Shown here: positions 1-61,997 of the stretch, one piece after another | Layout of the letters: the number at the start of each line of letters is the position of its first letter | Numbering within the stretch: position 1 is the stretch's first letter | DNA from: a virus | Lineage: Duplodnaviria > Caudoviricetes | Length of the DNA: 61,997 nt | Strand: one strand, 5' to 3' | Virus record (IMG/VR): IMGVR_UViG_3300035661_000067 | Location: 1 to 61,997 of that record | Notes under the pieces: model-generated | Told to the model about the DNA's origin: nothing | Seen by the model: the letters and a program-made list of their open reading frames with translations, nothing else | Databases searched by the model: none | Program-made: the position numbers and the translations under genes

Positions 1-135
1 CAACGCGGTATATATGCACTTCAAGGATCACCCGGACGTGATCGAGGTTCTGCAGCGACTCGCCAATGCAGCGGTTCGCTCGCCAGACTGGAAGGAAGGC
101 GACATCAAGTCTGTCACCGTGAACATCACTGAAAC
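1..135. repeat. Terminal direct repeat, left copy (circular assembly overlap)
   Basis: 1-135 matches 61863-61997 except C127 vs T61989. Confidence 0.95.
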
Positions 136-156
136 CCCTGTCTGAAAGGCTATCCC

Positions 157-1407
157 ATGCCCATTGATGCCCAATACCATGGCGAGAGCGAGGCCATCGG
201 GGATGTCGTCCCCGGGACCGCGTTGGTGGTGCAGCTTGCGCGTGCCGAACTCGACGCCGCAGTCACCACGGCGAAAGCCTATCCTCGCAGTGTCGATCGC
301 GCGATGAAGGCCATCCTCACGCTCGCCACGCTGGACCCGGAAACCGCCAAGGAGTGCGTCTATGCCCTCCCTCGCGCCGGTAAGCCCATCACCGGCCCCT
401 CGGTGCGGCTGGCCGAAATCATCGCCAGCCAGTGGGGCAACTGCAAGGTCGGCGCGCGGGTTGTTGCGGTGGACCGGGTTGAGAAGGTTGTCATCGCTGA
501 AGGAATTTTCTACGACCTGGAAACCGGCATGACCCGCGTCCAGCAGACCCAGCGCCGGATCAGCGACAAGAACGGCAAAATCTTCAACGACGACATGATC
601 GCCGTGACGGGCAACGCCGCATGCTCCATCGCCATGCGTGAAGCGGTGCTGAAAGGGGTGCCCAAGGCCATCTGGCGCCGGGCCTACGAGGCGGCTGAAC
701 TGGTCATCAAGGGCGACGTGAAAACGATCAAAGAGCGCCGCGATGCAATGGTCAAGGCGTTCGCCGCCTTTGGAGTGGTGCCCGATCAGATCTTCGCCTG
801 CTTGGAGGTTGGGGGCCTGGACGACATCAATCTTGATGAAATTGGGATGCTGACCGCGATTTTCCTCGCCATCAAGGACGGCGAAGCGAAGGTCGAAGAC
901 TATTTCCCGGCTGTCACCAATGCCAAGGCTGCAGTTGAGGCGGCGCGCGGCACGGCGCGCAAGATGCAGGAGCAAGCCGCCCCCGCCGAAGTGGTCGAGC
1001 ATCAGCCCTCCGAGCCCGCGGCGAAGATCGACAAGGTTCCACCGAAGCCCCGCGCGACGAAGGCCGCCGAGCCGGCCAAGGTCGAGGCCAAGCCGAAGGC
1101 GGAGGTCCAGCCTGCAGAAGAGGCAGTCAATGACCTCTTCGCCGGCAAGGATGACCCCGACCGCAGCGATGGCAGCGAGAATGAGGTTGAGGATGCGGAA
1201 GGGGTCGATCAGGAAACGGGCGAGGTAGGCGAAGACTGGTCGAAGCACAAAATCTCCCGGCAGTTCGTGGAGGACTTGGATGTTATGGGCTCAGACGCAG
1301 TTGAAGACCTCTACAAGTACGACATGGAGAATATTCTCCGGGATCGGCCGGGCCAGCATGCCTACCTCTTGGAGGTTTTGAGGGCCGCAAAGGAGCAGGA
1401 GGAGTAA
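157..1407 (+). CDS. Putative single-strand annealing/recombination protein with acidic, low-complexity C-terminus
   Basis: 416 aa; conserved-looking N-terminal domain (AKAYPR...CVYALPRAGKPITGPSVRLAE...WGN) typical of phage recombination modules; follows a coiled-coil partner gene. Confidence 0.6.
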   Translation: MPIDAQYHGESEAIGDVVPGTALVVQLARAELDAAVTTAKAYPRSVDRAMKAILTLATLDPETAKECVYALPRAGKPITGPSVRLAEIIASQWGNCKVGARVVAVDRVEKVVIAEGIFYDLETGMTRVQQTQRRISDKNGKIFNDDMIAVTGNAACSIAMREAVLKGVPKAIWRRAYEAAELVIKGDVKTIKERRDAMVKAFAAFGVVPDQIFACLEVGGLDDINLDEIGMLTAIFLAIKDGEAKVEDYFPAVTNAKAAVEAARGTARKMQEQAAPAEVVEHQPSEPAAKIDKVPPKPRATKAAEPAKVEAKPKAEVQPAEEAVNDLFAGKDDPDRSDGSENEVEDAEGVDQETGEVGEDWSKHKISRQFVEDLDVMGSDAVEDLYKYDMENILRDRPGQHAYLLEVLRAAKEQEE

Positions 1408-1410
1408 CGC

Positions 1411-1644
1411 ATGTCGGGGCCGAACATCAAAGAGCGCATCCTGGCCTGCATCAAGGCTGAACCTCGCGGGCTCACGACACGCGAGGTGGCCGAGAGGCTG
1501 GCCGCTGAACCGGCGAAGGTTCGGCCCCGCATTTCCGAACTCTATGGGGCCGGGCTAATCGCCCCCGGCCCTTACCGGCGCAGGACCGCGCAGGGCGGGG
1601 TCTGGCGCGAGAACATCTGGCATGCGCCTCCAGAGGCCAAGTGA
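1411..1644 (+). CDS. Small winged-HTH DNA-binding protein
   Basis: GLTTREVAERL...VRPRISELYGAGLI pattern; GGAG SD. Confidence 0.7.
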   Translation: MSGPNIKERILACIKAEPRGLTTREVAERLAAEPAKVRPRISELYGAGLIAPGPYRRRTAQGGVWRENIWHAPPEAK

Positions 1645-1661
1645 GAGAGAGAGACAGGAAT

Positions 1662-1925
1662 ATGAACGCACCGACCGACATGGCAGATCCTTATGCCGTC
1701 ACCGCCTCCGAACTCCGGCAATTCATCGAGCGATATGAGCGGCTTGAAGCCGAGAAGAAGGATATGGCCGACCAACAGAAGGAGGTCATGGCTGAGGCCA
1801 AGGGCCGTGGATACGATACCAAGGCGCTGCGGAAGATCGTTGTGCTGCGGAAGATGAAGCCCGACGACATGGCCGAGGCCGAGGCGGTGCTGGATGTCTA
1901 TAAGCAAGCACTGGGGATGGTCTGA
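1662..1925 (+). CDS. gapR: GapR-like nucleoid-associated protein (DUF2312)
   Basis: ELRQFIERYERLEAEKKDMADQQKEVMAEAKGRGYDTKALRKIV...LDVYKQALGM is the DUF2312 signature; AGGA SD before ATG 1662. Confidence 0.9.
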   Translation: MNAPTDMADPYAVTASELRQFIERYERLEAEKKDMADQQKEVMAEAKGRGYDTKALRKIVVLRKMKPDDMAEAEAVLDVYKQALGMV

Positions 1926-2344
1926 TGGTGGGAGAAGAAGAGAAGATCGAGGCCATGGCCGCCGCGACAGAGGTGATGGGGACCGCTGGGCTCGAACACG
2001 CCGTCGCCATGATTAAGATCGCCATGAAGGAGGTTCCGGCTCACATCCCACCGAGCGAGCGGGCGCGCTATGCGGCTCATATTCTCGCTATCGCGGCGGG
2101 GGCCATTATCGGCGAGACGGTGATCGAAGAACCGACCATCGGGCGGCTGATGACGTTCATCAAGTCGGCCGACCTGCTGATGGTGTCGGCGCGAGAAAAT
2201 GTGAACTGGGTCGGTATCGCATCTATCCCCGTCGCCTCCCTCTGGGGCGCCGTGATTCATGGCTACAAGTTTGTGGTGGAGGAATCCCTTGACGACCTGC
2301 AGACCTTGGCAGACTTGGAGGTGGCGCATGTCCGCCCGAATTAG
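1925..2344 (+). CDS. Hypothetical protein
   Basis: 139 aa, TGATG coupling to gapR, protein-like composition. Confidence 0.7.
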   Translation: MVGEEEKIEAMAAATEVMGTAGLEHAVAMIKIAMKEVPAHIPPSERARYAAHILAIAAGAIIGETVIEEPTIGRLMTFIKSADLLMVSARENVNWVGIASIPVASLWGAVIHGYKFVVEESLDDLQTLADLEVAHVRPN

Positions 2345-3227
2345 CCCGGAGGATCGCGCCACGATCGACGCCGCCATCCGTGAATTGCAGGTAATCGAAG
2401 GCGGGCCGAAGCCGAAGATCGACAAGGCGGGCACAAAGCGCAAGGACCGGGCCGAGCGCGCAGTGAGGAAGCTGGGCGAGATCCGCGATAGGCGCCGGTT
2501 CAAGGTCAATGTCGTGCCGCTGGGCGAGCCAAGGGTGATCGCACCCAAGGCGACGGAAGGAACGATCTTCCCGAGCATGGTCAAGGATGTGGTTCCCGGC
2601 CAGCCGGTGCTGCTGGACGGCGCGAGCAATGCCAAGATCGGCGGAGACGTGCTGGTCGGCTGGCTCAAGGGCGCCCGCATCGTCACGCTGACCCTTGAGG
2701 AGCGGGCGACGTGCCCCCGGTCCTGCGCCCTCTGGCAGGAGTGCTACGGCAATACCCTGAACTGGTCCGTGCGCTGGCGCCCGGGCGAATCGCTAGAACG
2801 CCAGATCGAGGCCGATGTGATCGACCTGCTGGACCGGTTCGGCAAGGTGCTGGTGCGCCTGCACATCACGGGCGACTTCTACTCTATGGGCTATCTGGCG
2901 CTCTGGGCGCGGCTCTTGGACGAGCATCCCAGCCTGGCCGTGTTCGGCTTCACCGCTCACCCCGACACAAGCCCCATGGGCGCCGCCATCGCCAAGGTCC
3001 GGGACCGCGATCCCAGGCGGTTCTCGATCAGGCACAGCGGTCGCTCTGGCTCGTGGGGCAGCGTTACCACGCCCCTTGTCGAGATTGACGCACCGATGGT
3101 CTTCGATGTGGCGATGTGCCCCGAACAGCGGGATGCCATGAAGGGAAGCCCGGACAAGATGCACTGCGGGGCCTGCGGGCTCTGCTGGAAGGGACAGCCG
3201 ACCCCCATCGGCTTTTATCAACATTGA
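2328..3227 (+). CDS. GP88-like Cys-cluster (radical-SAM-related) protein
   Basis: GGAGG SD then ATG 2328; SNAKIG, TCPRSCALWQECY, RLHITGDFY and C-terminal CPEQ...CGACGLCW motifs. Confidence 0.7.
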   Translation: MSARISPEDRATIDAAIRELQVIEGGPKPKIDKAGTKRKDRAERAVRKLGEIRDRRRFKVNVVPLGEPRVIAPKATEGTIFPSMVKDVVPGQPVLLDGASNAKIGGDVLVGWLKGARIVTLTLEERATCPRSCALWQECYGNTLNWSVRWRPGESLERQIEADVIDLLDRFGKVLVRLHITGDFYSMGYLALWARLLDEHPSLAVFGFTAHPDTSPMGAAIAKVRDRDPRRFSIRHSGRSGSWGSVTTPLVEIDAPMVFDVAMCPEQRDAMKGSPDKMHCGACGLCWKGQPTPIGFYQH

Positions 3228-3234
3228 GGTTGCC

Positions 3235-3681
3235 ATGACCGCCGATACAGCCTGCCCGCTCTGCGGCTATCCGTTCGACATCGACCCGCTGGGCAAGCAC
3301 AGGTGCCCCAACTGCCTCGGAGAGGGGCTGGATGACGCCGACCCGCTCGACGCGATGCTGAGTGATCGAGAACGTCTGGCGAGGGTGACGGAGTTCCGCG
3401 CCGAGATCGCCCGGCTGAACGGGCTGCTGCAAGAGGCTGGCGGGGCGCGCGACACAGCCATCAGCGGCCAGGCCGCCCGGGGCAGGGAGATCGACCACCT
3501 CAAGAACATCATGGCGCTCAAGGACAGCGACAAGAAAAAGCTGCTGGACCGGGCCAAGAAGGCCGAGGCGGTCCTGCGCGAGATCATCAGTCAGATCGAC
3601 CAAGGCGGCGAGTTTGGGACGGTATTCGACCGCGACAACTGCATCGCTCGCGCCCGCGAGATCATCAAGGGGGCCAAATGA
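3235..3681 (+). CDS. Hypothetical zinc-ribbon/coiled-coil protein
   Basis: CPLC...CPNC then coiled coil; GAGGT SD. Confidence 0.7.
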   Translation: MTADTACPLCGYPFDIDPLGKHRCPNCLGEGLDDADPLDAMLSDRERLARVTEFRAEIARLNGLLQEAGGARDTAISGQAARGREIDHLKNIMALKDSDKKKLLDRAKKAEAVLREIISQIDQGGEFGTVFDRDNCIARAREIIKGAK

Positions 3682-3968
3682 TGGTGGAAATAATCGTTCG
3701 ACTGGAAAACTGCGGCACGTGCCACTGGTGGGATCAGGCGACGAGGCTGACGCCCGAGGGTATCGTGCAAAAGACGCCCGAAGGGGCCTGCCACGGGTCG
3801 CCTCCGGCGCTGCTACTGACGGGCGAATGGAAGCTGCCTTTCACGCCGGCTAGCTTCTTCTGCGCGACATGGAAGTCGATCAGCTACCAGACCATCACCC
3901 TTCCTGCCGCGGAGCCCGCGCCCGCCGCGAAGCCCAAGCGGGTGCGCAAACCCCCGGCCCGGAAATGA
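3678..3968 (+). CDS. Hypothetical Cys-rich protein
   Basis: CGTCHWW...GACH...FCATW; ATGA overlaps at both ends. Confidence 0.7.
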   Translation: MMVEIIVRLENCGTCHWWDQATRLTPEGIVQKTPEGACHGSPPALLLTGEWKLPFTPASFFCATWKSISYQTITLPAAEPAPAAKPKRVRKPPARK

Positions 3969-4702
3969 GGCGCTGGGTGATGGTAATGCTGCTGTGCGCC
4001 GGACCCGCCCTAGCTGATGGCCCCTCCACCATCCCGGGGGATCAGTGCGATACGCCTTTCATGGATTTGCCGACCTTCGCCGACCAATTCCCGGGCATCC
4101 CGGCGCAAATCGTTCACGGATGGTATGACACCGCGCTGCGCGAGTGGAGCGCGGCCTGCATCAGCCCCGGCGAGCGGCTGCGCGCCATGGGCTATACCGA
4201 TGAGGAACTGCTGGGCTGGGTCTTCAATGGCGGCGGCCATGTTCCCCCCAAGCCGGAGCCCGTGCCTCTGCCGTGGAGCGGCCTGCTGCTGCTCGTGCCC
4301 CTGTTGATGCTGTGGAGGATAGCGCGCATGCCAGACCTCGCCGGGCGCGGCCCGCTGGGACAGAAGAAGGGCAAGAAGCCCAAGGTCCAGAAGCGGGTGC
4401 TCGACAAGGCCCGCATCGAGGCGATCCACGGCCTGCCATGCGTGGCCTGCCGGGAATATGGAGACAAGCAGGAGACGCCGACCCAGGCGCACCACTGCAT
4501 CAGCGGGCGCTATAGCAGCGTCCGCGCGGGAGACGATGCCGCCATCCCTCTGTGCGAAGACCATCACCAGGGCGATCGGGGCAGCGACAAGGTAGCCATC
4601 CACAAGGACAAGGCGGCATGGGAAGCGAAGTATGGACCCGATACCGGGTTCATCGCCGTCACCGATTGGCTCATTCAGACAGGAGGGAAGCATGGGCTTT
4701 GA
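3965..4702 (+). CDS. Exported VPLPA-CTERM-like protein fused in frame to a Ref/DUF968-like HNH nuclease (internal start 4328)
   Basis: Signal peptide MRRWVMVMLLCAGPALA; PEPVPLPWSGLLLLVPLLMLWRIAR; GGAGG SD plus ATG 4328; CVAC...HH...CEDHH. Confidence 0.7.
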   Translation: MRRWVMVMLLCAGPALADGPSTIPGDQCDTPFMDLPTFADQFPGIPAQIVHGWYDTALREWSAACISPGERLRAMGYTDEELLGWVFNGGGHVPPKPEPVPLPWSGLLLLVPLLMLWRIARMPDLAGRGPLGQKKGKKPKVQKRVLDKARIEAIHGLPCVACREYGDKQETPTQAHHCISGRYSSVRAGDDAAIPLCEDHHQGDRGSDKVAIHKDKAAWEAKYGPDTGFIAVTDWLIQTGGKHGL

Positions 4703-5558
4703 CCACAAGTCGCTGGCGGTGCCTGACCCCTGCGACAAGGCGACGTGCGACGGATGCGGGAAGGTCGAGGTTTTCCCGCACATACTGCCCACAAAGCAGA
4801 GCGACACCATAAATTGGCCCGCCTGCGTCAAAACCATGCAGGAGAAGGGCTGGTTCTTCGGGGGCAGAAGAAACCGCCTGCTGTGCCCAAACTGCAAGAC
4901 TGGACCGCAAACCATCGCTCAAACATCGGAGACGAAAGTGACGCCTGACCTGCTTGGAACCCAACCGGAGACGCCGAAGAAGCGCCGGGCGCATAGCAGC
5001 GTCCAGGCTGTCAATGATCGCCTCGGGGTGGTCAGGAAGATGCTTCTGGAGGGCGGCCCGGATCGCATCACCATCAAGGAAATCAGCCTCAGAACGGGGT
5101 TTTCCATCAACACCAGCAAGGCCGATATTCTGGCCTTGGGCTGGACCCATGATGGCAAGGTGGCGATTCCGCCCGTAAATGCGGAGCCAGAGCCTATCGT
5201 GCCGACACAAGCCCAGCGCAGGGCCATGACGGCGGCCCTCTCTGTCGCCTATGACATCGGCGGCCAGACCTATCACGAGGGGCATACCGACGCGACGGCG
5301 GCCATGGCCGCTGGCGTGAGCGAGTCGATGCTGGCAGGGCATCGGGACGCCAGCTATGGACCGGCGCCGGTTATCCTGCCGCCCGTGGATCTGGAGCAGA
5401 TGGCGACGGACTATGCTAGCCTCAAAGCCCGGGTCGAGTCTTACATCACCAAGCGGACGGCGAAGCGCGCGGAAGAGGATGCTTTCTCCCAGAGGATGGA
5501 AGACGAGGTGGCGGCCTTCGGCGCGGCGATTGAGCGCGCGAGGCTCAGCCGTGGGTGA
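4692..5558 (+). CDS. Zn-ribbon + HTH + C-terminal domain/coiled-coil protein (paralogue of 57258-58151)
   Basis: AGGAGG SD; CDGC...CPNC; ITIKEISLRTGFSINT; PTQAQRR...AYD...TD...YGP. Confidence 0.7.
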   Translation: MGFDHKSLAVPDPCDKATCDGCGKVEVFPHILPTKQSDTINWPACVKTMQEKGWFFGGRRNRLLCPNCKTGPQTIAQTSETKVTPDLLGTQPETPKKRRAHSSVQAVNDRLGVVRKMLLEGGPDRITIKEISLRTGFSINTSKADILALGWTHDGKVAIPPVNAEPEPIVPTQAQRRAMTAALSVAYDIGGQTYHEGHTDATAAMAAGVSESMLAGHRDASYGPAPVILPPVDLEQMATDYASLKARVESYITKRTAKRAEEDAFSQRMEDEVAAFGAAIERARLSRG

Positions 5559-5928
5559 CGACTTCTCCTCGCATCCAACCCGCCATACCGCCGCGAAGGA
5601 CCACAAGTGCGAGTGCTGCGAGCGCACTATCCCGAAGGGCTCGACCTATGTCCGGCTGGCCGGGGTGTATGAGGGCGGGTTCTGGTCGCTCAAGTGCCAC
5701 GCGGACTGCGCGGAGGCTTGGTGGGTCTTCCCGCAAGTCCTCGGCTGCGGCTGGGACGAGTTCTCGATGCAGTATGTGATCGAGTTGGACATGATGACTG
5801 CCGATGAGGCGCAGGACACGCTGAACAGGGTGCGCGGCTTCTATCCTCATGTGGTCTGCAGGCTCGAAAGAAGCCTCGAACGGATGCTCGCCATGAACGA
5901 TGATGAAGACGCCCCGATGTTCAGCTAA
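5551..5928 (+). CDS. Hypothetical zinc-finger phage protein
   Basis: GTG start; AAKDHKCECCERTIPKGSTY...KCHADC, a common phage motif. Confidence 0.7.
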   Translation: MGDDFSSHPTRHTAAKDHKCECCERTIPKGSTYVRLAGVYEGGFWSLKCHADCAEAWWVFPQVLGCGWDEFSMQYVIELDMMTADEAQDTLNRVRGFYPHVVCRLERSLERMLAMNDDEDAPMFS

Positions 5929-6257
5929 GGCGGCCCGCCCCAGAGCATCCTGAAACACTTCTCCAGAAGGGAGGCTACCTCGGCCTCCCTTTCTGCATCT
6001 GGTGTCATGGGCTGGTAGCTGAACCCCTGCCCTATATGGGTCACGATGGGCATGCCCTTGCGGCGGAGGCGCCGGATATGCGGGTCAACCACGTCGCGCG
6101 GGTCGCTGTCGTAGTTGCACAGGAGGTCTGCAATCTCGCCGCGCGTCCTGACCATGCCTGGGCGGAGGCACAGGAGTTCTGCGATGATAAACTCGGTCTT
6201 GGTGAGGGTGACGAACCGGCTATCGACCCATAGGCCATGGCGGGCGAGGTCAATCAT
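5925..6257 (-). CDS. Stand-alone OmpR/PhoB-type winged-helix DNA-binding domain (ChvI/CtrA-like)
   Basis: LTKTEFIIAELLCLRPGMVRTR...VVDPHIRRLRRK...IVTHIGQGF; no receiver domain. Confidence 0.8.
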   Translation of the reverse strand: MIDLARHGLWVDSRFVTLTKTEFIIAELLCLRPGMVRTRGEIADLLCNYDSDPRDVVDPHIRRLRRKGMPIVTHIGQGFSYQPMTPDAEREAEVASLLEKCFRMLWGGPP

Positions 6258-6460
6258 CGGCCCGAGGCGGCCTCATTCCGCAGCTTGCAGATCCGCAGCG
6301 CCTCGCGGTCACGGTTCCACTGCTTCGCGGCCTCAAGGCCGGACAGGGCATGCGTCGGGGCAGGCACGGGATCATCGCACGGGGGCTGCGCCAGCGGGAC
6401 CGGGGGCTTAGCGCACCCAGCCAGGCTCAACGCAAGCAGGGCCGACATCAGGAATCGCAT
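6254..6460 (-). CDS. o-spanin (Rz1-like lipoprotein)
   Basis: Lipobox LAGC, Pro-rich, overlaps the i-spanin 3' end, GGAGG SD. Confidence 0.75.
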   Translation of the reverse strand: MRFLMSALLALSLAGCAKPPVPLAQPPCDDPVPAPTHALSGLEAAKQWNRDREALRICKLRNEAASGR

Positions 6461-6665
6461 TCAGCTTGTCCTCCCACTCCCGGGTGTCGGCGCGGCTCTT
6501 GGCTTCCATCGCATCCAGCGCCATGCGCTTGTCGCGCGCGGCATTGTCGGTCTTCACTGTGGCGGCGTCGATGCCCGCCTGCATGCGCCAAGTGCCATAG
6601 CGATCGCCGGCAAAGAAGATCAGTCCGACCACCAGGAAGGCCCAGTTGATCTGGACCCACTTCAT
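6408..6665 (-). CDS. i-spanin (Rz-like)
   Basis: N-terminal TM (WAFLVVGLIFFAG), helical periplasmic part, C-terminal Cys; ATGA coupling. Confidence 0.7.
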   Translation of the reverse strand: MKWVQINWAFLVVGLIFFAGDRYGTWRMQAGIDAATVKTDNAARDKRMALDAMEAKSRADTREWEDKLNAIPDVGPACVEPGWVR

Positions 6666-6955
6666 TCCGGCGCCTTGGGGGCGATGGTCTTCTGGTGGAT
6701 CATCCGGCCAGGGCCGATAAGGAAGGCGCAGGCAAGGATTCCGCGGAAGCACTGCACCGTGACCCAATGCCTGGTGTCTGCCGGGATCACGTCATCGACC
6801 GTGACGAAACCCTGCAGCGTCTCCGGGATCAGCCCCTGCAGGTTCACCGCACCGATGATTCCCATGAGTATGCTCTGGATATACCAGAGCCACATCACGA
6901 TGGATTTCTTGGCGACGGTTGCTGCGTTGTCGATCATCTTCATCACGTCCCTCAT
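6662..6955 (-). CDS. Holin-like membrane protein
   Basis: 97 aa, two hydrophobic segments, ends RMIHQK; in lysis cassette. Confidence 0.55.
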   Translation of the reverse strand: MRDVMKMIDNAATVAKKSIVMWLWYIQSILMGIIGAVNLQGLIPETLQGFVTVDDVIPADTRHWVTVQCFRGILACAFLIGPGRMIHQKTIAPKAPE

Positions 6956-7332
6956 TTCTCAGGAATTGCCACCGAATCACCCTCGGCGAACAGACAGGTC
7001 GGGCTTGAGGTCTTCACGCCCCAAGAGCCCGCGCTGTTGGTCGATCGCTTGACGAGTGTCGCGCGCCAGACCTTCTCCACCGGGTCATAGTAGATTTCCA
7101 CCTTGCGGCCCGTATCATCAAACTGGACCCACGTCGCGCCGATCTTCGCCCCATTGTGCTGCGCCGCCATCCGGGCGACCATTTCGTCATGCCTGATGTA
7201 GGTGCACGGGTCAGTGTAGGGGATAGGCGCCAGCGGATCGACGGCGGCCCCAGACGCGCTCGCAAAGAGCCCGACGAAGATCAGGACTTTCCAGCCCCAG
7301 CGATCAAACCTTGCCTTTGCCATCAAGCCCAT
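6952..7332 (-). CDS. Hypothetical exported protein
   Basis: Signal-peptide-like N-terminus, two Cys; start may be 7323. Confidence 0.6.
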   Translation of the reverse strand: MGLMAKARFDRWGWKVLIFVGLFASASGAAVDPLAPIPYTDPCTYIRHDEMVARMAAQHNGAKIGATWVQFDDTGRKVEIYYDPVEKVWRATLVKRSTNSAGSWGVKTSSPTCLFAEGDSVAIPEK

Positions 7333-8633
7333 CCGTTGCTGAATTGCGCGCTGTTGTCCCCGAGGTATTGCACGATGATGGAAGAGTTCGCCCTGCAGTG
7401 CGCCGAGGCTGCGGTGGTTAGAGCTACGCTCGGAATGATCGTTCCCGCGGCTGTCACCTTGAATGTCGCCTCGATCAGGAGTTGCAACTCCGCGCCCGAG
7501 GCGCCAGTGATAACTTGAGAGGCGCCGGTATTATCGAGCAGCCCCATAGCCACCCCCCCGCCCAATGCGTCCACACTGCCCACGTCCCGGCCAATGCTTT
7601 GGAAGCAGACTTCGGCAATGGTGGCTGTCCCGGCCAGGGTGAAGGTCAGGTTGCCGGTGACGATGCTCATGTTGTCCAGAGACGCAGAGAGCGTCATCGA
7701 ATACTGGCCCACGGGCAGGGTCAGAGCGCCCGAGAGTGTCGGCCCGAAGTTGAACAACTTCTGGACGGCAGTGGTGCTGGTCAGCACATAGTCCGCAGCC
7801 ATGCGCCCCCAATAGCGTGGCCCGGACGAGATCGGGACGCCCGCGATCCGCAGTCCAGTGGAAGCGTTGATGTCGCCGGTTACGTCCAGAGCATAGGCCG
7901 GGGTCGGGTTGCCGATGCCCACACGCCCGTTGTATGCGCTGTAAGCGTCGAAGGTATAGACCATCGGGTTGGCGATGTCGGCGCCCAGCGCCATCTGCCC
8001 AAGGCCCATGTTGAAGGTCAGGCCGCCCTGTCGCGTGGCCCCAGCAGCTCCATTGGTCAGGAGCAGTCCTGCCTGGGTCGTTCCGACGATGGATATGCCG
8101 CCGTTGACGGGCAGTTCCGTGCCGACCACAAGGCGGCGATAGTTCGTGGCGAAGGCGTTTGGGTCGCCCGTGCCGATGCCAAAGTGGCCCAGCTCGGACA
8201 CCTTGAACGCATCGACCTCGGACCCGGCGCGCATGGTCTTGACGCCATATCCGCCATCTTCGGAGCCATTCACCGGGTCCACAATCCAGCCATAGACGCG
8301 AGCGTAGGGTATCAGTTGGTCTGTGCTGTCGCGCCCCTCAAAGATCAGTTGACCGATCAGGTCGCTTGCTGCCGGAGACGCACTGTTGCGCTGGATGTGG
8401 ATATTGGGCGCAGCGGCGGCGGTGCCATCGGCCGATTTCACATAGAAGTCGTCGTTAATGGTGTTGTTGCCCCCGGTCAGGGCCGAGAGGCTGATGGTGA
8501 TAAGCCCCGTGGTCGGATCGCGCATGAATTGAAGCGTCGAGAGGTTCAGCTTGACCGGGCCCGATGGATCACCCAGGTCGATGTAGAAATCCTTGGACAG
8601 GTTTTCCGGTGTGACTACCTTGCGGGGGGCCAT
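7323..8633 (-). CDS. Tail fibre/spike-like protein
   Basis: 436 aa; FGIGTGDP and VGIGNPTPAYALDVTGDI fibre repeats; beta-rich C-terminus; AGGAG SD. Confidence 0.65.
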   Translation of the reverse strand: MAPRKVVTPENLSKDFYIDLGDPSGPVKLNLSTLQFMRDPTTGLITISLSALTGGNNTINDDFYVKSADGTAAAAPNIHIQRNSASPAASDLIGQLIFEGRDSTDQLIPYARVYGWIVDPVNGSEDGGYGVKTMRAGSEVDAFKVSELGHFGIGTGDPNAFATNYRRLVVGTELPVNGGISIVGTTQAGLLLTNGAAGATRQGGLTFNMGLGQMALGADIANPMVYTFDAYSAYNGRVGIGNPTPAYALDVTGDINASTGLRIAGVPISSGPRYWGRMAADYVLTSTTAVQKLFNFGPTLSGALTLPVGQYSMTLSASLDNMSIVTGNLTFTLAGTATIAEVCFQSIGRDVGSVDALGGGVAMGLLDNTGASQVITGASGAELQLLIEATFKVTAAGTIIPSVALTTAASAHCRANSSIIVQYLGDNSAQFSNGWA

Positions 8634-8645
8634 GTCGGGTTCTCC

Positions 8646-9281
8646 TTACGCGGGAATCGGGGTGTCCCGGATGCCGCGCCAGTGATTATACGCTGCCTCC
8701 AGCTTCGTGTCATAGTGGTTCTTGGCATAGCCGGGCCCGTTATAGACCCGGGCGACCACAGCCCAGCGGTGCGCGCGGAGGTCATCGTCAATGTGGTTGG
8801 CGCGGATGAAATCGACCATGCCCTTGATGTGGTTTTCCTCGTCGGCCATGAACGCCGTCACCATGTCCTGCACCGAGGCATAGCCCAGGTCGAGGTAGTT
8901 TTCCCCGAGGATCTGGCTCCGGCCCCAGGAAGTGGACTTGAGCGCGGCAGTCTCATTGATCGCCATGGCGAGGCGGATGCGGTTGTAGCTGTCAGCCGGG
9001 TATTTCTGCGCGCCCCAATGGGCATAGGCGAGGTTCTTGCTCACGGCCTCGGCCCGCTCCGCTGCGGTATCGACGTTGCGGTAGAAGCGGTGAGGCTCGA
9101 ATAGGGCCTTTGGCCGGCCCATCGCGTCAAACCCGGAGCCGGGCGCCTCGGTGTCCATGATGGCGTGGATCTCATCCTCGCCAACGCCGATCAGGTTGCC
9201 CAGCTTGGGCAGGTCGATGTCATCAATGGGCTTCGCGGCGCCGATGAACGAGAGGGGCTGAAACATCTTCGGGGGCCTCAT
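8646..9281 (-). CDS. Endolysin, N-acetylmuramidase (DUF3380-like)
   Basis: E...GF...LFEPHRF, TSWGRSQILGEN, YNGPGY..NHYD.KL; ATGA coupling at 9281. Confidence 0.9.
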   Translation of the reverse strand: MRPPKMFQPLSFIGAAKPIDDIDLPKLGNLIGVGEDEIHAIMDTEAPGSGFDAMGRPKALFEPHRFYRNVDTAAERAEAVSKNLAYAHWGAQKYPADSYNRIRLAMAINETAALKSTSWGRSQILGENYLDLGYASVQDMVTAFMADEENHIKGMVDFIRANHIDDDLRAHRWAVVARVYNGPGYAKNHYDTKLEAAYNHWRGIRDTPIPA

Positions 9282-9619
9282 TTGAAGAACGCGATGACTT
9301 GATCGTGAAAATAGGTGAGGGCCGAGCCGATCACCGACCCGATCAGCCCAACCGCGAGGAGGACGCCGAACCCGATGGATTGCCAGCGGTGCCACTTCTC
9401 GGTCAGCGGCTTCACCGCGTCCATATCGGCCTTCACTGCGAGCAGGGTAGCCTCCATTTCGGCCATCTTCTTGATCTGCGCCTCTCTCTGTCGGAAGGCT
9501 TCGGCACGGTCAGCGTCAATGGCATCAGTGAGGTTGCCGATCAGTTCCTTCAACGCTTGCATTCCGCCTTCCAGCCTGCCGAGGGACTTGGCTGTTTCGA
9601 GATCCGATGATGCCGTCAT
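9278..9619 (-). CDS. Coiled-coil plus C-terminal TM protein, possible holin/antiholin
   Basis: LGRLEGG N-terminus, single C-terminal TM, immediately upstream of endolysin. Confidence 0.6.
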   Translation of the reverse strand: MTASSDLETAKSLGRLEGGMQALKELIGNLTDAIDADRAEAFRQREAQIKKMAEMEATLLAVKADMDAVKPLTEKWHRWQSIGFGVLLAVGLIGSVIGSALTYFHDQVIAFFK

Positions 9620-9684
9620 GCTCGCCCCTTCTGTTTAATCGCCGATACCACATTTGCGGGGCGGCGCATAGAACCCCACAACAG

Positions 9685-12600
9685 TTAGTCCATGATCTGA
9701 GGCGAAAGCCCCGCACGAATTTCAGCATCTAGCCCGGGGATGAGTTCCGCCCCGCCCTGGTTGTTCGCGTGATGCTTCGCCCGCAGCTTCGCGGACGCCA
9801 CAATCCCCTCGCTCGTGATCGGGTAGGAGGGGTGCGCGGCGTTGAAGGCGTCCACCTTGGCCCGAATTTCCGGGGTAATGGCGGCATGGCTCAGGACCGC
9901 CGTGGCGAGTTCCTTCACGATGGCGCTCTTCTCGTCCTGGATCTCCTGCTGCTTGTTGTAGGCCAGGCTGTTCAGTTCGTTCTGCTCCGCGATTTCGGCC
10001 GGCGTGAAGCCCAGGGCCTGCACGATGACCTGCGGGGTGGTCACGGTATCGACCAGAGGATCGCCGTTCTTGGTCGTGGCGCCCTCCATCGCATAGCGGG
10101 CGGCCTTCATCACGTTCCGGGCGGCGACGGGAAGCATCTTCTCGATGCCGCGCTCGTAGTCTCCGTTGCTGATGTCCTGCGCGCCCATCAGCATGTTCTC
10201 GACAAGCGTCGGGGCTGCGCCGACCGACTGCGCGAGCCACTGCTGATACAGGGCCTCACCCTCTGCCGGGCGGCTGTCGTCCCTGAACCATAGGTCGGGC
10301 ATGCCGATGCGGCTGGACAGGCTCAGCCCGGTAACGGCCTGCGGGATGCCATAGAACACGGCGGCCCCCATCTTCTCGCCAAAGACCGAAACCACGTCGC
10401 TCTTGAAGTGATCCTTGACCTCAGATTGGGGTGCGCCGGTCAGAAGGCCCCAGATCATGCAGGCTGCGCCAAACATCCAGACGCCAGAGATACCGGCATG
10501 CAGCATCAACGAAGCGGAAATGCCAAAGAAGGTGCGGCGAGCCTCCTTCCGGGCCTCCGGGCTTTCGCCCCGCGTCATCTGGTGCAGATCCCGGGCCAGG
10601 CGCCACAGCATGTTAATCTGGAAATTTTTCATCGCAGTGACCACGCGCGCCACATTCCCTTGAGTGAGGCGCGGGCGGGCATCATTTTGGTAGTCGAAGT
10701 GCGTCTTCCAAGTCGCTGACATTGCAGCATTAACCGCTGCATCATGATTGCCGCGCACGGTCGGGCCGCCGTTTGCGCCGACCGCAGGGGCTGCGTTGAT
10801 CCGGGCCATACGGTAGGCGGCGAGGAAGGTGATTTCCCGATTCATCCGCTCGGTGTGGTGCAGCATTAAGGAGGCCGCAGCCATGATTTTGCTGCGCCAA
10901 TCCCGGAACTCAGTGCCGTGCGCTTCGATGCCGGCCAGGTCATGGGCGCGGCTCTTGTCGATCAGGCCGCTGGCATAGGCGAACTCCATCGCGGTCTTCT
11001 CGTCGTCTGTCAGGCGCGAAGAGTTGACGGCATGCCCCTTGCCCCGGGTGAAGTCGAGCGATGCCCGCGCGATTTGGGCTGAAGCCTGACGCATGTTCGC
11101 CCCCGGCATGGAGCCAAGGATCGGGATGCCGACAATCGTGGTCTGGCTGATATTCACGATGGCGGTCCCGGGCGAGAAGGCCATGAAGTAGAGGAACACC
11201 GCGCTCGTCGCCAACTGGCTCAGGGCCGAACCCTTGGGCGCCATGGTGCCCTGGTGGCGGCGCATCATTTCCTGCACGATCAGCCCGTTGCGGGTCGGCT
11301 CGCTGCTATTCTTGGCCTCGCGCTCGGCTTCGACAAGCGCATCCTGCAGGTCGAGGGCATAGGACAGCTTCGCAAGCTGGTGCGAACCATGGAAGGCGGC
11401 CTTGCCAAAGGCGCGGAAGGCATCCGACGAGAATCCCGCCGTAGCGTTCCGGTGCAGCCGGTTGCGGCGGATCGACAGTTCCGGCAGGGTTTCAAGCCAC
11501 CGCTGCCAGATCGCATCCATCACCACCTTGGGCGTGTCCACTCCGGCGAGGATCTGCTCGATGTCCGAGACGAAGGTCGGATCGACCATGCCGCGGATCT
11601 CGCTCTCGCCGATCACGCCGGTCTGCGGCTTGATGCCCGTCTCCGCCGCCGTCGCGTTGGCAAATTTGTCCCGCGCCCAGACGCTCTCGAACATATTGAA
11701 GGCCGTGACCTTGCCTTGGGCATTCCGAGTGGTGACGAAGAACTTGCCGAAGCGGGTCAGGGGGAAATAGGGCTTCTCTACCCGGTTGCTCTCGAACATC
11801 TTCCGCAGTGCAAAGGCGCGGGCGCGGGCGCCGTCGCCGTGGTTGCGGCGGGCCTTGTCCAGCCGGGCATTGGCCCGGTCCATGGCCTGGGCGCGCTCGC
11901 CGCCGATCAGGCCGTCATCCTGGATGCGGCGCATTTCATCGGCATGCGCCCGCTCGGCAGACCGAAGGCTGATGTTCATAGCCTTGGCGATGTTGGCGAT
12001 GATCGCCCGCTCGTAAGCCTGGGACATGGCGACATATTCATCGCGGACCTTGTTGAACATATGCTTGAAGGCCCCGGGAAGAGCCCGGTATTTCGGCACA
12101 AGGGCATCATACCGGGCTTTCGCCGCCCGGTCGGCCTGAACGCGCTCGGTCGCCGCCGCCATTTGGCCCGGGGTGCCGGTCTGGTTCTGAACCCGGGCAT
12201 AATCCTCCGGCGATGCCTTCGGCTCATAGGGCTGGCTTGGATCTTGCCCGGCGATGGTCGCCTCGTGCATCAGGTCCATCAGCTTGACGTTGGCGTTCTT
12301 GTTCTGGGACATGATGTAGCGCCAGCGCCGCGCCACCTCATCGGTGCGGGTCCACCACTCCGACCGCAGCTTGTCCATCTTGTCTTTCAGCTTTTGGTAG
12401 TTCTCAGCCGAAGGCATCTTCCGGCCCAACTCGGTGAAGAGCGCCCGGCCCGGTACTGCGGACAGGAGCGTGGAACTGCCCAGAGACATCGCCTGTGTGA
12501 GCAGTTTCGAGAGCATGGTGCGCTCGTATTCCTGCGTGATCGGCCGCCGCATCCGCATCGCCGATGCGACAGATTCCTCGCTGAGGAACCCATAGCCAAA

Positions 12601-15600
12601 GACCTGCTTCTCGCCCTTGACCGCGCGCTCCGCCAGAGAGCCATCGAACAGCTTCTCGAAGATCATGGCTTCATTGATATAGCCGCGGCCCCGCAGCACG
12701 TTGATGATGCCATGAATGATGTTCGTGAACTTGTGGTAGGCGCGGCTCAGCGGCCCGCCCGGGCTGTCCTTGCGGCCGGTAAAGGCCATGTAGCGGTCGG
12801 CGATGACCTCTTCGACCTGCCAGGCATAGGGCAGTCCGTCATATGCCTTCTTGACCCATGCCATGGTTGCCACGTCCATCCGGGCCGCAGATACCAGCGC
12901 CCGCCACTCTTCGGCGGTGAATGCCCCATACTGCGCGCCGTTCCAGATGGTCTGGTCGCGCGCCCAATGCAGCAACTCATGGCGCAGGACTGCCAGCGCC
13001 CCGTGCTTTTGGCCCCATGAGGTCCAGATTTTCCGCTCGGCCCCATAGAACATGCCGTAAATCTCATCACCGGCTTCGGTAATCCAGTGCGGTGCGACAT
13101 TCAGGCGAAGTGCGGCGGCCCCCACGCGCTTCAACTCGGCCAGAAGACGGGCGCGGAGATTGACCTCTTCGGCCTTGGTCATGGGCAACTCGCCCGGAAT
13201 CTCGGCCTCAATAAGCGGGTCGTTTTCTTTGAAGTCGATCCCGCGCTCGGAGAAGTGGTGCGCGCCCCCTTCGCCTTTGCGCGCCTTCGTGCCGGGAGGA
13301 ACGGCCCCGGTGATGGTCCGGGCCTCGTCCTTGTGGGCGCGCGATTCAAAGTTGACGCCGCCGATCGACTGGATCAGCCGCAGAAATTCCTCGAACTTGT
13401 CGGGGTAGATGATCTTCGCCTCGTAGGTCGGCCTCCCAGACCGGCTGTTGAAGTCGCCCACCAGGCTCGTGATCTGCTTGTTCGTCGCATAGGGGCGCCC
13501 GCCCTGCGTGTTCAGGATCACGCTGTAGCGGTTGTTCCGGGCGCCCCAAGAGGACATCGAGTGCGTGATCGTGATGACGGAATCGCTCGTCACCACCATG
13601 GTCTGGACTGGCTTTCCGTCCTTGCCATCCAGGTTCAGGAACGAGATCACCTGTGGGATGGTGCTGAACTGGACCGGCATGTCCCGAAGGGCGGCCTCGG
13701 TATCGAAAGACTTCGGCATGAGGATGCCATCGGACACGGTGCCATCCATGCGGGTGAAGCGCATGATCTGGCCCTTCTCGAAGGCTTTGAAGCCCGCGAC
13801 GAGGTTTCCAGTCAGGATAGTCCGATCCTCGCGCGAAACGGAGGATTGGTTTGCAAAGGCCGCGATGATCGCATGCGGGGAGACGGTCGAAGGCTCGGGC
13901 TGGTAGGCTACATCCTCGGTTTTCCCGGCGATGAGCCGCGACACCGGAACCTCAAACTCCCGCATCGAATCCGCGACGGCTAGCCGCAGGGTCATCTTAG
14001 ACTGTTGGAAGGCGTTACCCTCGGCCCGGCTCATGTCGATGCCCAGCGAGATCGCCGGGATGCGGGTCGTCTTTCCATTACCCTCGTCGCGGATCAGGAA
14101 CGCGCTGGCGCCAGGCTTCCAGGTCAGAGCAAGGCGTTCCTGGTCTTTGAGGATCGAGTGCGCCTCGGCGAGCCGGTCTTCCGCCTTCTTGATGCCAGCA
14201 TTGGCGTCCCGCTTCTGCGCGTCCGTCTTTGCCACCGCGAGGCGGCCTTGCCACATTGCCAGAGAAGCGTTCGCCGTGGCTGTGGCAGCAGGAAACCCGG
14301 CCCGAATGTCGGTCATCTGCTCCAGCGCCCACATCTCGGGCTTCTTCCCGTCGAGGATCTTGGCGATCCGATCCTTGAGTTCCGCCTCGGTGTAGGGCTT
14401 GGCGAGAACGTTCGCTTTGACAATTTCGCTCACGGCCTCGCGCTGGAAGGGCGAGGTGCCGACCGAAGGCGACAGGATGGTCTTCGAGAGGGTTTCAGCT
14501 TCAAGGTTCAGGGTCTTGGCCTCAAGCGTGTTTGTGCCGAGGCGGTCCATTTCCGCGATGATCGCGGTATAGGCGATGTCGAAGTCCTCATAGATTTTCC
14601 GGGCCACGGCATCAGCGACCACAGCGAGGCGACCAGTCAGCCGCGAGGCAAGGCCGGGCTCAGGCTTCTTCCCGTGCGCGAAACCAAGTTCCAGCCCCTG
14701 GTCCACATTCTCGGCGAGCCACTGGTTGACCACGATGTCGCCATAGCGGTTCAGGAAGTCCTTCACGTTCTTCATGGTGACGGCGGAGTCCTTGGCCGCC
14801 GTGGTGTTGGCATTGAGGGATGCCATCTTCCGCATCAGTTGCGCCACCACGCGCTGCTCGATGGCGAGGTCGGACGCCCCGATGGAATAGCGCGGAAGGT
14901 GGATCTGGCCCGTCCGGTGGATGCGGCCGAGCATCTGCATAAACACGTCGATGTTGGCGTCTGGCTGCAGCACCCTCATGTAGCGCGGCTTTCCGTCATT
15001 CCGGGGAGTCGCCGTGGCATGCAGGGAGAACCCAGTCGAGCCCGACGAGTTGATGATGAGCGCATCAAGGGCGCCAGAGTTGTAGCCCGCCATCGCCTTC
15101 GCCTTGAGGGCTTGGCTGTTGGGCATATTTTTCAGCTTGCCGTCATGGATCATCGAGCCGCGCCCGGTGATCTCGCCGACCTTCATGCCCGCCGCTTCCA
15201 GCCCGGCCTTGAGTTTGTCGATCGGGGATGCCGACATGCTGCCCGTGGCGGCGGCCCGGATGGTCCGCTCTGCGTCTTTCAGCGCCCGCAGCGCAGCCTG
15301 CCCGCCATGAGCGACAACCTCGGCGTCGGTGATGTAGTGGTAGGTCACAACCTCCGTCACCTTGTCCTTGAAGCCGATACGGCGCAGGCGCTGCAGGTAG
15401 CGGAGGATGATGTCGTTGAAGGTGATGTTGATCGCATCGCCCGCGCTCAGGCCCAGGTCTTCAGCATACTCGGAAATGATTGAGTCGTTGGTATTCGCCA
15501 GGGCAATGATCGGCTTCTCGCCGTTCTTCCACGCCTCGATCGCATCTTGGATCGCCGCATCAGACTTTGCCGCCAGAAGCACCTGACCCACGATGTTGTG

Positions 15601-18600
15601 GATCATCGAAGAGAAGGTCTTGGAGGTGGCGGACTGCGAGCCTACTGCGCCGCCCTGCCCAACCGCGCCGTGACCGCCCTTCTGGAGGTTCTTGATGTAG
15701 GCAGTCCGCACGTCCTGCATATGCTCTTCATCAGCCATGAAGACTGCCCGCACCGCGCCCAGCGCAGCATGCGTTTCGGCGCTGTTGGTCTTGAGCGTCC
15801 GGGAGTCGATCTTGACGCCGGCATAGGACCGCTCGCGGCGGATATACTGCCCGGCCTCCACCAGAAGGTTTGCGGAGATCTGCTGCAGTGGAACCCCGCC
15901 CTCGCTCAGAAGCCCGGCGAGGTCGCCCGGCACAAGGCTCATATCGGTCTTGAAGTAGAGCGACAGCACGTCAGGGTTCTTGGCAAAGGTCGCCGAGGAA
16001 TAGAGGGTGCCGTGCTTCGACGTCGCCAGCATTTCCCGGAGGATGCGCCCGCGGCTCTTCTTGGTGATGCCGGTTTCCTTGTTGGTCGTCTCGCCGTCGC
16101 CGCCCGCCTCGTGCGCCTCATCCATGATGAACATGGAGTTCTCGGCCAGCCCCATCACCGCCTCTTGGCGCAAGGTCGTGCCGTCACCACCCTCTTGAAG
16201 CTGGCTATAGGTGGTGAATAGGACGGTTTTGCCTTGCGGAAGGCCGAGGCCATCCCGCATATTCTGCATCGCCTTGGCGAGTGCGGGCTTCCCAAGGCTT
16301 TCGACCTTGGGGCTATTCGGGTCGTCCGGGTCCACCCGGAGGATGTTCTTGCCGGTCAGGTCGGTATTGGTGGCGAGGATTTCTGGGATGGAATCGCCCT
16401 CGCCGATGTCCGTCAGGTCGCGGATCATGTCGAGATAGAGCCCGGGGGTCTTGGTAACGAAGATCGGCGTGATGCCGTTCTTGCGCGCATAGCGGATCAT
16501 CCCGGCCACGACGCGGCCCTTCCCGACGCCAGTCTGGTCGCCGATGATGAAGCCCTTGCCGTCCTTCACATTGTCGATCGCCATCGCCAGGGCGTCTATT
16601 TGCTCCGCAGAGAAGCGGCCCTTGCCATCCGGCGCCCCGTTGCCGGTGAGTTCGGCCTCGGAATAGCCCAATTCTTTGGCAACAAAGGTGTCGATCTTGC
16701 CATATTTCTGCTCGATCCGGTCCAGCGCCCGGTTCATCGCATACTGCATATTGACCGGGATCAGCGTTCCGACCGCATAGGCGGCGCCGGAGCGCGGGGT
16801 ATATTGGACCTGGAAGTCCGTCTCCTGCTCGTTGTTCACGCGCTCAGAGGTGTCCCACACGATCTTGGCCGCACCGCTCGCCAGTTCCTGCGCCAGGCGC
16901 GTCAGCTGCCCCATCAGGCGCTGCAGCCCCTCGTTGCTCAGGCCAATGTCCTTGAGGGCCTGCACCAGAGCGCGCATGAGATCCTTGATGCTCGATGCCG
17001 CGTTGCCGAAATGCTTGAGCATCGCGAGGAATTGCGGCTTGGCCCGCTGATAGTCCTCCTCGTCAAACCCAAGGCCGGAGTTCAGCCGGGAGGGGTTGTT
17101 GAGCATGTTCACCAGCCCGGCAAGGCCATCGAGAAAGCCTGCGCCGGTTTCGGTGATGATGTTGCCCGCAGCGTCCCGGATCAGCGGCTTTTGCGCCGGA
17201 TCTTTCGGGGGCTCGTTCGGCTTGTCTTTCAGCTTGTCCTTGGGCGGCTTTTTGTCCTTGGGCTTGTTGGCCTTTTCTTCCTGCTCCGCAACCCAGGCCC
17301 CAGCTTCCTCCAGCAGGGTCGCATTGGAATTGGCGTGATAGCTGGAAGCATCGACCGAGGCGAACATGGCCCAAGGTATGCCTGCCGGGTAAACCCCCAG
17401 CCGAACGGACCCGGGCTGCACGAAAACGCCAGCCTCCACACCCTTCGGCAGCGCGGCGCGCAGAGCTGCCAGCGCGCCGCGCTGTGCCTCGATCAGCTTG
17501 AATCTCTCGTAGCGATTGGCCTTTGCGGCGAGGTCCTTGGGGTCTTGGTCGAGAAGATCCTGATTTCCGCCTAGAGCCTTGGCGGCTTTCTTGGCGCCCG
17601 CATCATCCTTGGAGGTGAACGGGTTGTCGTCCGGCGCAGCCAGGGCATCCGGGGGCGGCGGCTCGTTCGGAGGCGCACCAGCGCCACCGGCCTCCGGCTC
17701 GATGCCGAGGTCAGAGAAGATGTCGTTGAGAAGGTCTTGGGCGTCCTGATCGCTCAGGGCCCCAGAGCCAGGAGGAAGCTGTCCAGCGTCTCCGCCTGCA
17801 GGGCGTCCACCCGTTCCTGCGGATCTGCTTGTGCTGCCAGAGCCTCCGGCTTGATCGCTGCCGGAACCGTCCGGTTGCCCGACATTTCCCGGAGCCTGTC
17901 CAGGCTGTGCCACAGGGTTTCCCCCAGGCCCTGCAGTTCCGCCTCCTTGACCAGCGGAATCCCCAAATCCCGGAGCCGACTGATCGCCTCCTGCGGGTCG
18001 GCCTTCTCCACCAGCCGGTCGATTCGGCTTTCCAGCGCCGCCCTGTGCCGCGCCGGGGTCATCGGCGTTGTCGGGTTGACCAGCACTGTTCCCACTCCCG
18101 CCAAGCTGCCTGCGGGTGTCCAGGCTACGAGGTCCATTCAATCCTCCTTCAAGGTCGGTCCAACTCGTGATGATCGGCGGCGCCTCCGACATCGGAAGCA
18201 CCAGTTTCGATTCGCCGCGGCCCTCGATCACTATCACATCGACGGGCCATTGCGCGCCTTGCCGTGCATAGAGCGATCCAGCGACAGTAAAGTGCCCTAC
18301 AACGTTGTATTGGTCGTAAATCGTGTTCCAAAAGCGCCGCTGCCTGGCCTGGGAATAGGCTTGCGCCCGGTCGCTTCCGGTCAAGGTCGGGCTCTGGCCG
18401 CCGACGATCAGCACTGCGCGCCCATCCTTTTTCATGGACTGCAGCGCCCGCAGGGCGATGGCGTGGTCGATCTCCGTGGTCTGGCCGCCGCCCGCTAGCC
18501 CGGGGGCGTTGAATCGGGTTTCATTCCCCGCATCATCCATCACCTTGCCGAAGGGCGGGTTAGCGATGACGACATCCACAGAGGCCGGGCCCTGATGCTC

Positions 18601-21600
18601 CATCGCATCGCCGACGCTGATCTTGGTCATAAAGCTGCCCAGCGCATAGCTAGCGCGGGCCGCCCGGGCGGGGTCCAGTTCGTTCGCGGTCGTCTTTGCC
18701 GGGTCCGCGCCGATCAAGAGCATGCCGTTGCCCACGGTCGGCTCATAGACGGTTGTGTCCTCAGTGATGCCGGCCAGTTGCGAGGCCAGATAGGCCAGTG
18801 GCGCCGGGGTCGAATATGCCTGATTCCGCAGGCTCGTGGAGGTGCGTTGGGCCAGAAGCGGCTGGCGCGCATAGAGATCCACCAGCGCGGTATAGGTTTC
18901 GGCCGGGCTCTTGCCTTGGCTGATGATGTGGCGCGCAGTGATGACCACGGCGGCCTCAAGCGCCTCTTCCACCAGCTTGTATTCCTCGTCGGCGAGGGGC
19001 CGATCCAGAGCCTCTGCCGCCACCTTCCGGGCGACGAGGATGTTGTGGAAACCGTCACCATCGACGAGGCGCTTGGAGAAGGTGTCGATCAGCGTCTGGA
19101 CCATCTTCGGGACGGTCGGGTTGGCATCCGCAGGCTTGGGTGCAACTGCCTCCAGGAGGGCCTGCTCGGCCTCCATTTGCGCGATCTTCCACTTGATGTA
19201 GGGGTAGGTCACTTTCTTCGGGAAAGCAGCCGTCCGGGTGTTATAGCTGTTCCCCTTCGGCCCCTTGAACGTGACGATGGCCTTGTTGTTGCCGTCCGGG
19301 AGCAGCCGCCAGCCCTCGTCCAGCTTGTCGTGGATGAACTCCTGCGGGGTCTGCATCTTCCCATCGACACGGATGCCATAGAGCAGGGCGCCATCAAACT
19401 CATAAGACATCGGGCCATAGATCGCAGTGAAGGCGTCATAATCGGCCTTTAGGGCGGCCTTCTTGTCTTCGGCGGCCCGTGCTTCCTCCATGACCCGCTT
19501 GGTATCGGCCTCAAATTTGGCCTGATCCAGCGCAGCCTGGGGCGACATCAGATAGGCATCGGTTTCCCGCTTCCCATCGGCAATGTCGTCTTCCATGACC
19601 TCGGGCTTGCCGCCAGCGGTTGAGACGCCAACCATCATCGGCAGCATCGCGCCACGGTCCTCGATCGACACGATCTTCCGCTCGCCCTTGGGCGAGGCCC
19701 AGGTATCGCCGATCTTCATGCCGGTTAGGGTTTCGGTGCGCTTGGGCATGTCCGGCGCGGCCTTACCGTCCGGGTTCAGGAGTTTGCCGACCTCGCGCAT
19801 GACCTCGCGCGCCGCGGCGATGGTGCCGCTCTTCTGCAGTTCCTTGGCCGCGGGGTAGGCGCCGGACGCGGTGTCGATGTTGACGAGATAGTCATTCGAC
19901 ATCCCATAGGTCTGCAGGGCGAGCGTGAAGATCGCCTCGAAGGCCCGCGCCGTCTCTTCGATGGTCGTGCCCCAATAGGCGACCTTCCGATATGTATCGA
20001 AGGCGATATTGCGCTGGTGCCACGGTCCCTGTTTCAGGGTCAGGGCGAAGTGCTGCAGCGCCTTCGCCAGCCCATCGCCCAGGCCCTTGTTGTTGGTCTC
20101 GCCCCGGTCGGAGGCAAAGTCGGTGCGCTGCTTATCCTTGGGCTTGGCCGCCGCCGATACGCCGCCTTTGCTGGCCGCCTCGCGCGCCAGATAGTTGTCG
20201 AGAGCATGCACCCACTCATGGGCCAGCGAGCCCGAGCCGTTGCCCGCCGTGAGGTTGATGACGACCTCAAGCTGCTCATAGTGGGCCGCCGCCGCGCCCC
20301 TGCCACCCCGGCCCCGCGATGCGAAGCCGATTCCGAGGGTCTTGCCATCAACAGGAAGAACGGCAATCGCCTGCGAGGGGATGCCCAGCATGCCGGCCAG
20401 ATCCATGAAGGCATCATAGGCCCGGTTCAGGTCCAACTGCCGCTGGTCGTTGTTCCGGGATGCCCCAAACTCAACGCGCAGACCGAAGGCTTTCTCAAAG
20501 TCAGCGGTCGAGACATTACCCTCGCGGCGCTTCATGCCGCTGCGCTCGCGGTTCTCCAGCCGGTGTTCGCGCGGCCCGACACGGAGCGCCCGCACCTTGT
20601 TCCGAAGTTCCTCTTCGTTGGCGGTGATGTAGTCCCGGGCGGCCTGATAGGTTTCAAACCCGCCGACGATAATCGGGGAGTTCTCGTCGTTCGAAGACCA
20701 GATGCCATAGGTCTTTGTGGTGGAAATGCCCTTGGCGTCCCTCTCGAAGGTTTCAGACTTCACTGAGAGGCGGATCTCGCGCTCCTTTGGCACGGTCGTA
20801 TCGCCGCCTTCGCCTTCGGGCTTCATCGCCTCATCGAGCGCCTGTTGGTCAATGATCTTCCGCACCTCAGCGAGGGCACGGGCCTGCACCTCGGCCATCG
20901 TGTCGATGTAGAGCCCGCGCCCGTTGCTGTAGTGCGGCCCATTGGCGAGGAAATAGGTGTCCGGTTCGCGGGCGCGGACCTTGGTTTTCCCGTCATCGCT
21001 GGGAACGAGGACATAAGACTTCGTGATCGGGTCCATCTTATACTGGATCACCCGATTCAGCTGGTAGGTCGCAAGCAACTCCTGCTCTTGCGGGGTTGCG
21101 CCATCGCGGACCAGGCCAAAGCTGAGAAGGCCGGAGCCAGTGTTGTCCTCGTAGTCCTTGATATGATTGCGGATGTCGGCATCGAGATCGGGGCCATCCC
21201 AGACTTGCCGGGTGCCATCCAAAAGATCCTTCGCCAGCTTCCGCGCGGCGCTGACATGGTTGACCCACCGAGCCAGCTTGTATTTGTTCGTCCGGCCCTG
21301 CGGTTTTAGCGGGATCTGGCGACGGATCGAGAGGATCACCGCGATGGTGTCATGTATGGCCCCGCCTTGGGCCAGCGCCGCTGCATCAATCGGCGGGAAG
21401 GTCTTGCCCAGCGGGTTCGTGGCGATGTCGAGATCTGCCCCGATCGCCCGGACGAACTGCCCGAAGAGGTGCTTGCGAGCGCCCTCGATCTTGCCGCCGA
21501 AGTCATCAATCTTCTCCGGGGGCTCTTCGGGCTTCGGGTTCGCGTCTTGCGGCGCATCAACCGCGGGTGGGTCGATGATTACGGGCGGTTTTTCAGGCTC

Positions 21601-24600
21601 GCCGCCTTCTGGCGCAACTGCCGGACCTCCGCTGGGTTTTTCTCGGTTTCCGCCATCGCCCGAAGTGTTTCCGCCATCGCCTTGCGGTGCAGAGGGGCCG
21701 CCTGTGGGCTTGTCGAAGAGCCCGCCTTGTCCTTTTGTGCCATCTTGGGCTCCTTTTGCCATTTTCAGCACATCGCGCGGGTTCGCGGTATGCCCGAACA
21801 TATCGGCCTCGGCCTGGGTCTTGCCCATTTCCTGAACGTAGAAGGCCAGCGCCGATCCGATGCGCTCGCGGCTGGCAGGCTTGGTCCATTTCACGACATC
21901 GTTGAAGAGCAGGGATAGGAAGTCCTTGGCCTCATCCGACACGGTGCCGCCCGCGGCGAACATATCGGTCTGGTTAACGAAATCCGTGATGGGCCGGCCA
22001 GCGCGCCGCGCCCGGTCCACAAGCTGCACGGCCTCCATCAGGGCCGGGGTCATATCGGCATGGGGCGAGATCACCCCTTCCGCTGCCTGCGCCCGCATCT
22101 TGGCCCACTCGCCCGCAACATCGGTCAGCGCGCCGCCGATGGCCTTGATGTTGGTGTCCGATGCCTCCATCAGCGTCTTGATGAGGTCCGGGCTTCCATA
22201 GGCTTTTGCCAGCAGGGCCGCTTGGATGCGGAGAAGGCCAGCCTGGCTGATCGAGCCATCCGAGCCGATCATCCCGATCGCATCGTTCTCGCCGATCACG
22301 TCCTTGATGATCTGCCGCACGAAGTCCCGGTTGCCCGCGGAATCGAGATCGCCGCCACGATAGAGGGCGAGGTGCGCGGCCTGGATCTGCCCGGCATCCG
22401 CCATCGCGGTTTCCGAGACGGTCATGCCAAGGTTCGTGCGCTCGTTGTATTCCTTGGTCGCCGCGATGCGGGTCGCCGTGTCCATTTCCGTTGTGCGGAG
22501 GCGGATCAGCACCGGGTTCTTCATCGACTTGTGGACCGGATAGCCCTTGGCCTTGAGCCATGCGCGATAGGCTTCGGCGCTCTTGCCGTTCTCGACATAG
22601 GCGCGGCGTAGGGCCATCATGCGCCCGTTGCCGCTTTCGACCACGCCATCCTTGGAAACGATCGGGGCGCCGGGGCCAGCTTCGGGGCCTTCGCCCATGA
22701 ACTCTGGGTTCAGGTTCGTTGCCATGCGCTGCACCTGGAGCATGGCAGAGGGGTGCGATCGGTCGCGCGGCTGTAGTTCGGACGGATAGGCTTTGTTGAC
22801 CCGGCCATCATCGTCGTTCGAGATCACCAGATCATCGAGCGACACCACGCCATAATCGACCTTGACCACGCGCCCCTGCGGCGTCGTCACCTTGTCGTGG
22901 CTGTGAAGGTTGAAGTGCTGGATGCCCGGCTTCTTGGCCGCATCGCCCTCGGTGTAGTTGCTGGAAATCGGCTTCTTCCATGCCGGGGTGTGCGGCAGCA
23001 GGGCGCGCAACTCCGCAACTTCCATGGTCTTGATACCGCCGACACGGGCCTCGCCCTTGCCATCGCTGAACCCGGCCTCATAGACCTTGAGTGCTTCGCT
23101 GGCGCTGTCGAACCCCATCAGGATCTTGTGTTCATCGAACTTGCCGGTCGCCAGATCGTTCTGATCGACAACGACAACCAGCTTCGATTCGGGGTTGGGG
23201 CCGACATAGACATCGACGTGGTCTTTGTCTTTGCCAACGGTGCCCTTGATGTAGCCATAGTCGGCAGCGAGCGTGACGCTCCATTCCTTGCCGTCCGGCG
23301 AGGTGCCCTTCCGGGTGCCGGCCTTCTCGGTTTCGATGCTGATGTCCAGCCCGTGAACCTTGATATGCTTCATCTGGTAGTTGCCCGCCTCGGCCTGTGC
23401 CGGGGTCGGGTTTGGGTTCGCGTGATTGTCGTCGGCGGCAGGCTTCTCGCCCATGCGCTCGCGCGCCTGGGGGTCGTTTGCCATGAAGAAGGCATAGCTG
23501 AACCCAAAAGGCGTGGTGGAGCGCGCCTCTTTGCCCAGAGGATCGGTGCCGCGCAGCTTGGACTGCATCTTGGACCCTTCAACCGGGTCCACATTGGCGG
23601 TCGGCAGATCCGTCTGGAACATGCCGTAAAGCTGGGTGCGCTTGGTGTAGGGGTCGCCGAAGTTGTGCGGGTGGAAGCGCACGGTCGGGGCAGGCATGCC
23701 CGCCTTTTCCTCGATGCGGCCGACAGGGTTTTCAAGGACATGGAAGCCGGTCGGGTTCGATTCCTCGATGATCCGGCGTGTCTCGTTCACCAGCATGATG
23801 TTGTATTCCAGAGGCGACTTCGCCCCGGATGCCAGCGCAGCCTCGCCGAAGACCTTCACCAGGGCCTCGGGGGTCTGGATGTCGTGCAGCGGCTCCCACC
23901 AGCGCGCGCCCGCGCCGGAGAAGGTGGTGCAGGGTGTGGCCGCCAGAACACCATAGACCTCGTAGCCTTCGGCCCGGCGCTCCGCAATTTGGTCGTTGAT
24001 CCACTGATCGAGCCCGATCTTCGAGCCGATCTTGATGTCGTGCTGGATCACCTGATACCCAGCGTCCCGCCACGGCTGCGACCACTGGCCGCTGTAGTCG
24101 AACAGGCTGATGATGATCTTGCCGGCGTTCTTGCCGGTCTTCCCGATGTCCTTGGCGACCTGCTTCCATGCCGCCAGTTTGGCGTCGGCCTCGGCCTGCG
24201 GGATATAGCCATCCTTGGCCGCCTTGGCCTCGATGCTGACCGTTCCCTTGCGTTCCGGGAACACGTCCTTGGGGTCCATGTGCGGCACATCGGCCTCGGC
24301 CATGGGCTCGCCTTTGGGCGCACCGTTCACCGTGTCGGTGTTGACGCCGTTCGACTCGAAGTTCTGGAGGAAGTCCATGGCATCGGCGACCGCAGAGCCA
24401 TCGCTGTCAAACTCGCCCGTGCCCTCGTCAAACTTGGGCTCCGGCAGATCCCCGGTCTTCGCCGCGCGGGCCTCTTCGATCAGGCGCTTGGCGATGTCTT
24501 CGGCTTCCCGGATCAGGGTCGCCTCTTGGTTCCACTCCTTGGTGGTCTTGTGCTGTCCCTGGGCATCGAAGTTGTCGATCGCGTGGCCCTTGGAGCGCAT

Positions 24601-27588
24601 CTGCGCCTCGGCGCGGCGCGTGGCGGCATCCAACTCGCCCACCAGGTGGCCGAGGGTGCTGTCATTGCGGTATTTGGCGAGCGTCTTGCGCTCTTGGTCC
24701 GTGAGGGCATGCTCCAGCCGGTAGGGCTTGTCGGCCTCGGCGGGTGGGACGGGCGCTTTCGGCGGGGCCTTCGGGCCGCCTTCGCCCACCGGGGGCGCGG
24801 CGGGAGGCGGCGGCGTGTTGGTCTGGGGCTTCTTCGGGGCTTCCGCAGCGGGGGGCGGGGTTTCGGGCTCCAGATAGGGCTCGACCTGCTTGAGAAGGTT
24901 CGCGGCGGCTTTGCGAACCCGGTCGCCAGCGATGGAATCGGCGGGATGGATGGTCAGGTTGCGACGAAGGCCCTCGGCGGCCGACTTGACCGCCTCTTCC
25001 GGGGTGGAGAAATACTGCCGGTGCGCGCTTCCGCCAGAGCCTCCGCTGTGGCCGGGCAGATCCCAATTCAGGTTTGAGGTCCAGCCCTTGCCTTCATGGT
25101 GGATGGGCGTGAGGGTGACGTGCGCCTTGCCTGCCTTGTCTGCAGTAAACTTGATCGGGGCCACGTTCTCCGGCGTCGGCGCGGCGATGGTCGCCGGGTC
25201 GGGGCGCTTGGCGCTCTGCTGATCTGGGGGCAGCTTGTCATGGGCATCCATCACCAGCTTTGCCAGAGCCTCGGGCGGCATGGTGGTCAACTGCTCATGC
25301 GTGACCGAGATATGGGTTTTCCCGCGGCCCGCCGTGGCAATGATCGCGCCGATTTGGTCCGTGGAATCGCGCCCGCCCGAAACCTGCCAGTCCTCGGGGA
25401 GGTGCTTCGCCAGGTTGCGAATCCCAACGGCATGGGGCTTGGTGTCGTCGGGCTTGATGTAGTGGTCGGCGCCAAAACCGGGCTTTACTGCCGGTGCTGC
25501 AGGCTCGCCTCCGGGACCGGCGTCAGGAGCAGGCTGGCCTGCAGGATTGCCCTGGTCACTCTGCGGCGCGGCAGGTCCGCCAGTGTCGGGTTGACCCGTG
25601 CTGCCTTGATCCACCGAAGCACCGCCTTGCGGCGCTTGCGGCTTAGGTGCCCCATCGCCTCCAACAGGAGCAGGGCCTGCTTCATTTCCCGGATCTTGTG
25701 TTTCATCAGGAGCCTTCGCGGGTTTCGGGGGGGACTCGGTCTGAGGCTTGACGTTGGTGAAGTCCGGCTTTGGCCGAGAGGTCGAGCCAGAGCCCGGCTT
25801 CGGGGGCAGGGGTTGGACCATGAAGCCGCCATCGACAGCGATGATCTGGAAGGCATCGCCAGTCAGGCCATTGGCCTTAGCGCCCTTAGCCGCCTGCTTG
25901 GCAGTCTCGAAGGGTATGCCGCCCTTCTTGCCGAACGGGGGCGGGGGCTCGGGGGCCTTGGTTTCGCCCGGGGCGGAGCCCGGAACGTGGAATGTCATGG
26001 TCTGCATGTCGGCATGCGAGATGATGCTGTCCTTGCCATCATCGAACCGGAATTGCGGGCCGTGGGGCGTGTTCTTCACGAACTGGACGTTGACGTTCGT
26101 GCCATCAGGCATACGCGCGGTGAATCGCTCGCCGGTCTTGGCGTCATCCCCCGTTTCGGGGTGCTTGAAGTTCATGTCGGGCGCAGCACCAGCCGCGCCG
26201 CCCATGGGGCCAGATCCAGCGCCGGGGCCTGCGGACGGGCCTGCGGACGGGCCTGCGCCAGGCGCAGCGCCGGGGCCGCCAGAAGGTTGCGCGCCGGGGG
26301 TAGAGGGGCTACCACCCGGCAGCGCGCCCCCAGGTGCAGCGGGGGGAGGTGCCGTGCCGGGGGGAGGGGTTTGGGGTTGCGCTTCGCCCTTGCGGGTCAG
26401 GGCGCTCACGCCAGCACCAAGGCCGGAAATGCCAACCGTGGCAAGCATGGTCTGGACGATGGTATCCCGGATTGCCGCAGGCTGTTCCGCGAGGAAGTCC
26501 TTCATGGGCTTGTCGGGGTTCAGCGAAGCATAGGCATTCATGTTCTGGAACAGGGTCGTGGCGACCTCTGTCGGCACTTCCGTCATAAGCTGGTGCATCA
26601 GGATCTTGCCAAAGCCAGACCCTTCCACGATGTCGCCAAGCAGCTTGTGGACCGGGATTTTCTCGAACAGGCCCTCAGCCAGTGCATCTACGCCGCCATA
26701 GAGCAGCGATGCCGCATCAGACTTGCCCGCCTTCTCGGCCTCGCCGACAGATTGGCCGCCTTGTTGGATCATCCCGGGGGCAAGAAAGGTCGCAGCGACG
26801 GCCGGCGTGGCCGCGCCGCCAGACAGGATCGAGGCAAGGATGCCGGGTGCCATGGTCCCGATCGACTGCGCCGCACCCTGAACTTGCTCGCCGATCCATG
26901 TGTCGGGCTTGCCAGCGACCCACTCCTTGGTCCTGCCGGCACCTGCGGCCTGCTTCTGCAGCCATGTCTTGGCGTCGTCCAGCCCTGCAAGGCCGGCCAT
27001 CGCACCCATGATATTCCACGAGGCTTCGCTGAACGCAGGGGCTGCCGATGCGATGCCGCGCGGGACCGTCCCCAACGCATCCATCGCATCGCCCACAAAG
27101 CCCTTCGGGGGCGGGGGCGGGCGACCGCCTGGGTTCAGTTCATCGGCCAGTTGGTAAGCGCGCGACATGATCTGCGAGGTCAGCGATGGATCTGCGTTCG
27201 GGCCGAGAACCTTGGCAATGGCCTCTTCGGGTTTCATCCCGCCCTTGAGAAGCGGAGAAAGGACCGATGCAGCATGCGTAGCTGCCTGCAGGGCTTCATC
27301 CTTGTTCGATGCCCCGCCGACCTCGCCGATGGACATCAGGAGGTTGATCGGAACGCCGCTCTGGCTGCTGAGTGCGCCCATAGCGTTCAGGTGGGGGTCG
27401 TTCTGGGGCATGCCTGTCGCTGCAGCACCGCCCAGCGATGAAGGGCCGGTCGGCTGCGGCTGTTGCGCGCTCGGAGTGGTCTGGGGGGCTTGGGGGGGGG
27501 CAACACCGTTGCGGGCGTCGATCTTGGCCTGCTCTTCGGCAAGCGCCGCATCCACCGGATTGCGGCTCGTGTAATCAGTCCCAGCCAC
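9685..27588 (-). CDS. Giant DarB-like polyvalent virion protein (5967 aa)
   Basis: Motifs N to C: hydrophobic helices; C5-MTase (SLFDYSG, TPC, ENP; ~24120-23480); InPase (PTPAQAEAGNY, DYGYI..T.GKDKDHVDV); ddrB-ParB (YP.ELQPRDR, GAPIV...ESGNGR); LPD5 (IDDFGGKIEGARK); LPD1 zincin (AHEWVHALD); N6-MTase (QAYSTP, EPTVGNG, NPPF); strawberry-notch SF2 helicase (DQTGVGKGR, DEAH, QMLGRIHRTGQ); HELLH peptidase; PLxRFG. Confidence 0.9.
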   Translation of the reverse strand: MAGTDYTSRNPVDAALAEEQAKIDARNGVAPPQAPQTTPSAQQPQPTGPSSLGGAAATGMPQNDPHLNAMGALSSQSGVPINLLMSIGEVGGASNKDEALQAATHAASVLSPLLKGGMKPEEAIAKVLGPNADPSLTSQIMSRAYQLADELNPGGRPPPPPKGFVGDAMDALGTVPRGIASAAPAFSEASWNIMGAMAGLAGLDDAKTWLQKQAAGAGRTKEWVAGKPDTWIGEQVQGAAQSIGTMAPGILASILSGGAATPAVAATFLAPGMIQQGGQSVGEAEKAGKSDAASLLYGGVDALAEGLFEKIPVHKLLGDIVEGSGFGKILMHQLMTEVPTEVATTLFQNMNAYASLNPDKPMKDFLAEQPAAIRDTIVQTMLATVGISGLGAGVSALTRKGEAQPQTPPPGTAPPPAAPGGALPGGSPSTPGAQPSGGPGAAPGAGPSAGPSAGPGAGSGPMGGAAGAAPDMNFKHPETGDDAKTGERFTARMPDGTNVNVQFVKNTPHGPQFRFDDGKDSIISHADMQTMTFHVPGSAPGETKAPEPPPPFGKKGGIPFETAKQAAKGAKANGLTGDAFQIIAVDGGFMVQPLPPKPGSGSTSRPKPDFTNVKPQTESPPKPAKAPDETQDPGNEAGPAPVGGDGAPKPQAPQGGASVDQGSTGQPDTGGPAAPQSDQGNPAGQPAPDAGPGGEPAAPAVKPGFGADHYIKPDDTKPHAVGIRNLAKHLPEDWQVSGGRDSTDQIGAIIATAGRGKTHISVTHEQLTTMPPEALAKLVMDAHDKLPPDQQSAKRPDPATIAAPTPENVAPIKFTADKAGKAHVTLTPIHHEGKGWTSNLNWDLPGHSGGSGGSAHRQYFSTPEEAVKSAAEGLRRNLTIHPADSIAGDRVRKAAANLLKQVEPYLEPETPPPAAEAPKKPQTNTPPPPAAPPVGEGGPKAPPKAPVPPAEADKPYRLEHALTDQERKTLAKYRNDSTLGHLVGELDAATRRAEAQMRSKGHAIDNFDAQGQHKTTKEWNQEATLIREAEDIAKRLIEEARAAKTGDLPEPKFDEGTGEFDSDGSAVADAMDFLQNFESNGVNTDTVNGAPKGEPMAEADVPHMDPKDVFPERKGTVSIEAKAAKDGYIPQAEADAKLAAWKQVAKDIGKTGKNAGKIIISLFDYSGQWSQPWRDAGYQVIQHDIKIGSKIGLDQWINDQIAERRAEGYEVYGVLAATPCTTFSGAGARWWEPLHDIQTPEALVKVFGEAALASGAKSPLEYNIMLVNETRRIIEESNPTGFHVLENPVGRIEEKAGMPAPTVRFHPHNFGDPYTKRTQLYGMFQTDLPTANVDPVEGSKMQSKLRGTDPLGKEARSTTPFGFSYAFFMANDPQARERMGEKPAADDNHANPNPTPAQAEAGNYQMKHIKVHGLDISIETEKAGTRKGTSPDGKEWSVTLAADYGYIKGTVGKDKDHVDVYVGPNPESKLVVVVDQNDLATGKFDEHKILMGFDSASEALKVYEAGFSDGKGEARVGGIKTMEVAELRALLPHTPAWKKPISSNYTEGDAAKKPGIQHFNLHSHDKVTTPQGRVVKVDYGVVSLDDLVISNDDDGRVNKAYPSELQPRDRSHPSAMLQVQRMATNLNPEFMGEGPEAGPGAPIVSKDGVVESGNGRMMALRRAYVENGKSAEAYRAWLKAKGYPVHKSMKNPVLIRLRTTEMDTATRIAATKEYNERTNLGMTVSETAMADAGQIQAAHLALYRGGDLDSAGNRDFVRQIIKDVIGENDAIGMIGSDGSISQAGLLRIQAALLAKAYGSPDLIKTLMEASDTNIKAIGGALTDVAGEWAKMRAQAAEGVISPHADMTPALMEAVQLVDRARRAGRPITDFVNQTDMFAAGGTVSDEAKDFLSLLFNDVVKWTKPASRERIGSALAFYVQEMGKTQAEADMFGHTANPRDVLKMAKGAQDGTKGQGGLFDKPTGGPSAPQGDGGNTSGDGGNREKPSGGPAVAPEGGEPEKPPVIIDPPAVDAPQDANPKPEEPPEKIDDFGGKIEGARKHLFGQFVRAIGADLDIATNPLGKTFPPIDAAALAQGGAIHDTIAVILSIRRQIPLKPQGRTNKYKLARWVNHVSAARKLAKDLLDGTRQVWDGPDLDADIRNHIKDYEDNTGSGLLSFGLVRDGATPQEQELLATYQLNRVIQYKMDPITKSYVLVPSDDGKTKVRAREPDTYFLANGPHYSNGRGLYIDTMAEVQARALAEVRKIIDQQALDEAMKPEGEGGDTTVPKEREIRLSVKSETFERDAKGISTTKTYGIWSSNDENSPIIVGGFETYQAARDYITANEEELRNKVRALRVGPREHRLENRERSGMKRREGNVSTADFEKAFGLRVEFGASRNNDQRQLDLNRAYDAFMDLAGMLGIPSQAIAVLPVDGKTLGIGFASRGRGGRGAAAAHYEQLEVVINLTAGNGSGSLAHEWVHALDNYLAREAASKGGVSAAAKPKDKQRTDFASDRGETNNKGLGDGLAKALQHFALTLKQGPWHQRNIAFDTYRKVAYWGTTIEETARAFEAIFTLALQTYGMSNDYLVNIDTASGAYPAAKELQKSGTIAAAREVMREVGKLLNPDGKAAPDMPKRTETLTGMKIGDTWASPKGERKIVSIEDRGAMLPMMVGVSTAGGKPEVMEDDIADGKRETDAYLMSPQAALDQAKFEADTKRVMEEARAAEDKKAALKADYDAFTAIYGPMSYEFDGALLYGIRVDGKMQTPQEFIHDKLDEGWRLLPDGNNKAIVTFKGPKGNSYNTRTAAFPKKVTYPYIKWKIAQMEAEQALLEAVAPKPADANPTVPKMVQTLIDTFSKRLVDGDGFHNILVARKVAAEALDRPLADEEYKLVEEALEAAVVITARHIISQGKSPAETYTALVDLYARQPLLAQRTSTSLRNQAYSTPAPLAYLASQLAGITEDTTVYEPTVGNGMLLIGADPAKTTANELDPARAARASYALGSFMTKISVGDAMEHQGPASVDVVIANPPFGKVMDDAGNETRFNAPGLAGGGQTTEIDHAIALRALQSMKKDGRAVLIVGGQSPTLTGSDRAQAYSQARQRRFWNTIYDQYNVVGHFTVAGSLYARQGAQWPVDVIVIEGRGESKLVLPMSEAPPIITSWTDLEGGLNGPRSLDTRRQLGGSGNSAGQPDNADDPGAAQGGAGKPNRPAGGEGRPAGGDQSAPGFGDSAGQGGGTAGPGGNPVAQPGQAPGNVGQPDGSGSDQAGGSGSTSRSAGTGGRPAGGDAGQLPPGSGALSDQDAQDLLNDIFSDLGIEPEAGGAGAPPNEPPPPDALAAPDDNPFTSKDDAGAKKAAKALGGNQDLLDQDPKDLAAKANRYERFKLIEAQRGALAALRAALPKGVEAGVFVQPGSVRLGVYPAGIPWAMFASVDASSYHANSNATLLEEAGAWVAEQEEKANKPKDKKPPKDKLKDKPNEPPKDPAQKPLIRDAAGNIITETGAGFLDGLAGLVNMLNNPSRLNSGLGFDEEDYQRAKPQFLAMLKHFGNAASSIKDLMRALVQALKDIGLSNEGLQRLMGQLTRLAQELASGAAKIVWDTSERVNNEQETDFQVQYTPRSGAAYAVGTLIPVNMQYAMNRALDRIEQKYGKIDTFVAKELGYSEAELTGNGAPDGKGRFSAEQIDALAMAIDNVKDGKGFIIGDQTGVGKGRVVAGMIRYARKNGITPIFVTKTPGLYLDMIRDLTDIGEGDSIPEILATNTDLTGKNILRVDPDDPNSPKVESLGKPALAKAMQNMRDGLGLPQGKTVLFTTYSQLQEGGDGTTLRQEAVMGLAENSMFIMDEAHEAGGDGETTNKETGITKKSRGRILREMLATSKHGTLYSSATFAKNPDVLSLYFKTDMSLVPGDLAGLLSEGGVPLQQISANLLVEAGQYIRRERSYAGVKIDSRTLKTNSAETHAALGAVRAVFMADEEHMQDVRTAYIKNLQKGGHGAVGQGGAVGSQSATSKTFSSMIHNIVGQVLLAAKSDAAIQDAIEAWKNGEKPIIALANTNDSIISEYAEDLGLSAGDAINITFNDIILRYLQRLRRIGFKDKVTEVVTYHYITDAEVVAHGGQAALRALKDAERTIRAAATGSMSASPIDKLKAGLEAAGMKVGEITGRGSMIHDGKLKNMPNSQALKAKAMAGYNSGALDALIINSSGSTGFSLHATATPRNDGKPRYMRVLQPDANIDVFMQMLGRIHRTGQIHLPRYSIGASDLAIEQRVVAQLMRKMASLNANTTAAKDSAVTMKNVKDFLNRYGDIVVNQWLAENVDQGLELGFAHGKKPEPGLASRLTGRLAVVADAVARKIYEDFDIAYTAIIAEMDRLGTNTLEAKTLNLEAETLSKTILSPSVGTSPFQREAVSEIVKANVLAKPYTEAELKDRIAKILDGKKPEMWALEQMTDIRAGFPAATATANASLAMWQGRLAVAKTDAQKRDANAGIKKAEDRLAEAHSILKDQERLALTWKPGASAFLIRDEGNGKTTRIPAISLGIDMSRAEGNAFQQSKMTLRLAVADSMREFEVPVSRLIAGKTEDVAYQPEPSTVSPHAIIAAFANQSSVSREDRTILTGNLVAGFKAFEKGQIMRFTRMDGTVSDGILMPKSFDTEAALRDMPVQFSTIPQVISFLNLDGKDGKPVQTMVVTSDSVITITHSMSSWGARNNRYSVILNTQGGRPYATNKQITSLVGDFNSRSGRPTYEAKIIYPDKFEEFLRLIQSIGGVNFESRAHKDEARTITGAVPPGTKARKGEGGAHHFSERGIDFKENDPLIEAEIPGELPMTKAEEVNLRARLLAELKRVGAAALRLNVAPHWITEAGDEIYGMFYGAERKIWTSWGQKHGALAVLRHELLHWARDQTIWNGAQYGAFTAEEWRALVSAARMDVATMAWVKKAYDGLPYAWQVEEVIADRYMAFTGRKDSPGGPLSRAYHKFTNIIHGIINVLRGRGYINEAMIFEKLFDGSLAERAVKGEKQVFGYGFLSEESVASAMRMRRPITQEYERTMLSKLLTQAMSLGSSTLLSAVPGRALFTELGRKMPSAENYQKLKDKMDKLRSEWWTRTDEVARRWRYIMSQNKNANVKLMDLMHEATIAGQDPSQPYEPKASPEDYARVQNQTGTPGQMAAATERVQADRAAKARYDALVPKYRALPGAFKHMFNKVRDEYVAMSQAYERAIIANIAKAMNISLRSAERAHADEMRRIQDDGLIGGERAQAMDRANARLDKARRNHGDGARARAFALRKMFESNRVEKPYFPLTRFGKFFVTTRNAQGKVTAFNMFESVWARDKFANATAAETGIKPQTGVIGESEIRGMVDPTFVSDIEQILAGVDTPKVVMDAIWQRWLETLPELSIRRNRLHRNATAGFSSDAFRAFGKAAFHGSHQLAKLSYALDLQDALVEAEREAKNSSEPTRNGLIVQEMMRRHQGTMAPKGSALSQLATSAVFLYFMAFSPGTAIVNISQTTIVGIPILGSMPGANMRQASAQIARASLDFTRGKGHAVNSSRLTDDEKTAMEFAYASGLIDKSRAHDLAGIEAHGTEFRDWRSKIMAAASLMLHHTERMNREITFLAAYRMARINAAPAVGANGGPTVRGNHDAAVNAAMSATWKTHFDYQNDARPRLTQGNVARVVTAMKNFQINMLWRLARDLHQMTRGESPEARKEARRTFFGISASLMLHAGISGVWMFGAACMIWGLLTGAPQSEVKDHFKSDVVSVFGEKMGAAVFYGIPQAVTGLSLSSRIGMPDLWFRDDSRPAEGEALYQQWLAQSVGAAPTLVENMLMGAQDISNGDYERGIEKMLPVAARNVMKAARYAMEGATTKNGDPLVDTVTTPQVIVQALGFTPAEIAEQNELNSLAYNKQQEIQDEKSAIVKELATAVLSHAAITPEIRAKVDAFNAAHPSYPITSEGIVASAKLRAKHHANNQGGAELIPGLDAEIRAGLSPQIMD
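17754..18137 (-). CDS. Nested +1-frame gene inside the giant gene (127 aa, helical)
   Basis: AAGGAGG-5nt-ATG; GC3-rich codons in this frame; protein-like amphipathic sequence. Confidence 0.75.
   Translation of the reverse strand: MDLVAWTPAGSLAGVGTVLVNPTTPMTPARHRAALESRIDRLVEKADPQEAISRLRDLGIPLVKEAELQGLGETLWHSLDRLREMSGNRTVPAAIKPEALAAQADPQERVDALQAETLDSFLLALGP
21579..21743 (-). CDS. Nested +1-frame gene inside the giant gene (54 aa)
   Basis: AAAAGGAG-6nt-ATG; MAQKDKAGSSTSPQAAPLHRKAMAETLRAMAETEKNPAEVRQLRQKAASLKNRP; absent from the ORF track, translated by hand. Confidence 0.65.
   Translation of the reverse strand: MAQKDKAGSSTSPQAAPLHRKAMAETLRAMAETEKNPAEVRQLRQKAASLKNRP
25485..25706 (-). CDS. Nested +1-frame gene inside the giant gene (73 aa, basic)
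   Basis: MKHKIREMKQALLLLEAMGHLSRKRRKAVLRWIK...; codons AAG/ATC/CTG/GAG/GCG typical of real genes here; weak GAAGG SD. Confidence 0.6.
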   Translation of the reverse strand: MKHKIREMKQALLLLEAMGHLSRKRRKAVLRWIKAARVNPTLADLPRRRVTRAILQASLLLTPVPEASLQHRQ

Positions 27589-27676
27589 TGGCGATACCCC
27601 TTTTGGGTCGAATGTGGTTGCCCCGATTTAGGGGCATGCTCGGGGAAAGCTACACGATGTAGATGAGCCTGGGAAG

Positions 27677-27919
27677 ATGTTGTATGTTGGAGATCCACAA
27701 AGGAGGCACCTAGCCATTCCGGAAGTCAAATCCTCGATGTTTTCTGCTCTCGATCACGATCCGAAGACGGGAACGCTCACCGCCACGATGAAAAATGGGG
27801 CGCAATACCACTATGACGGGGTGGATACGAAGACGTTTGCGGACCTGATGGCCGCGCCGTCGCTCGGCCAGCACTTCGCCCGGTATATCAAGCCGCACTA
27901 CACTGCCCGGAAGGGGTGA
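27677..27919 (+). CDS. KTSC domain protein
   Basis: VKSSMFSALDHDPKTGTLTATMKNGAQYHYDGV...LMAAPSLGQHF..YIK..Y. Confidence 0.9.
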   Translation: MLYVGDPQRRHLAIPEVKSSMFSALDHDPKTGTLTATMKNGAQYHYDGVDTKTFADLMAAPSLGQHFARYIKPHYTARKG

Positions 27920-27920
27920 T

Positions 27921-27994
27921 TGGTGGCGCGGGATGGAATCGAACCACCGACCTATGGGTTATGAGCCCACCGGACAACCTGTCCTACGCGCGCC
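27921..27994 (-). tRNA. tRNA with CAT anticodon (Met-like, non-canonical)
   Basis: GGCGCGCG TA GGAC-AGGTT-GTCC G GTGGG-CTCATAA-CCCAT AGGTC GGTGG-TTCGATT-CCATC CCGCGCC A CCA; encoded CCA. Confidence 0.85.
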
Positions 27995-28035
27995 TTGCAG
28001 ACTAATTCCCCTTTTTAGCCTGCACTTGTAATCCT

Positions 28036-28072
28036 GAAAAGCCAGATGGCGCCGAGGTTCCCCGGCGCCATC
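28036..28072 (-). terminator. Probable intrinsic terminator after the ejection-protein operon
   Basis: GATGGCGCCG/CGGCGCCATC 10-bp stem followed by TGGCTTTTC on the minus strand. Confidence 0.5.
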
Positions 28073-28115
28073 CTACAGGGCTACCCGCGTCCCTTGCCGC
28101 CGCGGGTGGCCTTTC

Positions 28116-30005
28116 TCACTGTCCAGTGCCGTAAACCCACGAGGGGTCGGCGGGCTGCGTTGTGCTTCCCCCGCCTTCATAGTTTGCCGCGCCCTGGTCA
28201 GCGGTGCGAAGGAAATCCGCCGCCTGCGAGGCTTGTTCTTCGGGCGGAAGATCGGCGAAGCCGGGATGCCCGAGGGGATCGGCCGTGAAGATCTTCATCA
28301 CGTTCAGGATGTCGTTGCGGCTCTTGTTTGTGCCCTGCAGCTTCATCTGTGCGATCTGCACTGAGGTTTCCAGCTTTTGAGAGGCCATCACTGCAGCCCG
28401 GGTAGAGACCTGCTGCTTCTGTGATTCCTCGAATAGCTTGTCGGGCGGCAGGGCCAGGAGCCCGGTCTGAACCATGTCGTTCATCCCGTTGTAGTGCGTC
28501 ATGGTCGTCTTGCCGTCCTTGCCGACCACGGCGATGTCGAACCCGGTGACGATGCCATTCTCGTCTCGCGTCACCTTGCTCGCAGCCTTGTCCACAGTAA
28601 CACCGACATCCATGCCGTTGATATATGTGGTAAAGTTCGTGAGAAGCCCATCGGCATCCCCAATCGCAAGGCTGTGAAGCGCCTTGGACCAATCCGTCAT
28701 GGAATCCTGCGCCTTGCTGCCCGTAGCCCAATCCTTGAGGGCCTGCGCCCTGTCGATCTCGCCCCTCGACATATAGTAGTCGATCAACTTCGGAACCCCG
28801 ATGTCTCGGTAGTTTTCCATGGTCGATTTGACGGCCTTGGTTTCCTGCTCGGGGGTGCGCGAGAGGGGGCTGTTGAAGCTGATCGCGCTCCGCCCAGCCT
28901 TGGGTGCGGGCGGCGTCATGGCTGCGGCGATAGCGGGCGCGGTCGTGTCGGGCGGAGGCGCAGCGGCGGCGGCTGCCTGATTGCCACCCATCGGGGGCGC
29001 GGCGGGCTGCTGCTGGGGCGCGGCCGCCGATGTAGATGTGCCAGCACTGAACCCCGTCAAGGCTGCAGCGTTGGCGCGAGGATCTGGCGGGGTCTTCGGG
29101 TTGACAATGGTCTGGCCCGCCGTGGCGTTCGGATCGGATGGCGGGACCGTAGGGCCGCCAGGTGTGGCATAGCCACCGGGCGGGGGCGGGGCGTTCAGCC
29201 GAGCCTGCTCTTCGGCATCGGAAGGCCGCGCGCCGGGCAGGCTGCGGCCCTGCGTCCCGACCGAGTTCTGAATCGCAGCACTGACAGCCCCGGGCGGCAC
29301 CAGTGCGCGCTCTTCCGGGGTCATGGCATTCCACTCTTCGATGGTCTGTGGGATCTTCACGCCGGGGGGCGCCTGGGTCTGCGGCGTAGGTCCGGCCGGA
29401 GCCTGGGCGACACCATTGCCTCCCACGGAGCGATTGATCGCCGCGCTGATCGCTTCGGGCGGGACCGTGGCCCGCTGCTCAGGGGTCATGGCGTTCCACT
29501 GCTCGACGGTCAGTGTGGAATAGTCATTGGGTTCGGGAGAGGTAGGGCCGCCCACCGGGCTAATAGCGCCCGGAAGAGATCGCTGCGTGGTTGGAGCCCC
29601 TGCAGGCGCACCGGGGTCCACCCCATCGCTCATAGAGGGAACACTGGAGCCGAAGGATAGGCTGGGCGCGCTGGGGTCGCCCATCATGCCGGGGATGTCG
29701 GTGTTCACGCCGGACTGCGGCGGAGACGCCTCGCTGGCCGCGCCGCCCTCCTGAGAGGCTTTCCATGCCGCCGCCTTAGCGTCCCGATCATCCTGCGCTT
29801 CTTTCAGCACACGGTCTTGCTCGGCCCGAAGGCGCTGGCGCTCTTCGACGGTATATGTCCGGTCGCCGCGCGCCCAATCGCGGTTCTCGTTGAGCCACTT
29901 CCGGTCTTCCGCATCGAGGGCAATCTGCCGCTTGCGGTCATCCCATGCGTTGCGCTGGTTCATCCCCCCAACGAAGCCGTCCACAAAGCTGCCAAGTCCG
30001 GCCAT
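28116..30005 (-). CDS. Internal virion/ejection protein
   Basis: 629 aa; MAGLGSFVDGFVGG start, coiled coil, Pro/Ala-rich middle; position among podovirus core genes. Confidence 0.7.
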   Translation of the reverse strand: MAGLGSFVDGFVGGMNQRNAWDDRKRQIALDAEDRKWLNENRDWARGDRTYTVEERQRLRAEQDRVLKEAQDDRDAKAAAWKASQEGGAASEASPPQSGVNTDIPGMMGDPSAPSLSFGSSVPSMSDGVDPGAPAGAPTTQRSLPGAISPVGGPTSPEPNDYSTLTVEQWNAMTPEQRATVPPEAISAAINRSVGGNGVAQAPAGPTPQTQAPPGVKIPQTIEEWNAMTPEERALVPPGAVSAAIQNSVGTQGRSLPGARPSDAEEQARLNAPPPPGGYATPGGPTVPPSDPNATAGQTIVNPKTPPDPRANAAALTGFSAGTSTSAAAPQQQPAAPPMGGNQAAAAAAPPPDTTAPAIAAAMTPPAPKAGRSAISFNSPLSRTPEQETKAVKSTMENYRDIGVPKLIDYYMSRGEIDRAQALKDWATGSKAQDSMTDWSKALHSLAIGDADGLLTNFTTYINGMDVGVTVDKAASKVTRDENGIVTGFDIAVVGKDGKTTMTHYNGMNDMVQTGLLALPPDKLFEESQKQQVSTRAAVMASQKLETSVQIAQMKLQGTNKSRNDILNVMKIFTADPLGHPGFADLPPEEQASQAADFLRTADQGAANYEGGGSTTQPADPSWVYGTGQ

Positions 30006-30014
30006 GATCGGCTC

Positions 30015-30851
30015 CTATTGCGTGAGGGAGGCGAGAACGCCCCCAAGAGGTGAGTTTTTGAAGCCATCTTGCAGGTTGTTCATCATGGTTTGCCCAAAAG
30101 ACAGAGGCGCAGTGTCCACAGATCTTTCCACAGGCGCGGCTGGGGTCGAATATCGGGCCAAGCTGTCGGCATAGATCTTCGATCGCCCGCCTTGGTTCGA
30201 GTTCATGCTCGTCCATGTGGACTGCAGCGTGTTCATGATCTCTGGGGTCATCCCACCCACCTGCAGATCCGCATCGAGATTGCGCCCAGTGCGCTTGCCA
30301 TAGTTCGAGGCCGCGAGTTGCCACGCATACTTGTCCTGATTTTCAGGCGTGAACGGCGTGTCGGCCCCGGCAGTGTCTTTCCAGGTGGACCATGTGAACT
30401 GATACCGGCCCGCCGCCGAAGACTTCCCGGCTGGGCCAGGCTCATAGATCCGCGGGTGAGTGCCGTTCAGGTCGAACTTTGCGCCACCTTGCGGAGTATA
30501 GCGCACGTCATAGGCCCCACCCGGCGATTCCCCATACGAGATCGCATTCAGTGCCGCGCGCTGATAGGGCGCAAGGGTGGTGTTCACAGGATCTGTAGTC
30601 GGGCCGTCAGGCTGGTAAGAGCCGCCGCCGTTGCTGCTTGCTGCGGGAGCATAGCCTGCAGCCGGGCCTGCAGCACCGCTGTTCTCGCCGCTGCCATCAA
30701 CAGGCATGCCCTGATAGGCGCCCTCGCGCATAGCATCGCGCCGCGCCTGATCTTCGGCGGCGATGTCCTGCTTCTGGCGCAGATAGTCCTTCTGCTTCGT
30801 GTAGCTGGTGGAGAAGCTGGAGAGGAAATCGCCGGTCGGAGATCCGCTCAT
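30015..30851 (-). CDS. Virion-associated lysozyme (lambda-R/GH104-like) ejection protein
   Basis: ALNAISYGES...YD, SSAAGRYQF, FTPENQD. Confidence 0.8.
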   Translation of the reverse strand: MSGSPTGDFLSSFSTSYTKQKDYLRQKQDIAAEDQARRDAMREGAYQGMPVDGSGENSGAAGPAAGYAPAASSNGGGSYQPDGPTTDPVNTTLAPYQRAALNAISYGESPGGAYDVRYTPQGGAKFDLNGTHPRIYEPGPAGKSSAAGRYQFTWSTWKDTAGADTPFTPENQDKYAWQLAASNYGKRTGRNLDADLQVGGMTPEIMNTLQSTWTSMNSNQGGRSKIYADSLARYSTPAAPVERSVDTAPLSFGQTMMNNLQDGFKNSPLGGVLASLTQ

Positions 30852-32275
30852 GCGGCCCTCGCCATCTGCGGAAGGGACCGCTTCGAAGTCGGCATATGAT
30901 TGCCGCGCGCCTCGACCATACGGTTTTGTCTGGCATCCATCGACTGGCTGACGGTCGGGTGTGTGGTTGCGCGGTCGGTCGCATTGGCCTTGGATTGCGC
31001 CATCGCCACCCGGTCTTGCCGGGCCTGCATCGAAGATCCGCCCGGGGATTTGCGGTCATCAGCTTCTGGTCGGCCAGCCGCCACATCGGCGCGCTCTTGG
31101 GCCTTGACCTTGAGCGTTTCGCCGGCCTCGTGGCTCTTGGATTCCTTCTCGCCCGCCTCACCCTTGGATTGCGCCAGAGCCACGCGGTCTTGCCGGGCCT
31201 GCATACTCTTGCCGCCCGGCGCATTTCGGTCATCGGCTTCTGGTCGGCCGGCCGCCACATCAGCGTGCTCCCGGGCCTTGACCTTGAGCGTTTCACCGGC
31301 CTCGTGGCTTTTGGATTCCTTCTCGCCCGCCTCGCCCTTGGCACCCGGAATCGACCGCTTGAGGCCATCGACCTCCTTGGAGAGTTCCTGCACTGCGCCC
31401 ATGACCGTGCCGATTGCGTCGATCACATTGATCGTGCGCCCGTCGCCGAACCCGGTCTGTGCCTTGAAGTCTTGCGCCATGGTGCCGACATGGCGCCCGC
31501 CGTCGCCCGCGCCGTCTTTGTAGGTCCAGTCTTTGACTGGCATGCTGTCCACCGCATCAAGCAGGGACCGGCCCGGCTTCTTGATGTCCTTCTTGGTGTT
31601 TTTGTCCGAGCCAAAGGCCAGACCCACGATGGAGCCGACGCCGCTGTAGAGCGCGGAACTGGCGTCGGCCTTCGCCTGATACCCCTGCATTTGCTGGGAA
31701 TACTGCTGGTTCAGGCTGTTGGCTTGCCCGGTATAGCCTGCCTGCGCGCCAGAATAGCCCGACGAAGCGGCTTGGTTTGATGTCTGGATGTCCGATGTCG
31801 CCTGCATCGGAAGCCCACTGACCATATTGATCGCGTTAGCCTGCATCGCATCGGCGGTCGCATGGGTCTGGGCGCGCGAGGCATTGGCAGCACCGGCCAC
31901 TTGGAGGCCACCCATGATCGAAGCTGACTTGTCAGCCGCCATGGCTTTGCCGGAGTTCGGGTTGACGCCCATGCCCTGCATCTGGCGATTCATCGCGCCA
32001 GTCTGCGCGTCGATCGAGGTTTGGGCCTGAGCACTCGCCTGGTTGGCCTTCAGCGCGAGGTTGTCCGCGCTGTCGTAATTGGCAGCGTCCTTGATGTATT
32101 GGTCCTGCATTGGGACCGTGACACTCTCGTATCGTGCCCGATCATCGGCGGCCCACTGGTTGGTGATGCCAGCCTGCTGCTGCATATACGCGAGATAGTC
32201 CTGCCCGGTCTGGGCCTGCATCATGGCCGCCTGGCCCATGGCGGGATCTGGCGACGGAACGCTGGGTTTACCCAT
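30848..32275 (-). CDS. Ejection/pilot protein with S74 intramolecular-chaperone domain and C-terminal repeats
   Basis: Q/A/M-rich N-terminus; SDKNTKKDI...WTYK...HVGTMAQD...GAVQEL. Confidence 0.75.
   Translation of the reverse strand: MGKPSVPSPDPAMGQAAMMQAQTGQDYLAYMQQQAGITNQWAADDRARYESVTVPMQDQYIKDAANYDSADNLALKANQASAQAQTSIDAQTGAMNRQMQGMGVNPNSGKAMAADKSASIMGGLQVAGAANASRAQTHATADAMQANAINMVSGLPMQATSDIQTSNQAASSGYSGAQAGYTGQANSLNQQYSQQMQGYQAKADASSALYSGVGSIVGLAFGSDKNTKKDIKKPGRSLLDAVDSMPVKDWTYKDGAGDGGRHVGTMAQDFKAQTGFGDGRTINVIDAIGTVMGAVQELSKEVDGLKRSIPGAKGEAGEKESKSHEAGETLKVKAREHADVAAGRPEADDRNAPGGKSMQARQDRVALAQSKGEAGEKESKSHEAGETLKVKAQERADVAAGRPEADDRKSPGGSSMQARQDRVAMAQSKANATDRATTHPTVSQSMDARQNRMVEARGNHMPTSKRSLPQMARAA
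30988..31341. repeat. 174-bp (58-aa) tandem duplication
   Basis: Copies begin at 30988 and 31162 (CCTTGGATTGCGCC). Confidence 0.9.
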
Positions 32276-32741
32276 TTTCTTGCCTCATCAGGTCTGCAAT
32301 GAACTTGCACTCGACGTTGAACATCTGGCCCACAGCGTTCTTCTTCGATCCATCGGGCGTCTTGCGGATTTCGCCCTCGACCTTGAATCCCATCTGCAGC
32401 CACATTTTTATCGCGGCGGCGTTCTCACTTGGGGTCGAAGCTATCACGCTTCGCACACCCAAGACCAGAAAGATGTAGTGGAACAGGCCCCTCAGAACCC
32501 TATAGGTGGCCCATTTTCGTTTTCCATCGCTGGCAAAATGCCCTGTGCAGGTGTCGTCATAGAAGGCGTTCAGCACCGCAACGGCCACAATCCGGCCATC
32601 CTCGCTGTCCAGAATCCCAAAAGCCTTGGCATCCGGTCCCCAATACCAAGGGCCGTCTCCGCCCAAAATGCGCTGACCGGCCCATTGCAGGAGGGTTTCC
32701 TGCCCGGAAAGCGTCATCTTGAGGTGCTGATGGTTCGCCAT
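32268..32741 (-). CDS. GNAT-like acetyltransferase
   Basis: FHYIF..LGVRSV....SENAAAIK....MGFKVEGEIR; usual position before podovirus internal proteins. Confidence 0.8.
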   Translation of the reverse strand: MANHQHLKMTLSGQETLLQWAGQRILGGDGPWYWGPDAKAFGILDSEDGRIVAVAVLNAFYDDTCTGHFASDGKRKWATYRVLRGLFHYIFLVLGVRSVIASTPSENAAAIKMWLQMGFKVEGEIRKTPDGSKKNAVGQMFNVECKFIADLMRQENG

Positions 32742-32742
32742 T

Positions 32743-34095
32743 TTACCAGGTGAAGATGTAGATCGCGCCGTCGCCGCCCACGCCGCCGCCGCCGCCGAGG
32801 CCCGGGTTCATGCCTACGCCGCCGCCGCCGCCGCCGCCGCCGCCTGCGCCGCCTGCGCCGCCTGCCGCGCCATTGGTCGAGGCGTTTACGGTCGATCCGC
32901 CGCCGCCGCCACCCGCGCCGCCGCGCGACGAGTTGCCCGCCGCACCCGCGCTGCCTGCGGTAGGAGCCGGACCAGACGTGCCCGCCGCGCCCCCGCCGCC
33001 GCTGGTATAGGAGTTCGAGGCCCCGCCTGCCGCTGCCGCGGTGACGGCAGGGGTCGCGTCGTGCCCGCCGCCGCAGCCGCCGCCTCCGCCGCCCCGCAGG
33101 GACGAGCCGCCAGCGCATGCCACGGCTAGGGTGCTAGATCCGCCGCCGCCGCCGCCGCCCCATTCCGCGCAATGGGTAGAAATGACGGCAACGGAGCCGA
33201 GAGAGCCAGTCCCTGCGACGCAGCCGGTGTTGACCGGGGCGCCGGGAGATCCGCCCGAGCCAGCAGCTGTGGAGCCGGTGCCGCCCGCGCTGGCTGTCCC
33301 GCCGCCGCCGCCGCCGCCCGTGACTGCGCCGGAAATCGCCCCGCCGCGCCCGCCGCCGCCACCAAAGGCCGAGACAAGGTTGCCCGCAGTGCCGAAGGTG
33401 GTGTTTCCGCCGATGCCGCCATCACCGCCAAGGGCGCCAGCCACACCGGGAACGCCTGCCGCCCCGCCTGCGCCTACGGAGAAGTTCTCGGTGGCGCTGA
33501 GGTCGGAGGCGATGAAGATGCGCTGGTTATAGGCCCCGGCGCCGCCGCTGCCGCCGCCCTTGGCAACAACCGCCGTGGCAAGGGATGCGCCTGCCCCGCC
33601 GCCGCCGCCCGCACCATATTCGACCACATTGACGAATTTCGGCACAAAGGCGGTGGGCTTGGTCCAGGTGCCCGCGCCCGACACAAGGCGGGTCTGCACA
33701 TCGTTCGGCCCGGCCTGATAGTTCCAGGTCGGGATGCCATTGTTGTTGTAAAGCTGGAAGTCGCCGTTGAGGTCGAAAACAATGGTTTCACCGGCCTGTA
33801 GGATGTGCGTGTAGCCGCGATAGGCCACAGCCGATTCCAGCTTTTCGATGCTGATCGTGTTCGGGTTCGAGGCGTCCCGGTTTGTCACGGACAGGCGCTT
33901 GATCTGCCGGAAGGTCGATGCAGCTGGCGCGGCGAGGATCGTCGTCGTCGTCGCCGTGGTGATCTTGGTTTTCTGGTCGCCCAGCCCTGTCACGCCCGAG
34001 GCTGTCGTGATGTCGGTATAGTCCACCATGATGTCGAGTGCCGCGGTGGAGGACGAGACAAGCTGGACAAGGGTCGTGGAGTTCAGAAGGAACAT
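32743..34095 (-). CDS. Glycine-rich tail fibre/adhesin
   Basis: GTWTKP...YGAGGGG, polyglycine tracts, ends GGDGAIYIFTW. Confidence 0.8.
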   Translation of the reverse strand: MFLLNSTTLVQLVSSSTAALDIMVDYTDITTASGVTGLGDQKTKITTATTTTILAAPAASTFRQIKRLSVTNRDASNPNTISIEKLESAVAYRGYTHILQAGETIVFDLNGDFQLYNNNGIPTWNYQAGPNDVQTRLVSGAGTWTKPTAFVPKFVNVVEYGAGGGGGAGASLATAVVAKGGGSGGAGAYNQRIFIASDLSATENFSVGAGGAAGVPGVAGALGGDGGIGGNTTFGTAGNLVSAFGGGGGRGGAISGAVTGGGGGGGTASAGGTGSTAAGSGGSPGAPVNTGCVAGTGSLGSVAVISTHCAEWGGGGGGGSSTLAVACAGGSSLRGGGGGGCGGGHDATPAVTAAAAGGASNSYTSGGGGAAGTSGPAPTAGSAGAAGNSSRGGAGGGGGGSTVNASTNGAAGGAGGAGGGGGGGGGVGMNPGLGGGGGVGGDGAIYIFTW

Positions 34096-34098
34096 GGT

Positions 34099-35607
34099 TC
34101 AGATCCTCAAGCTGGAATAGGCCATGACCTGGCCGGGTGAAACACCGCCGCCGCCGCCACCCGGCACGGCCCAGGTGCCATCGGCGCGCAGGTAGAGGAC
34201 GGTGCCCCCGCCCGAGGCTGGCACGAGGCCCGCAAGGGCACTGGTGAAGGCGGGTAGCATGGCATTGACCTGATCGACGGTAAGGGCTGCGGGAACGGCA
34301 GAACCGCCCGTGTTGTTGCCTATCAGGGTCAGGGTGGGCAGGTTCGCCATGTGCGAGAGGGCAACGGCACCCGATGTGATGGTGGTGGCAAAGGTGCCCG
34401 TGCCGCTGCCGGTGATGGAGCCGGTCAGGGTGACGGTCTGGTCGCCCGAGTTTGTGCCGGTCAGGCTGAGGTCGGTCTTGACCTGCGCGATGGTGCGCCC
34501 GGTCCATGCGCCCCCCTTCACCTGCATGAAGTTGTCGTTGGTGAGGGCAAGCGCCTGGATCGCGGTTAGGCTAGCGCCGAGGGGCTGATAGGCTGCCGCA
34601 AGGCCGCCAATATCGGCGGTCGTGATGGCAAGGCTGGTCTTGAACGCGGCGAAGGTGGCTTCGGCGATCACCTTCCCGCTGGCGCCGGAAAACACGGCCG
34701 GGTTGCCGCTGGTGACGGCGGATGGGCCGACAACAGCGCCGTCGATGTTGGTCTGTGTGACGTTCCACTGTGCGCCGACCGTGGCTTGGTCGCCCGAGGC
34801 AGTGCTGTCGGTCTGACACATGATGGTATCGCCAATTTCCACCACGACACCGGACGCTCCGCCGATCCGGCCCGCCGATGTCACCTTGTAAAGGTGGCCG
34901 GTATCCGCTGCGGGATAGTTCGGGTTGGCGGCGCAGGCGATCCCGCCCTTGTAAACCATGGCGTCCGCGGCGGCGATGATCGCGCCCACGGCTGCGGTAA
35001 CAAAGGCGGTCGAGGCGATCTGCGTCGTGTTGGTGCTTGGCGCTGCCGTGGGCGCGGCTGGGGTGCCGGTGAAAGTCGGCGATGCGAGGTTGGCCTTGAG
35101 CGCATCCGCCGTGTCCACATAGGCAGTGGTGGCGATCTGCGTCGTGTTGGTTCCCGGCGCGGCGGTCGGGGCCGCAGGAACGCCCGTAAAGGTCGGCCCC
35201 GCGATGTTGGCCTTGAGGTTGTCGGCGGTCGTCACGAAAGCGGTCGTAGCAAGCTGGGTCGTGTTCGTGCTGGGTGCCGCTGTGGGCGCGGCAGGGGTGC
35301 CGAGGAAAGTGGGGCTGGTGATAGGCGCCCGCAGGGTGATCTGCGCCTGCAACTGCCCGAAGGCGGCGAGGATCGTGTCGGTAGCAGCAATGACGGCGCT
35401 GGATGCGAGCGAAAGTCCAGTTAGGACCGTGGTCAGGACCGAGCTTCCCCCGCCCCCGCCAGCGGTGGCGAGGGTATTGTAGGCCGTGACGCCATCGCCC
35501 ACCTTGAAGATCTTGTTGGTCTTGTCGAAACAGATTTGACCATCGCCAGGGATAGGGTTCACGGAGGCCCAATTTGCTGCTGTATCTCGCCGAACGCGGA
35601 GCATCAT
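34099..35607 (-). CDS. Tail fibre protein with Mtd-like N-terminal motif
   Basis: RRDTAANWASVNPI..GQI...FKVGDGVTAYN; SPTFTGTPAAPTA repeats. Confidence 0.85.
   Translation of the reverse strand: MMLRVRRDTAANWASVNPIPGDGQICFDKTNKIFKVGDGVTAYNTLATAGGGGGSSVLTTVLTGLSLASSAVIAATDTILAAFGQLQAQITLRAPITSPTFLGTPAAPTAAPSTNTTQLATTAFVTTADNLKANIAGPTFTGVPAAPTAAPGTNTTQIATTAYVDTADALKANLASPTFTGTPAAPTAAPSTNTTQIASTAFVTAAVGAIIAAADAMVYKGGIACAANPNYPAADTGHLYKVTSAGRIGGASGVVVEIGDTIMCQTDSTASGDQATVGAQWNVTQTNIDGAVVGPSAVTSGNPAVFSGASGKVIAEATFAAFKTSLAITTADIGGLAAAYQPLGASLTAIQALALTNDNFMQVKGGAWTGRTIAQVKTDLSLTGTNSGDQTVTLTGSITGSGTGTFATTITSGAVALSHMANLPTLTLIGNNTGGSAVPAALTVDQVNAMLPAFTSALAGLVPASGGGTVLYLRADGTWAVPGGGGGGVSPGQVMAYSSLRI
34996..35330. 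repeat. Three ~120-bp fibre repeats
   Basis: PTF(L/T)G.PAAPTAAP.TNTTQ(L/I)A.TA.V three times. Confidence 0.85.
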
Positions 35608-35879
35608 GCGCCTCCTTCTTCAAGGTCATAGGCTGTAGTCGTGGCGCTGGCTGTGCCATCATCGAAGTTATAAACCCCGGTGCCGCCCCCACCGCCACCG
35701 CCACCGCCACCGCTGCCTCCGGCATAGGAAAGCGAGTTCCATGCGGTCACGCCGTCGCCAAATTTCCACTGCAGGGTGTCCATTTCCAGCCCGAGTTCTC
35801 CAGCGAACAGGACAGGGTTCGCAGCGGTCCAATCGGCCGCCGTGAAATGCCATTGCCACTGTCGCTGGTAGGAGGTCAT
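35604..35879 (-). CDS. Short Mtd_N/hyaluronidase-N-like fibre adaptor
   Basis: TAADWTAANPVLFAGELGLEMDT..WKFGDGVTAWNSLSY. Confidence 0.8.
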   Translation of the reverse strand: MTSYQRQWQWHFTAADWTAANPVLFAGELGLEMDTLQWKFGDGVTAWNSLSYAGGSGGGGGGGGGGTGVYNFDDGTASATTTAYDLEEGGA

Positions 35880-36394
35880 GCTGTGCCGAAGTTAGGGGTC
35901 AAAAGGTTTCCAGATCCGTCCACCCATGTCGGGGCCACGAAGGAGCCATTGACATCGGTCAGGTAGTGCTGCGCCGGATCTGCCACATTCCCGATGCCGG
36001 ACCCATAGTAGTTGCTAAGCGTCTCATTTGCATCACCATAGGTAGTGATCTCGGCATCGAAGGTCATGACGCGGCCCCGGTTAGTTGTCGCGGCGATCTT
36101 GAGGGTAAAAGTCGTGGCATCGAGGCCCTGATCAACGAAGGCGACCACGCCATACTTGGCGAAGCGGACCCATGTGCATGGCATGTTCACGTCATCGCTG
36201 GATTCGCCGGTTGCCGCAACCACTTCCTCGCCCGGCGCCAGCCGCAGGGACAGATCCACGGAATAGTCAAAGTGTTCCGCCGACCGTTTCGTGAAGGGCT
36301 GGGTGTCGCCCTGAGCCTGATCCCATCGGATGCGCCGCTTGTTGTAGCGGGGGAAGGACGATTCCGGCATGGTGAAGCCATTTTGAACGGTCAT
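35876..36394 (-). CDS. Tail fibre attachment protein (paralogue of 38323-38841)
   Basis: DYSVDL....PGEEV...RFA..GV.A.V..G...TTNRGR. Confidence 0.65.
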   Translation of the reverse strand: MTVQNGFTMPESSFPRYNKRRIRWDQAQGDTQPFTKRSAEHFDYSVDLSLRLAPGEEVVAATGESSDDVNMPCTWVRFAKYGVVAFVDQGLDATTFTLKIAATTNRGRVMTFDAEITTYGDANETLSNYYGSGIGNVADPAQHYLTDVNGSFVAPTWVDGSGNLLTPNFGTA

Positions 36395-36401
36395 GTGGTC
36401 C

Positions 36402-36689
36402 TCATGGGATAATCATGATCCCGGGCCGGCCGAGGTCCGGGCTGGGGTATGTGGGAGCAAAGGCGGTGTCGAACAGGGCTTGGATCGCGGCCGTCTCTGA
36501 AATCAGGAGCGTGACCTGGGAGTTGAGCGCGCTGATGCGCTTGATCTCCTTCCCGATGGTGGCCTGAACCTCTTGCAGATTCTTCAAGCGGAGGGCGGCA
36601 AGGAGCGGGTCGCCACGGTCGCCGTTCAGCCGGGCAACCTTTTCTTCAATCACCCGCATCGCGGCTTCGTTCAGGAGGGGCGTGGTCAT
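36402..36689 (-). CDS. Hypothetical tail-region coiled-coil protein
   Basis: ATGA coupling at 36689; EKVARLNGDRG. Confidence 0.65.
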   Translation of the reverse strand: MTTPLLNEAAMRVIEEKVARLNGDRGDPLLAALRLKNLQEVQATIGKEIKRISALNSQVTLLISETAAIQALFDTAFAPTYPSPDLGRPGIMIIP

Positions 36690-38320
36690 GGCGTTGCCAG
36701 TTCTTCTGGGCCATGCGCGAAGCTGATGGCCGTGATCGGGATGTTGCCAAGGATCTCCACGAACCACCTCTCAGCGAGGAAGCCGCCCGGAAGGCGCCCA
36801 ACCTTGTTACGGTCTGGGGCGGCGGTCGTGAACACCAGTGCATCATCGGCATAGAAGTTCAGAGTGCATGCCCCCGTCCCGCTATAATTTGAGGTCTGCA
36901 GGAGATAGCAGCCGAAATTGACTGGCATCGGAAGGTAGATCTCCTTGGATGACCACCACATCGTCAACGTGCTTCCAGCATTCCACTCTCCGGCGACATT
37001 GCCCCCAGTCATCACATAGAGTTTGCCCGATCCAATCTCGAAGAAGGTCGAGGTAAACCCGGTATCATGCTCGATCAGGAACGGCTGTTGGCCGGTTAGG
37101 TCGATGATGCCGCCCCAAACCGGGCCAGAGCCCCAATCCGTGCGGCTGCTTCGGAAGATGTAGCGCCCGAAATGCTGCGAGGCGATGAAGGTTGCCGGCA
37201 GATATTGGGTCCACTGCTTTTGCGTGAACATGGCCGCCGTGATGTTGTTCACGCCGTTGTTCGTGACCTGAACCAGCCCTTCGGTCGAGGCATACATCAC
37301 GAAATTACCCATATCCACAATGGACCGGGACGCCACGCAGGGCAGGTTTTGCTCCAGCTTGGTCAAGACCATGCTGGCTGGATCAGTGCCAGAGCAGACA
37401 TAGGGTGTGCCCGTGGTCATGATGATGAAGCTGGAGCCGATCGAGGCGACCCCCACGATGTCGAAGTCCATAGAAAGGCTGTATTTGACCGGCCAGGCAT
37501 GCGGGAAGAAGGGCTCGCAGAAGTAGAGATCCTTGCCAGAGAAGGCCGCCATCATGCCGTTGGGGCCCGCGCAGAGCCCGACAAGCGTGTCGATCGGCGA
37601 GGTCCAGTCCAGCGAGGGGAGGCTGTTCTGGTTCGGCTCAACCACAGGGTCGTGCAGGATCAGCAGCGGGTTAGACTGGGCCAGGATCGAGGCGATGGTC
37701 GCCTCCCGGATGAAAAACAATGTCGTGTTGCCGATACTGTCCGTCTGGCTGCGATAGAGCCGGATCTTGTCGATGTCGCGCGTCACCGGAAGGCTGGTGA
37801 TTGTGTAGCTTACCAGACTGATGACCTGGAGCGGGCTGCAGAGCAACTTGTTCGACAGGCCCGAGGGCTGGCTCTCTTCGCCCGTGGTCGTCACGTAGGT
37901 ATAGACGTAATAGACATCCTCTTCGGTTTCGGTATCGAGAACGCCCGACGACACGGCGATGACCAGCGGGGTTGCGGGCGGAAGGACCGCCAGATCCCAC
38001 GTGACACCAGCCCCGGCGCCATAGTTGACCTTCGGATGACCATCCCCGGTGTAATAGGTGCGGTCGGAATCGGTGATCGGGCCGCGCGTGGCGTTGACCT
38101 CCGTCTCCCATGCGAGCCAGGTGCCATCATATTTCTTGTAGAACGCCTTGTATTCCGACACCGGAGCCGAGAATGTGTAGGCCGCCAACGGCCCGCGTAG
38201 CGGCGTGAGCGATCCATCCTCCAGCATCATGTTGACGGCGATATAGGCGGCATTGTCGGGCAAGAGCCGGGGAATGGTCCGGGGGGTTTCGCCTTGGAAC
38301 CCTGCGATGCGCTGTTTCAT
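36686..38320 (-). CDS. Tail nozzle/DNA stabilisation protein
   Basis: 544 aa; FQGETPR..PRLLP, YVYTYVT..GEES.PS, beta-propeller-like. Confidence 0.75.
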   Translation of the reverse strand: MKQRIAGFQGETPRTIPRLLPDNAAYIAVNMMLEDGSLTPLRGPLAAYTFSAPVSEYKAFYKKYDGTWLAWETEVNATRGPITDSDRTYYTGDGHPKVNYGAGAGVTWDLAVLPPATPLVIAVSSGVLDTETEEDVYYVYTYVTTTGEESQPSGLSNKLLCSPLQVISLVSYTITSLPVTRDIDKIRLYRSQTDSIGNTTLFFIREATIASILAQSNPLLILHDPVVEPNQNSLPSLDWTSPIDTLVGLCAGPNGMMAAFSGKDLYFCEPFFPHAWPVKYSLSMDFDIVGVASIGSSFIIMTTGTPYVCSGTDPASMVLTKLEQNLPCVASRSIVDMGNFVMYASTEGLVQVTNNGVNNITAAMFTQKQWTQYLPATFIASQHFGRYIFRSSRTDWGSGPVWGGIIDLTGQQPFLIEHDTGFTSTFFEIGSGKLYVMTGGNVAGEWNAGSTLTMWWSSKEIYLPMPVNFGCYLLQTSNYSGTGACTLNFYADDALVFTTAAPDRNKVGRLPGGFLAERWFVEILGNIPITAISFAHGPEELATP

Positions 38321-38322
38321 GT

Positions 38323-38841
38323 CTATGCCGAGATCAGAACGTTGTTCACATCAGCATACATGGGCTCAAAGATCGTGCCCATGACATCTGCGAGGTAGCT
38401 GTTCTTCGGATAGGAGGTGTCGGCGGGCGGCGAAACAACGGCAGTCGAGGTGCCGGTGACATCAAGCGTCACCTTCCACTGATAGGCGCGCTGCAGGTTG
38501 GTCTGGGCATGCAGGCTCAGGACAACGCTCGTGCCATCCACACCGCCCGACACGTTGGCATAGACGCCCCGGTCGGCGAAGCGGCAGGTTGTCACCTCCA
38601 TCAAGGTGTCGTCAGTCCACGCATAGGCCGCGAGGATCGCCTCGCCATCTTCAAAGGCCAGGGTGCAATCCACGGAGAAGTCCGTGATCTCTTCAGCGGC
38701 GACATAGAGGATAAACTCATCCTCGGGGGCCAGGTTCGCAGGAATGCGGCGGCTGCGGTCGGTGGGGAAGTCACCCTCGTCAATCGGTGTCCCGATGACC
38801 GCGATGCTAGAAATACTGACCACGAGATCGGGAAGGGGCAC
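38323..38841 (-). CDS. Tail fibre attachment protein
   Basis: DFSVDC....DGEAI...RFA..GVYA.V.GG...QTNLQR. Confidence 0.6.
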   Translation of the reverse strand: MPLPDLVVSISSIAVIGTPIDEGDFPTDRSRRIPANLAPEDEFILYVAAEEITDFSVDCTLAFEDGEAILAAYAWTDDTLMEVTTCRFADRGVYANVSGGVDGTSVVLSLHAQTNLQRAYQWKVTLDVTGTSTAVVSPPADTSYPKNSYLADVMGTIFEPMYADVNNVLISA

Positions 38842-39487
38842 GTTGCTGACCTCGCAGGTTGGACCGGAAGTTGTTGTCGCAGGCTCGCTCGAAAATGGCG
38901 AAGAAACCAGAGGCGCGGTTCGGGTCGGTGAAGGACTGCCCGGGGATGCTCAAGAGCCTGGTGAGCGCGCCGGCCGCAATGGTCTCGCCATACTGCACCA
39001 GCATGAACTCTGGGACCACGTTGTAATCGTCGTCGGTATTCGGCGCATAGGCAGAGGCGACGGGAAGGTCATTCATCACCTTGGGCTTGAGGAAGAGCGA
39101 CAACACCAGCGTTGCGGGATCAGCGGGCGGCGGGATCAGCACCACGCTGTTCAGGTTTTTCTGGCTGATGTAGTAGGGCTGGCCGGTGTTATCTGCCAGA
39201 GGGTCGAGCCCTTGGTCCAGTTGGGTATATTGGGTCGGCTCCAGGCGCAGCCCATCGAATGTCGCGCTCTCGATCTCAAAGATCGTGGCATAGCTGGGAG
39301 CGACGATGGTCGATTCCTCGCGCGAAATCGTCCGGGTGGTGAGGTAGCGCCAGCAGCGGGTGCGCTCGCAGAACTCCGCGGCGGAGAGGCGGAGGGCCTG
39401 CTCCATCATCGGGTGAGGGACGCCAGCGCAATAGGGCATCACCAGAGAGGAGAAGTCATCGAGGGGGCGGATAGGCAGGTCGGCCAT
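38807..39487 (-). CDS. Head-tail connector/tail tubular protein
   Basis: 226 aa; ALRLSAAEFCERTRCW, IAAGALTRLL.IPG. Confidence 0.7.
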   Translation of the reverse strand: MADLPIRPLDDFSSLVMPYCAGVPHPMMEQALRLSAAEFCERTRCWRYLTTRTISREESTIVAPSYATIFEIESATFDGLRLEPTQYTQLDQGLDPLADNTGQPYYISQKNLNSVVLIPPPADPATLVLSLFLKPKVMNDLPVASAYAPNTDDDYNVVPEFMLVQYGETIAAGALTRLLSIPGQSFTDPNRASGFFAIFERACDNNFRSNLRGQQRAPSRSRGQYF

Positions 39488-39498
39488 GTCGTTGCCCC

Positions 39499-40200
39499 TT
39501 ACGAGTGCGGTTGGGCGTTGGTCGTGTTCACATTTGCGGAACCAAGGGCAGCTGCGCGGGCGTCGATGGCGCCCCGGAATTGGTTGTAGTGTGCCGAGGC
39601 GCGCTGTTCTGCGCCCTGAAACTGCGTGTCCTTGGAATAGGACCGATAGAGGACATAATCCACCAGCGCCGACTGCCAGACCGCGATGAGGGGGATGGTC
39701 ACAGAGGCATAGTCGTTCAGCGCATCGGGGTCTGCGGGGGTGCCGGTCAGCACCGGAATTGCGGAGAGGGTCGTCTCGATCATGCCAGAGGCGTCATTTC
39801 CCGGGTAAACGTAGAATGTCATCGGATCTTGGATGTCCATGATGACGTGCCGGACAGTCTTCTTGAAGCCGACCACAGCGGGGTCGTGCCAGTTCTCGCT
39901 CTGTTGGTCCAGAACCTCGCGGTTCACGGCCTTGATGGCGAGCCCGCCGACAGTTCCATCCTCGGTGAGGTTCCGCACAGCCCGCATGATGCCCTGGTAG
40001 CCATCAGGAACGGTCTGTTTGGTGCCGAGAACCATGTCCAGCTTGATGGTGACGGCGGTTGCGCTGGGCTGGAACAGGGCGATTTCCTTTGCCCCGTCCA
40101 GAACCCAGAGAGTCATTTCTGGCAACGGCCAGCGGACAGATGCCCCATCCTGCAGCACGATCCGGGTGCGGGTGAGGATGTCCTTGACCGAGATAACCAT
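39499..40200 (-). CDS. Head-tail adaptor protein
   Basis: LQD...VRW...E, FYVYP, ALVDYVLYRSYSKD. Confidence 0.75.
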   Translation of the reverse strand: MVISVKDILTRTRIVLQDGASVRWPLPEMTLWVLDGAKEIALFQPSATAVTIKLDMVLGTKQTVPDGYQGIMRAVRNLTEDGTVGGLAIKAVNREVLDQQSENWHDPAVVGFKKTVRHVIMDIQDPMTFYVYPGNDASGMIETTLSAIPVLTGTPADPDALNDYASVTIPLIAVWQSALVDYVLYRSYSKDTQFQGAEQRASAHYNQFRGAIDARAAALGSANVNTTNAQPHS

Positions 40201-40203
40201 AGC

Positions 40204-40827
40204 TCAGTTCCCTTGCTCGGCGTCAACCGCAGCGATCATCACCTCGCGGGAGGTGCCGTCCTTGGGGGTGCGCCCGGTCACATCCTTGACCTTGAGCGCG
40301 ATTTCCGCATCAGTCAGGTCTTCATGCCACGCCTTCGGGGGAAGATCGGGATCGGCCGCATCTGGTTGGGGCAGCGCCTCGGGCAGCGCCTCGGGCAGCG
40401 CCTCGGGCAGCGCCTTGGGGATGGATCGCTTCTGCGCGCCAGCCGGGGCGGGTTTCGGGAGCTTGGCGGACTTCTCCACCGGGCCGCCGAGGCTCTGGTC
40501 GGTCAGTTCCATACCCATCGCGCGCATTGTGGACAGCACAGCGTGGCCGCTTTTGACGCACAGGAAGGTCAGGCTCTCGCCCGCCTCGATCTCCAGCAGA
40601 TCCTCTGCGTCGTCAACCAGCACAACACCAGCCTGGTTCTTGCCGATGCGGTAGGCTTCCTTGATGCCGAGCAGGGTGCCAATGTGATCAGGCTCGACCA
40701 CTTCAGCCAGGTGCGGGCCCTGCGGGTCATCGGCAGCGGGGGTAAAGTGGTAGTTCACGTTGTGACCATTCAGGGGCAGGTCGATCACGGTTCCACCTTT
40801 GCGGCGGAGAATGCACTCGATGAGCAT
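40204..40827 (-). CDS. Hypothetical head-region protein with ALPE repeats
   Basis: MLIECILRRKGGT...YHF; 12-bp GGGCAGCGCCTC tandem at ~40370-40415. Confidence 0.75.
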   Translation of the reverse strand: MLIECILRRKGGTVIDLPLNGHNVNYHFTPAADDPQGPHLAEVVEPDHIGTLLGIKEAYRIGKNQAGVVLVDDAEDLLEIEAGESLTFLCVKSGHAVLSTMRAMGMELTDQSLGGPVEKSAKLPKPAPAGAQKRSIPKALPEALPEALPEALPQPDAADPDLPPKAWHEDLTDAEIALKVKDVTGRTPKDGTSREVMIAAVDAEQGN

Positions 40828-40906
40828 GGGAAAACCCTTGGCTGTTGGGGGAGGGATGGAGGTTTACGATACCGCCAAACGTTCGCAAGGCTGGGTAGCC
40901 TAGAGA

Positions 40907-41374
40907 TTACAGGATGTTGGCCGAGTAGATGGCCTTGATGCGGAGGTAGCGGCCCGCACCTTGGGTGATGTCGGCGGAGACGGTCAGGCCCACGCCGCGA
41001 TCATAGTCCACCGGGGCGATGTCGAAGCCAGTCGGCAGGATCATCCGGGTCTGGGCGGCGTTGTTGGAGACGGCGGAGAAGAACTCCACGCCGACAGTCC
41101 GCGCGTTCGCCACGTCCGGGTCGCCAGCGGTGCCGGACATCAGGCCGATGTTGCAGGTGCCGGCCGCGCCGGACACGCCGTAGAAGATCATTTCATCGAC
41201 CGTGCAGAAGGCAGGGAGGATGAACATTTCAATGCGGTCGGTGGCGGCGATCAGCGCCGGGTCTTGCCCGGACACGATGTCGTAGGAAGCGCGAACAGAA
41301 ACGCAGCCGCCCGCATCCTTCGGATAGGGCACGGAACGCTGACCGTTCGCATATTTGGTCTGACGGGTGGTCAT
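40907..41374 (-). CDS. Putative capsid decoration/cement protein
   Basis: 155 aa, beta-rich, directly after MCP; GAAGGA SD. Confidence 0.6.
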   Translation of the reverse strand: MTTRQTKYANGQRSVPYPKDAGGCVSVRASYDIVSGQDPALIAATDRIEMFILPAFCTVDEMIFYGVSGAAGTCNIGLMSGTAGDPDVANARTVGVEFFSAVSNNAAQTRMILPTGFDIAPVDYDRGVGLTVSADITQGAGRYLRIKAIYSANIL

Positions 41375-41412
41375 AGAAGATGTCCTTCAAAAGGGCGTTA
41401 CGGGTTGCAGTT

Positions 41413-41436
41413 CGGGCCGAGGCGAACCCCGGCCCG
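41413..41436 (-). terminator. GC-rich hairpin after the MCP stop
   Basis: CGGGCCG...CGGCCCG stem with TTCG loop on the minus strand; U-tract weak. Confidence 0.45.
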
Positions 41437-41448
41437 TCATTCAGAGGC

Positions 41449-42543
41449 TTACGGCGTCGGCGAGGACGTATCCACGGCCACCAGGCCGAAGTCCTTGCCG
41501 TTGTAGCGGGTCTTCTTGATCCCGACGATCATGCCAGCGGCCACGGTGGGCTCGTTGCCATAGTCTTCGAGCTCTTCTTCCCACATCATCCGGGTGCCGT
41601 TCGGGGTGCCGTAAGCGATGATGCCAGCCTGGCGGCCCATGAATAGGGCGCGCGAGGCGGGGAGGTTGGCGCCAGCACCGTAGTCGGAGAAGCGGATCAC
41701 TGACTTGTGGCTGTGCAGGATAACGCCGCCAATCATACCCAAGGAGCCCTTGAACATCTTGTCGTTGTCGCCATTCGCGGCCGCCGCAGCCTTCTGGATT
41801 TCGAGCCAGCCGGTCGCGCCAGTCGCAGTTTTCATGCTGTATTCTTGGAACAAACTCATCAACAGGATGTAGCGGGTTTCCCCGTCCATCGTGACCGGTT
41901 CCAGGTTGGAAGCGGTCGGGTCCAGCGCGCGGATCATGCCCACGTTCACGTTCACCTTGACCACCAGGTCGCGCGACATCAGGTCGCCGGCCACCATGGA
42001 AGCCTTGGAGGTTGCCGCGCCGCCATACATCAGGTGGGCGGTATCCGGGGCCTGCACGGGGTTGTTGGCGAAGCCGGTATAGGTGATCGGCTCATAGAAG
42101 TCCTGGTTGATGCCACGCGCACCCGACAGGTAAACGAAGGTCACTTGGTCGATGTATTCCGACCAATAATCGCCCAGCTTGTCGCGGGCCAGCTTGCGGA
42201 GATCATGCGCGGTGCGCTTCCGGGTCATCCGACCACCGGCCGAGACGCTGTGGCGCAGTTGGTCGATGCGAACTTCGTCGCTGTAGAAACGAAGGTTCTC
42301 TTCGCGGCCCTTGAGGCGGTTGTCGCCGGAGGTCGGGGTGCCCTTCAGTTGCACCGACAGGTCGAACTGGATGTCATCGCCAGCGTCCGACTGCAGTTCG
42401 GTCTTCTGCTGGATGATGGAGTTGTCGTCGGTGCCGATGAACTTCTTGGAGAAGTATTGCTTGGACAGCATGTCCGAAGCGAGCAGGCTGGACCAGCGTT
42501 TGATTGCGCGGGCATCACCAAACGGAACAGTGGTGGCGGTCAT
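41449..42543 (-). CDS. Major capsid protein, N4-gp56/DUF4043 family
   Basis: WS..LA.D.....YF..KFIG, DAGDDIQFDL, GD.RL.G.EE.L, IDQLRH.V, EE..DYGN, KKTRY..KDFG. Confidence 0.92.
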   Translation of the reverse strand: MTATTVPFGDARAIKRWSSLLASDMLSKQYFSKKFIGTDDNSIIQQKTELQSDAGDDIQFDLSVQLKGTPTSGDNRLKGREENLRFYSDEVRIDQLRHSVSAGGRMTRKRTAHDLRKLARDKLGDYWSEYIDQVTFVYLSGARGINQDFYEPITYTGFANNPVQAPDTAHLMYGGAATSKASMVAGDLMSRDLVVKVNVNVGMIRALDPTASNLEPVTMDGETRYILLMSLFQEYSMKTATGATGWLEIQKAAAAANGDNDKMFKGSLGMIGGVILHSHKSVIRFSDYGAGANLPASRALFMGRQAGIIAYGTPNGTRMMWEEELEDYGNEPTVAAGMIVGIKKTRYNGKDFGLVAVDTSSPTP

Positions 42544-42551
42544 CTTGAGTA

Positions 42552-42593
42552 TCCCTCATGCGGAGTTAAACACGCGCGAGGCACTCATGCGCC
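42552..42593 (-). promoter_or_regulatory. Two CGCATGAG hairpin-loop motifs in the MCP leader, one covering the SD
   Basis: GGCGC-ATGA-GTGCC and TCCGC-ATGA-GGGA. Confidence 0.5.
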
Positions 42594-42647
42594 ATTGCAT
42601 AGGCCGAGACATACCACCCATAGAGGCTTTTGAGAAGCCCTCACATT

Positions 42648-42839
42648 CTATGGCGTTCCGGGTTCGGCGTCCGACCGGGCGCGGAGGCCGCCATCGGCTC
42701 TCACATGCTGAATCAGGACATCGAGGGGCGCGGCGATTTCCAACCTGAGTTGACCAGCGCGCGATCGGATGCAGGTCAGGACAGTCTCCTTGTCCACCCT
42801 GATCTGGTCGCCGGGTTTCAGGTTCAGAAACAAAGACAT
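42648..42839 (-). CDS. CsrA/RsmA-like protein
   Basis: 63 aa; L.LNLKPGDQIRV....VLT......GQLRL.IAAP.DV.I fits the CsrA fold pattern. Confidence 0.65.
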   Translation of the reverse strand: MSLFLNLKPGDQIRVDKETVLTCIRSRAGQLRLEIAAPLDVLIQHVRADGGLRARSDAEPGTP

Positions 42840-42860
42840 GCCGCGCCCATCAATCGTTTA

Positions 42861-43793
42861 TCAGCCTTCAAAAGCGCCGTAGGCTTCGCGCTGATCCTTG
42901 GTCATGCGAGCCAGCGCGCGCTCGTGCTGCTCGATCTTCCCTTGGTCCAGAAGCCGGTTCAGGGCCTGCCAGCGGTCGCCGTCCGTATCGTTCGTCGCTG
43001 CCGCAGGGATGCGGGCCAGGGTTGGGATGGGCTCGGCGCGGATCGGCTCCGGCTTGGCGGCGGGATCGGCCGCTTTGGCCTTCGGCGCGGGGTTCTTCGC
43101 GGTCAGCGGGGCAAGGGCCGGATCGCCGACATCGAGGGCGTAGAGCGTCTGCGCCTTCTCAAGCTGCTGGGTGAACGTCATCTTGGCGTTCTTGGGGTCT
43201 GCAGTGACCAGTTCCACGAAGCGGTTGTAGCCAGGCAGATGCTCCGGCCCGAAAAGGCCCGGTGTTGCGGTCTTCACGGCGGTCACGGCAGCGAGGAAGG
43301 CGGCATCTCCCGATGCCTTGGCGGTCTTGATCGCCTCGGCGCGGGCGTTCTGCTCGTCCTCATACCGGCCCTGATCCTTGGCGATGGCCTTGATTTGCGC
43401 CTTGTAGTCGGTGTCGCTGATCTCGCCATCATCGAACAGCGATTGGAGGGCGGCTTCCTTGGTCGCCAGATCGGCCAGCTCAGCGGTGCGGTCCACCCGT
43501 TCCGGGATCACCGGGGGCAGTTGCTCGGCAACGGGGGCCGTGGCGGGTGTGGCGGCAGGCTCGGCCTTCACCGGGGGCAGGACGCCGGTTTTGGGGTCGA
43601 TCACCGGCTCGGCGTCCGGGTCATCTGGGTCATACGTGTCGGGTTCGCTGTCGCCCTCTTTCAGCGCCGCGCGTTCTTCCTCGGACAAGAGCGATTCATC
43701 GAGTTCGCTGCTCTTGCCCTCATCTGGGTCAGCCAGCGCGGTGTCGATGTCGGGGTCTTCGTCATCAAGCAGGTCTTCGGGGGTCTTCGCCAT
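42861..43793 (-). CDS. Capsid scaffolding protein
   Basis: Acidic 310 aa, PTLARIPAA and helical C-terminus; lies between portal and MCP; AAGGAG SD. Confidence 0.75.
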   Translation of the reverse strand: MAKTPEDLLDDEDPDIDTALADPDEGKSSELDESLLSEEERAALKEGDSEPDTYDPDDPDAEPVIDPKTGVLPPVKAEPAATPATAPVAEQLPPVIPERVDRTAELADLATKEAALQSLFDDGEISDTDYKAQIKAIAKDQGRYEDEQNARAEAIKTAKASGDAAFLAAVTAVKTATPGLFGPEHLPGYNRFVELVTADPKNAKMTFTQQLEKAQTLYALDVGDPALAPLTAKNPAPKAKAADPAAKPEPIRAEPIPTLARIPAAATNDTDGDRWQALNRLLDQGKIEQHERALARMTKDQREAYGAFEG

Positions 43794-43915
43794 GATTTCA
43801 GTCTCCTTGGCAGGGGTTTTAGTGGTCGTGGGGCTTAGTGATCGTCGCCGGTCGCATAGGGCGTCACGGACAGCTTTTCCACGATGCGCTGGGCTGGCAT
43901 GGGGGTTCTCGTGAG

Positions 43916-46216
43916 TTATTGCGCCATCTGGGGCGCGGGTTGGGGCGCGGAGGGTGCGCCAGGGGGGGGTGCTGCGGCTGTCGGAGGTGTCGCACCCATC
44001 GGGATGGGGCCTGCGGAGGGCGGAAGCGCACCTTGCGGGATGCCCTGGGGAAGCCCGCTCGCCTTGTATCCAGCCTCTTTGAGCAAGGCATCGCTGACCG
44101 GCGCGGCCTGCGGGACGGAAAGCATCTGGAACGCGACCTCCATCGCCTTCTGAAACTGTTCGAGGCTCATCGACACGGCGGCCTGGTGCAGTCCATCGGT
44201 TTCGGTCTTGGCCTTGCCGGCAGCGGCCGCCTTTTGCATCGCTCCGGCCTCGTCCAGCCCGACCTTCGCCATGAATGCGCGCTTCTGCATGTCGGCCTGT
44301 TCCTTCTTCGCGGCATCGGCGGCCTGCTCTTCTGGGCTCGGCGGCACGTTCGGATCGGCGTCGGGGTCTTTCTGGCCCGTCTCCTGCCGGATGCGTTTCA
44401 CGATCTCGTCACGGTTTGGCATATCGGACTGGTCGATCAGAAGGTCCATGATGAGAAGGGCGAACTGTGGGGCCACGGGGGCCACGGCCTTAATCATTTC
44501 CACCGTCGCATCGAACTGCGCCTGCCGCGCGGTCGCAGTCCAAGCCTGTTCGGTGATGATGAAGTCGGCCTTGGTGCGGCAGATGTCGTTCTCGGGCAGT
44601 CCATCGTTGATGGTCACGTGCTGCGGGACACCCCGGCTGTTCGTGATGCGGAACTGCTTCTCTTCGGTGAGGAACTGCTCCATCAGGCTCAGCATCTTCT
44701 GCCCGTGGATGCGGCGCGCGAAGGACAGGTTGTCCAGCGGCTCAGCCGTCACCAGCCCACCTTGGTCCTGCCGGGCGGTGATGGCCTTGCCCGATGTCGC
44801 GTTGGTGGTGCGGCCCATGTTTTCGTCGGTCACGCCGCCGACCTGCTGCACCATTTGGATATTGCGGGACATCAGATCCACGAAAGATGCGGCCAACTCC
44901 CGATCGACATTGATGACCAACTCCTTGCCGGGGTTCTTCACGATGATCGCGTCGGGCCGGGCGACCTCTTCTTCAAACTCATCGAGATCATCCACCGCGC
45001 CCTTGTCCATGATGGTCTTGTTCGTGGATAGGACGTGCTGTGCCTTCGAGGCGGCGTGGTTGATCTGGGTCTGCAGGCTGCGGAGGTTGCGGATCATGCC
45101 GTAGGACTCTCCATCGGCGGCCTTCCGGTAGCAGAAGATGGGCGTCAGCCCGAAGCGGTTGTGGCGATAGGGGCTCTCCTGGAAGTGCAGGATGCCTGCC
45201 GAGGTGAAGATCGCCACGTGCATCCGCATCTTTGTGCGGGTTTCGAGCGATGCTACACCCGTGTCCAACTCGTAGGTATGGCCCTCGCTGTCGGCGTCGA
45301 AGATTTCCCCGGTGAACTGCCCGCCCGACATCACATCAGTCTGGCAGGGCTTGCGAAACCAGCCTTCGATCAGCCGGACGCGGGACCGGGCCGAGGCGAT
45401 AAACCCGGAATTGCTGCTGTGATGGTTGCTGCCGTAGATGGTCTGGGCATTCTCTGCCTCGTCGCTCCACTCGTCGCCGAAGTGGTCGCCGGACCCGATG
45501 ATGCTGTGGTCGGAAGATCGCGCCCGGTCAATGGCTTCCTTCGCCCCAGGGTAGGTCGCATGCGCCACATCCTCATCCACCCACTTCATGCGGAAGAGAT
45601 AGCGAGCATCGGAATAGTCCTGCTCGCGGCTCAGGCTGTCGCGGATGATGTTGCGCCACGATTCCGCCCGGTCATAGACGGGCTCGCCCTCGTCGTCGCG
45701 CTGCCACCCCGATTCCACCCAGCCCTCGCCGCTCTTGATCGCGTCGGCATAGGCTTGGGACATGGCGAACTCACTGTTGTTCGCGTCGGCCAGGTATTTC
45801 ATCAGTTGCGTCTTGCGCTGGGCGGCCTGTGAGCCTTCCTTGCGGCGGGGGAGAATCTTGTATTCCGTGCGCCCGCGCCGCTCCGTGCCGATCATCCAGT
45901 TCAGCGTCGTGGCGACCACATTGTAGTTCGTCGCGTCCTGCCCGCGCGCCTTGAGGGTTGCCTTTTCCTCTTCCGACCATGGGTCGTTGTCGTAGAATCG
46001 CTCGTCGGTAGCCTTCTCGGCCCGCCAGTTAGCCTGAAACTCGATCTCGCGCAGGTAATGCCCAAGCAGGGAGCGATGCAGCACCTCCGCCTGGTGCGAC
46101 CGCAGGTCTGGGACCATGATCGCGCCGCCGCTGTGTCCGATGCCCGGCATGGGCCGAGAGCCCCGCTTGTAGGGGATGATGGTCTTGGCGCCCGCCGTGT
46201 TCCCGAGGTCATACAT
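43916..46216 (-). CDS. Portal protein
   Basis: FYDNDPW.......L..RGQ, N.......W.IG.E, GMIRNLR..Q..IN, NATSGKAI.ARQ.QG. Confidence 0.9.
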   Translation of the reverse strand: MYDLGNTAGAKTIIPYKRGSRPMPGIGHSGGAIMVPDLRSHQAEVLHRSLLGHYLREIEFQANWRAEKATDERFYDNDPWSEEEKATLKARGQDATNYNVVATTLNWMIGTERRGRTEYKILPRRKEGSQAAQRKTQLMKYLADANNSEFAMSQAYADAIKSGEGWVESGWQRDDEGEPVYDRAESWRNIIRDSLSREQDYSDARYLFRMKWVDEDVAHATYPGAKEAIDRARSSDHSIIGSGDHFGDEWSDEAENAQTIYGSNHHSSNSGFIASARSRVRLIEGWFRKPCQTDVMSGGQFTGEIFDADSEGHTYELDTGVASLETRTKMRMHVAIFTSAGILHFQESPYRHNRFGLTPIFCYRKAADGESYGMIRNLRSLQTQINHAASKAQHVLSTNKTIMDKGAVDDLDEFEEEVARPDAIIVKNPGKELVINVDRELAASFVDLMSRNIQMVQQVGGVTDENMGRTTNATSGKAITARQDQGGLVTAEPLDNLSFARRIHGQKMLSLMEQFLTEEKQFRITNSRGVPQHVTINDGLPENDICRTKADFIITEQAWTATARQAQFDATVEMIKAVAPVAPQFALLIMDLLIDQSDMPNRDEIVKRIRQETGQKDPDADPNVPPSPEEQAADAAKKEQADMQKRAFMAKVGLDEAGAMQKAAAAGKAKTETDGLHQAAVSMSLEQFQKAMEVAFQMLSVPQAAPVSDALLKEAGYKASGLPQGIPQGALPPSAGPIPMGATPPTAAAPPPGAPSAPQPAPQMAQ

Positions 46217-46664
46217 CTGCCTTGATGTCCTTTTCGATGACCTCGCCCGTCGCAAGGTTCCTGAAATGAGACGCGCCCACGATAAACTTGTCGAAGTTCT
46301 GCGGCATGGGAGGGCACATGAGCAGATCATCGAGCAGGTCGTGGATCACGGTCGCCACCTTCCGCGCGCTCGCGGGGGTCGCACTGAGCCCGAGGTCATT
46401 GGCGAAGAGCATGGACTGGAACGCGACGTGCGGGATGTCGCGGAGGCGCTTGTCCTCCGACCACGCCCAGGCGGTCAGGTCTTTGACCACGCAAGGGGTG
46501 ATGGTGTCGAAGTGCAGGAGGCGAAGGGTCGGGATCAGTGCGAGGCAGGGGCGCTGGTCGTCAAGGGTCCACGTGATGATGGCGGTGATCTCGCCACGGA
46601 CAAAGGTCGCATGCCGCTTGGACAGGTCCAGAAGTTCGCGGGCGACGGGTCGGTTCTCATACAT
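46209..46664 (-). CDS. Hypothetical protein upstream of portal
   Basis: 151 aa, overlaps the portal start; IHDLLDDLL..PP. Confidence 0.75.
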   Translation of the reverse strand: MYENRPVARELLDLSKRHATFVRGEITAIITWTLDDQRPCLALIPTLRLLHFDTITPCVVKDLTAWAWSEDKRLRDIPHVAFQSMLFANDLGLSATPASARKVATVIHDLLDDLLMCPPMPQNFDKFIVGASHFRNLATGEVIEKDIKADV

Positions 46665-46726
46665 GGGGGTCTATCCCTAGTGGGCTTCGGCATTCATGCC
46701 ACGAAATGGCCTGTGGGTCCACCAGA

Positions 46727-46927
46727 TCAGGTGGATTGGCGGGCGATGCGTTGCATGGCTTCCTCGCGGGCCTGCATCAGAGCGTTCTCGACGGCCGCCA
46801 TGACGCTCTTGTCGGTGCCGGCCATGCTGATCCTGCAGGTGAAGGGCGGGCCGAACGGCATCGCATAACGGAGGGCGACATCAGTCAGTTCAGGGTCGGG
46901 CGGCAGGTTGGGATGCGGTAGGGTCAT
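46727..46927 (-). CDS. Hypothetical protein
   Basis: ATGA-coupled, GGAGG SD. Confidence 0.6.
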   Translation of the reverse strand: MTLPHPNLPPDPELTDVALRYAMPFGPPFTCRISMAGTDKSVMAAVENALMQAREEAMQRIARQST

Positions 46928-47214
46928 TTGGCCTCCAGTGCAGCGGCGATCCCGCCTTCGATGATTTCAAGGGCCTTCCGCGTCACGTTCTCGCGCAGCT
47001 TTCCCGCGATCTCGATATGCTTTGGGACCGGCGATGTCGTCCAGTGGGTGGTGACGCCCATTGATACGCCCTGGACCTCCCACTCGATGAAGACGTTGTT
47101 GTGCTTGGTCAGGGTCGGCGGCTCCCAGACCTGAGAGGTGCGCAGCCGGTCCAGTTCGGTCATGTCTCCACGCCCGAGGCTTTCGATCAGCCGGTGAAGG
47201 GATTGCAGGGTCAC
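46924..47214 (-). CDS. Hypothetical protein
   Basis: GTGA-coupled, AGGAGG SD. Confidence 0.65.
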   Translation of the reverse strand: MTLQSLHRLIESLGRGDMTELDRLRTSQVWEPPTLTKHNNVFIEWEVQGVSMGVTTHWTTSPVPKHIEIAGKLRENVTRKALEIIEGGIAAALEAK

Positions 47215-47492
47215 ATCCGCCTCCTGATCTCTTCCGCCCGCTTGGTCGCCTTCTCCACCACGGCGCAGGCCAGCACCTCCAGCGCCAGGTGATCGACACT
47301 CGGCCAGACGCCTTCGAGGTGGATATTCGTGCCATCCGGCATCTGGAAGGTGCAGAACATGGACGTGCAGAGCGGGCCTTTGCGCGTCTCCTCGCCTGGG
47401 GGCTGGGTGAACGGGGCGATTCCTGCGGCCTTGTTGGCCTCATCGACGGCCTCGCGCTTCGCTTCCTTCTTGTAGCGGTCGATGGGCCTCAT
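47211..47492 (-). CDS. Hypothetical protein
   Basis: ATGA-coupled, 93 aa. Confidence 0.65.
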   Translation of the reverse strand: MRPIDRYKKEAKREAVDEANKAAGIAPFTQPPGEETRKGPLCTSMFCTFQMPDGTNIHLEGVWPSVDHLALEVLACAVVEKATKRAEEIRRRM

Positions 47493-47767
47493 TTGCCCTT
47501 CCCCCGGCTCCGCCGCTGCTTGCGCTTGCCGTCGCGCCGCACAAAGACGGTGGACAGGTCAAACTCCACCTCGGGAGGCATTGGGGCCTGTATCGGCGAG
47601 CCAAGCGCCACCCTGAACCATGCCTTGATGCGCTGCCAGCGGGTCGGCGGGGTTCTGATGAACCTCTTGCTGAAGTAGGATTTGCTCACCGTATCCATGG
47701 CGAGAGCCTTCGCCCATCGGTCGATGCCGGCCTGATCCCCGAATGGCTTGTGTTCCGGGTTCGTCAT
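47489..47767 (-). CDS. 92-aa protein resembling the major capsid protein N-terminus
   Basis: AAGGAG SD, ATGA overlaps; PFGDQAGIDRWAKALAMDTVSKSYFSKRFI vs MCP PFGDARAIKRWSSLLASDMLSKQYFSKKFI. Confidence 0.8.
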   Translation of the reverse strand: MTNPEHKPFGDQAGIDRWAKALAMDTVSKSYFSKRFIRTPPTRWQRIKAWFRVALGSPIQAPMPPEVEFDLSTVFVRRDGKRKQRRSRGKGK

Positions 47768-48021
47768 GCTTTTGCTCCTTCGGAAAGCCACCCTTGGACG
47801 GTGGCGATGTCTGCTTCGGTCAGGAACATTTCGCGCGCCGAGGCGGCCATCGGCTGGCCTTTCCCGGTGATCTCCATCATCTGCGCCTTGTTGCAGTTGC
47901 GCTTGATGATGTGCGCTGGGTCGCCGGTCAGGGACGCGAAGTCCCATTGCACCTCAAGGGTGCGATCTTCCTGGTTCACGCGGGCGGTGAAAGCCTTGTT
48001 GATGGTCGGGATGATGCTCAT
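47764..48021 (-). CDS. Hypothetical protein
   Basis: ATGA-coupled to terL, GGAG SD. Confidence 0.7.
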   Translation of the reverse strand: MSIIPTINKAFTARVNQEDRTLEVQWDFASLTGDPAHIIKRNCNKAQMMEITGKGQPMAASAREMFLTEADIATVQGWLSEGAKA

Positions 48022-49682
48022 AGGACGGACGCTCCAAGGTGGCGGGTTTTGCGGCGGGTGGGGCGCTGCTGGAAGTCCAGAAGCGATGGCTCAAAGCCTT
48101 GCGCGCACTGGCGGATGCTGTCGGCGGCCTCGGTGTGGGGGCTGTCGTGGTCATGCTCGTCGGACCAGACGCCAAGCCGGGTGTTCCACTTCTTCTTGTA
48201 AGCCTGGAGGTGGGTGAGCCCGGCCTCGCAGCCCTTGGCGTCGAACCAATATTGCGAGAACTGGTTGCGGACCATGGTGATGCCATGCGTCAGGGTGTCC
48301 ACGCGCGGCACGATGTGGAACTGCCAGTCAGGGGCCAGCGATTGCAGTGCGTCGAGGGGCCTGCCGACCTTGTATTCAAGCTGGCGCTCGTGGTTGGCGT
48401 CGTGCGGGAGAAACATGCCGCCGAAGAGATAGCCCGTCTCGCGCAGGGTGCGGACATACCACTCGTAGCCATGCCCCCAATTCTCGATGAAGCCGATGAA
48501 CCTGTGCTGGGTGCCGACATACTGGTGCAGCCAGATCGCGGTTCCATCGCCCGAGCCGATGTCCCAGAACGTGTTGACCCGGATCGAGGGGATGTGCGGC
48601 ACGATACCAATCCGTCCGGCCATGCGGGATTGGGCAAGCTGGACAGCATACCATGTGCCTTCGGTCGATTTCTGCCAGCACTCGGCGGGGGTCGAGGGAT
48701 ATTCTCGCCACATCTTCTCCACGTCGCCCGAGAAGTCATTGTCGCGCATCGACACGTAGTAGGCGCGCTGCCAGAGGTCGAGGTGAACGTTCATGGTCGC
48801 CTCGACGGTGGCGAAGTAGGCATGATCGGCGTCGGTCATCGACACATGTGCCGGGTTCGTCCGGTAGTTGGGCTCGATGAACCACGGATAGAACTTGAAC
48901 GCCCATTCCTTCTGCCCAAGCTGGCGCGGCGCGGCCTGCAAGGACTGGTGCAGCACCTCGGCGCGGTGCGCGATGTCGTAGAACGCGCCCTCTTGCCCCT
49001 CGGCGGTCGATTCAATGACGGCGATCTGGTTCTGAGGCACGGCAGGCAGGGAGCCGGTGATGATCTCCACGGCCTTCTGAGGGAACTTCGCGGCGATCTT
49101 GCCCATTTCGCTGATATGCAGCCGGTGGATGGTGCCGGAGCGCATCGAGGTCGCCACGCGGATGCTGGAGTTGTTGTGCGCCCAGAGCAATTCCTTGGTG
49201 GTCTTGCGCCCGAGTGGCGTCATAGCCTGGAGGAAGTCGGGCAGATGCTCGTAGGCGAACAGCACCTTGTCTCGCAGGATTTCAGCGGCGGGGTCCATGT
49301 GATGGGCGATGATCCCGACACGCTGGTTGGCGTTGAAGAGCGCATGGTCTGTCCAGCACAGCGCAATGGCGGTCGTGAATCCAAGCTGCCGGGCCTTGAG
49401 TATCACCGTGCGGTTGTGGAGATTGGTCAGGAAGTCCTGTTGCGCGGCGTTCGGCACGAAGGGCGCGATGGTGCCCGGGTCTCCGTCATCCTCACCCTTG
49501 ATGAGGATCTGATAGAGCCAGCCTGAGCCCAGCCGCCACTCGACACTGCCGAGGCAGTCGGTGATGTCCTGCTCGCTGGATGGGATGAAGTGCGCCGCGA
49601 CATCAGTGACTGGGAAGACCGAGGGAAGCACCAGCTTCGCGCCCGCCTTGCCAGTGATTGCACCGAGGCCAGACATCAGCAT
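48018..49682 (-). CDS. terL: Terminase large subunit
   Basis: ILKARQLGFTT, LHISE, IESTAEG, WDIG..D.TAIW, LPHDA, HD..H..AADS. Confidence 0.95.
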   Translation of the reverse strand: MLMSGLGAITGKAGAKLVLPSVFPVTDVAAHFIPSSEQDITDCLGSVEWRLGSGWLYQILIKGEDDGDPGTIAPFVPNAAQQDFLTNLHNRTVILKARQLGFTTAIALCWTDHALFNANQRVGIIAHHMDPAAEILRDKVLFAYEHLPDFLQAMTPLGRKTTKELLWAHNNSSIRVATSMRSGTIHRLHISEMGKIAAKFPQKAVEIITGSLPAVPQNQIAVIESTAEGQEGAFYDIAHRAEVLHQSLQAAPRQLGQKEWAFKFYPWFIEPNYRTNPAHVSMTDADHAYFATVEATMNVHLDLWQRAYYVSMRDNDFSGDVEKMWREYPSTPAECWQKSTEGTWYAVQLAQSRMAGRIGIVPHIPSIRVNTFWDIGSGDGTAIWLHQYVGTQHRFIGFIENWGHGYEWYVRTLRETGYLFGGMFLPHDANHERQLEYKVGRPLDALQSLAPDWQFHIVPRVDTLTHGITMVRNQFSQYWFDAKGCEAGLTHLQAYKKKWNTRLGVWSDEHDHDSPHTEAADSIRQCAQGFEPSLLDFQQRPTRRKTRHLGASVL

Positions 49683-49685
49683 GCA

Positions 49686-50315
49686 TTACTCCGCCGCATC
49701 GAGGGTTCGGTCGGGGTTAACGATCCGTATCGGTGGCCGGCCAGAGCCCAGCGGGCCCATGATCCGCACGGGAAGCGCAGAGCCGCGCGCCAAGAGTTCG
49801 CGGAAGGCATCGGCCAGCGGGTTCGGAGGCACGTTGTTCGGGCCTTCCTTGAAAAGCCCGAGGTGTTTGCCCAGCAGTTCGAGGGCCTTCATCTGGTCGT
49901 AGGGCTTGATCTTGACCTTCTTGACGGTCCTCGCCTCATCGCCCACGCCTTCGATGTAAGTTTCGATGGTGACTTCGGCCAGGGTGTCGATCTGCGCTGG
50001 GGTGACGTTCGCGGTATTCACGCAGAGATCACCACCCTCATTCACCGACACGAAGGCAGACATGCCGGTGAAGGCCAAGAGGCTCAGCCGGTCCACGATG
50101 TCATCGACGGTCTTGACGTGACGGCGCTTCGCATCGCCGAGTCCGGCCTGCAGGGCCGCCGCCACATTATCCTTGCTCATCAAGCGGCTCGCGTTTTGGG
50201 CTGCTCCTGTCGGGGAATAGCCCGCTGCGATGTAAGCCTGGGTCTGGTTCTTACCTTCGATGACGGCCTCAACGAAGAGGCGCTCGCGGACAGTCAGCTT
50301 GATGTTGTCCGCCAT
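49686..50315 (-). CDS. terS: Terminase small subunit
   Basis: FV......NQTQAYIAAGYS..GA...ASRL; K.K.YD..KALELLGKHLG. Confidence 0.9.
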   Translation of the reverse strand: MADNIKLTVRERLFVEAVIEGKNQTQAYIAAGYSPTGAAQNASRLMSKDNVAAALQAGLGDAKRRHVKTVDDIVDRLSLLAFTGMSAFVSVNEGGDLCVNTANVTPAQIDTLAEVTIETYIEGVGDEARTVKKVKIKPYDQMKALELLGKHLGLFKEGPNNVPPNPLADAFRELLARGSALPVRIMGPLGSGRPPIRIVNPDRTLDAAE

Positions 50316-50467
50316 GAAAAGGCCCACAATCCTTGGGGAAATTGCGGGCCAGTATCCGTCATGATGTGCGTTCGCGCAAGGTGGTGCGTTGTGCGTTCCG
50401 GGTTCGTCTATATGTGGCGCGACGAATATCCGCGGTCGGTTATCTTCGCGGGCCGAAAACTATAAGG

Positions 50468-50749
50468 TCAGTCCTCCAATGGGCTGATGGGTTTGGCGAG
50501 GCTCGGTCCGGGCCTGCGGCCCGTCTTCTTCTCCTCCAGGATCGCCAGATAGGATTGGTGGATGTTCGCCATCACGGGGTCGGGCTCGAAGTCATCCTTG
50601 CCGGTCCACGCTTCCAGCTTGCTGATGATCTTCTTCGCCATGAACAGCCCTGAGGTGTTGCCATCGCGCGCCTCGCTATTCTCGTGGTCCTGCACGATAT
50701 GGCGCAGCACCTCCCATTCCCGCTTGGTCAGCTTGATGTGACGGGCCAT
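50468..50749 (-). CDS. Hypothetical protein
   Basis: GGAG SD; MARHIKLTKREWEVL. Confidence 0.65.
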   Translation of the reverse strand: MARHIKLTKREWEVLRHIVQDHENSEARDGNTSGLFMAKKIISKLEAWTGKDDFEPDPVMANIHQSYLAILEEKKTGRRPGPSLAKPISPLED

Positions 50750-50750
50750 G

Positions 50751-51179
50751 TCAGTTCTCCTCCAGAACGGCTGTCCGCAGTGCTGCGAAGGCGGGCCATC
50801 GCTTGATCCCGGGCTTGGCAGGGTTGCACCAGCCAGCGCCAGTGTTCGGGCTGACGCCAAGGCTCTCCCATGCCTGCGCGCGGCTGCGGAAGCCCTTCTT
50901 GAAGCACAGCGCGTCGATCAGGACCGAGGTATCATCCGATGTGATCTCCTGGTCGATGCGTGGCTCCAGTTTCTTGAGGTAGCCGGTGGTGAAGGCGGCG
51001 CTGCGCTTCATTCGCTCGGCCAGAGTCTCGCTCTCCATGCCGAACAAGTCCCAGCCCTGCTCGATGTCCTTCCGCATCGCCACGGCTCCCAGCCCCCGGG
51101 CGCGGTCGGGCTCGCGGGTCATGGCCTCCCGCAGCAGCATGGCCTGATAGATCAACGTCTCGCCGATGGTCATCATCAC
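50751..51179 (-). CDS. Putative HTH DNA-binding protein
   Basis: SRAQAWESLGVSPNTGAGW resembles an HTH. Confidence 0.55.
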   Translation of the reverse strand: MMMTIGETLIYQAMLLREAMTREPDRARGLGAVAMRKDIEQGWDLFGMESETLAERMKRSAAFTTGYLKKLEPRIDQEITSDDTSVLIDALCFKKGFRSRAQAWESLGVSPNTGAGWCNPAKPGIKRWPAFAALRTAVLEEN

Positions 51180-52105
51180 ACGCCCTCCAGCATGTCTTGA
51201 GCCTCGTCGCGGCTGATCGGCATGAGGTTAGATCGCTCACATGCGGCAGTCATCGCCCATTGGGCCATCTGCGCGGCCCCTTCGGTCTGGGTGTCGCCGG
51301 TCCCGGGGATCAGCCCCGTGGCGCGCTCTTCCATCAGAGCGTCGAGGGTATCCCACGCCCAGCGCGGGGCATAGCGGCTGATGATCTCGCTGTCGTGCAG
51401 CTTTTCCTCACGGGCGCGCTCTTCGTCCACTGCATCCCACAGATCTTCCGGGGTCATACCGGCCTCTTGGGCCTTGCAATAGGCTTGCATCGCCAGCCAG
51501 ACGGCCTCTTTCGCCGGGTCGAGGGTGCGGGGTGGGCCGCCATTGGTGGGCATGATGCGCGCAAGCGAATCGCGGATGGCGGCGTTCATCGCGGCCTGCT
51601 TATCGTTCAGGGTGTCGGCCACGATCTTGCTCATCGGGCGCTCGGGCTCGGGTGGGGCTCCAGCGTTGGGCAGGTTCTGCCATGTGCGGACCTGCTCGCC
51701 CTCGGGGCCAAGCCAATCGCTGCCCTCGGGGCTGTTGTTCTTGCCGCACTTCGGGCAGTCATCGTCGCATTGCGCGGACCAGTCATCGGACCATGCCGTG
51801 CCACAGTCTCCGCAGACGTAGTTGTTCGACCAGACACAGGGGTTGCCGTCGCCATCGACGTTGAGGTTGTCGAAGCCGGGTTGGTCCGCCAGATCTGCGC
51901 GCGTCTCGGGCCGGAAGGCTTCTTCGATGATGATGGGTTCCGGGGCGCGGCGTTTCACGGTGCGAGCCGGCGACGGGACAGGGGCCTCGGAAGGCGGCGG
52001 CGCGCCTGCGATTGCGCCCATCTGGGCCTTGAGGCGGGCGAGGTCGGCGGCGTGGTCCCGCTCGGCTTGGGCGATTTCTTCGGGGGTCAGGGTGATCTTG
52101 GCCAT
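51176..52105 (-). CDS. Hypothetical protein with zinc ribbon
   Basis: GAGGA SD; NNYVCGDCG..WSD.WS..CDDDCPKCG. Confidence 0.7.
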   Translation of the reverse strand: MAKITLTPEEIAQAERDHAADLARLKAQMGAIAGAPPPSEAPVPSPARTVKRRAPEPIIIEEAFRPETRADLADQPGFDNLNVDGDGNPCVWSNNYVCGDCGTAWSDDWSAQCDDDCPKCGKNNSPEGSDWLGPEGEQVRTWQNLPNAGAPPEPERPMSKIVADTLNDKQAAMNAAIRDSLARIMPTNGGPPRTLDPAKEAVWLAMQAYCKAQEAGMTPEDLWDAVDEERAREEKLHDSEIISRYAPRWAWDTLDALMEERATGLIPGTGDTQTEGAAQMAQWAMTAACERSNLMPISRDEAQDMLEGV

Positions 52106-52118
52106 TTCTTCCTCTGGG

Positions 52119-52436
52119 TTATCGCTCAAGGGGGCCATCGGCCCATCCCATCGCGCGGTGGATCGCGTCACGATAGCGGAACAGGTGGTGTATCGCTATG
52201 CCTTGGTCCTCGGCCCTGCTCATCTTCGGGACCATGAGCCAAAGCCCGTTTGCCGATGTCTCGGCGAGGCTTTCGGCGACGAGGCGCATGGAATACGCGC
52301 TGTCTTGGTAGGCGAAGGTGATCGCGATAGGGCTGTCCCATGTCATATGGGGGCTGGCCCGCCATGTCGGGGCGAAGCTGACCATGCCGGTCGGCGTTGC
52401 CAAGACGTAGAGGGCGGGCCAGCGGTGAAGCATCAC
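52119..52436 (-). CDS. Hypothetical protein
   Basis: GTGA-coupled; protein-like composition. Confidence 0.55.
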   Translation of the reverse strand: MMLHRWPALYVLATPTGMVSFAPTWRASPHMTWDSPIAITFAYQDSAYSMRLVAESLAETSANGLWLMVPKMSRAEDQGIAIHHLFRYRDAIHRAMGWADGPLER

Positions 52437-53071
52437 GCCCTCGGCTTGAGGTCCGGCAGGACGAATAGCCTTCCATAGACACTGATGGTCAGGTCGGTCA
52501 GTTCATATTCCGGCCCCAGCATGGCATGCATGGCCTCCACCAGCGATGCCGGGATCACCATGGGCGGCCCCACAGGCAAATCCGGACCAGCGGCGCGATA
52601 GGTGTCGGCGGCGAGGGACCGGATCACCTCGCGCACCACGGTCACGCAGGCTTTCAGCCGGTCGATCTCCTTGTTGCTCGTCTCAAGGTCGCGCTCGCGG
52701 TTCTTGCCCTCGGCCAGCAGGGCCTGGGTCATGCCCTCCAGCTTGCGCGACATGTCGGCAGTGGTTTCGCGCTCCCGCCTAAGGGTTCCCACGGTCCAAT
52801 TCAGGTCGCGGTGAAGCGCGCCAATCCTGCCATCGCGCTCGATGATCGCGCTGGCCTGCAGTGCGTTTGTGGCATGAAGGGCCTCCAGTTCGCCCTTTAG
52901 GTTGACGATCAGCACGGCCTGCCGGCTGATTTGGTCCCGCAGCTTCATCGCCTTGGCCTTGCGGCGCTGCTTCTTCGCGGCCTTCTTGGCTCGCGCGTTT
53001 GCGGCGATTTGGGCTTCTTCGTCGGCGGTCAGTTCTTCCTGATCGCGGATGTAGTCTTCAAGGTTGCTCAT
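52433..53071 (-). CDS. Coiled-coil hypothetical protein
   Basis: GAAGGA SD; heptad pattern. Confidence 0.7.
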   Translation of the reverse strand: MSNLEDYIRDQEELTADEEAQIAANARAKKAAKKQRRKAKAMKLRDQISRQAVLIVNLKGELEALHATNALQASAIIERDGRIGALHRDLNWTVGTLRRERETTADMSRKLEGMTQALLAEGKNRERDLETSNKEIDRLKACVTVVREVIRSLAADTYRAAGPDLPVGPPMVIPASLVEAMHAMLGPEYELTDLTISVYGRLFVLPDLKPRA

Positions 53072-53330
53072 GGTCTTTGTCCTTCTGGGTTTCACGTGAA
53101 ACATAGCGGTAGATCGCCACGACAATGTGGCGGGTTTCGCGCTTGGGCTTGGGCTGCCAAGATATACCGGGCTGATCCTTCGGTAGTTGGCGCACGGGCA
53201 AGTCGATGGTGCCCTGCAGCGTTTTCACTAGGTCGATGTCGCCCTTCCGGTGGAGGCGCAGATAATGCTCCAGCTCGCGGTCGGCCTCGGCTTGGGTGTC
53301 GTAGGCCGACACGACCTTGATCTGGGTCAC
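53058..53330 (-). CDS. Hypothetical protein
   Basis: GAGGT SD, GTGA coupling; VTQIKVVSAYDT. Confidence 0.6.
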   Translation of the reverse strand: MTQIKVVSAYDTQAEADRELEHYLRLHRKGDIDLVKTLQGTIDLPVRQLPKDQPGISWQPKPKRETRHIVVAIYRYVSRETQKDKDHEQP

Positions 53331-53776
53331 AGCGTCACCTCGAACCGGTGAAGGCTGAACCATGTTTCGGCGGGATCGGTGAAGCTGTAGAAGTCTTGGG
53401 CGGCGGCGGCAAACCCATGCGGCATGGTAGACCAATCGCGCTTCCAGTTGCGCCCCAGCCACGCCAGACCGGCAAGATGCGCTTGCTCTTCCGAGGTATA
53501 GGGCTCGGACACAGCGCCATCGTCGCCGCAGGACATGAGAATCCAGATCGTGCGGCGGGTCGGGTGCGCCTCGCGCCACGCATGGACGAAGCTGCCCAGC
53601 CAGTTGATGTGCTGGAAATTGCAGTCCTCGCGGGGGATGAGATACATCAGCAGGTCGAGGGCATGCTTGGCCGGGTAGTTGGTGGCCTGCAGGAATGCGC
53701 CGTAGGCCGCGCACAGATCCATGGGGATCATGCCGTCCAGTTCGGCGGCGGGTGGAAACTCGTAGATGTGGTTCAT
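53327..53776 (-). CDS. Hypothetical protein
   Basis: GGAG SD; 149 aa. Confidence 0.7.
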   Translation of the reverse strand: MNHIYEFPPAAELDGMIPMDLCAAYGAFLQATNYPAKHALDLLMYLIPREDCNFQHINWLGSFVHAWREAHPTRRTIWILMSCGDDGAVSEPYTSEEQAHLAGLAWLGRNWKRDWSTMPHGFAAAAQDFYSFTDPAETWFSLHRFEVTL

Positions 53777-53870
53777 TTCTTGGCTCCCTGGCGGGCGGCG
53801 CGCATATCAGAGCGATATGCGGCCAAGGTGAGGATCGCGGCGAAGTAGCCACAGATGAGGTGTTCGAGGG

Positions 53871-53996
53871 TCATCCGGCCCGCTCCTGCTCTTGCTCGTG
53901 CCGAAGCGCGGCCAAGACGCTGTTGGCGTCGGCCAGTTCGGCCAGTTCGGCCAGTTCGGCCAGCGCGTCGATGATGCGCTCGATGCGGGCGGTCAT
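53871..53996 (-). CDS. Small hypothetical protein with AEL repeats
   Basis: MTARIERIIDALAELAELAELAD; 9-bp GGCCAGTTC tandem. Confidence 0.5.
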   Translation of the reverse strand: MTARIERIIDALAELAELAELADANSVLAALRHEQEQERAG

Positions 53997-53997
53997 G

Positions 53998-54558
53998 TCA
54001 GCCCCCCACCGAGAAGGGCATGCAGCAGACCCAGCCATCCTCGGGCTTCTCGTCGTCGTAGCTTTCGCCAATCTTCTCGATGTCGGCGTCGATGATCGCC
54101 AGCAGGCGGTCATGCTCGGCCATTGCCGCGGATTTCGTCGCCCAGAGGCTCACGTTCCGGCCCGGAATGTAGGGGTGGCAACCATCCACCATCCAGACGG
54201 TCGCGCCCTCCAGCGTCAGAACCTGCGCCACGGCGAAGTCGTTGGCCTTCTTCATCACGGCCTCGGTCCCCGGGTCGGTGGTGTAGTCGCTGATTACGCC
54301 CCACTCGTTGCCATGGACGAACATGACCCAGCCGAAGGGCTTCTTGCCGTCCTTGGTGTAGAAGTCGAAGAGGGTTTCGCCGGTCGCGGCCACCTCGGCC
54401 CGGATCGCCTCCGGGTCGGTCATGGGGTTTGCCGGGTCGCTGCCATCGCCGTAGGCATCCCGCACGTCGATCTGGCCACCATCGGCCAGCGCAGAGGCGA
54501 TCACGATGTCGATGATCCGGGCCTCAATGGGGTTCATCCAGTCGGGATAGCAGTTCAT
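53998..54558 (-). CDS. Hypothetical protein
   Basis: TGATG coupling; GWVMFVHGN...VISDY motif. Confidence 0.7.
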   Translation of the reverse strand: MNCYPDWMNPIEARIIDIVIASALADGGQIDVRDAYGDGSDPANPMTDPEAIRAEVAATGETLFDFYTKDGKKPFGWVMFVHGNEWGVISDYTTDPGTEAVMKKANDFAVAQVLTLEGATVWMVDGCHPYIPGRNVSLWATKSAAMAEHDRLLAIIDADIEKIGESYDDEKPEDGWVCCMPFSVGG

Positions 54559-55058
54559 CAGAGAGCTCCACGGAACAGGGCCACGGCCTCGGCGCGCGGC
54601 AGGGTGTTGAGTATGATCAGGTGTGGATGGTTCTTGGCGACGGATGCGACCGCCGCGTCCACGGTGCTGCCCTTGGGTATGCCCCACTGGCGAACGCCCC
54701 TCTTGCCGGGCTCGACGGCAAGCGCGGCCTTGCGGCGGGCTTTGTCGAAGTCCTTGCCGATCATCCAGTCCTCCAGCAGCCCGGCGCAGACCATTTCGAG
54801 GTCATTGCTCAGCTTCCTGCCGTAGGCTTCGATGGGCGGAAGGGTCCGGCAGAACGAATCGGCGGCGTTGTAGATCGCCTGATCGGCCTTCCAGTCCTCG
54901 GGGGTCTTGCCCATGGGCCGGAAGCTGTCGCAGCCGCCGTGCCCATCATTGGACACGGTGCCGATCTTCTTGCCGTCGATGATGAGGAATGCGCTGTAGC
55001 ACGAGGTTTCCTCGCTCATGCGCTCCGAGTGTTCGATGCCGGTCAGTTCGATTTTCAT
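54558..55058 (-). CDS. Hypothetical early protein
   Basis: MSEETSCYSA.L.IDGK....VSNDGHGG, a recurrent phage motif. Confidence 0.75.
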   Translation of the reverse strand: MKIELTGIEHSERMSEETSCYSAFLIIDGKKIGTVSNDGHGGCDSFRPMGKTPEDWKADQAIYNAADSFCRTLPPIEAYGRKLSNDLEMVCAGLLEDWMIGKDFDKARRKAALAVEPGKRGVRQWGIPKGSTVDAAVASVAKNHPHLIILNTLPRAEAVALFRGAL

Positions 55059-55063
55059 GGTTT

Positions 55064-55810
55064 TCACTCCCCAATGGAGGCGACAGTCACCTCGCCGATG
55101 CTGTTGCCGTTGCTGTCCTGCAGGGCCAGCCAGCCCGGCAGTCCGTCTTGCTCTGCGATGTCGGCCAGCTTCCGCAGGATGCGGGCCACCTCGCTCATGG
55201 GCTCGTCCGCGAAAGCGTCGTTCTCGGTATCGAACCAAATGGTGATGCGCTCGCCCATGTCAGCCTTGGCAACCTCACCCCAAGCGTCGGAATAGGCGGC
55301 GAGCCAAGCTCTCACCGGGCTCCCGATCACGCCCTCCAGTTCCTCCATCTTGGCAAGCCCATCGACCGGCTCAAAGCCATGGTGCGCGGCAAACAGGACC
55401 AGTTGCTCATTCAGCGCCATGGCGTCGAGCCCGATAAGCCCTTCCTTGGGCAGGTATGCCGGAGCGGGCGGGTCGATCTGCGGCAGCACGACCTCGGTCA
55501 TGCGGGGCTTGGTGAAGAGCATGGCGGCGATGTCCATGGGTGCGTTGGGTCGGGTCCAGCAGTTGCAGCCCTCGCGGTCCATGCCGTCCTGCCACGATCG
55601 CTGCGAATTGTGATACATGGTCGCCCCGGCGTCGTAGCAGTGCAGCACTTCCTCAGCATTGAACCGGCAGTGCTGGCGCAGCTTGAACTCGCCGTCGATG
55701 TGGCGCGAGTGATCCATGAAGGTGACGATCCCGTCATCATGCAGCGTAGCGATGATGATCTGGCCGTTGGCGGCATACTGTCTGCCGGTCTGGAAGGCGA
55801 TGGTTTTCAC
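55064..55810 (-). CDS. Hypothetical early protein
   Basis: AGGAG SD plus GTG; FQTGRQY..NGQ; DTENDAF...EVARILR...L.D.NGN.IG. Confidence 0.75.
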   Translation of the reverse strand: MKTIAFQTGRQYAANGQIIIATLHDDGIVTFMDHSRHIDGEFKLRQHCRFNAEEVLHCYDAGATMYHNSQRSWQDGMDREGCNCWTRPNAPMDIAAMLFTKPRMTEVVLPQIDPPAPAYLPKEGLIGLDAMALNEQLVLFAAHHGFEPVDGLAKMEELEGVIGSPVRAWLAAYSDAWGEVAKADMGERITIWFDTENDAFADEPMSEVARILRKLADIAEQDGLPGWLALQDSNGNSIGEVTVASIGE

Positions 55811-55854
55811 TAGTTTCTCCTAGGTAGCTGTCAGTAGTTGTGGTGTCGTGGCCT

Positions 55855-55886
55855 ATAGCAATAATGGTTGCCACAACCACTGTCAA
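55855..55886 (-). promoter_or_regulatory. Sigma70-type promoter with spacer palindrome
   Basis: TTGACA at 55886-55881; TGGTTG-N3-CAACCA at 55865-55879; AT-rich -10 region. Confidence 0.6.
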
Positions 55887-55892
55887 GCCCCC

Positions 55893-56378
55893 TCAGAAGG
55901 GTATTTCGTCGTTCATGCCGTCGCGGTCACGGGCCCCGCCGCGCGACCCGCCCTTGTCATAGTCGCTCTTGTCGCCCGGCTTCCGGTCATACCGGCCCTC
56001 GCGCTGGCCTTCGCCTCCGCCTTCGCGCTTGTCGAGCATGGTCAGGGTGCCCCGATAGGGCCGCAGCACGACCTCGGTCGAGTATTGGTCCTTGCCGTCC
56101 TTGTCCTGCCACTTGCGGGTTTCAAGCTGGCCCTCCAGATACACCAGCGCCCCCTTCTTGAGGTATTGGTCGGCGATCTTCACCAGGTTCTCATCGAGGA
56201 TGCTGATCTTGTGCCACTCGGTGCGATCCTTGCGCTCCCCGGTATTCTTGTCCTTCCACGACTCCGATGTGGCAATGCGAAGATTCGCTACCTGGCCGGA
56301 CCCTCCGGCAAAACTTCTCACCTCGGGGTCTGCTCCGAGGTGTCCGATCAAGATCACTTTATTGACGCTTCCAGCCAT
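55893..56378 (-). CDS. ssb: Single-stranded DNA-binding protein
   Basis: [33 protein letters not shown]-terminal DEIPF. Confidence 0.97.
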
Positions 56379-56387
56379 GATGGCCTC

Positions 56388-56663
56388 CTATTTTGGTTTG
56401 AAGACTTCTTTGAGGTTTTCGATCAAGGACAGCGCCAAGGCCCGGCTCTCCCCCCGCTCCACCGCGCCAAGCCGCGCGCTCTGCACCTCGCCATGGCAGG
56501 CAACAGCGATGACGTATTCCTGCCAGTCCGGGTCAAACAAGACGCGAACCGTCGCGTTCACCCCGCACTTCATGCATAGCGGGCGCGGCAGCTTCGGCAG
56601 GTCCGGGGGCTTCTGTGCCGCCTTGAAGGCCGCCTCGTCCCAGATCACGTTCAGTCGTTCCAT
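56388..56663 (-). CDS. Hypothetical protein
   Basis: GAGGA SD; CMKC...CHG. Confidence 0.6.
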   Translation of the reverse strand: MERLNVIWDEAAFKAAQKPPDLPKLPRPLCMKCGVNATVRVLFDPDWQEYVIAVACHGEVQSARLGAVERGESRALALSLIENLKEVFKPK

Positions 56664-57261
56664 CCTCCCCCTCCATCGGGATTGTGCCGGCCTGATCTCC
56701 CCAGCTTGCCCAGCCTGGCCGGTTCGTCCGGCTGAACACCTCGATCCTTCGCGCGCCCGGCATCAACTTCTCGGCGGCGGCGAACGCCTCGGCCGGTTTT
56801 TGGCTATGCCGCAGCAGCCTGGCCTCGATCACCGATCGAACTCCGCGCGTGACGGGGATCTTTGCGCGGTTGCCGCGGCGACCCAGCAGGAATGGCTCGC
56901 CCGCGCTCCGCAAGACATAGCCCGTGCCCATGGCCTGCTTATGCGTGGCCGGGTTGCGCTTCGACCAGTGCCCAGAGGTCACGAAGTCGAACCCCCAGGC
57001 TTTCATCACGTCGAGTTGCTGCGGCAGCATGTTGTTCGTCGCCCAGAGCCAGAGCCAGCAGTCATCGGCGGCCAGCGCATCCAGCGGCAGCGCCTTGATC
57101 CACTCGAACGATTGCGTCTCATAATGCGCGTCGGGGCTCTTCTTGAACCCCTTCGCGGACCATGCAACGTGCTTCCATGGGGGATCGGCCATGATGAGGT
57201 TGAACCCGCCGAACGGGCGCAGGGCGAACCACTCTGCCTGGATCTGCGCCATGGCTTTCAT
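56533..57261 (-). CDS. MT-A70 family adenine methyltransferase
   Basis: IMADPPW, LWLWAT, WGF, GTGY..R...E, HSQKP, EVFSR..RPGW..WGDQ. Confidence 0.92.
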   Translation of the reverse strand: MKAMAQIQAEWFALRPFGGFNLIMADPPWKHVAWSAKGFKKSPDAHYETQSFEWIKALPLDALAADDCWLWLWATNNMLPQQLDVMKAWGFDFVTSGHWSKRNPATHKQAMGTGYVLRSAGEPFLLGRRGNRAKIPVTRGVRSVIEARLLRHSQKPAEAFAAAEKLMPGARRIEVFSRTNRPGWASWGDQAGTIPMEGEDGTTERDLGRGGLQGGTEAPGPAEAAAPAMHEVRGERDGSRLV

Positions 57262-58151
57262 GCGCTCGTGGCCTTCGGCCCGATAGCCCTTTTCAGCTTC
57301 TCGATGCGCGGGCCAAGGTCGCGCAGCAGCGTGGCTATGGCAGCGCCGTCCCGTTCCAGCCGGGCGAAGGCTTCACGCTGTGCCCCGAAGTCATTGGACC
57401 AAGCGGCTAGGCGCACCAGCGCCGCTGCATGCTCAGCCACCAGCGCGGCCAGTTCGTCGTTGCCGCCCTCCGGCCCGAACAGTTCCTCGCGGATTTCCGC
57501 CACCCAGCCGGGCATGACGCCCCCGCCCAGGCTCTCGGCGATGGTCTTGTCGGTTTCGCCGCCGACATACCGGCCAGCGGCGGTGTCGTAGGCAGCGTCG
57601 AGCATGCCGATGATCTGGCGCTTTTCTTCGCGGGTCGGCTGGCGGATGCCTTGAACGTTGGCCGGGGTCGATTCCATGGGTTGTTCCTTCTCAGGTTGAA
57701 CGTTGAGGTGGTAGGCTTCGAGATCGCCTGGCAGGATGCGGATGAGGCGAGAGCCTGGCCCGACACGGGACACCTTCAAGAGGCCCTGCTCTATTGCGCG
57801 GCGCACCGTCTTCGTGGAGCAGCGGTCGATACGCGCCACCTCCTCGATGGTCAGGGTATCGGGGGCATGCGGTGGGGTCTGGCCCTTCTGCCGGGTCTGA
57901 GCCTTTTGCCGGGTATCGGCTTTGTGTTTGACGGCGCAAGCGTGGCAGCGAAGGACGCCCTTGATGAGGGTGAACCCCGCCTTCTTCGCCTTCTCATGCA
58001 CCTGGCCGACATTCGGCTTCCCGGTGCTTCCGGGAACGCCGGGGTTTCGCCCCTCGTATGTGCAGACGAACTCCCGTTCCGCTCCGCAGCAGTCACACAC
58101 GGCCATGGCCTTCGGGATTCTGCCGTATGAATGAGGTAGGGGTTTTATCAT
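57258..58151 (-). CDS. Zn-ribbon + excisionase-type HTH + C-terminal domain protein
   Basis: CDCC...CHAC; LTIEEVA.....STKTVRRAI..G.L; PTREEKR...AYD...TD...FGP. Confidence 0.75.
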   Translation of the reverse strand: MIKPLPHSYGRIPKAMAVCDCCGAEREFVCTYEGRNPGVPGSTGKPNVGQVHEKAKKAGFTLIKGVLRCHACAVKHKADTRQKAQTRQKGQTPPHAPDTLTIEEVARIDRCSTKTVRRAIEQGLLKVSRVGPGSRLIRILPGDLEAYHLNVQPEKEQPMESTPANVQGIRQPTREEKRQIIGMLDAAYDTAAGRYVGGETDKTIAESLGGGVMPGWVAEIREELFGPEGGNDELAALVAEHAAALVRLAAWSNDFGAQREAFARLERDGAAIATLLRDLGPRIEKLKRAIGPKATSA

Positions 58152-58357
58152 GGCGCGGCCTCCAGCTTGGCTTTCACGGCCCTCAGTGCCGCGATGGTTT
58201 CGGTGTAGTGCGTCCAGCCCTTCGGCGTCCGCTTCGGGTCGGCCATGCGGGTGTAGAACGCAATTTGCGCGGTCAGATCCGCGACGGGGCAGGTCTGGCG
58301 CCATGAGCCCTTGACCATGGTGAACCGGGTCCGGTCCTTGTGCAGCAACACCTTCAT
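58148..58357 (-). CDS. Hypothetical protein
   Basis: ATGA-coupled at both ends, 69 aa. Confidence 0.6.
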   Translation of the reverse strand: MKVLLHKDRTRFTMVKGSWRQTCPVADLTAQIAFYTRMADPKRTPKGWTHYTETIAALRAVKAKLEAAP

Positions 58358-58854
58358 GGGCGGAAAACCTTCTTCTTGCGGGCGAGGTCGGCCTCGATCT
58401 CCGCAGGGTCGCGGTCGCCCCAGCCCGCCTCGCGCATGATCTCCAGACGCCGCTCCATCGACACGGGCGGAGGCTTCGGCAACTCCGGGGCCGGAGGCGG
58501 CTTCGGACGCATGCGCGCGGCGTTGGCGCGGGCCTCCATGACCAGCTTGTAGATCGCCCCGGCGTCGGGTCGGTAGAGAACCCCCAGCTTGCTCCGCGCC
58601 CCGGTCTTCTGGTATTCGGCCCATGCCGCGCGCACCTCGTCACGGGCGATCCCGTCCAGCACATCGAGCCAGCCGCGCAACTGGAAGGCGCGCACCTCGT
58701 CCGGCTCATCCTCGCTGACCCAGAATTGGCTCAGGATCGACGTTGCAAGGACGGCGATGCTCCCCCGGTCAACCTTCCCCTGTTGCGAGCCCGATGATCC
58801 TGTTGAGGGTGCCAGCATCCCTCCCCGATCTTGGCCTTCCACTTCGCTGCCCAT
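58354..58854 (-). CDS. Putative replication accessory (helicase-loader-like) protein
   Basis: GAAGGAG SD; WLDVL......EVRAAW.EY...RP; follows the initiator. Confidence 0.55.
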   Translation of the reverse strand: MGSEVEGQDRGGMLAPSTGSSGSQQGKVDRGSIAVLATSILSQFWVSEDEPDEVRAFQLRGWLDVLDGIARDEVRAAWAEYQKTGARSKLGVLYRPDAGAIYKLVMEARANAARMRPKPPPAPELPKPPPVSMERRLEIMREAGWGDRDPAEIEADLARKKKVFRP

Positions 58855-59605
58855 TTCCAACTCCTTCTGGTTCAAAGGCCGGGGCCGAAAGCGCCCCGCT
58901 CAGCTTCCTCATGGCCCCCGTGAAATATCGGAAGTTCGACGGGGGCCCGTCTCCCTTCCGCAGCACTATCGCCTCCACCTCCAGCAGCACCGAGGACTCG
59001 CTCAGGCCGGGAAGCCTCAACCACGCCTCAGCCTCGGCCATGTCGGCCTGCGTCCCCAGCATGTTCCCACCCCTGCCGGTGAGCCCGGACGGGGGAACCC
59101 CCATCGCCACCAGCAACTTCTCTCGCAATGTCGGCCCATCATCGTCATGAGCATGGTCTTCTTTATGGTTCTGGTTCTCTATCTCACGCGCCTGCGCGAG
59201 GGGGTTGTTTTCATTGACTAATATTTCCGTTATCTCAAGATGATCTGAAGATGATGTTGAGATCATCTTCAGATCATCTTCGGATGATCTTGAGATAATC
59301 TTTGGATCGGACTTTTTCCCGCGCGTCTCGGCCAGCACCTCGTCGGCCTTCGGGTTGCTGATGATGTTGTTCTCGATGACCAGCTTGCCGAGCGCCACCA
59401 GTTCCGGGATCACCAGCCCGAGGCCGCGGACGCCCATGCCGAGGTGCCCGGCGATATACTGGCGGTTGTCCGGTAGAGCCCCATCGTGTATGTAGATCAG
59501 GTCGAGCAGCAGCCCATATGGCCCCTTCAACTTGATGCTCATGCCCGCCGTCCCCTCGAAGAGGTCGCGCGGCCTGCGTGGATACCAGGGCAGTCCATTC
59601 GCCAT
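58769..59605 (-). CDS. Replication initiator-like protein (DUF1376/YdaU)
   Basis: LPWY.R.PRD...GT.GM.....G.Y.LLLDL.Y...G.LPD; C-terminal F.YF..A. Confidence 0.8.
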   Translation of the reverse strand: MANGLPWYPRRPRDLFEGTAGMSIKLKGPYGLLLDLIYIHDGALPDNRQYIAGHLGMGVRGLGLVIPELVALGKLVIENNIISNPKADEVLAETRGKKSDPKIISRSSEDDLKMISTSSSDHLEITEILVNENNPLAQAREIENQNHKEDHAHDDDGPTLREKLLVAMGVPPSGLTGRGGNMLGTQADMAEAEAWLRLPGLSESSVLLEVEAIVLRKGDGPPSNFRYFTGAMRKLSGALSAPAFEPEGVGNGQRSGRPRSGRDAGTLNRIIGLATGEG

Positions 59606-59913
59606 CAGTTCGACCGACCCCCCAATTTCAGGCGCGCGATGCGCCGCATGACGGCGGATCGGGACATGCTGAACCTATCGGCGAGGGCGGTGATTGTCAG
59701 GCCGCACCGGTAGGCGAGGGCGAAGTCCTTCTCATTGACCTTGACCTTCGGCTTGGGGCCTGGCCGGCGCATCGGCAGCAGCGCGCCATCGGCGGCGGCC
59801 CGGACTGCATCTTTCGACACACCCATGACGCCCGCGATGTCGTCCAGCGACGAGTTTGTCGGCCATAGCTTCCGCAGGAGGCCGATGTTGACCCCATCAG
59901 AATTTGACGCCAC
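59605..59913 (-). CDS. Double-HTH (GcrA-N-like) protein
   Basis: LRKLW.....LDDIA..MGVSKDAV and GLTITALADRF.MSRSAV..RI.RL.L. Confidence 0.65.
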   Translation of the reverse strand: MASNSDGVNIGLLRKLWPTNSSLDDIAGVMGVSKDAVRAAADGALLPMRRPGPKPKVKVNEKDFALAYRCGLTITALADRFSMSRSAVMRRIARLKLGGRSN

Positions 59914-60496
59914 GGATGTTCCTCCCGATGAAGCTGGGTAGTTTGACCTTGGTCGCCCGTTTCTTCTTGGGTGGTGGATCTTCGGGGCGCCGAGTTAGGA
60001 GCGGCACATCGGCCAGCGGCCAGACCCCGATTTGCGTGTATCCCACGGCGATTCGCGGGTCGTAGGAGACGACGAAGCTGTAGAGCCACTTGTCGTCCGG
60101 GGTAATCCTCATCCGGTGCAGCAGGTCGAAGATCGCCTTGAGCCGGTTGTCGAGGTCCACCGGGTCGATGCCCGCGAAAGTTTCCAGCGCGACCATGATC
60201 CCAGCACAGTAATTCCCAGGGGGCAGCGCCTTGAACCTCATCGAGGGCAACTGCAGCACGATCTCAGTCATCGCCCGATCCTTCCACGCCTCATAGAACG
60301 GCGTGTTGTGCCGGGCTCCATGCTCATCGGATCGCTGCATGTCGTTGGTCGATGGTCCCATGGCGACGATCAGATCCACCCGATCCTGGGGCGGCAGGAT
60401 ACGCGCATGGAAATCCATAATTCGCATCGGCTGTCGCTGAACTTGCATCAACTTCCTCAGCTTGGAGTTTGAACACTGCGGAACAATGGCGGTCAC
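59897..60496 (-). CDS. rusA: RusA-like Holliday junction resolvase (true start may be downstream)
   Basis: PSTN, DLDNRLKAIFDLL......DD. Confidence 0.75.
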   Translation of the reverse strand: MTAIVPQCSNSKLRKLMQVQRQPMRIMDFHARILPPQDRVDLIVAMGPSTNDMQRSDEHGARHNTPFYEAWKDRAMTEIVLQLPSMRFKALPPGNYCAGIMVALETFAGIDPVDLDNRLKAIFDLLHRMRITPDDKWLYSFVVSYDPRIAVGYTQIGVWPLADVPLLTRRPEDPPPKKKRATKVKLPSFIGRNIRGVKF

Positions 60497-60539
60497 TTTG
60501 TGGCATCACCACCCCACGCATACCGCCAGCCTGGCAAAG

Positions 60540-60650
60540 CCGCAAGAAATATCGTGCCGGGTTTGTCTAAAACTGTTTTGAAAGTGGTTTGACACGCCAT
60601 CAGGCATGGAGTATCGCTGAAAGCCATTGTTCTGACATGCGGAGGGAATC
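60540..60650. promoter_or_regulatory. Divergent control region
   Basis: AT-richer intergenic switch between the two arms; TTGACA at 60589-60594 on +. Confidence 0.5.
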
Positions 60651-60653
60651 GCG

Positions 60654-60866
60654 ATGAACATGCCCACCAAGGAAGCCGTCCTCGTGCTGCGCCGCCCGGT
60701 GCCGACCGAAGAGCAAAACCGGCTGTTGGAGAAAGCCTTCAAAAACTTCGGCGCAGATGCGCGCCGCCGCCATCGCCGCAAGATGTTGATCGACATCGGC
60801 ATCACCGCAGCCCTGCTCTGCGGCCTGCTCGGCGTCATCGCCGCGATTGCCTATTCACTCTGGTAA
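60654..60866 (+). CDS. Small membrane protein
   Basis: GGAGG SD; basic patch plus C-terminal TM. Confidence 0.7.
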   Translation: MNMPTKEAVLVLRRPVPTEEQNRLLEKAFKNFGADARRRHRRKMLIDIGITAALLCGLLGVIAAIAYSLW

Positions 60867-61252
60867 TGCGCCAGCCGACCCCCGCTAAAGACCTCTATGC
60901 CTGGCACACGGGCATACTGTCCGGCGACCCTGATACTCAAACCCACGGCGACTGGCCGGAGTGCGGATGGTTCAGGACAAAGCTGGTAAAGGGCGGGCCT
61001 TGGGTTGCGGTCGAGATTCGCATCATACGGGGCATCGACACCGATACCGGAGAACTGGCCTACCCAGAAACGCTTGGCGGGACCATCAACGGAAACCCAC
61101 TTTCTCAAGACGAAATTTTGAAGCTGTGGACGTGGATCAAACCTATCAGTCGAGACGCATATAAGGCCCTTCTCAAGCTGATCTCTGCCACGCCCTCGAT
61201 GCACGACCCCTACCAAATCCTTAACCCGATCAAAGATGGAGCGAAACGATGA
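60866..61252 (+). CDS. Hypothetical protein
   Basis: PECGWFRTKLVKGGPWVAVEI; TAATG coupling. Confidence 0.75.
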   Translation: MRQPTPAKDLYAWHTGILSGDPDTQTHGDWPECGWFRTKLVKGGPWVAVEIRIIRGIDTDTGELAYPETLGGTINGNPLSQDEILKLWTWIKPISRDAYKALLKLISATPSMHDPYQILNPIKDGAKR

Positions 61253-61997
61253 CCGAACCAGCTGCGGGCGACAACGCCCCCCCGACACCCGCCCTCCCCA
61301 CCGCTTATAGCCCGGCATCGCTGGCAGAGGCGAAGAAGCTGCGCGATGACACGGTTCGCCTGGCCGACGATATTATCGCCAAAGGCCCGATCCAGGACGA
61401 CGCGACCTCGCGGGTTGTGACCGACATCAATGGAGCCTTGAGGGCCGCGAAGAGGAAGATCGACGATCTGCGCGCGGAGCAGAAGAGGCCGCACATGGCG
61501 GCGGCCGAGGATGTCCAGAAGACATTCAAGGACATCGAGGATGCCGTGGACAAGGCCATCAAGCGCCTCGCCCCTCTCGCGGCGGCGTGGATCACCAAGG
61601 AGAACGATCGGATCGCTGCCGAGAAGGAGGCGCAGCGCATCGCAGCACAGAAGGCCGAGGCCGACGCCTTTGCCGCTCAGCAGTTGGCCGAGGCCAAGGG
61701 CGACAGCATCGCTATGGCCGAGGCGGAATCGGCGACGAAGGCGGCTGCAAAGATGGTCGCCCAGGCTGAGCGCCCCGCCGATAAGGCGCGGATGGAAAGC
61801 GCGACCGGCGCGGTGCGCTCGATCAGCATGCGGAAGACCAAGACGGCGGTCATCGGCAGTTTCAACGCGGTATATATGCACTTCAAGGATCACCCGGACG
61901 TGATCGAGGTTCTGCAGCGACTCGCCAATGCAGCGGTTCGCTCGCCAGACTGGAAGGAAGGCGACATCAAGTCTGTCACCGTGAACATTACTGAAAC
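61249..61997 (+). CDS. Coiled-coil recombination-module protein, wraps the origin and stops at 143-145
   Basis: GGAG SD, ATG 61249 (MTEPAAGDNAPP...KIDDLRAEQKRPH...ETPV); open to the window end and completed through the terminal repeat. Confidence 0.8.
   Translation, partial: MTEPAAGDNAPPTPALPTAYSPASLAEAKKLRDDTVRLADDIIAKGPIQDDATSRVVTDINGALRAAKRKIDDLRAEQKRPHMAAAEDVQKTFKDIEDAVDKAIKRLAPLAAAWITKENDRIAAEKEAQRIAAQKAEADAFAAQQLAEAKGDSIAMAEAESATKAAAKMVAQAERPADKARMESATGAVRSISMRKTKTAVIGSFNAVYMHFKDHPDVIEVLQRLANAAVRSPDWKEGDIKSVTVNITE
61863..61997. repeat. Terminal direct repeat, right copy
   Basis: Matches 1-135 with one synonymous mismatch. Confidence 0.95.

Follow-up and report, generated by a model that had tools for sequence, protein, structure and literature searches.

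The giant polyvalent-protein gene of the window, the complete 61,997-nucleotide stretch of viral DNA analysed here, probably has two coding frames at some of the linkers between its domains, where small genes seem to have been absorbed and, as judged from their sequence, would still be translated from internal starts. One of these nested frames, ORF C, very probably encodes a real, conserved and folded protein whose family had not been described before.

Architecture of the giant gene and its nested reading frames

The giant gene occupies positions 9685–27588 on the minus strand and, according to the ORF list, encodes 5967 amino acids in the host frame (f0). This gene closes the virion structural module: genes for terminase, portal, major head, internal virion and tail-fibre proteins are situated upstream on the same strand. 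A Pfam scan of the protein returned 11 families, including InPase, ddrB-ParB, LPD5, LPD1, N6_Mtase, AAA_34/Helicase_C_4 and LPD39, which places several unrelated effector and enzyme domains in one phage polypeptide. The ddrB-ParB-like region (Pfam PF18763) spans aa 1563–1945 (positions 21754–22902, minus strand), the N6-adenine methylase domain, delimited by Pfam N6_Mtase and by homologous loci, aa 2880–3150 (18139–18951, minus strand), and the Sno/SNF2-type helicase region (Pfam AAA_34, Helicase_C_4 and ResIII) aa 3581–4295 (14704–16848, minus strand). The combination of InPase, ddrB-ParB, LPD1/5/39, N6-methylase and Sno/SNF2 helicase makes the gene a textbook case of the polyvalent proteins known from phages and conjugative elements (Iyer et al. 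2017, PMC5512222).

The first-pass annotation had described three ORFs lying over linkers of this gene, with starts at 25706, 21743 and 18137 and lengths of 73, 54 and 127 residues. All three are present as claimed, and computation of the frames bore out that they share the +1 frame, run on the same strand and are wholly contained in the giant gene. ORF A (25485–25706, minus strand, ATG at 25706) encodes a product with a pI of 12.0. ORF B (21579–21743, minus strand, ATG start, pI 10.6) covers the linker behind the ParB-like region, and ORF C (17754–18137, minus strand, ATG start, pI 4.97) covers the linker behind the N6-methylase domain, at the end of which it begins. Each ORF has a start signal of its own. 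The two near-perfect Shine-Dalgarno sites reported earlier are the Shine-Dalgarno-like sequences GAAGGAGG (18143–18150, minus strand) ahead of ORF C and AAAGGAG (AAGGAG at 21750–21755, minus strand) ahead of ORF B, both located 5–7 nt before the ATG, whereas ORF A is preceded only by a weak GAAGG (25713–25717, minus strand).

Codon usage of the two frames

Within the overlaps, GC3 of the giant frame collapses to 0.43 (A), 0.51 (B) and 0.49 (C), compared with 0.79 for the whole gene, and the +1 frame displays values of 0.86, 0.75 and 0.80, respectively. In a sliding scan of the giant gene (40 codons per scan window, step 20), giant-frame GC3 fell below 0.62 in 14 of 297 scan windows, and all 14 are situated inside linkers A, B and C. 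The codon switch proposed in the first-pass annotation is therefore confined to the three linkers, and the accompanying statement that other linkers are normal also holds, with GC3 values of 0.85–0.88 at aa 901–960 and 0.72–0.78 at aa 3281–3340. The CAI of the giant frame amounts to 0.37–0.44 over the overlaps versus 0.72 overall. Among 81 open stretches in the alternative frames, codon adaptation exceeds that of the giant frame in four, namely C, B, A and the linker at aa 398–471.

Open +1 frames alone carry little weight in the GC-rich window, since they are expected from linker composition. The linkers are rich in Gly, Pro, Ala and Asp, so that codon position 1 is rich in G/C and position 2 lacks T, and codons with T at position 2 are almost absent from linkers A, B and C. 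When the giant protein was kept fixed and synonymous codons were redrawn (2000 draws per ORF), the +1 frame remained free of stops in 1892 (A), 1946 (B) and 1725 (C) draws, i.e. in 86–97%. The giant gene contains 34 open stretches of at least 60 codons in the +1 frame and 32 in the +2 frame, and shuffling the order of the giant-frame codons left the window's ORF C open in 65% of trials. The start- and stop-bounded pattern to which the first-pass annotation had drawn attention is present, but within the window it is largely an effect of composition. The coding score of the +1 frame, in contrast, exceeds chance for A, B and C: it reaches 0.24, 0.22 and 0.16 bits per codon, the resampled means are −0.35, −0.51 and −0.20, and for each ORF the observed score was matched in none of the 2000 resamplings.

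Conservation of ORF C across methylase loci

Comparison was extended to 84 methylase entries, consisting of 83 homologous loci and the window, which are not phylogenetically independent. In 82 of them, a +1 ATG-ORF of 90–210 aa is found where the methylase domain ends; the two others are L028, where the locus ends at this point, and L055, where none is present. The 82 ORFs, all ATG-initiated by the extraction rule, correspond to 66 distinct peptides that can be aligned as one family, and the GC content of the overlap ranges from 0.45 to 0.71 across loci. In a held-out test, a profile built from 32 peptides of the more distant loci recovered 31 of the remaining 34 C peptides, among them the window's C with an E-value of 1.1e-12. 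One candidate for a non-overlapped case (L070) was ruled out, as a giant-frame stop is situated upstream of its ORF. Two of the loci with this arrangement lie in prophage-like regions of named isolates, Rubellimicrobium thermophilum DSM 16684 (L078) and Roseovarius nitratireducens TFZ (L080).

The start signals are retained together with the ORF, as the first-pass annotation had expected of a genuine gene. A Shine-Dalgarno core of 4 nt is found in 54 of the 66 members and one of 5 nt in 40. In 51 of 66, the C ORF begins 20 nt or less from the point where the methylase match ends, with a Shine-Dalgarno spacing typical for initiation. A +1 stop directly adjoins the ATG in 24 members, and in 48 one is found within 10 codons upstream; in the window, a +1-frame TGA stands immediately 5′ of the ATG. 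At the opposite end, no more than 15 residues separate the C stop from the onset of homology on the helicase side in 50 of 64 loci, and in most relatives the helicase region starts 1–14 residues past this stop.

Retention of both frames and selection on the +1 frame in the C overlap

The giant frame is open throughout the C ORF in 82 of 82 loci. When the +1 codons were shuffled, the giant frame stayed free of stops in a median of 4.8% of trials (observed: 66 of 66); when the giant-frame codons were shuffled, the +1 frame did so in a median of 1.5% for the C family. None of the 66 members has an open third frame in the overlap. Openness of both frames goes beyond composition for the C family, but not for the window taken alone.

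In 11 pairs of C peptides with at least 80% identity, differences per site at +1 positions 1, 2 and 3 were 0.072, 0.065 and 0.140, and in 24 pairs with 60–80% identity they were 0.263, 0.149 and 0.341; the underlying alignments were derived from +1 peptides and favour this frame, which hardly affects the pairs of at least 80% identity. The rates peak at the third +1 position, and by these values the third position of the giant frame is the slowest within the overlap. In the adjacent methylase domain, which served as control, giant-frame positions 1, 2 and 3 follow the normal pattern (0.057/0.032/0.229 and 0.279/0.206/0.599). The substitution pattern indicates that the +1 frame of C is under purifying selection.

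Predicted fold and relatives of ORF C

AlphaFold2, applied to 61 +1 translations of C, predicted a structure with a pLDDT of 89.7 and a pTM of 0.82. No fold match to this model was obtained with Foldseek against the PDB (best E 2.0) or BFVD (best E 1.1) or with VIA-align wide (best Z 3.2), and the ESM Atlas gave no usable match for C or A. Likewise, none of the three nested products matched Pfam, PHROGs or NCBIfam, a DUF3618 row for C remaining below the cut-off. With regard to DNA mimics of the Ocr/ArdA type, which are small and very acidic, the C family showed a median pI of 4.67 and the window's C a pI of 4.97; the fold searches gave no match of any kind.

A profile search of C against 1.84 billion proteins yielded 699 matches at E≤1e-3 and 192 at E≤1e-10. 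A word-seeded search had found no free-standing C homologues, which reflects a limit of sensitivity, since the full profile search gave 699. Among the relatives, read as protein sequences, the C-like domain is fused to T5orf172/GIY-YIG (P0014), to ankyrin (P0027) and to DUF3293 (P0064), and there are also membrane-anchored forms and one tandem pair; WP_128000194.1 is an example of an in-frame fused C-like protein. The ‘solo’ C-like database proteins of about 130 aa may have been picked by gene callers out of loci that are overlapped in the same way. Of 401 alphaproteobacterial genomes, only 4 contained C-like matches, and viral scans with two further fused proteins (P0037 and P0004) found none.

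GenBank phages gave no match in a DNA similarity search with the C region of the window. By protein similarity, only three distant phage records were retrieved, the giant CDSs of which have neither nested annotation nor a C-like ORF. Gene callers disallow long same-strand overlaps, and the GenBank relatives annotate the giant CDS only, so that a C-like family of hundreds has stayed unnamed.

A second +1 family behind the ParB-like region

In the window, ORF B starts 10 nt past the end of the ParB-region homology, and 37 of 60 ParB-homologue entries possess a +1 ATG-ORF of 45–110 aa that starts 0–110 nt after the ParB match. Within this B-like family, again on alignments derived from +1 peptides, differences per site at +1 positions 1, 2 and 3 were 0.075, 0.077 and 0.186 (14 pairs) and 0.185, 0.191 and 0.362 (6 pairs), and amino-acid identity was 0.87 in the +1 frame versus 0.77 in the giant frame, which points to purifying selection on the +1 frame here as well. 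Constraint on this frame among homologues, a check suggested in the first-pass annotation, can accordingly be recognized in both families by the excess at third positions.

The window's B agrees with the family in position, frame and length class and is 34% identical to the ORF of L108. Against the family profile it ranked first of 94 with a weak E-value of 0.05 (best decoy 1.1); against the L085–L089 subgroup alone the match was not significant, and its structure model has a pLDDT of 64.8. It seems likely from these sequence comparisons that B belongs to a second conserved +1 family, into which the window's copy fits weakly. The earlier view that the nested genes are real and not noise consequently stands firmly for C, on comparative, structural and profile evidence, and for B at the level of the family.

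The B-like ORFs stay behind the ParB domain, while the sequences that follow them in 36 loci form 16 unrelated clusters. This lends some support to the suggestion of the first-pass annotation that a nested gene travels with its module.

ORF A and the linker at aa 398–471

The 73-aa form of ORF A starts at an internal ATG of a 123-aa ORF (25485–25856). The longer version, starting at 25856, scores worse, with an LLR of −0.17 for 123 codons versus 0.24 for 73. No homologues of the domains flanking A were found in the viral scan, in 50 related virus records, in the metagenome scan or in a protein search limited to 756–2155 aa. A tblastn search with A against all 165 loci gave no match, and distant homologues of the N-terminal domains carry no A-like ORF. 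Judged by codon usage, A has about an even chance of being a real nested gene.

A partial +1 codon signal is present in the linker at aa 398–471 (26176–26397, minus strand). A fourth gene at this site was dropped, as there is no ATG and the +1 translation is of low complexity; the linker is possibly a decayed relic.

Proposed origin and translation of the nested frames

Ribosomes translating the giant frame would convert the linker stretches into flexible, hydrophobic-poor joints, and other ribosomes would initiate at the internal Shine-Dalgarno/ATG sites, one base off, and release separate small proteins. As the small genes are read one base off, the same DNA would give rise to both a floppy joint and a separate small protein. 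Independent initiation at the internal ATGs is suggested by the signals in the sequence.

With some reservation, we consider the small genes to be the older reading, which became linkers when neighbouring module genes fused through them in the other frame. Typical codons and a compact fold are the features that mark the older frame of an overlapping gene pair, and here they mark the +1 frame. The read-through origin put forward in the first-pass annotation gains some support from the C ORF, which fills the gap between methylase and helicase almost exactly in 50 of 64 loci, from the genome-typical +1 codons and from the C-like domain in ordinary in-frame proteins. The reverse order, in which the fusion of methylase and helicase and its linker came first and the small proteins were overprinted in the linker and spread later, is possible, if rather unlikely. 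Methylase and helicase in one chain constitute an old architecture (P1 DarB), and an unfused arrangement of methylase, C and helicase was not encountered among the loci examined, all 82 of which are already overlapped. However, a de novo origin is at odds with the genome-typical codon usage and compact predicted fold of the +1 frame, with the low complexity, atypical codons and low CAI of the giant frame at the overlaps, and with the occurrence of the C-like domain in many unrelated in-frame architectures, as seen in protein sequences.

It is improbable that the +1 frames are former genes which were captured as linkers and are untranslated now, their codon signature being a fading imprint. Consistent with such relics, an intact ORF is no sign of maintenance in the window, given the resampling result, the linker at aa 398–471 with its partial signal and missing ATG resembles a decayed case, and A has a weak Shine-Dalgarno sequence only. 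Yet purifying selection on the +1 frame appears family-wide for both C and the B-like ORFs, Shine-Dalgarno sequence and ATG are kept in most loci, with strong sites for C and B in the window, and the window's C still matches the profile of distant members. Even less probable is a programmed slip into the +1 frame at the end of the methylase domain, giving a truncated polyprotein that ends in the C domain and no free protein. Elsewhere the C-like domain is indeed C-terminal in multidomain proteins, and Shine-Dalgarno-like sequences can stimulate frameshifting (prfB, dnaX), but the +1 stops that adjoin or closely precede the ATG mean that a frameshift would need to happen at or after the ATG, and the proximity of the C start to the end of the methylase match, with its initiation-type Shine-Dalgarno spacing, likewise speaks for a start site. 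That linker composition alone produced the open, GC3-rich +1 frames, without any nested protein, is hardly credible: although it accounts for their openness in resamplings and shuffles and for the many other open stretches, giant-frame GC3 drops at A, B and C only while the similar linker at aa 901–960 is normal, the +1 coding score is never attained by resampling, the C family persists over a wide range of overlap GC, evolution is fastest at the third +1 position in C and the B-like ORFs, C has a confidently predicted fold and its homologues are fused in frame to other domains, so that this explanation is refuted for C and a live option for A alone.

As to function, it is speculative, and somewhat doubtful, that the small proteins serve the module preceding them (C a DarB-like methylase-helicase, B the ParB-like domain) by acting as accessory or docking subunits of a virion-delivered protein; a chaperone or inhibitor role, as suggested in the first-pass annotation, is likewise conjectural. 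Only tentatively can it be proposed that polyvalent genes assemble by swallowing accessory genes, each linker being an accessory gene in the other frame and every module having a hidden partner. If they do, an equally tentative extension would be that polyvalent genes of phages and plasmids generally hide an unannotated layer of small proteins and that the C-like domain is an effector-docking module.

Relation to known systems

The main text of Iyer et al. 2017 (PMC5512222) contains no occurrence of ‘overlap’ or ‘frameshift’ and one passage with ‘reading frame’, which concerns neighbouring small ORFs; out-of-frame genes nested in linkers are not described there. A literature search found no description of nested genes in the linkers of polyvalent proteins, a result on which supplements could bear. 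The arrangement would provide a route by which multidomain giants grow, namely fusion through an intervening gene that is retained, and it supplies candidate accessory factors, amenable to testing, for antirestriction proteins delivered with the virion. Single genomes could reveal further cases by a simple signature, a local drop in host-frame GC3 that coincides with a positive coding score in an alternative frame.

In Rz/Rz1 of phage lambda, a small gene with its own start signals sits inside a larger gene on the same strand and is read in its +1 frame, and both products are functional. The nested ORFs resemble this pair in that they, too, are wholly contained in a larger same-strand gene, are read in its +1 frame and have their own start signals. 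Rz, however, is a small two-domain protein, whereas here the host, with its about 6000 aa, is a polyprotein that unites several enzymes, the embedded genes, probably two or three, coincide with inter-domain linkers, and they are known from sequence alone. DarB of phage P1 is a virion-delivered methylase-helicase antirestriction protein that depends on small Dar accessory proteins, and C, as a putative small accessory of a methylase-helicase, would be its partners' functional analogue. The accessory genes of P1 are separate, and C is likened to the Dar proteins by function, not by sequence or fold.

In the overprinted genes of small viruses (phiX174, RNA viruses), the new frame usually encodes a small accessory protein. 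Common to both situations are selection on both frames and a disordered or low-complexity product of one of them. Here, in contrast, it is the large host protein that has the disordered reading, and the embedded frame seems to be the older, folded one, which, if true, would make the giant gene a clear case from a bacterial virus of a disordered reading in the host protein and a folded one in the embedded gene.

Composition and coding quality of the nested frames

The window spans an entire virus record of 61,997 bases. On the minus strand, genes for the terminase, the portal, the major head and internal virion proteins and the tail fibre precede the giant ORF (9685–27588), a single ORF of 5,967 codons. 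The Pfam content of this ORF comprises InPase, ddrB-ParB, LPD5, LPD1, N6-methylase, Sno/SNF2-type helicase and LPD39, which identifies the product as a polyvalent protein. The three nested ORFs, A (25485–25706, 73 aa), B (21579–21743, 54 aa) and C (17754–18137, 127 aa), are located as the first-pass annotation had placed them and share the +1 frame. The proposed switch in GC at third codon positions (GC3) was also borne out: giant-frame GC3 drops to 0.43, 0.51 and 0.49 inside A, B and C, respectively, versus 0.79 gene-wide, and +1-frame GC3 is 0.86, 0.75 and 0.80. Values below 0.62 occur in 14 of 297 sliding windows of the giant gene, all 14 within these linkers; the other low-complexity linkers have normal GC3. 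With GC1/2/3 of about 0.8/0.7/0.45, the three linkers resemble a typical gene of the same phage with the frame offset by one base, and hydrophobic or aromatic residues account for only 4–7% of the giant protein over A, B and C.

The start/stop-bounded linker pattern, to which the first-pass annotation had given weight, is by itself no evidence. A +1 stop can arise only at giant-frame codons with T at position 2. With the giant protein kept constant and synonymous codons redrawn in 2000 trials, the +1 frame stayed stop-free in 1892 (A), 1946 (B) and 1725 (C) trials, and the giant gene contains 34 open +1 stretches of at least 60 codons. Chance does not, however, account for the +1 coding quality of A, B and C, since their observed coding scores were matched by 0 of 2000 resamplings each, compared to 340 and 44 of 2000 for two control linkers. 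Codon adaptation exceeds that of the giant frame in only 4 of 81 alternative-frame stretches, namely C, B, the linker at giant aa 398–471, and A.

This fourth Gly/Pro/Ala linker (26176–26397, minus strand) carries a partial +1 codon signal, with greater codon adaptation in +1 and a score matched by 0 of 2000 resamplings; it lacks an ATG, however, and translates in +1 to a low-complexity sequence. It may represent the decayed remnant of a captured gene.

ORF C is conserved behind the methylase domain

Searches of viral contigs and genomes with the methylase domain yielded 83 loci, among which two pairs each represent a single contig. The nested C gene postulated earlier is retained among these homologues: a +1 ATG-ORF of 90–210 aa extends from the methylase-domain end in 82 of 84 entries (the 83 loci and the window), the exceptions being L028, truncated by the locus end, and L055, and the giant frame is uninterrupted across it in 82/82. 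The 66 distinct peptides align as one family with an N-terminal WxP motif (W in 56/66) and amphipathic helices; many of them also end in an SSLD tail. A profile of the 32 more distant members recovers 31 of the 34 others, with window C at an E-value of 1.1e-12; in the reverse direction 14 of 32 are recovered. Substitution rates in the C region are highest at the +1 third position and lowest at the giant-frame third position, indicating +1 constraint, and the adjoining methylase domain shows the pattern normal for the giant frame. In frame shuffles the frames were open in a median of 1.5% and 4.8% of trials, compared to 66/66 observed, so that neither frame is open simply as a consequence of the other. 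In no member (0/66) is the third frame free of stops.

In L055 (position 3717 onward), the sole informative methylase homologue without a recognisable C-like +1 ORF, the +1 frame after the methylase domain is of low complexity and rich in Arg and Pro. The C-like ORF is likewise absent from two GenBank phages with distant methylase homologues of 28–34% identity (L105, PQ571277.1; L106, CAKLQH020000019.1), each annotated with one giant CDS; the nested gene thus seems to be confined to the methylase subfamily at 36% identity and above.

The same helicase region follows in all 64 loci with sufficient downstream sequence and begins no more than 15 residues past the C stop in 50 of them, so the C ORF occupies the inter-domain space almost exactly. 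Most relatives have 1–14 residues between C stop and helicase region, whereas the window has about 300 extra amino acids (16849–17753, minus strand, giant aa 3279–3580), a segment partly common to L001, L004, L008, L010, L015 and L037. In L002 a 345-aa low-GC3 insertion (giant-protein residues ~1904–2248) interrupts the helicase homology at window aa 3692|3693; its motifs suggest a putative intein with a homing-endonuclease part.

An SD core precedes the C start in 54 of 66 members, and a +1 stop lies at most 10 codons upstream in 48/66, adjacent in 24/66. Together these sequence features favour independent initiation of C over frameshifting.

A second family follows the ParB domain

Of 50 related virus records, 9 contain homologues of the ParB domain, and a further 59 loci with such homologues came from metagenomes. 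A +1 ATG-ORF of 45–110 aa, starting 0–110 nt past the ParB match, is present in 37 of 60 entries; in some of the others the start is extended or is not an ATG, and about 10 have no +1 ORF. The 32 distinct peptides belong to one family, basic and with two helices. Here too the +1 third position evolves fastest, and sequence identity in +1 exceeds that in the giant frame. Dual coding under selection is evident in this B-like family as in the C family. The B-like profile matched 38 database proteins, mostly on short contigs.

In the window, B starts 10 nt past the ParB match and is preceded by AAAGGAG. It is 34% identical to its counterpart in L108, and against a profile built without it, it ranks 1 of 94, at an E-value of only 0.05; its model consists of two helices (pLDDT 64.8). 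At 36 loci the part of the giant protein that follows the B-like ORF sorts into 16 unrelated clusters, so the small ORF goes with the ParB module, in agreement with the earlier suggestion that a nested gene travels with its adjacent module; the loci had, however, been ascertained via ParB.

L108 and L109 harbor a second +1 ORF of 129 aa (~3783–4170, plus strand) directly past the B-like ORF, its start overlapping the first stop (TGAATG) behind a strong SD, and thus two consecutive hidden ORFs in a single linker. In L148, a contig of 1722 nt in total, the B-like +1 ORF extends 258 aa into unrelated enzyme-like sequence, whereas the giant frame terminates; the contig is probably a chimera assembled at low coverage.

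For ORF A, searches with the flanking domains and with the peptide recovered no relative of either. The case for it derives from its +1 coding score of 0.24, the highest among A, B and C, and from its host-frame GC3, which is the lowest; the start at 25706 outscores that at 25856. ORF A could be either a gene or a relic.

Fold, origin and possible role

AlphaFold2, using a 61-row alignment, predicts eight helices and two short strands for C (pLDDT 89.7, pTM 0.82). Fold searches of the PDB and viral structures with this model gave no match, and the domain has no model in Pfam, PHROG or NCBIfam. Among 1.84 billion representatives the C profile has 699 matches, 192 at E≤1e-10; the C-like domain is folded and widespread. 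Longer matches include in-frame fusions with GIY-YIG/T5orf172 (in a named Piscinibacter defluvii protein), ankyrin repeats, DUF3293 and an unknown 200-aa C-terminal domain.

The linkers may have originated by capture of pre-existing small genes, with ribosomes initiating internally at the nested starts. The typical codon usage and fold of the +1 frame, the low complexity of the host frame and the presence of the C-like domain in ordinary genes support such a capture; against it counts that the unfused arrangement was not seen. Literature searches, supplements excluded, turned up no account of nested genes in polyvalent-protein linkers.

The small proteins could have a role tied to the upstream module. 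C-like domains also occur in frame as a tandem pair (P0035) and behind several N-terminal membrane anchors (P0052, P0054, P0058, P0076 and P0138, with stretches membrane-helix-like by eye), forms that hint at docking or recognition.

Follow-up and report, generated by a model that had tools for sequence, protein, structure and literature searches.

The window analysed here is the whole 61,997-nt stretch of the IMG/VR record IMGVR_UViG_3300035661_000067, a virus of the Caudoviricetes, and its minus strand carries an approximately 18-kb gene for a large polyvalent protein. This host gene is the last large gene in the late/virion module; PHROG matches of the genes around it are to portal, major head, terminase, internal virion protein and tail fibre. 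At the junction between the regions encoding a methyltransferase-like domain and a helicase core, a second open reading frame (ORF) can be read on the same strand. The features of this region are as follows.

9685..27588, minus strand: host gene, encoding a 5967-aa large polyvalent protein and supplying the main frame (ORF translation, Pfam)
18139..19221, minus strand: N6-adenine methyltransferase-like domain, aa 2790-3150 of the giant protein (NPPF at 18550-18561; alignment)
18143..18149, minus strand: Shine-Dalgarno sequence AAGGAGG, 5 nt 5' of the nested ATG, read as E-G-G in the main frame
18138..18140, minus strand: nested-frame TGA abutting the nested ATG and closing the +1 frame upstream (sequence)
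17754..18137, minus strand: putative nested gene, 127 aa plus stop, in frame +1 of the giant gene (ORF, homologues, periodicity, AlphaFold2)
17734..18138, minus strand: main-frame linker, aa 3151-3285 of the giant protein, rich in Gly, Pro, Ala, Ser and Asp and of low complexity (translation)
17704..17736, minus strand: acidic main-frame motif DLLNDIFSDLG, the first conserved main-frame element past the overlap (translation)
14704..16620, minus strand: strawberry-notch/SNF2-type helicase core of the giant protein (Pfam AAA_34, Helicase_C_4)

Pfam matched the host protein to InPase (E = 2.2e-46), ddrB-ParB (6e-31), LPD5, LPD1, AAA_34 (15781-16620, 1.3e-18), Helicase_C_4 (14704-15186, 2e-15), ResIII and LPD39 (5.8e-50). 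Together with the methyltransferase-like domain, and with a helicase of the strawberry-notch type, this joins many unrelated counter-defence domains, LPD domains among them, in one polypeptide and makes the gene a member of the large polyvalent or P1 DarB-like group. Homologues of the host protein numbered 450 at E ≤ 0.001 among 1018 candidates scored. No Pfam methyltransferase model fell below E = 0.01 on the window's own giant protein; an alignment of the domain (37 sequences) gave 38-50% identity, and public records annotate homologues as 'N-6 DNA methylase' or 'strawberry notch'. Motifs resembling DDFDxIFDxALxExFG were seen by eye 3' of the linker in many giant homologues, and a regular expression for this acidic motif matched only 16 of 137 loci, the pattern being too narrow.

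The nested ORF begins 9451 nt into the giant ORF (9451 mod 3 = 1), and the same 384 bases are readable in frame 0 and in frame +1. AAGGAGG is followed by ATTGA and then by the ATG at 18137-18135, one codon past the end of the methyltransferase domain, and the ORF stops at a TGA (17756-17754) 8 codons short of DLLNDIFSDLG. The coordinates, the Shine-Dalgarno position, the 127-aa length and the placement directly after the NPPF methyltransferase domain given in an earlier note on this DNA all agree with the sequence. That note had also set the product apart from the Arg/Pro/Ser-rich shadow ORFs elsewhere, and the comparison bears this out: among 23 same-strand alternative-frame ORFs of at least 60 aa in the giant gene, only this one combined a Shine-Dalgarno sequence with gene-like GC content by codon position (0.74/0.49/0.80 vs 0.65/0.47/0.79 for the giant gene overall), and the remaining 22 had a shadow signature and were rich in Arg, Pro and Ser where inspected by eye. 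Its description of the product as charge-balanced has to be corrected, however, as the protein is acidic (net charge -5, pI 4.97).

Read in the main frame, the linker has GC values of 0.80/0.71/0.50 by codon position. Main-frame GC3 is similarly low in a further two linkers that the giant protein has and that are rich in Gly, and the GC signal is therefore supporting and not decisive. No promoter-like or terminator-like site was found in 17400-18900. Contigs assembled from four public DNA runs carry the nested stretch unchanged and without indels; these runs may be the source sample and thus do not count as independent support.

Searching 1.84 billion representative proteins with phmmer returned 30 homologues of the nested protein at E ≤ 1e-3 (best 2e-22), of which 26 were 122-135 aa long and aligned end to end. 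Most of those looked up lay on contigs no longer than 980-4738 bp, on which gene callers may favour the nested frame, so their status as called genes is not independent proof. The window's own nested protein was absent from about 15 billion predicted proteins, tblastn of the peptide against 50,697 phage records gave zero matches, and searches of viral contigs that started from this segment of the window or from one of the small proteins P0122, P0137 and P0135 confirmed nothing. The annotated records that were examined show nothing but the giant coding sequence across this region; standard annotation missed the nested gene because gene callers disallow a gene within a gene. The alignment of the small family contained no conserved stretch of 7-10 columns.

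Related loci were gathered with an alignment of the methyltransferase C terminus, and 153 were fetched. The family HMM matched 56 of these at E < 1e-3, each time in the main+1 frame from the end of the methyltransferase domain; one further match was a frameshifted copy, and no match was found in the reverse-strand frames of the 153 loci. Enough downstream sequence was available for 147 loci, in which the open stretch at the junction had a median length of 135 codons in the +1 frame vs 22 in the +2 frame. Homologues that keep the linker but lose the open +1 frame would have spoken against a nested gene, and an ATG-started +1 ORF was present in 146 of the 147. After iteration the HMM recognised 120 of these 146 ORFs, leaving 26 unrecognised. 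The ORFs encode proteins of 90-230 aa with position-specific hydrophobic patterns and near-invariant Trp6, Pro8, Leu35 and Leu118.

The initiation signals were conserved along with the frame. An ATG lay between -32 and +14 nt from the domain end in 137 of the 147 loci, most often at -8 (62 loci) or -5 (48 loci), and 92 of these 137 ATGs followed a Shine-Dalgarno core of at least 5 nt at a spacing of 3-12 nt, vs 2.9% of 11,548 control ATGs. Synonymous resampling of the main-frame peptide gave an expectation of 31% for this core vs the 67% observed, and the site was encoded within 94 different main-frame hexapeptides. A nested-frame stop stood 0-8 codons before the ATG in 90 of the 137 loci.

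The carriers are phage and prophage genomes, together with some plasmids, from Alphaproteobacteria, Cyanobacteria and further phyla, and the same hidden gene appears to occupy this spot in over a hundred related genes. Among them are Bacteroides phage BS-TP4, whose ORF here has 121 codons, the lysogens or contig hosts Paracoccus onchidii Z330, Falsiroseomonas tokyonensis K-20 and Roseovarius nitratireducens, Nodosilinea PCC 7104 and a plasmid of Acaryochloris marina S15. The +1 frame is broken in a close plasmid relative from Leptolyngbya boryana, and the nested ORF is absent from the distant relatives on Xanthomonas, Yersinia, Pseudomonas and Acinetobacter plasmids and in Acinetobacter phage MD-2021a, indicating that the nested gene is dispensable for methyltransferase-helicase proteins in general.

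Selection on the two frames was assessed from substitution periodicity in 30 independent locus pairs with 70-94% DNA identity. Main-frame position 3 was the most variable in 30/30 pairs in the methyltransferase domain and in 30/30 pairs downstream. Within the overlap, main position 1, which is position 3 of the nested frame, was more variable than main position 3 in 28/30 pairs. Pooled differences at main positions 1/2/3 were 0.282/0.189/0.186 in the overlap, 0.105/0.064/0.315 in the methyltransferase domain and 0.129/0.091/0.358 downstream. The ratio of position 1 to position 3 reached 1.4-1.7 only in codons 0-120 past the domain end, with 0.24-0.52 in the flanking bins, and nested-frame differences were ordered position 3 > 1 > 2 in every identity bin. 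Overlap substitutions comprised 587 that were nonsynonymous in the nested and synonymous in the main frame vs 944 of the opposite kind, and the nested protein evolves fast.

The main frame was open across the overlap in all 110 non-redundant loci, vs a mean of 4.9% expected when codons were resampled synonymously with the nested protein fixed, and it stayed open to the end of the locus in 145 of 152. Together with the periodicity switch, this indicates that both frames are under selection. In the nested frame, selection acts on the amino-acid sequence; in the main frame, the selection demonstrated is for staying open. With the main-frame peptide fixed, the +1 frame was open in a mean of 40% of resamplings, a figure left out of the evidence because the test is partly circular, the ORFs having been defined as open.

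AlphaFold2 modelled the nested protein with high confidence from a 66-sequence alignment (pLDDT 94.9, pTM 0.87). The family is strongly acidic, with a median pI of 4.6, a median net charge of -8 and 94% of members below pI 5.5, and its median hydrophobic fraction is 0.33 vs 0.10 for the main-frame linkers. None of the 66 members matched a PHROG. The best hits for the protein or its model were E = 0.27 in a PDB sequence search, E = 3.1 with Foldseek against the PDB, Z = 3.3 over 51 residues in a wide VIA-align search and E = 1.3 in a BFVD fold search, and the ESM Atlas gave no usable match. As neither a known family nor a known fold matched, homology offers no clue to function. The sole Pfam match, DUF3618, covered 21 residues in 1 of the 66 members, and membership was rejected because its 20.2 bits lie below the gathering cut-off of 24.9. 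A complex prediction combining the nested protein, the methyltransferase domain and a 41-aa post-linker motif, run without controls, scored 0.00, a value that speaks neither for nor against an interaction.

A complete out-of-frame ORF with its own initiation signals, purifying selection on its product and a maintained enclosing frame are thus found at one place. On this sequence evidence we consider it probable, at roughly 85%, that the 127 codons form a true protein-coding gene, one that lies within the giant polyvalent-protein gene in its +1 frame and is translated independently of it. The earlier note had singled it out as the best-supported nested gene, and conservation across related loci and purifying selection in the nested frame both argue that it is real. 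Frame 0 would supply a disordered Gly/Pro/Ala-rich linker tying the N6-methyltransferase part to the helicase part of one polypeptide, and frame +1 a small, acidic globular protein that is predicted to be mostly helical. The small protein would most likely arise by independent initiation at AAGGAGG-N5-ATG on the mRNA of the giant gene. The arrangement is probably ancient and is shared by a clade of methyltransferase-helicase giant genes; it may have arisen when two flanking genes fused by read-through across a pre-existing small gene, a history that the kinds of selection seen in the two frames would fit.

What the small protein does can be addressed more tentatively. We suggest, at well below even odds, that it is a co-expressed partner of the DarB-like methyltransferase-helicase module, serving as an assembly or packaging chaperone or as a regulator. 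A bolder and somewhat doubtful version holds that the linker of this clade is a by-product of the fusion, which would read the small gene in its -1 frame and leave it intact, in a reversal of classical overprinting. The small protein, for whose fold the PDB and BFVD searches gave no counterpart, would then serve the injected anti-restriction module as an obligate partner co-translated in cis, whether as chaperone, packaging adaptor or activity switch, and other long low-complexity linkers in giant proteins of mobile elements might hide genes as well.

The main alternative to a partner role, which we regard as unlikely though still a serious contender, accepts independent translation but takes the product for a free-standing counter-defence factor, for example an acidic anti-restriction protein resembling DNA mimics, with the DNA shared for economy or co-regulation. 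Ocr and ArdA are small acidic anti-restriction proteins. The family is strongly acidic, a property that by itself is not specific, and no Ocr/ArdA-type member appeared among the PDB sequence, PDB fold or BFVD fold matches, an absence that leaves a relationship possible, as does the lack of any PDB or BFVD match at all. Host genes of this polyvalent type are collections of counter-defence domains, according to Iyer et al. 2017 (PMC5512222), which fits a further factor of this kind. Against this alternative, the ORF is tied strictly to the methyltransferase-helicase junction across about 140 loci, a hint of functional coupling, although genetic hitch-hiking would leave the same picture.

It is very improbable that the nested peptide is instead a part or isoform of the giant protein, made by a +1 followed by a -1 shift or by an internal start and a -1 shift yielding a fusion of small domain and helicase, or that compensating indels account for the open main frame. 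One database protein, P0137 (249 aa, on a 6-kb contig), does read the small domain in frame into the DDFDAIFD... region, and P0135 and P0140 bear N-terminal extensions. However, the open main frame in all 110 loci would be needless if ribosomes left it, and the conserved ATG and Shine-Dalgarno sequence point to initiation. The nested-frame stops just upstream of the ATG, directly adjacent to it in the window, argue the same way, as does the indel-free window stretch in the four runs, with the proviso on their origin given above. A canonical -1 slippery heptamer (X XXY YYZ) was found in the last 45 nt of 0/137 nested ORFs, and the domain occurred in frame in 0/121 giant proteins (the window's own, a stored copy and 119 homologues; best E = 0.015).

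Still less credible is a periodicity imposed by a non-translational constraint such as linker composition or mRNA structure. The linkers do share a composition, residues that are small, polar or charged making up 89% of their main-frame sequence, and by eye a few main-frame motifs look semi-conserved. Selection for such a composition would nevertheless predict neither the conserved ATG, Shine-Dalgarno sequence and stop position nor the Trp6/Pro8/Leu35/Leu118 pattern, nor a confident AlphaFold2 fold, and a main-frame wobble position that is least variable or tied (0.186) is the reverse of the pattern expected from constraint acting on the linker protein.

Least likely of all is a chance shadow ORF held open by linker composition in a 63% GC genome, with the Shine-Dalgarno sequence and ATG as accidents of encoding E-G-G-L-N-G: +1 stops do require T at main-frame position 2, which linkers lack, resampled linkers often stay open, and other linkers of the giant protein have low GC3 and partly open +1 frames, so that openness and composition alone are insufficient, but the homologues and HMM matches, the conserved and over-represented start signals, the nested-frame periodicity, the confident model and the low-GC loci (38-50% GC), which keep nested ORFs of 92-233 codons where resampling gives 0-46%, all stand against it.

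Among known systems, Rz1 in Rz, the spanin genes of phage lambda, is a complete same-strand +1 gene with its own start, and both products are made. The present ORF, here read from sequence, would likewise be a complete same-strand +1 phage gene within a gene, with its own start. In contrast to Rz and Rz1, two small partners in about the same function, it is a 127-aa gene set in the linker between two domains of an 18-kb gene; where the two overlap, the outer reading is a disordered passenger, and the protein read from the inner one has neither a known family nor a known fold. comS, within srfA(B) of Bacillus subtilis, encodes the 46-aa regulatory peptide ComS and is restricted to close relatives of B. 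subtilis. It too is a small out-of-frame gene in a giant multidomain gene, translated from the shared mRNA, whereas the family described here consists of predicted folded proteins of 90-230 aa that occur across phyla and mobile elements and always at one domain junction.

In the overprinting of small viruses, as with the B, K and E genes of phiX174, the novel frame is usually disordered and lies inside an older structured protein. Both cases share an extended stretch that codes in two frames of one strand, each of them under selection, but here the embedded frame is structured and conserved and the enclosing frame disordered, which suggests that the enclosing frame is the newcomer in this stretch. 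At 62 kb, the genome should be under weak compaction pressure. The overlap is long (about 390 nt) and appears old, with both frames maintained, and its unusual polarity is relevant to the evolutionary assembly of multidomain polyvalent proteins.

The literature search, supplements aside, returned no account of gene nesting inside methyltransferase-helicase genes of the polyvalent, DarB-like or strawberry-notch kind. In PMC5512222, the main text does not describe a gene inside the methyltransferase-helicase junction; the words 'overlapping', 'frameshift' and 'linker' do not occur in it, and 'nested' and 'embedded' are used for other matters. If the nested gene is real, it would represent a protein family without a Pfam or PHROG entry or a fold match, spread over phages, prophages and plasmids of several phyla, and would add a component to DarB-like counter-defence modules. 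It would also call for caution with the 'linkers' of giant proteins, which may code in another frame. An ORF at the same spot is present in a cultured Bacteroides phage and in several cultured lysogens and plasmid hosts, which offer testable systems.

The earlier note had described, on the minus strand directly after an NPPF methyltransferase domain, a 127-aa ORF preceded by AAGGAGG and opened by ATG, and its coordinates and frame were confirmed in the sequence. The ORF lies wholly within the 5967-aa ORF at 27588..9685 (the giant gene), at an offset of 9451, that is, in frame +1 relative to the main frame. A nested-frame TGA stands immediately 5' of the nested ATG, and the methyltransferase-like domain ends one codon 5' of it. 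The predicted giant product is a large polyvalent protein, with Pfam matches to InPase, ddrB-ParB, LPD5, LPD1, AAA_34, Helicase_C_4, ResIII and LPD39. The features at the overlap are as follows.

18149-18143, minus strand: Shine-Dalgarno AAGGAGG, followed by ATTGA and then the nested ATG
18137-18135, minus strand: nested ATG, start of the 127-aa ORF
17756-17754, minus strand: nested stop TGA, end of the 127-aa ORF
Giant aa 3151-3285, minus strand: overlapped main-frame stretch, a Gly/Pro/Ala/Ser/Asp-rich linker

The window is a virus record in which the non-giant genes match PHROGs for phage virion and packaging functions.

48018-49682, minus strand: terminase (PHROG match)
43916-46330, minus strand: portal (PHROG match)
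41449-42543, minus strand: major head protein (PHROG match)
36686-38320, minus strand: internal virion protein (PHROG match)
34099-35607, minus strand: tail fibre (PHROG match)
28116-32275, minus strand: virion structural proteins (PHROG matches)

The window represents a ~62-kb tailed-phage genome whose virion-module genes occupy 28116-49682 on the minus strand. The giant gene follows directly after the virion genes on the same strand, which fits a virion-packaged, injected protein.

GC at codon positions 1, 2 and 3 was 0.74/0.49/0.80 in the nested frame, similar to the giant gene overall (0.65/0.47/0.79), and 0.80/0.73/0.49 in the main frame over the same stretch. The 127-aa ORF was the sole one of 23 same-strand alternative-frame ORFs (at least 60 aa) within the giant gene to combine a gene-like GC pattern with a Shine-Dalgarno. 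Low main-frame GC3 also marks two Gly-rich linkers elsewhere in the giant protein.

25462-25806, minus strand: Gly-rich linker, giant aa 595-709, main-frame GC3 0.56
21580-21759, minus strand: Gly-rich linker, giant aa 1944-2003, main-frame GC3 0.48

Since such linkers exist, and since +1 openness is intrinsically likely in a linker without hydrophobic residues, composition alone cannot settle coding status. The +1 frames of the linkers at 25462-25806 and 21580-21759 were partly open and protein-like by codon usage (log-likelihood per codon -0.32 and +0.14, respectively), and a 123-aa +1 ORF at one Gly-rich linker (25856..25485, minus strand) had intermediate GC (0.63/0.58/0.77) without a Shine-Dalgarno.

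Comparison across related DNA was based on 80 viral contigs and 73 genome contigs gathered with an alignment of the methyltransferase C-terminus; by record title the latter belong to Alphaproteobacteria, many Cyanobacteria and several other phyla, although MAG binning of phage contigs may mislead. A small-family HMM matched 56 of the 153 loci at E < 1e-3, always in the main+1 frame and beginning at the end of the methyltransferase domain, with zero matches in the reverse-strand frames of these loci; the sole additional match was a frameshifted copy in a Paracoccaceae MAG contig (L100). There the nested ORF is split over two frames, and a main-frame stop lies 393 nt past the domain end. After four iterations the HMM recognised 120 of 146 +1 ORFs, and the 26 unrecognised ones had ordinary helical acidic protein character and, by eye, a similar C-terminal motif. 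Homologues keep the +1 frame open, a point on which the earlier note had made its proposal depend: among the 147 loci whose downstream sequence reached 450 nt or more, the median open stretch after the domain end was 135 codons in +1 versus 22 in +2. The main frame was open through to the locus end in 145 of 152 loci.

Of the 147 loci, 137 had an ATG between -32 and +14 nt relative to the domain end, placed at -8 in 62 of them and at -5 in 48. A Shine-Dalgarno core (at least 5 nt, spaced 3-12 nt from the ATG) preceded 92 of these 137 nested ATGs versus 2.9% of 11,548 control ATGs taken from these loci; synonymous resampling of the main-frame peptide predicted only 31%, and the main-frame hexapeptides over the site were of 94 different kinds.

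When 81 distinct nested ORFs were aligned by codon, their pairwise differences ranked nested position 3 above 1 above 2 in every identity bin (0.066/0.049/0.160 at positions 1/2/3 for pairs at 85-99.9% identity). A further comparison used 30 independent locus pairs at 70-94% DNA identity, no locus entering more than one pair, aligned via the main-frame protein so that any bias would run toward the main frame. Main-frame position 3 was the most variable in 30/30 pairs both in the methyltransferase domain and downstream of the overlap, whereas within the overlap nested position 3 (main position 1) varied more than main position 3 in 28/30. Pooled variability at main positions 1/2/3 was 0.105/0.064/0.315 in the domain, 0.282/0.189/0.186 in the overlap and 0.129/0.091/0.358 downstream, and the position 1/position 3 ratio, 0.24-0.52 in flanking bins, rose to 1.4-1.7 solely in the three bins of 40 codons that follow the domain end. 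Substitutions that were nested-synonymous and main-nonsynonymous numbered 944 in the overlap versus 587 of the reverse kind, and 6311 versus 13483 in the flanks.

In the reverse test, the nested protein was held fixed and synonymous codons were resampled by each locus's own usage, and on average the main frame then stayed stop-free in 4.9% of trials. The observed main frame was stop-free in 110/110 non-redundant loci, including loci of 38-50% GC with a simulated chance of 0 in 500. Together with the nested-frame substitution pattern, this shows that both frames are maintained, the nested frame as protein sequence and the main frame at least as an open, hydrophobic-poor linker (median hydrophobic fraction 0.10 in main-frame linkers versus 0.33 in nested proteins). 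Judged from sequence, the nested gene is probably real, at a probability of about 0.85.

Searched with phmmer against 1.84 billion representative proteins, the 127-aa product had 30 matches at E ≤ 1e-3 (top match E 2e-22, 45% identity), 26 of them 122-135 aa long and aligned end to end; IAWTP, GLGxV, PLT, ALxxRIDRLV and ETLEEFLxxLY are among the motifs in common. The window's own nested protein was absent from a collection of ~15 billion proteins. Contig context was examined for seven of the 30 homologues: four were on short contigs (980-4738 bp), and three were longer forms on contigs of 6,077, 11,022 and 87,562 bp. Database protein P0136 was 97.7% identical to the nested ORF of locus L111, and P0146 82% identical to that of L019, so at least some database proteins are the same embedded ORF called on sequence fragments. 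In P0137 (249 aa) the small domain runs in frame into DDFDAIFD..., elsewhere giant main-frame sequence; P0135 (203 aa, on the 87.5-kb contig) is extended at its N-terminus by 75 aa that include a DGLFDDIL motif, and P0140 (278 aa) also has an N-terminal extension. All three exceed the other homologues in length and may reflect indels or variant, possibly unfused, architectures. The family HMM found no in-frame match in 121 giant proteins (the window's own, its stored copy and 119 homologues; best E 0.015), although in nearly all of them a low-complexity linker of 120-140 aa follows the methyltransferase domain.

AlphaFold2 on the 66-sequence nested-family alignment predicted two short N-terminal strands and eight helices (mean pLDDT 94.9, pTM 0.87). 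Searches for relatives came back empty with PDB sequences (best E 0.27), with Foldseek of the predicted model against PDB (best E 3.1), with VIA-align over 48,161 chains (best Z 3.3) and in BFVD (best E 1.3); the ESM Atlas gave no usable match, PHROGs matched 0 of the 66 members, and Pfam gave no relative, one member showing a sub-threshold DUF3618 match. An absent match is not proof of a new fold, and no known family can be named for the product.

The nested protein would be made by independent initiation on the giant gene's mRNA, to which the conserved Shine-Dalgarno, the ATG and the upstream nested-frame stop (0-8 codons 5' of the ATG in 90 of 137 loci) point. No sigma-70-like promoter or intrinsic terminator was seen in 17400-18900, and no canonical -1 slippery heptamer occurred in the last 45 nt of the 137 nested ORFs. 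Because the ORF is strictly tied to the methyltransferase-helicase junction, its product may be a partner of this DarB-like module, for example a regulator, a packaging adaptor or a chaperone. The family is acidic (median pI 4.6, 94% below 5.5; window protein pI 4.97), a property that would suit a free-standing counter-defence factor just as well.

Out-of-frame embedded genes have precedents in phages and bacteria, such as Rz1 inside Rz and comS inside srfA, so the kind is not new. As far as literature searches and a term search of the main text of the founding paper on polyvalent proteins (Iyer et al. 2017, PMC5512222) reach, the nested gene family, its constant place in a giant polyvalent-protein linker and the pairing of a structured inner gene with a disordered outer frame are new. 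That polarity suggests that the linker may have arisen when two genes fused across a small gene that was already present.

Plasmids carry the arrangement too: one of Acaryochloris marina S15 has a 169-codon +1 ORF (HMM E 8e-19), and one of Thalassospira has a 139-codon ORF weakly matched by the HMM. Leptolyngbya boryana IU 594 plasmid p1 (L160) has a close methyltransferase (HMM 128 bits), a broken +1 frame and an intact main frame; this locus and L100 represent loss or sequencing indels. The nested ORF was absent from more distant relatives at 26-33% methyltransferase identity, namely the inspected Xanthomonas, Yersinia, Pseudomonas and Acinetobacter plasmids and Acinetobacter phage MD-2021a. 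Methyltransferase-helicase ('strawberry notch') homologues were present in 238 plasmid records, of which Acinetobacter accounts for 153, and the inspected Acinetobacter, Pseudomonas, Xanthomonas and Yersinia plasmid examples had different, shorter linkers. The annotated records examined list only the giant coding sequence over the region, with PLSDB tables incomplete. The cultured Bacteroides phage BS-TP4 (L154, PQ571277.1; GC 45%) carries at the same junction a 121-codon acidic +1 ORF, ~25-388 nt past the methyltransferase domain end and inside a 5391-aa 'hypothetical protein'; the ORF is unmatched by the family HMM and similar in character, and the phage is a possible laboratory system.

Follow-up and report, generated by a model that had tools for sequence, protein, structure and literature searches.

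A conserved candidate gene nested in the +1 frame of a phage polyvalent-protein gene, at the end of its DdrB-ParB module

The window, by which we mean the whole 61,997-nucleotide stretch of phage DNA analysed here, contains a giant gene for a polyvalent protein, and inside it, in the +1 frame, a 54-codon open reading frame (ORF) that is very probably a real, conserved overprinted gene. The original prediction, which had proposed a real nested gene at this place, is backed by homologues in the +1 frame of related loci and by the patterns of codon-position differences and dN/dS. The features concerned are the following:

9685..27588, minus strand: host gene for the polyvalent protein, 5967 codons (ORF listing and domain search)
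21745..22896, minus strand: conserved DdrB-ParB module, host residues 1565-1948 (alignment to relatives)
21765..21767, minus strand: stop codon in the nested frame, closing the +1 frame 7 codons upstream of the nested ATG (translation)
21750..21757, minus strand: Shine-Dalgarno (SD)-like AAAAGGAG, 6 nt ahead of the nested ATG (read from the sequence)
21579..21743, minus strand: nested +1-frame coding sequence (ORF listing and translation, profile match, fold, codon usage)
21579..21744, minus strand: G/P-rich linker in the host frame, residues 1949-2003, with no sequence conservation among relatives
21646-21660 and 21667-21681, minus strand: two exact 15-nt copies, 21 nt apart (read by eye)

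The nested ORF lies on the same strand as its host, overlying host residues 1949-2003. It starts with ATG, runs for 54 codons and ends with TAA, and its translation (MAQKDKAG...SLKNRP) agrees letter for letter with the peptide first proposed. The opening described at that time, an SD followed by cccaag and ATG, is likewise present, with AAAAGGAG at 21757..21750 and the 6-nt spacer cccaag between it and the start. Motifs similar to AAAAGGAG occur at other genes of the same phage, while AGGAG is depleted in the giant gene (13 occurrences against 24-28 expected), the internal SD being an exception. The 15-nt repeat at 21646..21681 doubles seven codons in both frames, so that the nested frame reads AMAETLR/AMAETEK and the host frame has GDGGN twice.

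In database records, the host protein is 5898 aa long, counted from an ATG at 27381. Its domains are InPase, DdrB-ParB, LPD5, LPD1, an N6-methylase-like region, a Strawberry-notch-type helicase and LPD39. The nested gene had been placed directly after the DdrB-ParB domain, which is true of the conserved module, whose end lies one codon ahead of the nested ATG; the Pfam core (22495..22878, host residues 1571-1698) ends earlier. The LPD5 match follows at residues 2291-2367, about 290 aa beyond the nested region. The nearest relatives found for the DdrB-ParB module of the window are 17 sequences with 42-51% identity. Single-protein scans of genome and viral contigs gave no close relative of the window, and among GenBank phages, the match was confined to the LPD5 part, at 27% identity.

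By its letters alone, the nested ORF is not remarkable: its length, its openness and its combination of SD and ATG are not significant. Each of the 167 +1-frame stops in the giant gene traces to a host codon for Leu, Val, Met or Ile, so that a G/P-rich linker free of hydrophobic residues cannot yield such stops, and the nested stretch remains open in 96.7% of 3000 synonymous recodings. The giant gene holds 23 ATG-initiated +1 ORFs of at least 54 aa, compared to 18.9 ± 2.7 in synonymous shuffles, and two that have an SD as well, compared to 0.5 ± 0.6 (P about 0.07-0.10). The start signals, too, can be read as by-products of the host protein, with the codons for Lys-Gly-Ala spelling out AAAAGGAG and those for Asp-Gly spelling the ATG. 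An untranslated chance ORF with an accidental ATG and SD was therefore favoured at first, and it was comparison with relatives that overturned this reading, which is now given only a slim chance of being right.

Codon usage in the window tells the two frames apart. Over the 55-codon nested stretch, the codon-usage score is 0.204 in the +1 frame and 0.006 in the host frame, compared to gene-wide means of -0.369 and 0.316, respectively. A +1 score of 0.204 is reached by only 0.46% of scored segments and by none of 3000 recodings that keep the host amino acids. Host GC3 over the same stretch is 0.51-0.52, where 0.81 ± 0.05 is expected, and again none of 3000 recodings is as low. Low host GC3 is also seen in the linkers of 22 of 25 relatives, including a few that have no recognisable nested ORF, so linkers as such could account for part of this signal; since most of the low-GC3 relatives do carry the nested ORF, they are not an independent control on this point. 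Polymorphism is uninformative, as there is no variation in the ORF: contigs from four metagenome DNA runs contained no variant within 21579-21743, and cluster members are 100% identical over that interval. Among RNA runs, none was found to contain the sequence.

A homologous +1-frame ORF occupies the same position, just past the DdrB-ParB module, in 27 of 71 related loci. The first profile, built from the +1 peptides of four loci, was searched against 6068 six-frame fragments from the 71 loci and the window piece. It matched 14 loci at E<1e-3, all of them in the +1 frame at the end of the ParB module, while the best match elsewhere had E=0.77. A second-round profile, made from these 14 loci with the window left out, still matched the window ORF, with a modest 20.9 bits (E=8.5e-5), which the chance reading does not account for. 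After five rounds, 28 of 72 sequences were included. The window peptide is a divergent member, only 17-35% identical to the others, but it shares the position, length and two-helix hairpin with an E/D/N-P turn that mark the family, whose ORFs are about 46-67 aa long and open, in the +1 frame, with the codon that comes first after the conserved DdrB-ParB end.

When the profile was run against 1.84 billion representative sequences, 40 proteins matched at E≤1e-3 (best 1.8e-14), and 30 of these are 45-76 aa long and start at the nested Met, meaning that the small protein has already been called by other pipelines. One caveat is a phasin-like protein in one genome (L076, E=1.7e-5), since a helical profile rich in Ala, Arg and Glu is prone to such false matches. 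No GenBank phage was matched by tblastn with two family peptides, and hence no cultured carrier was identified. Among ten relatives, the domain downstream of the nested ORF is a Zeta-toxin-like kinase in three, a ResIII helicase in three, LPD5 in one and none in two, with the remaining one having ART-PolyVal just under the cut-off. These comparisons show the nested gene to be co-inherited with the DdrB-ParB module, whichever domain follows.

The start signals are maintained as well. The 21 distinct family sequences begin with ATG (16), GTG (4) or TTG (1). The host codon at this position always ends in T (TAT, AAT, GAT, GGT, CGT or CTT), thus spanning six different host residues, and T-ending codons are rare in the host frame (T3 = 0.14 in the module). 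This persistence of the start is not expected from an accidental ATG. An SD-like GGAG, GAGG or AGGA is found at -16 to -4 in 14 of 21 members against a background of 0.119, and in 18 of 21 if AAGG is counted (background range 0.12-0.17). As the relatives’ start codons were picked by alignment and the loci lack phylogenetic independence, binomial P values for the start signals are too small. The original prediction had named conservation of the SD and ATG downstream of DdrB-ParB domains as its check, and these counts (21 of 21 for the start, 14-18 of 21 for the SD-like core) bear it out. The host frame is also open across the nested ORF in all 21 loci.

Purifying selection on the nested frame is shown by sequence comparison among the relatives, rather than in the window’s own lineage. 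In six disjoint pairs, 61, 53 and 92 differences fall at nested codon positions 1, 2 and 3 (chi2 P=0.002), and within the ORF, the fewest differences fall at host position 3. In the upstream ParB module, the host positions 1, 2 and 3 have 162, 127 and 365. For the nested frame, the dN/dS ratio is 0.11-0.49; for the host frame over the same bases, it ranges from 0.63 to 1.89 and is defined in five of the six pairs. L051 and L052 have identical ORFs but 16 differing sites in the 507 nt upstream, and L012 and L063 differ at 7 of 162 sites in the ORF and at 117 of 495 upstream. Similarity between clades that depends on residue order exists in the nested frame only, with mean z-scores of 3.80 for the nested frame, 1.09 for the host frame and 0.83 for the +2 frame; pairs that include the window give 2.91, 1.21 and 1.80. 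A chance ORF leaves this nested-frame-specific similarity unexplained, and it does not account for a distribution of differences that peaks at nested position 3 with a minimum at host position 3, or for a nested dN/dS well below a host-frame value of about 1. Taken with homology and the start codons, these data strongly disfavour chance.

A different possibility is that only the act of translation or an RNA or DNA signal matters, for example in ribosome traffic, mRNA stability or recombination at module boundaries, and that the peptide itself is functionless. The L012/L063 pair, in which the ORF looks as if exchanged as a unit at module borders, would fit such a signal, as would the exceptional presence of an internal SD in a gene poor in AGGAG. 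However, it is the amino acids that are conserved, the synonymous changes clustering at nested position 3, and a confident fold was obtained from the family alignment; neither is expected of a nucleic-acid signal. We consider this reading very improbable.

The nested product is predicted to be a basic helical-hairpin protein. AlphaFold2, supplied with the family alignment, gave a mean pLDDT of 79, with values above 90 over residues 21-50 and helices at 15-33 and 37-51, in agreement with the helical hairpin foreseen by the original prediction. The pattern across the family is an amphipathic helix, an E/D-P turn and a basic helix. Pfam and PHROGs searches with all 21 family members yielded nothing significant, and with Foldseek, the PDB offered generic helical hairpins only, none of them at E≤0.001. 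One candidate family was DUF6381 (PF19908), whose proteins, at about 55-62 aa, are similar in size to the nested product. The window peptide matches it with E=0.017 and 15.3 bits, which falls short of the gathering score (26.6), and just one of the 21 family members matches at all; membership was therefore rejected. The nearest ESM Atlas clusters also bear the name DUF6381, with a score of 0.78 on a scale where values below 0.9 are leads only. No mention of DUF6381 was found in the literature. When the ParB module and the hairpin were modelled as a complex, without controls, the score was 0.00, which counts neither for nor against binding.

The hairpin could in principle be reached by a programmed +1 frameshift past the ParB module, which would produce a truncated InPase-ParB protein ending in a hairpin tail, with the internal SD-like motif stimulating the slip. 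In prfB, frameshifting is stimulated by just such an internal motif. Programmed-frameshift products of the prfB, dnaX and tail chaperone G/GT types are marked by a conserved slippery site. The SD-like motif is indeed located just upstream, and a C-terminal extension would fit the constant location of the hairpin directly after the ParB module equally well. However, a frameshift product would not need the start codon that stands at the first aligned column in all 21 sequences, nor would it explain the 30 short database proteins that begin at the nested Met. Moreover, the +1 frame is stopped 7 codons upstream in the window and 3-11 codons upstream in nine relatives (L049, L054, L058, L053, L028, L060, L014, L051 and L048), leaving a very short stretch for the shift site, in which no common slippery motif can be seen by eye. 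Frameshifting is thus considered about as improbable as a functionless peptide.

The current thinking is instead that the nested ORF is translated in the window phage through internal initiation at AAAGGAG-N6-ATG on the mRNA of the giant gene. Ribosomes would then translate 54 codons of the +1 frame to yield a small basic protein, in which a disordered tail of some 14 N-terminal residues, rich in Lys and Ser, precedes the two-helix hairpin. The host-frame reading of the same bases would be a flexible G/P-rich linker that is required merely to stay open, leaving selection to act mainly on the small protein. The product may act in trans with the DdrB-ParB module, a predicted NTP-regulated DNase, either by restraining or chaperoning it in the producing cell or by serving as the adaptor through which the giant protein is loaded into the capsid. 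A specific role as a partner of ParB is suggested by the linkage between the two, but is at present a tentative idea, more doubtful than not.

Two other long +1 ORFs, at 25856..25485 and 18137..17754, overlie G/P-rich linkers of the same gene. They are in the same +1 frame as the 54-codon ORF, as had been noted for the three proposed nested genes, and all three linkers share the codon-usage shift towards the +1 frame. The two have no called homologues by word-based search and no similarity to the long forms P0140-P0161; the 127-aa +1 ORF has no relative in viral contigs, and its single-sequence fold has a mean pLDDT of 55. A second conserved +1 module is present in a different linker of L048. 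It is conceivable, though we would not expect it, that the linkers of polyvalent genes are systematically dual-coding, each domain module carrying a +1 gene for a trans-acting partner. That these partners would be a regulator, chaperone or packaging adaptor of their own domain belongs to the same joint reading and is similarly speculative. If dual coding is true, the giant gene holds three nested genes (25856..25485, 21743..21579 and 18137..17754), and the G/P-rich spacer is the shadow of hidden helical proteins.

Since gene callers forbid nested genes, the nested family is missing from annotation despite its conservation. A literature search found no paper describing a nested gene within a polyvalent-protein gene, and the terms ‘overlapping’, ‘frameshift’, ‘linker’ and ‘alternative reading’ are absent from the main text of Iyer et al. 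2017 (PMC5512222). Where a segment is dual-coding, its less constrained reading can pass for a disordered ‘linker’, and linkers and low-complexity regions of giant phage proteins thus need a different interpretation. Should the two other linkers prove to be of the same kind, polyvalent genes would represent a rich reservoir of overprinted genes that has so far gone unseen. The role of DdrB-ParB in polyvalent proteins is itself only predicted, and the small protein offers an experimental handle on the module: the nested gene can be removed with the giant protein intact because changing its ATG to ACG keeps the host Asp (GAT to GAC).

The Rz/Rz1 pair of phage lambda is an established example: a small phage gene is contained entirely within a larger one, shares its strand and is read in the +1 frame from start signals of its own, and both products are made. 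Rz1, a lipoprotein that has a signal peptide and a lipobox Cys, is encoded within an i-spanin gene adjoining the lysis genes and partners the product of its host gene in lysis. The nested gene described here has the same arrangement within a larger gene, but unlike Rz1, it is placed within the disordered linker of a virion-type polyvalent gene and is associated with a DdrB-ParB module. An Rz1-type o-spanin was rejected, as the translated peptide lacks Cys as well as a hydrophobic N terminus or signal sequence, and the host gene encodes a polyvalent protein. Overprinting is also found in PhiX174, where E lies within D and B within A, in tiny genomes that are under size pressure. As in these pairs, the overlap is out of frame, with one frame constrained and the other tolerant. 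In contrast to PhiX174, overprinting here affects an interdomain linker in a genome of 62 kb, and the arrangement seen in the window is kept across many divergent phages and prophages.

The complete virus record of 61,997 bp, with a G+C content of about 63%, carries a giant ORF whose +1 frame contains a much shorter one. The features concerned are the following:

9685..27588, minus strand: giant ORF of 5967 codons, with the nested ORF in its +1 frame
21579..21743, minus strand: nested ORF, ATG start, 54 aa, TAA stop (ORF listing and translation)
21757..21750, minus strand: SD-like motif AAAAGGAG, 6 nt 5' of the nested ATG
Giant protein, aa 1397-1529: InPase (Pfam)
Giant protein, aa 1571-1698: ddrB-ParB (Pfam)
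Giant protein, aa 2291-2367: LPD5 (Pfam)
Giant protein, aa 2531-2586: LPD1 (Pfam)
Giant protein, further Pfam domains: Strawberry-notch-type helicase and LPD39

With this domain set, the giant protein fits what Iyer et al. 2017 (PMC5512222) call a phage “polyvalent protein”. The nested ORF overlies a G/P-rich linker, host residues 1949-2003 (“host” denotes the giant gene and its frame). The host codons for Lys-Gly-Ala spell the SD, those for Asp-Gly (GAT GGC) spell the nested ATG, and translation places an in-frame stop 7 codons upstream of that ATG. The 54-aa, TAA-terminated peptide of the original prediction is identical to the translation of 21579..21743, and the SD it had described with a 6-nt spacer is indeed found there.

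Judged by its letters alone, the nested ORF is unremarkable. Counting ATG-initiated ORFs of at least 54 aa in the giant gene's +1 frame gives 23, versus 18.9±2.7 in synonymous shuffles and 17.6±2.9 in codon-order shuffles, and 2 of them have AGGAG or GGAGG 4-12 nt upstream where 0.5±0.6 are expected (P=0.07 to 0.10). The 167 stops in this frame all stem from host codons for Leu, Val, Met or Ile; a linker lacking these residues cannot close the frame, and that of the nested-ORF linker stays open in 96.7% of 3000 synonymous recodings. Read in the host frame, the linker varies extremely among homologues, in sequence as well as in length. No close relatives of the window were found in protein scans of genome and viral contigs or among GenBank phages, and the four metagenome runs containing the sequence show no variants within the nested ORF. 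Window position 14975 (C>A) is the only site in the giant gene where contigs from three of these runs have a difference in common; it corresponds to the single residue that varies between the database copies. The giant gene is also depleted in AGGAG (13 observed, against 24.4±3.7 and 27.9±4.9 in shuffles) and enriched in ATG in any frame (379 versus 309-315). A chance ORF was the first reading, with high confidence at that stage, and it was dropped after the comparison of relatives.

Codon usage is the first sign against a chance ORF. Host-frame GC3 over the nested ORF is 0.51, compared with 0.79 gene-wide, and the nested frame has a GC1/2/3 of 0.64/0.52/0.76, resembling ordinary genes of the same phage. 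On a codon-usage score trained on 12 further genes of the window, the nested ORF reaches +0.204 in the +1 frame and +0.006 in the host frame, a +1 score attained by just 0.46% of 55-codon windows. With the host amino acids fixed, none of 3000 recodings attains the observed +1 score and none drops to the observed GC3. The same shift in codon usage is seen in two other linkers (55-codon segments starting at aa 613-660 and 3140-3257 of the giant gene).

Relatives were fetched with A2, an alignment covering the last 169 residues of the ParB module, the conserved DdrB-ParB part of the giant protein. Genomes contributed 10 loci, viral contigs 32 and metagenome contigs 29. The +1-frame peptides at the equivalent site resemble one another and that of the window, sharing in order a Met-Ala-x-Lys start, a stretch rich in Lys, Ser and Pro, an amphipathic helix of the ELLARTLEHQA type, a turn with E/D/N-Pro and a basic helix. 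A first profile of four such peptides, run against 6068 six-frame fragments of the 71 loci and the window piece, matched 14 loci at E<1e-3, all in the +1 frame and all at the end of the ParB module, while the best match at any other place had E=0.77. A second-round profile that excluded the window matches the window's nested ORF at E=8.5e-5 (20.9 bits). Conservation after ddrB-ParB in other phages had been proposed as a test, and +1-frame homologues do occur there: five profile rounds include 28 of 72 sequences, the window among them, with ORF lengths of 46-67 aa plus one of 84 aa. Loci in which the ParB module passes straight into structured helices, with no linker between, lack the nested +1 ORF. 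More divergent, similar-looking +1 ORFs lie at the same site in L003, L004, L017, L007/L008/L010, L034, L041, L065/L070 and L066. Those of L007, L008 and L010, L065 and L070, L066, L034 and L041 are 55-82 aa long with SD-like motifs, fall below the profile threshold and are kept inside their small groups (e.g., LAGMFDRL...PDGSPGDK.LA.KLR); they may be divergent family members or analogous nested genes.

The start signals were counted in the 21 distinct family sequences, which are not phylogenetically independent and whose starts were picked from the alignment. The first aligned codon is ATG in 16, GTG in 4 and TTG in 1. The host residue at this point varies (Tyr 10, Asn 4, Asp 2, Gly 2, Arg 2, Leu 1), and the host codon ends in T in 21/21, T making up 14% of module third positions. 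GGAG, GAGG or AGGA is present at -16 to -4 in 14 sequences (background 0.119), or in 18 if AAGG is counted too (background 0.174); other genes of the window use motifs of a like kind (AGGAG, GAGG, AAGGAGG at 4-8 nt). The predicted conservation of SD and ATG in other phages is thus borne out for the start codon in 21/21 and for an SD-like motif in 14-18 of 21.

Selection acts on the nested frame. Between clades, nested-frame alignments have a mean z of 3.80 (52% above 3; composition-preserving shuffles), compared with 1.09 (9%) for the host frame and 0.83 (6%) for the +2 frame of the same nucleotides; the 20 pairs that involve the window average 2.91, 1.21 and 1.80, respectively. The nested-frame similarity is not a by-product of host-frame homology. 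In six disjoint locus pairs, differences at nested positions 1/2/3 number 61/53/92 (chi2 P=0.002), and because they pile up at nested position 3, the host third position is the least variable over the nested ORF. Host-frame alignment of the stretch gives the same picture (91/63/61), while the 169 codons directly upstream follow the usual host-frame pattern (162/127/365). By the Nei-Gojobori method, nested-frame dN/dS lies at 0.11-0.49 in 6/6 pairs and that of the host frame on the same bases at 0.63-1.89 (undefined in one pair), compared with 0.09-0.40 in the upstream ParB module. Between loci L051 and L052, 16 of 507 upstream sites differ, against none within the nested ORF. Loci L012 and L063 differ at 117/495 upstream sites (24%) versus 7/162 in the nested ORF (4%), where 6 differences fall at nested position 3. 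The L063 host frame is just 229+114 codons long. These observations point to mosaic exchange at the boundary, or else to a broken copy. The host frame is open through the nested ORF in 21/21 loci, so both frames are kept.

The original prediction of a helical hairpin agrees with the AlphaFold2 model from the 21-row alignment (mean pLDDT 79), which has two helices (15-33 and 37-51), pLDDT >90 for residues 21-50 and a disordered N-terminal tail of ~14 residues. Pfam and PHROG gave no family match, the best being DUF6381 in 1 of 21 members (E=0.017, below cut-off); Foldseek found no match in the PDB at E<=0.001, and the Atlas returned leads only. By these searches, the nested protein belongs to no curated family. 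When 1.84 billion representative proteins were searched by profile, 40 matched at E<=1e-3, the strongest at 1.8e-14. Of these, 30 are 45-76 aa long and begin at the same Met, and the small protein has therefore already been called by other pipelines. The other 10 are longer. In the 274-aa P0160, an N-terminal hairpin is fused in frame to a segment that giant proteins such as P0007 carry after the ParB linker, in the host frame, and in locus L073 (G166:C170:1-3137), the hairpin heads a 212-aa ORF overlapping the end of a shortened ParB-module ORF. These longer ORFs could be natural split forms or frameshifted copies. Matches occur in 4 of 401 sampled genomes of the class containing the genome of L004. 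Besides L073, these are L074 and L075, in which the hairpin is nested in frames of >1000 aa, after a ParB module, and L076, a phasin-like protein that is probably a false match.

The domain following the nested gene in 10 relatives is a Zeta-toxin-like kinase in 3, a ResIII helicase in 3, LPD5 in 1, ART-PolyVal (just under cut-off) in 1 and none in 2. The nested gene therefore goes with the ParB module and not with LPD5.

Two further +1-frame ORFs overlie linkers of the giant gene:

17754..18137, minus strand: second +1-frame ORF, 127 aa, over the linker after the methylase-like region
25485..25856, minus strand: third +1-frame ORF, 123 aa, over the first G/P-rich linker

The former has a strong SD, GAAGGAGG, 5 nt before its ATG, a codon score of 0.133 in +1 versus -0.165 in the host frame, and a host GC3 of 0.49. 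Its peptide looks protein-like and helical. The single-sequence fold has a pLDDT of 55, and searches gave no called homologues and no relatives among viral contigs; the ORF may be a second nested gene. In the latter, host GC3 is 0.58 versus 0.80 expected and the second half, from Met51, looks helical; the motif scan gave no SD and the homologue search was empty. In the giant ORF of a relative (L048:3921-4067), a different G-rich linker, ~750 nt further downstream than the hairpin ORF, is also overlaid by a +1 stretch that is open. This second stretch resembles P0140 (z 12.5) and P0155 (z 10.3) in their C-terminal portions. Since each of the two proteins starts with the hairpin, the two +1 modules form one protein in other genomes.

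The comparisons demonstrate that the ORF has an SD and a start, that homologues occupy the equivalent site, that its frame is under purifying selection, that the host frame is kept and that the nested gene is linked to DdrB-ParB. Three rival readings (an ORF by chance, a tail made by +1 frameshifting, translation whose peptide has no function) are improbable even when taken jointly. In the preferred explanation, ribosomes would initiate internally on the mRNA of the giant gene and release a basic helical hairpin of 54 aa, which may act in trans on, or together with, the DdrB-ParB module. Iyer et al. 2017 (PMC5512222) predict that this module is a DNase regulated by NTP and that it is delivered along with the virion. 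The favoured role of the hairpin, quite tentatively, would be that of a regulator or chaperone of the module, or of an adaptor for its packaging.

Overprinting is familiar from other phages: in lambda, Rz1 is an embedded +1-frame gene inside Rz, and phiX174 carries overprinted genes. Like Rz1, the nested gene is embedded in the +1 frame of a larger gene, and like the phiX174 genes, it is overprinted on another frame. Unlike the Rz1 spanin, its peptide has neither Cys nor a signal peptide and is therefore not a spanin. No description of genes nested in polyvalent-protein genes was found in the literature, the supplements of Iyer et al. aside. The arrangement is rated as known in kind, as a case of overprinting, and as new in that the gene family occupies a linker within a giant multidomain gene and is inherited together with one of that gene's domains.

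Follow-up and report, generated by a model that had tools for sequence, protein, structure and literature searches.

Known capsid-derived extra genes are full-length paralogs or satellite weapons. In yeast, Ty1 p22 is a truncated Gag, a shortened form of the capsid protein by which assembly is disturbed. In the internal proteins of phage T4, a short N-terminal capsid-targeting peptide binds the scaffold or core and carries cargo into the procapsid.

The N-terminal arm (N-arm) of the major capsid protein (MCP) makes contacts outside its own subunit, and the papers cited here by PMC number are drawn on in excerpt. For phage GP4, N-arm residues 14-19 are described as contributing a third strand to the sheet of an adjacent subunit in the same capsomer, and residues 2-15 of the N-arm and the E-loop, coming from different capsomers, as forming the layer that carries the cement-protein trimer (excerpt of PMC9698820). 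For phage 80alpha, the C-terminal helix-and-hook of the scaffold is described as binding mainly the N-arm helix (excerpt of PMC5644958). Capsid-sensing immunity is represented by CapRel (excerpt of PMC9712102).

No described case of a phage-encoded fragment with only the N-arm and one E-loop strand was found in our literature search. Here we describe o92, an intact, cut-down capsid paralog known from a single phage lineage. The protein is probably translated, and its conservation hints at a function.

Genome context and head module

The window, meaning the whole stretch of DNA that was analysed, is the record of one complete virus (61,997 bases; CheckV, 100% complete). The genome has a GC content of 63%, and open frames of the length of o92 are common in it by chance. 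Cultured relatives identified by DNA were the Burkholderia phages DC1, BcepIL02 and Bcep22, with similarity only within the portal gene. Relatives are present, as likely prophages, in many Alpha- and Betaproteobacteria.

The head module lies on the minus strand and comprises, in order, terS, terL, five small ORFs, a 151-aa ORF, the portal gene, the gene of a 310-aa acidic protein, the MCP gene and the gene of a 155-aa protein. The features were located as follows.

49686-50327, minus strand: terS.
48018..49682, minus strand: large terminase, terL (PHROG terminase families; relatives 52-59% identical), adjoining the cassette on its upstream side.
46727..48021, minus strand: five-ORF cassette (o85, o92, o93, o96, o66), with 4-nt start/stop overlaps chained from terL onward.
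46209..46664, minus strand: o151, conserved 151-aa ORF (phrog_10057), found directly after terL in most relatives (39/55 loci).
43916..46330 (ORF limits), minus strand: portal protein, P22-type (PF16510 P22_portal, E 1.7e-165, residues 90-700 matched).
42861..43793, minus strand: putative scaffolding protein, 310 aa, pI 4.4, between portal and MCP (phrog_8246, function unknown).
41449..42543, minus strand: MCP, 364 aa (PF13252, E 6e-66, 223 bits; phrog_334), the parent family of o92.
40907..41374, minus strand: cement (decoration) protein homolog, 155 aa (8H89 chain J, which is GP4 gp1; E 3e-7).

The true start of the portal protein is probably later than the ORF limit, as the ORF overlaps o151. 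The MCP matched Ralstonia phage GP4 gp2 (PDB 8H89) with an E value of 1.7e-153. Because of this match and that of the 155-aa protein to the GP4 cement protein, the capsid of the phage is probably of the GP4 type. The 310-aa protein is strongly acidic (pI 4.4, 63 D+E). Its scaffolding role is suggested from gene order alone, and it is a candidate partner of the N-arm.

o92 is the second ORF of the cassette. All five cassette ORFs showed gene-like values of GC at the third codon position (GC3) and of codon log-likelihood (LLR). Homologs of o85, o93, o96 and o66 were absent from the 85 + 31 related loci and from the phage collection, and no family match was obtained for the cassette ORFs in Pfam, PHROG, NCBIfam or PADLOC. 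Fifty-five loci covering both terL and portal (53 distinct contigs) were compared. terL adjoins o151 in 39 of them; 14 carry different inserts of 140-3543 nt at this position, and two are without o151. The ORFs inserted at the terL-portal spot are unrelated to one another and to the cassette of this phage. The cassette is cargo specific to its lineage, and the site that it occupies in the head operon, between terL and the portal module, is a hot spot of repeated insertion.

Provided that the operon is one unit, the cassette would be transcribed with the late operon, because its five ORFs are chained to terL and no terminator-like site was found within it. A moron with its own promoter or terminator was considered and rejected: neither a sigma-70-like site in the region 41000-51500 (one promoter type scanned) nor a terminator-like site in the cassette was found. 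An RNA element in the cassette was also rejected, Rfam finding one tRNA only, elsewhere in the window.

Homology of o92 to the capsid protein

The ATG of o92 is at 47767 and its TGA stop is at 47489-47491. Its parts were assigned with the domain limits given for GP4 gp2 (N-arm 2-47, E-loop 48-91; excerpt of PMC9698820).

47489..47767, minus strand: o92, 92 aa, a truncated MCP paralog (N-arm, new linker, first E-loop strand, basic tail).
47775..47781, minus strand: Shine-Dalgarno sequence GAAGGAG of o92, 7 nt upstream of the ATG.
47657..47746, minus strand: N-arm-like block, o92 residues 8-37, equivalent to MCP residues 7-36 (18/30 identical to own MCP; codon LLR 0.334).
42436..42525, minus strand: MCP N-arm residues 7-36, the counterpart of the o92 block.
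47567..47656, minus strand: diverged linker, o92 residues 38-67, Pro/Trp/Arg-rich (3/22 aligned columns identical).
47540..47566, minus strand: strand block with FDLS, o92 residues 68-76, equivalent to the first E-loop beta-strand of the MCP (4/5 identical to MCP 59-63).
47492..47539, minus strand: basic tail, o92 residues 77-92 (10 K/R of 16).

An earlier note on this DNA had reported an ungapped alignment of o92 to the N-terminus of the phage's own MCP. This alignment was recovered as a block of 18 identities in 30 positions (o92 8-37, MCP 7-36). BLASTP of o92 against the own MCP gave 25/66 identities with an E value of 4e-12. The alignment also held against shuffled controls, the comparison by which the earlier note had proposed to judge it. 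The Smith-Waterman score of o92 and the MCP was 109, the shuffles had a mean of 28 (sd 4.3, maximum 51), and the score was reached by none of 2000 o92 shuffles and none of 2000 MCP shuffles (0/4000 in all). In hhalign, o92 was compared with an alignment of eight MCP sequences, giving a probability of 97.2% and an E value of 2.8e-11 (o92 6-74, MCP 5-65). The homology spans MCP residues 5-65 and extends weakly up to residue 80. The start codons of o92 and of the MCP occupy corresponding positions in the alignment, with a shift of one residue. On these sequence comparisons, the homology of o92 to the MCP N-arm and first E-loop strand is secure.

The FDLS match between o92 and the MCP, also claimed earlier, is real (4/5 identical to MCP 59-63), and so is the divergence between the two matching blocks, where 3/22 columns are identical. 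The o92 linker is eight residues longer than its MCP counterpart. A frameshift origin of this linker was rejected: the other two frames are without MCP-like sequence, and GC3 is in phase. Similarity at the DNA level between o92 and the MCP gene was limited to a single 27-nt patch (81%). A role in gene conversion, as a silent cassette for the MCP N-terminus, was rejected, there being no DNA similarity to recombine on.

A continuation of the capsid gene was sought in all frames around o92, and none was found. o92 is without the P-domain, the A-domain and the second E-loop strand, and is therefore not a complete HK97 fold. The Pfam model PF13252 gave no match to o92 even at E values up to 10. With no family match and no P- or A-domain, o92 stands outside the MCP family in the Pfam sense. 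Its sole PDB match was an MCP chain, 8h89_A.

The basic C-terminal tail described in the earlier note was confirmed (10 K/R in residues 77-92), and the pI of the whole protein is 11.4. Alignment of the tail to the tip of the MCP E-loop was weak and non-significant. The codons of its last four or five residues coincide with the ribosome-binding site of o93, which follows o92. This site explains the last few Gly/Lys residues and not the whole tail; part of the tail composition may thus be a by-product of the o93 ribosome-binding site.

Mosaic conservation

MCP N-termini were gathered from related loci (83 sequences, 54 distinct). Identities in three parts of the alignment were as follows, given in each line as the mean for the window MCP against the other MCPs, the value for o92 against the window MCP, and the mean for o92 against the other MCPs.

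N-arm, MCP 7-36: 0.56; 0.60; 0.47.
Middle, MCP 37-58: 0.61; 0.14; 0.08.
Strand, MCP 59-63: 0.78; 0.80; 0.78.

Identity of the o92 N-arm block to the 53 other MCPs had a mean of 0.47 and reached up to 0.60. In MCP residues 1-80, 28 columns were at least 90% conserved among the 54 MCPs, and 14 of these 28 are kept in o92. They are kept selectively: 8/11 in the N-arm, 0/5 in the middle, 4/4 in the strand and 2/7 beyond the strand. The single conserved column ahead of the N-arm block is not kept. Conserved N-arm residues include a Trp and, in the motif YFSK.F, the Tyr-Phe and the Phe. Identities are clumped, with 22/35 in the conserved blocks against 3/22 in the middle (Fisher p 3e-4).

Silent and replacement differences were compared over the 35 codons of the conserved block. 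For o92 and the MCP, pS was 0.57 and pN 0.30; for the same block in three orthologous MCPs, pS was 0.42-0.74 and pN 0.21-0.40. A fourth ortholog (L005) was left out, as an indel shifts that block. The conserved block of o92 is old at silent sites (pS near saturation), and its protein sequence is kept as well as that of true capsid genes. The pattern is consistent with purifying selection having acted on the N-arm portion of o92, an indication and not proof, as it comes from 35 codons of a single sequence. The same picture could arise if the middle of a younger, foreign MCP copy had been exchanged in frame.

Coding and translation signals

GC at codon positions 1, 2 and 3 of o92 was 0.55, 0.52 and 0.82, respectively; GC3 in the real genes of the phage is 0.78-0.84. 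GC3 of o92 stays in phase across all three sub-parts, including the linker (0.80). The codon LLR was trained on 11 long genes of the phage, which themselves score 0.29-0.46. o92 scored 0.175 per codon. It lies above every one of 90 antisense control ORFs (mean -0.28, maximum 0.106), yet has the weakest codon LLR of the eight genes tested, the seven others scoring 0.28-0.44. By part, the scores of o92 were 0.334, -0.081 and 0.265, the linker being atypical. The other five reading frames at o92 had negative codon scores, and the plus-strand ORFs that overlap it were without coding periodicity.

The Shine-Dalgarno sequence of o92, GAAGGAG, was the best match to the consensus among 12 genes compared. 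o92 overlaps both neighbouring ORFs by a 4-nt ATGA. The Shine-Dalgarno site and the ATGA coupling on both sides, as stated earlier, are read directly from the sequence. The further statement that o92 looks expressed rather than decayed gained from its gene-like GC3 and codon LLR, strong Shine-Dalgarno site, coupling and selective conservation, and stands as an indirectly supported one.

Four DNA runs from sediment and microbial-mat metagenomes carry the cassette, with no difference listed at 46200-48000, and no RNA run was among the listed carriers. They give no independent support, because they may be the source of o92. A single-sequence AlphaFold2 model of o92 was of low confidence (mean pLDDT 59.5), with two short helices only. 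The ESM Atlas model of the sequence (pLDDT 0.37) gave no usable feature match, and its structure neighbours were meaningless. For o92 paired with the MCP, a complex prediction made without controls scored 0.00, which is uninformative either way.

Searches for relatives of o92

A word search of a 5.8-billion-protein set returned o92 itself only, seen on six contigs, and no relative among longer proteins. A full HMMER scan of 1.84 billion representative proteins also returned o92 itself only. No relative of o92 was found in IMG/VR, metagenome and genome contigs. Among phage records, 47 matched o92, each once and at the MCP gene; Sinorhizobium phages were among these matches. Uniqueness had been listed in the earlier note, beside neutral evolution and lack of expression, among the outcomes that would speak against it, and no relative of o92 was present in any collection searched.

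The earlier note had also proposed that similar truncated MCP-derived ORFs be sought between terL and portal. None was found: a second N-arm copy was seen in 0 of 116 related loci (85 from IMG/VR and metagenomes, 31 from genome assemblies). An extra weak match in one locus (L087, E 0.19) falls within the portal gene and was rejected as spurious. Short proteins resembling MCP residues 1-80 gave two matches, a frameshifted MCP and a contig-end fragment, neither of them equivalent to o92. The frameshifted MCP fragment (P0002) is uniformly 79% identical to the MCP, unlike the mosaic of o92. A closer relative bearing the cassette was not found: one contig (L006) has an identical MCP and ends inside the portal gene. 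A scan of metagenome contigs with terL added one locus (57% identity), without the cassette.

Proposed role of o92

The reading that we favour, with a probability of about one in three, is that o92 is a real, translated, lineage-specific gene whose product acts as a mimic of the N-arm and docks on the phage's own capsid-assembly machinery. The gene would derive from the 5' end of a PF13252 capsid gene, a segment of some 240 nt that begins at the start codon and stops near the E-loop tip. The N-arm and the first E-loop beta-strand, the two MCP parts that reach beyond their subunit to make contacts, would have been kept, the linker between them replaced and a Lys/Arg tail placed at the end. Expression would be late, when terminase, portal, scaffold and MCP are produced as well. 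As a soluble N-arm mimic it may dock on the acidic scaffolding protein or on the E-loop of a neighbouring MCP, and, once docked, it would be carried into the phage's own procapsid or act on it. The basic tail may bind packaged DNA or the acidic scaffold; the charges of o92 (pI 11.4) and of the putative scaffold (pI 4.4) are complementary. An internal tether between capsid and DNA was among the roles suggested in the earlier note. By analogy, the contacts made by the N-arms of GP4 and 80alpha could be imitated by a free N-arm.

Several observations count against the N-arm mimic. o92 is known from one lineage, and the position of the cassette at a hot spot of variable content fits dispensable cargo. 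Its codon LLR is the lowest of eight genes (0.175), with -0.081 in the linker, and its predicted fold is of low confidence. The binding of a scaffold to the N-arm is known from 80alpha, which belongs to another phage family.

Alternative explanations

o92 may instead be a relic without function: a fragment from the 5' end of a capsid gene would have been caught when the cassette was inserted and would be transcribed, and perhaps translated, only through the late operon. This explanation is tentative, and nearly as likely as the N-arm mimic. It accounts for the restriction of o92 to one phage lineage, for the variable contents of the hot spot, for the lowest codon LLR of eight genes with its atypical linker, and for the lack of a confidently predicted fold. 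Chance open frames of this length are common in a genome of 63% GC, and truncated MCP fragments do occur elsewhere, P0002 being an example. P0002 matches the MCP evenly along its length (79%), however, and is not a mosaic. Neutral decay that erased DNA similarity (pS 0.57) should not leave a block of 60% identity beside an equally conserved one of approximately 8%. The intact GC3 periodicity throughout o92, the best Shine-Dalgarno site of 12 genes and the exact ATGA overlaps on both sides also count against a relic.

A broader reading treats the capsid N-arm as a portable module, of which a free copy might serve as a decoy that blinds host capsid sensors or as an address label by which the phage brings a DNA-binding peptide into its own head. 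We regard this as doubtful.

Two narrower roles, both raised in the earlier note, are slightly less probable still, and equally so. As an immune decoy, o92 would present the MCP N-arm to a host sensor of newly made capsid protein and occupy the sensor without triggering it. o92 would be made simultaneously with the MCP and keeps the family-conserved residues of the N-arm, and a lineage-specific accessory cassette is typical of defence and counter-defence cargo. Immunity that senses capsids exists in CapRel (excerpt of PMC9712102). The cassette matches no PADLOC family, however, and the basic tail has no role in a decoy. To our knowledge, no sensor of a PF13252-type MCP or of the N-arm is known. 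No phage capsid-fragment decoy was found in the literature search.

In the other role, o92 would be a dominant-negative weapon that caps the N-arm or E-loop contact sites of co-infecting related phages or satellites and spoils their assembly, the resident MCP being tolerant. The N-arm block is near the family consensus (mean 0.47, up to 0.60 to 53 other MCPs), and co-infection is plausible with relatives that are likely prophages in many Alpha- and Betaproteobacteria. Redirection of assembly by a capsid-protein homolog has a precedent in Ccm of SaPIbov5 (excerpt of PMC8569155). However, the identity of o92 to its own MCP (0.60) is no lower than to any other MCP, which leaves self-sparing unexplained, and late expression from the phage's own morphogenesis operon would expose its own assembly first.

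That o92 is a chance ORF over an old capsid-gene fragment and is not translated is very improbable: many long ORFs do arise by chance in a GC-rich genome, but o92 has an in-frame GC3 of 0.82 with the other five frames negative, a strong Shine-Dalgarno site, overlapping plus-strand ORFs without coding periodicity, and a place in a five-ORF chain of 4-nt overlaps that is improbable by chance.

Comparison with known systems

If o92 works as an N-arm mimic, it would show that the arm by which an HK97-fold capsid protein makes its contacts can function independently. Which partners read the N-arm (the scaffold, neighbouring subunits, the cement protein or host sensors) has long been asked in phage assembly, and o92 would then offer a simple handle on this question. 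As a relic, it would instead illustrate cleanly how gene fragments persist at insertion hot spots inside essential operons. No phage capsid decoy or mimic was found in the open-access literature searched; the matches were only to animal-virus and gene-therapy papers.

The PF13252 MCPs, among them the phage's own MCP and GP4 gp2 (PDB 8H89), share sequence with o92 from the start codon to approximately the tip of the E-loop, including 8/11 conserved N-arm columns and FDLS. o92 differs from them in having only 92 residues, a linker eight residues longer and a basic tail, and in lacking the P-domain, the A-domain and the second E-loop strand.

Ccm of SaPIbov5 is likewise an extra capsid-derived gene beside a true MCP (excerpt of PMC8569155), and o92 could similarly act via capsid contacts. 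In contrast to o92, Ccm is described as a full-length HK97-fold protein that forms pentamers, is encoded by a satellite and redirects capsid assembly of the helper phage (excerpt of PMC8569155). o92 is limited to the N-arm part, its gene lies among the late genes of the phage itself, in a complete record of 62 kb, and its action on assembly is hypothetical. Being neither full-length nor satellite-encoded, it is not a satellite protein of the Ccm type.

In 80alpha, the scaffold and the SaPI1 protein CpmB show that the N-arm helix is a surface bound by a separate assembly protein (excerpt of PMC5644958), a contact that o92 could imitate. They differ in belonging to another phage family, and o92 copies the bound side and not the binder. 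Cement proteins of the lambda gpD type are small and join capsid sheets by adding a strand to the E-loop/N-arm sheet; unlike o92, they are described as having folds of their own and being conserved across phages (excerpt of PMC9698820). o92 is not a cement protein, as the phage has its own GP4-type gene (40907-41374) and the only PDB match of o92 is to an MCP, with none to the Ig-like fold of GP4 gp1.

Ty1 p22 and the T4 internal proteins are analogies only, unrelated to o92 in sequence and system. On the first analogy o92 could inhibit assembly as a truncated capsid protein, and on the second it could be a tag for capsid targeting; it belongs among the accessory genes derived from capsid proteins.

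Insertion site at the junction of terL and the 151-aa ORF

Insertions recur at the junction where the large terminase gene (terL) meets the conserved 151-aa ORF. Related loci were surveyed at this junction (55 loci, representing 53 distinct contigs). terL directly adjoined the 151-aa ORF in 39 of the 55, inserts of 140 to 3543 nt carrying unrelated ORFs were present in 14, and the 151-aa ORF was absent from the remaining 2. Junction gaps of 120 to 1800 nt were also found in several of the 23 loci from genome assemblies that covered the junction.

46665-48017, window: insertion junction between terL and the 151-aa ORF
Loci named beside the window for insertion at this junction: L027, L028, L029, L032, L045, L049, L056, L062, L069-L071 and L078-L080

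Two of these loci carried similar ORFs of 154 to 159 aa at the insertion site, with the N-terminus M-T-T-I-A-Y-R common to both.

L049 4697-5176 and L062 5562-6026: 154-159-aa ORFs similar to each other

On the far side of the 151-aa ORF (46209-46664), the real portal start is probably downstream of the first ATG, because the portal ORF taken from that ATG (43916-46330) shares 122 nt with the 151-aa ORF and its Pfam match starts only at residue 90.

Other features of the window

A stretch of 317 nt without a listed gene (42544-42860) separates the putative scaffold gene from the major capsid protein (MCP) gene, an unusually large spacing in so tightly packed an operon. No Rfam family was found in this interval, nor was any promoter-like site found there in a scan for sites of the sigma-70-like type.

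Two genes downstream of the MCP gene, after the cement-protein gene, is an ORF with a short tandem peptide repeat of A-L-P-E units.

40204-40827, window (4061-4717 in L006, a near-identical contig): 207-aa ORF

The two versions matched at 92% across an alignment of 219 columns, suggesting that repeat number varies between strains. Close to its C-terminus, a 475-aa ORF (30848-32275) contained an internal duplication of approximately 50 residues, a repeated Lys/Glu-rich segment. A 450-aa ORF (32743-34095) sited among the tail genes, whose C-terminal half contained very long Gly-rich runs, probably encodes a fibre or spike. A single tRNA gene was present.

27921-27994, minus strand: tRNA-Met, anticodon CAT

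Relatives in genome assemblies

MCP relatives with 43 to 64% identity were found in genome assemblies (L088-L118). Most of these assemblies came from Alphaproteobacteria, including Sphingobium, Roseovarius, Thioclava and Rhodoblastus, and some from Betaproteobacteria. Several of the relatives were located within long contigs and are therefore probably prophages. The taxa of these assemblies hint at the host range of the phage group.
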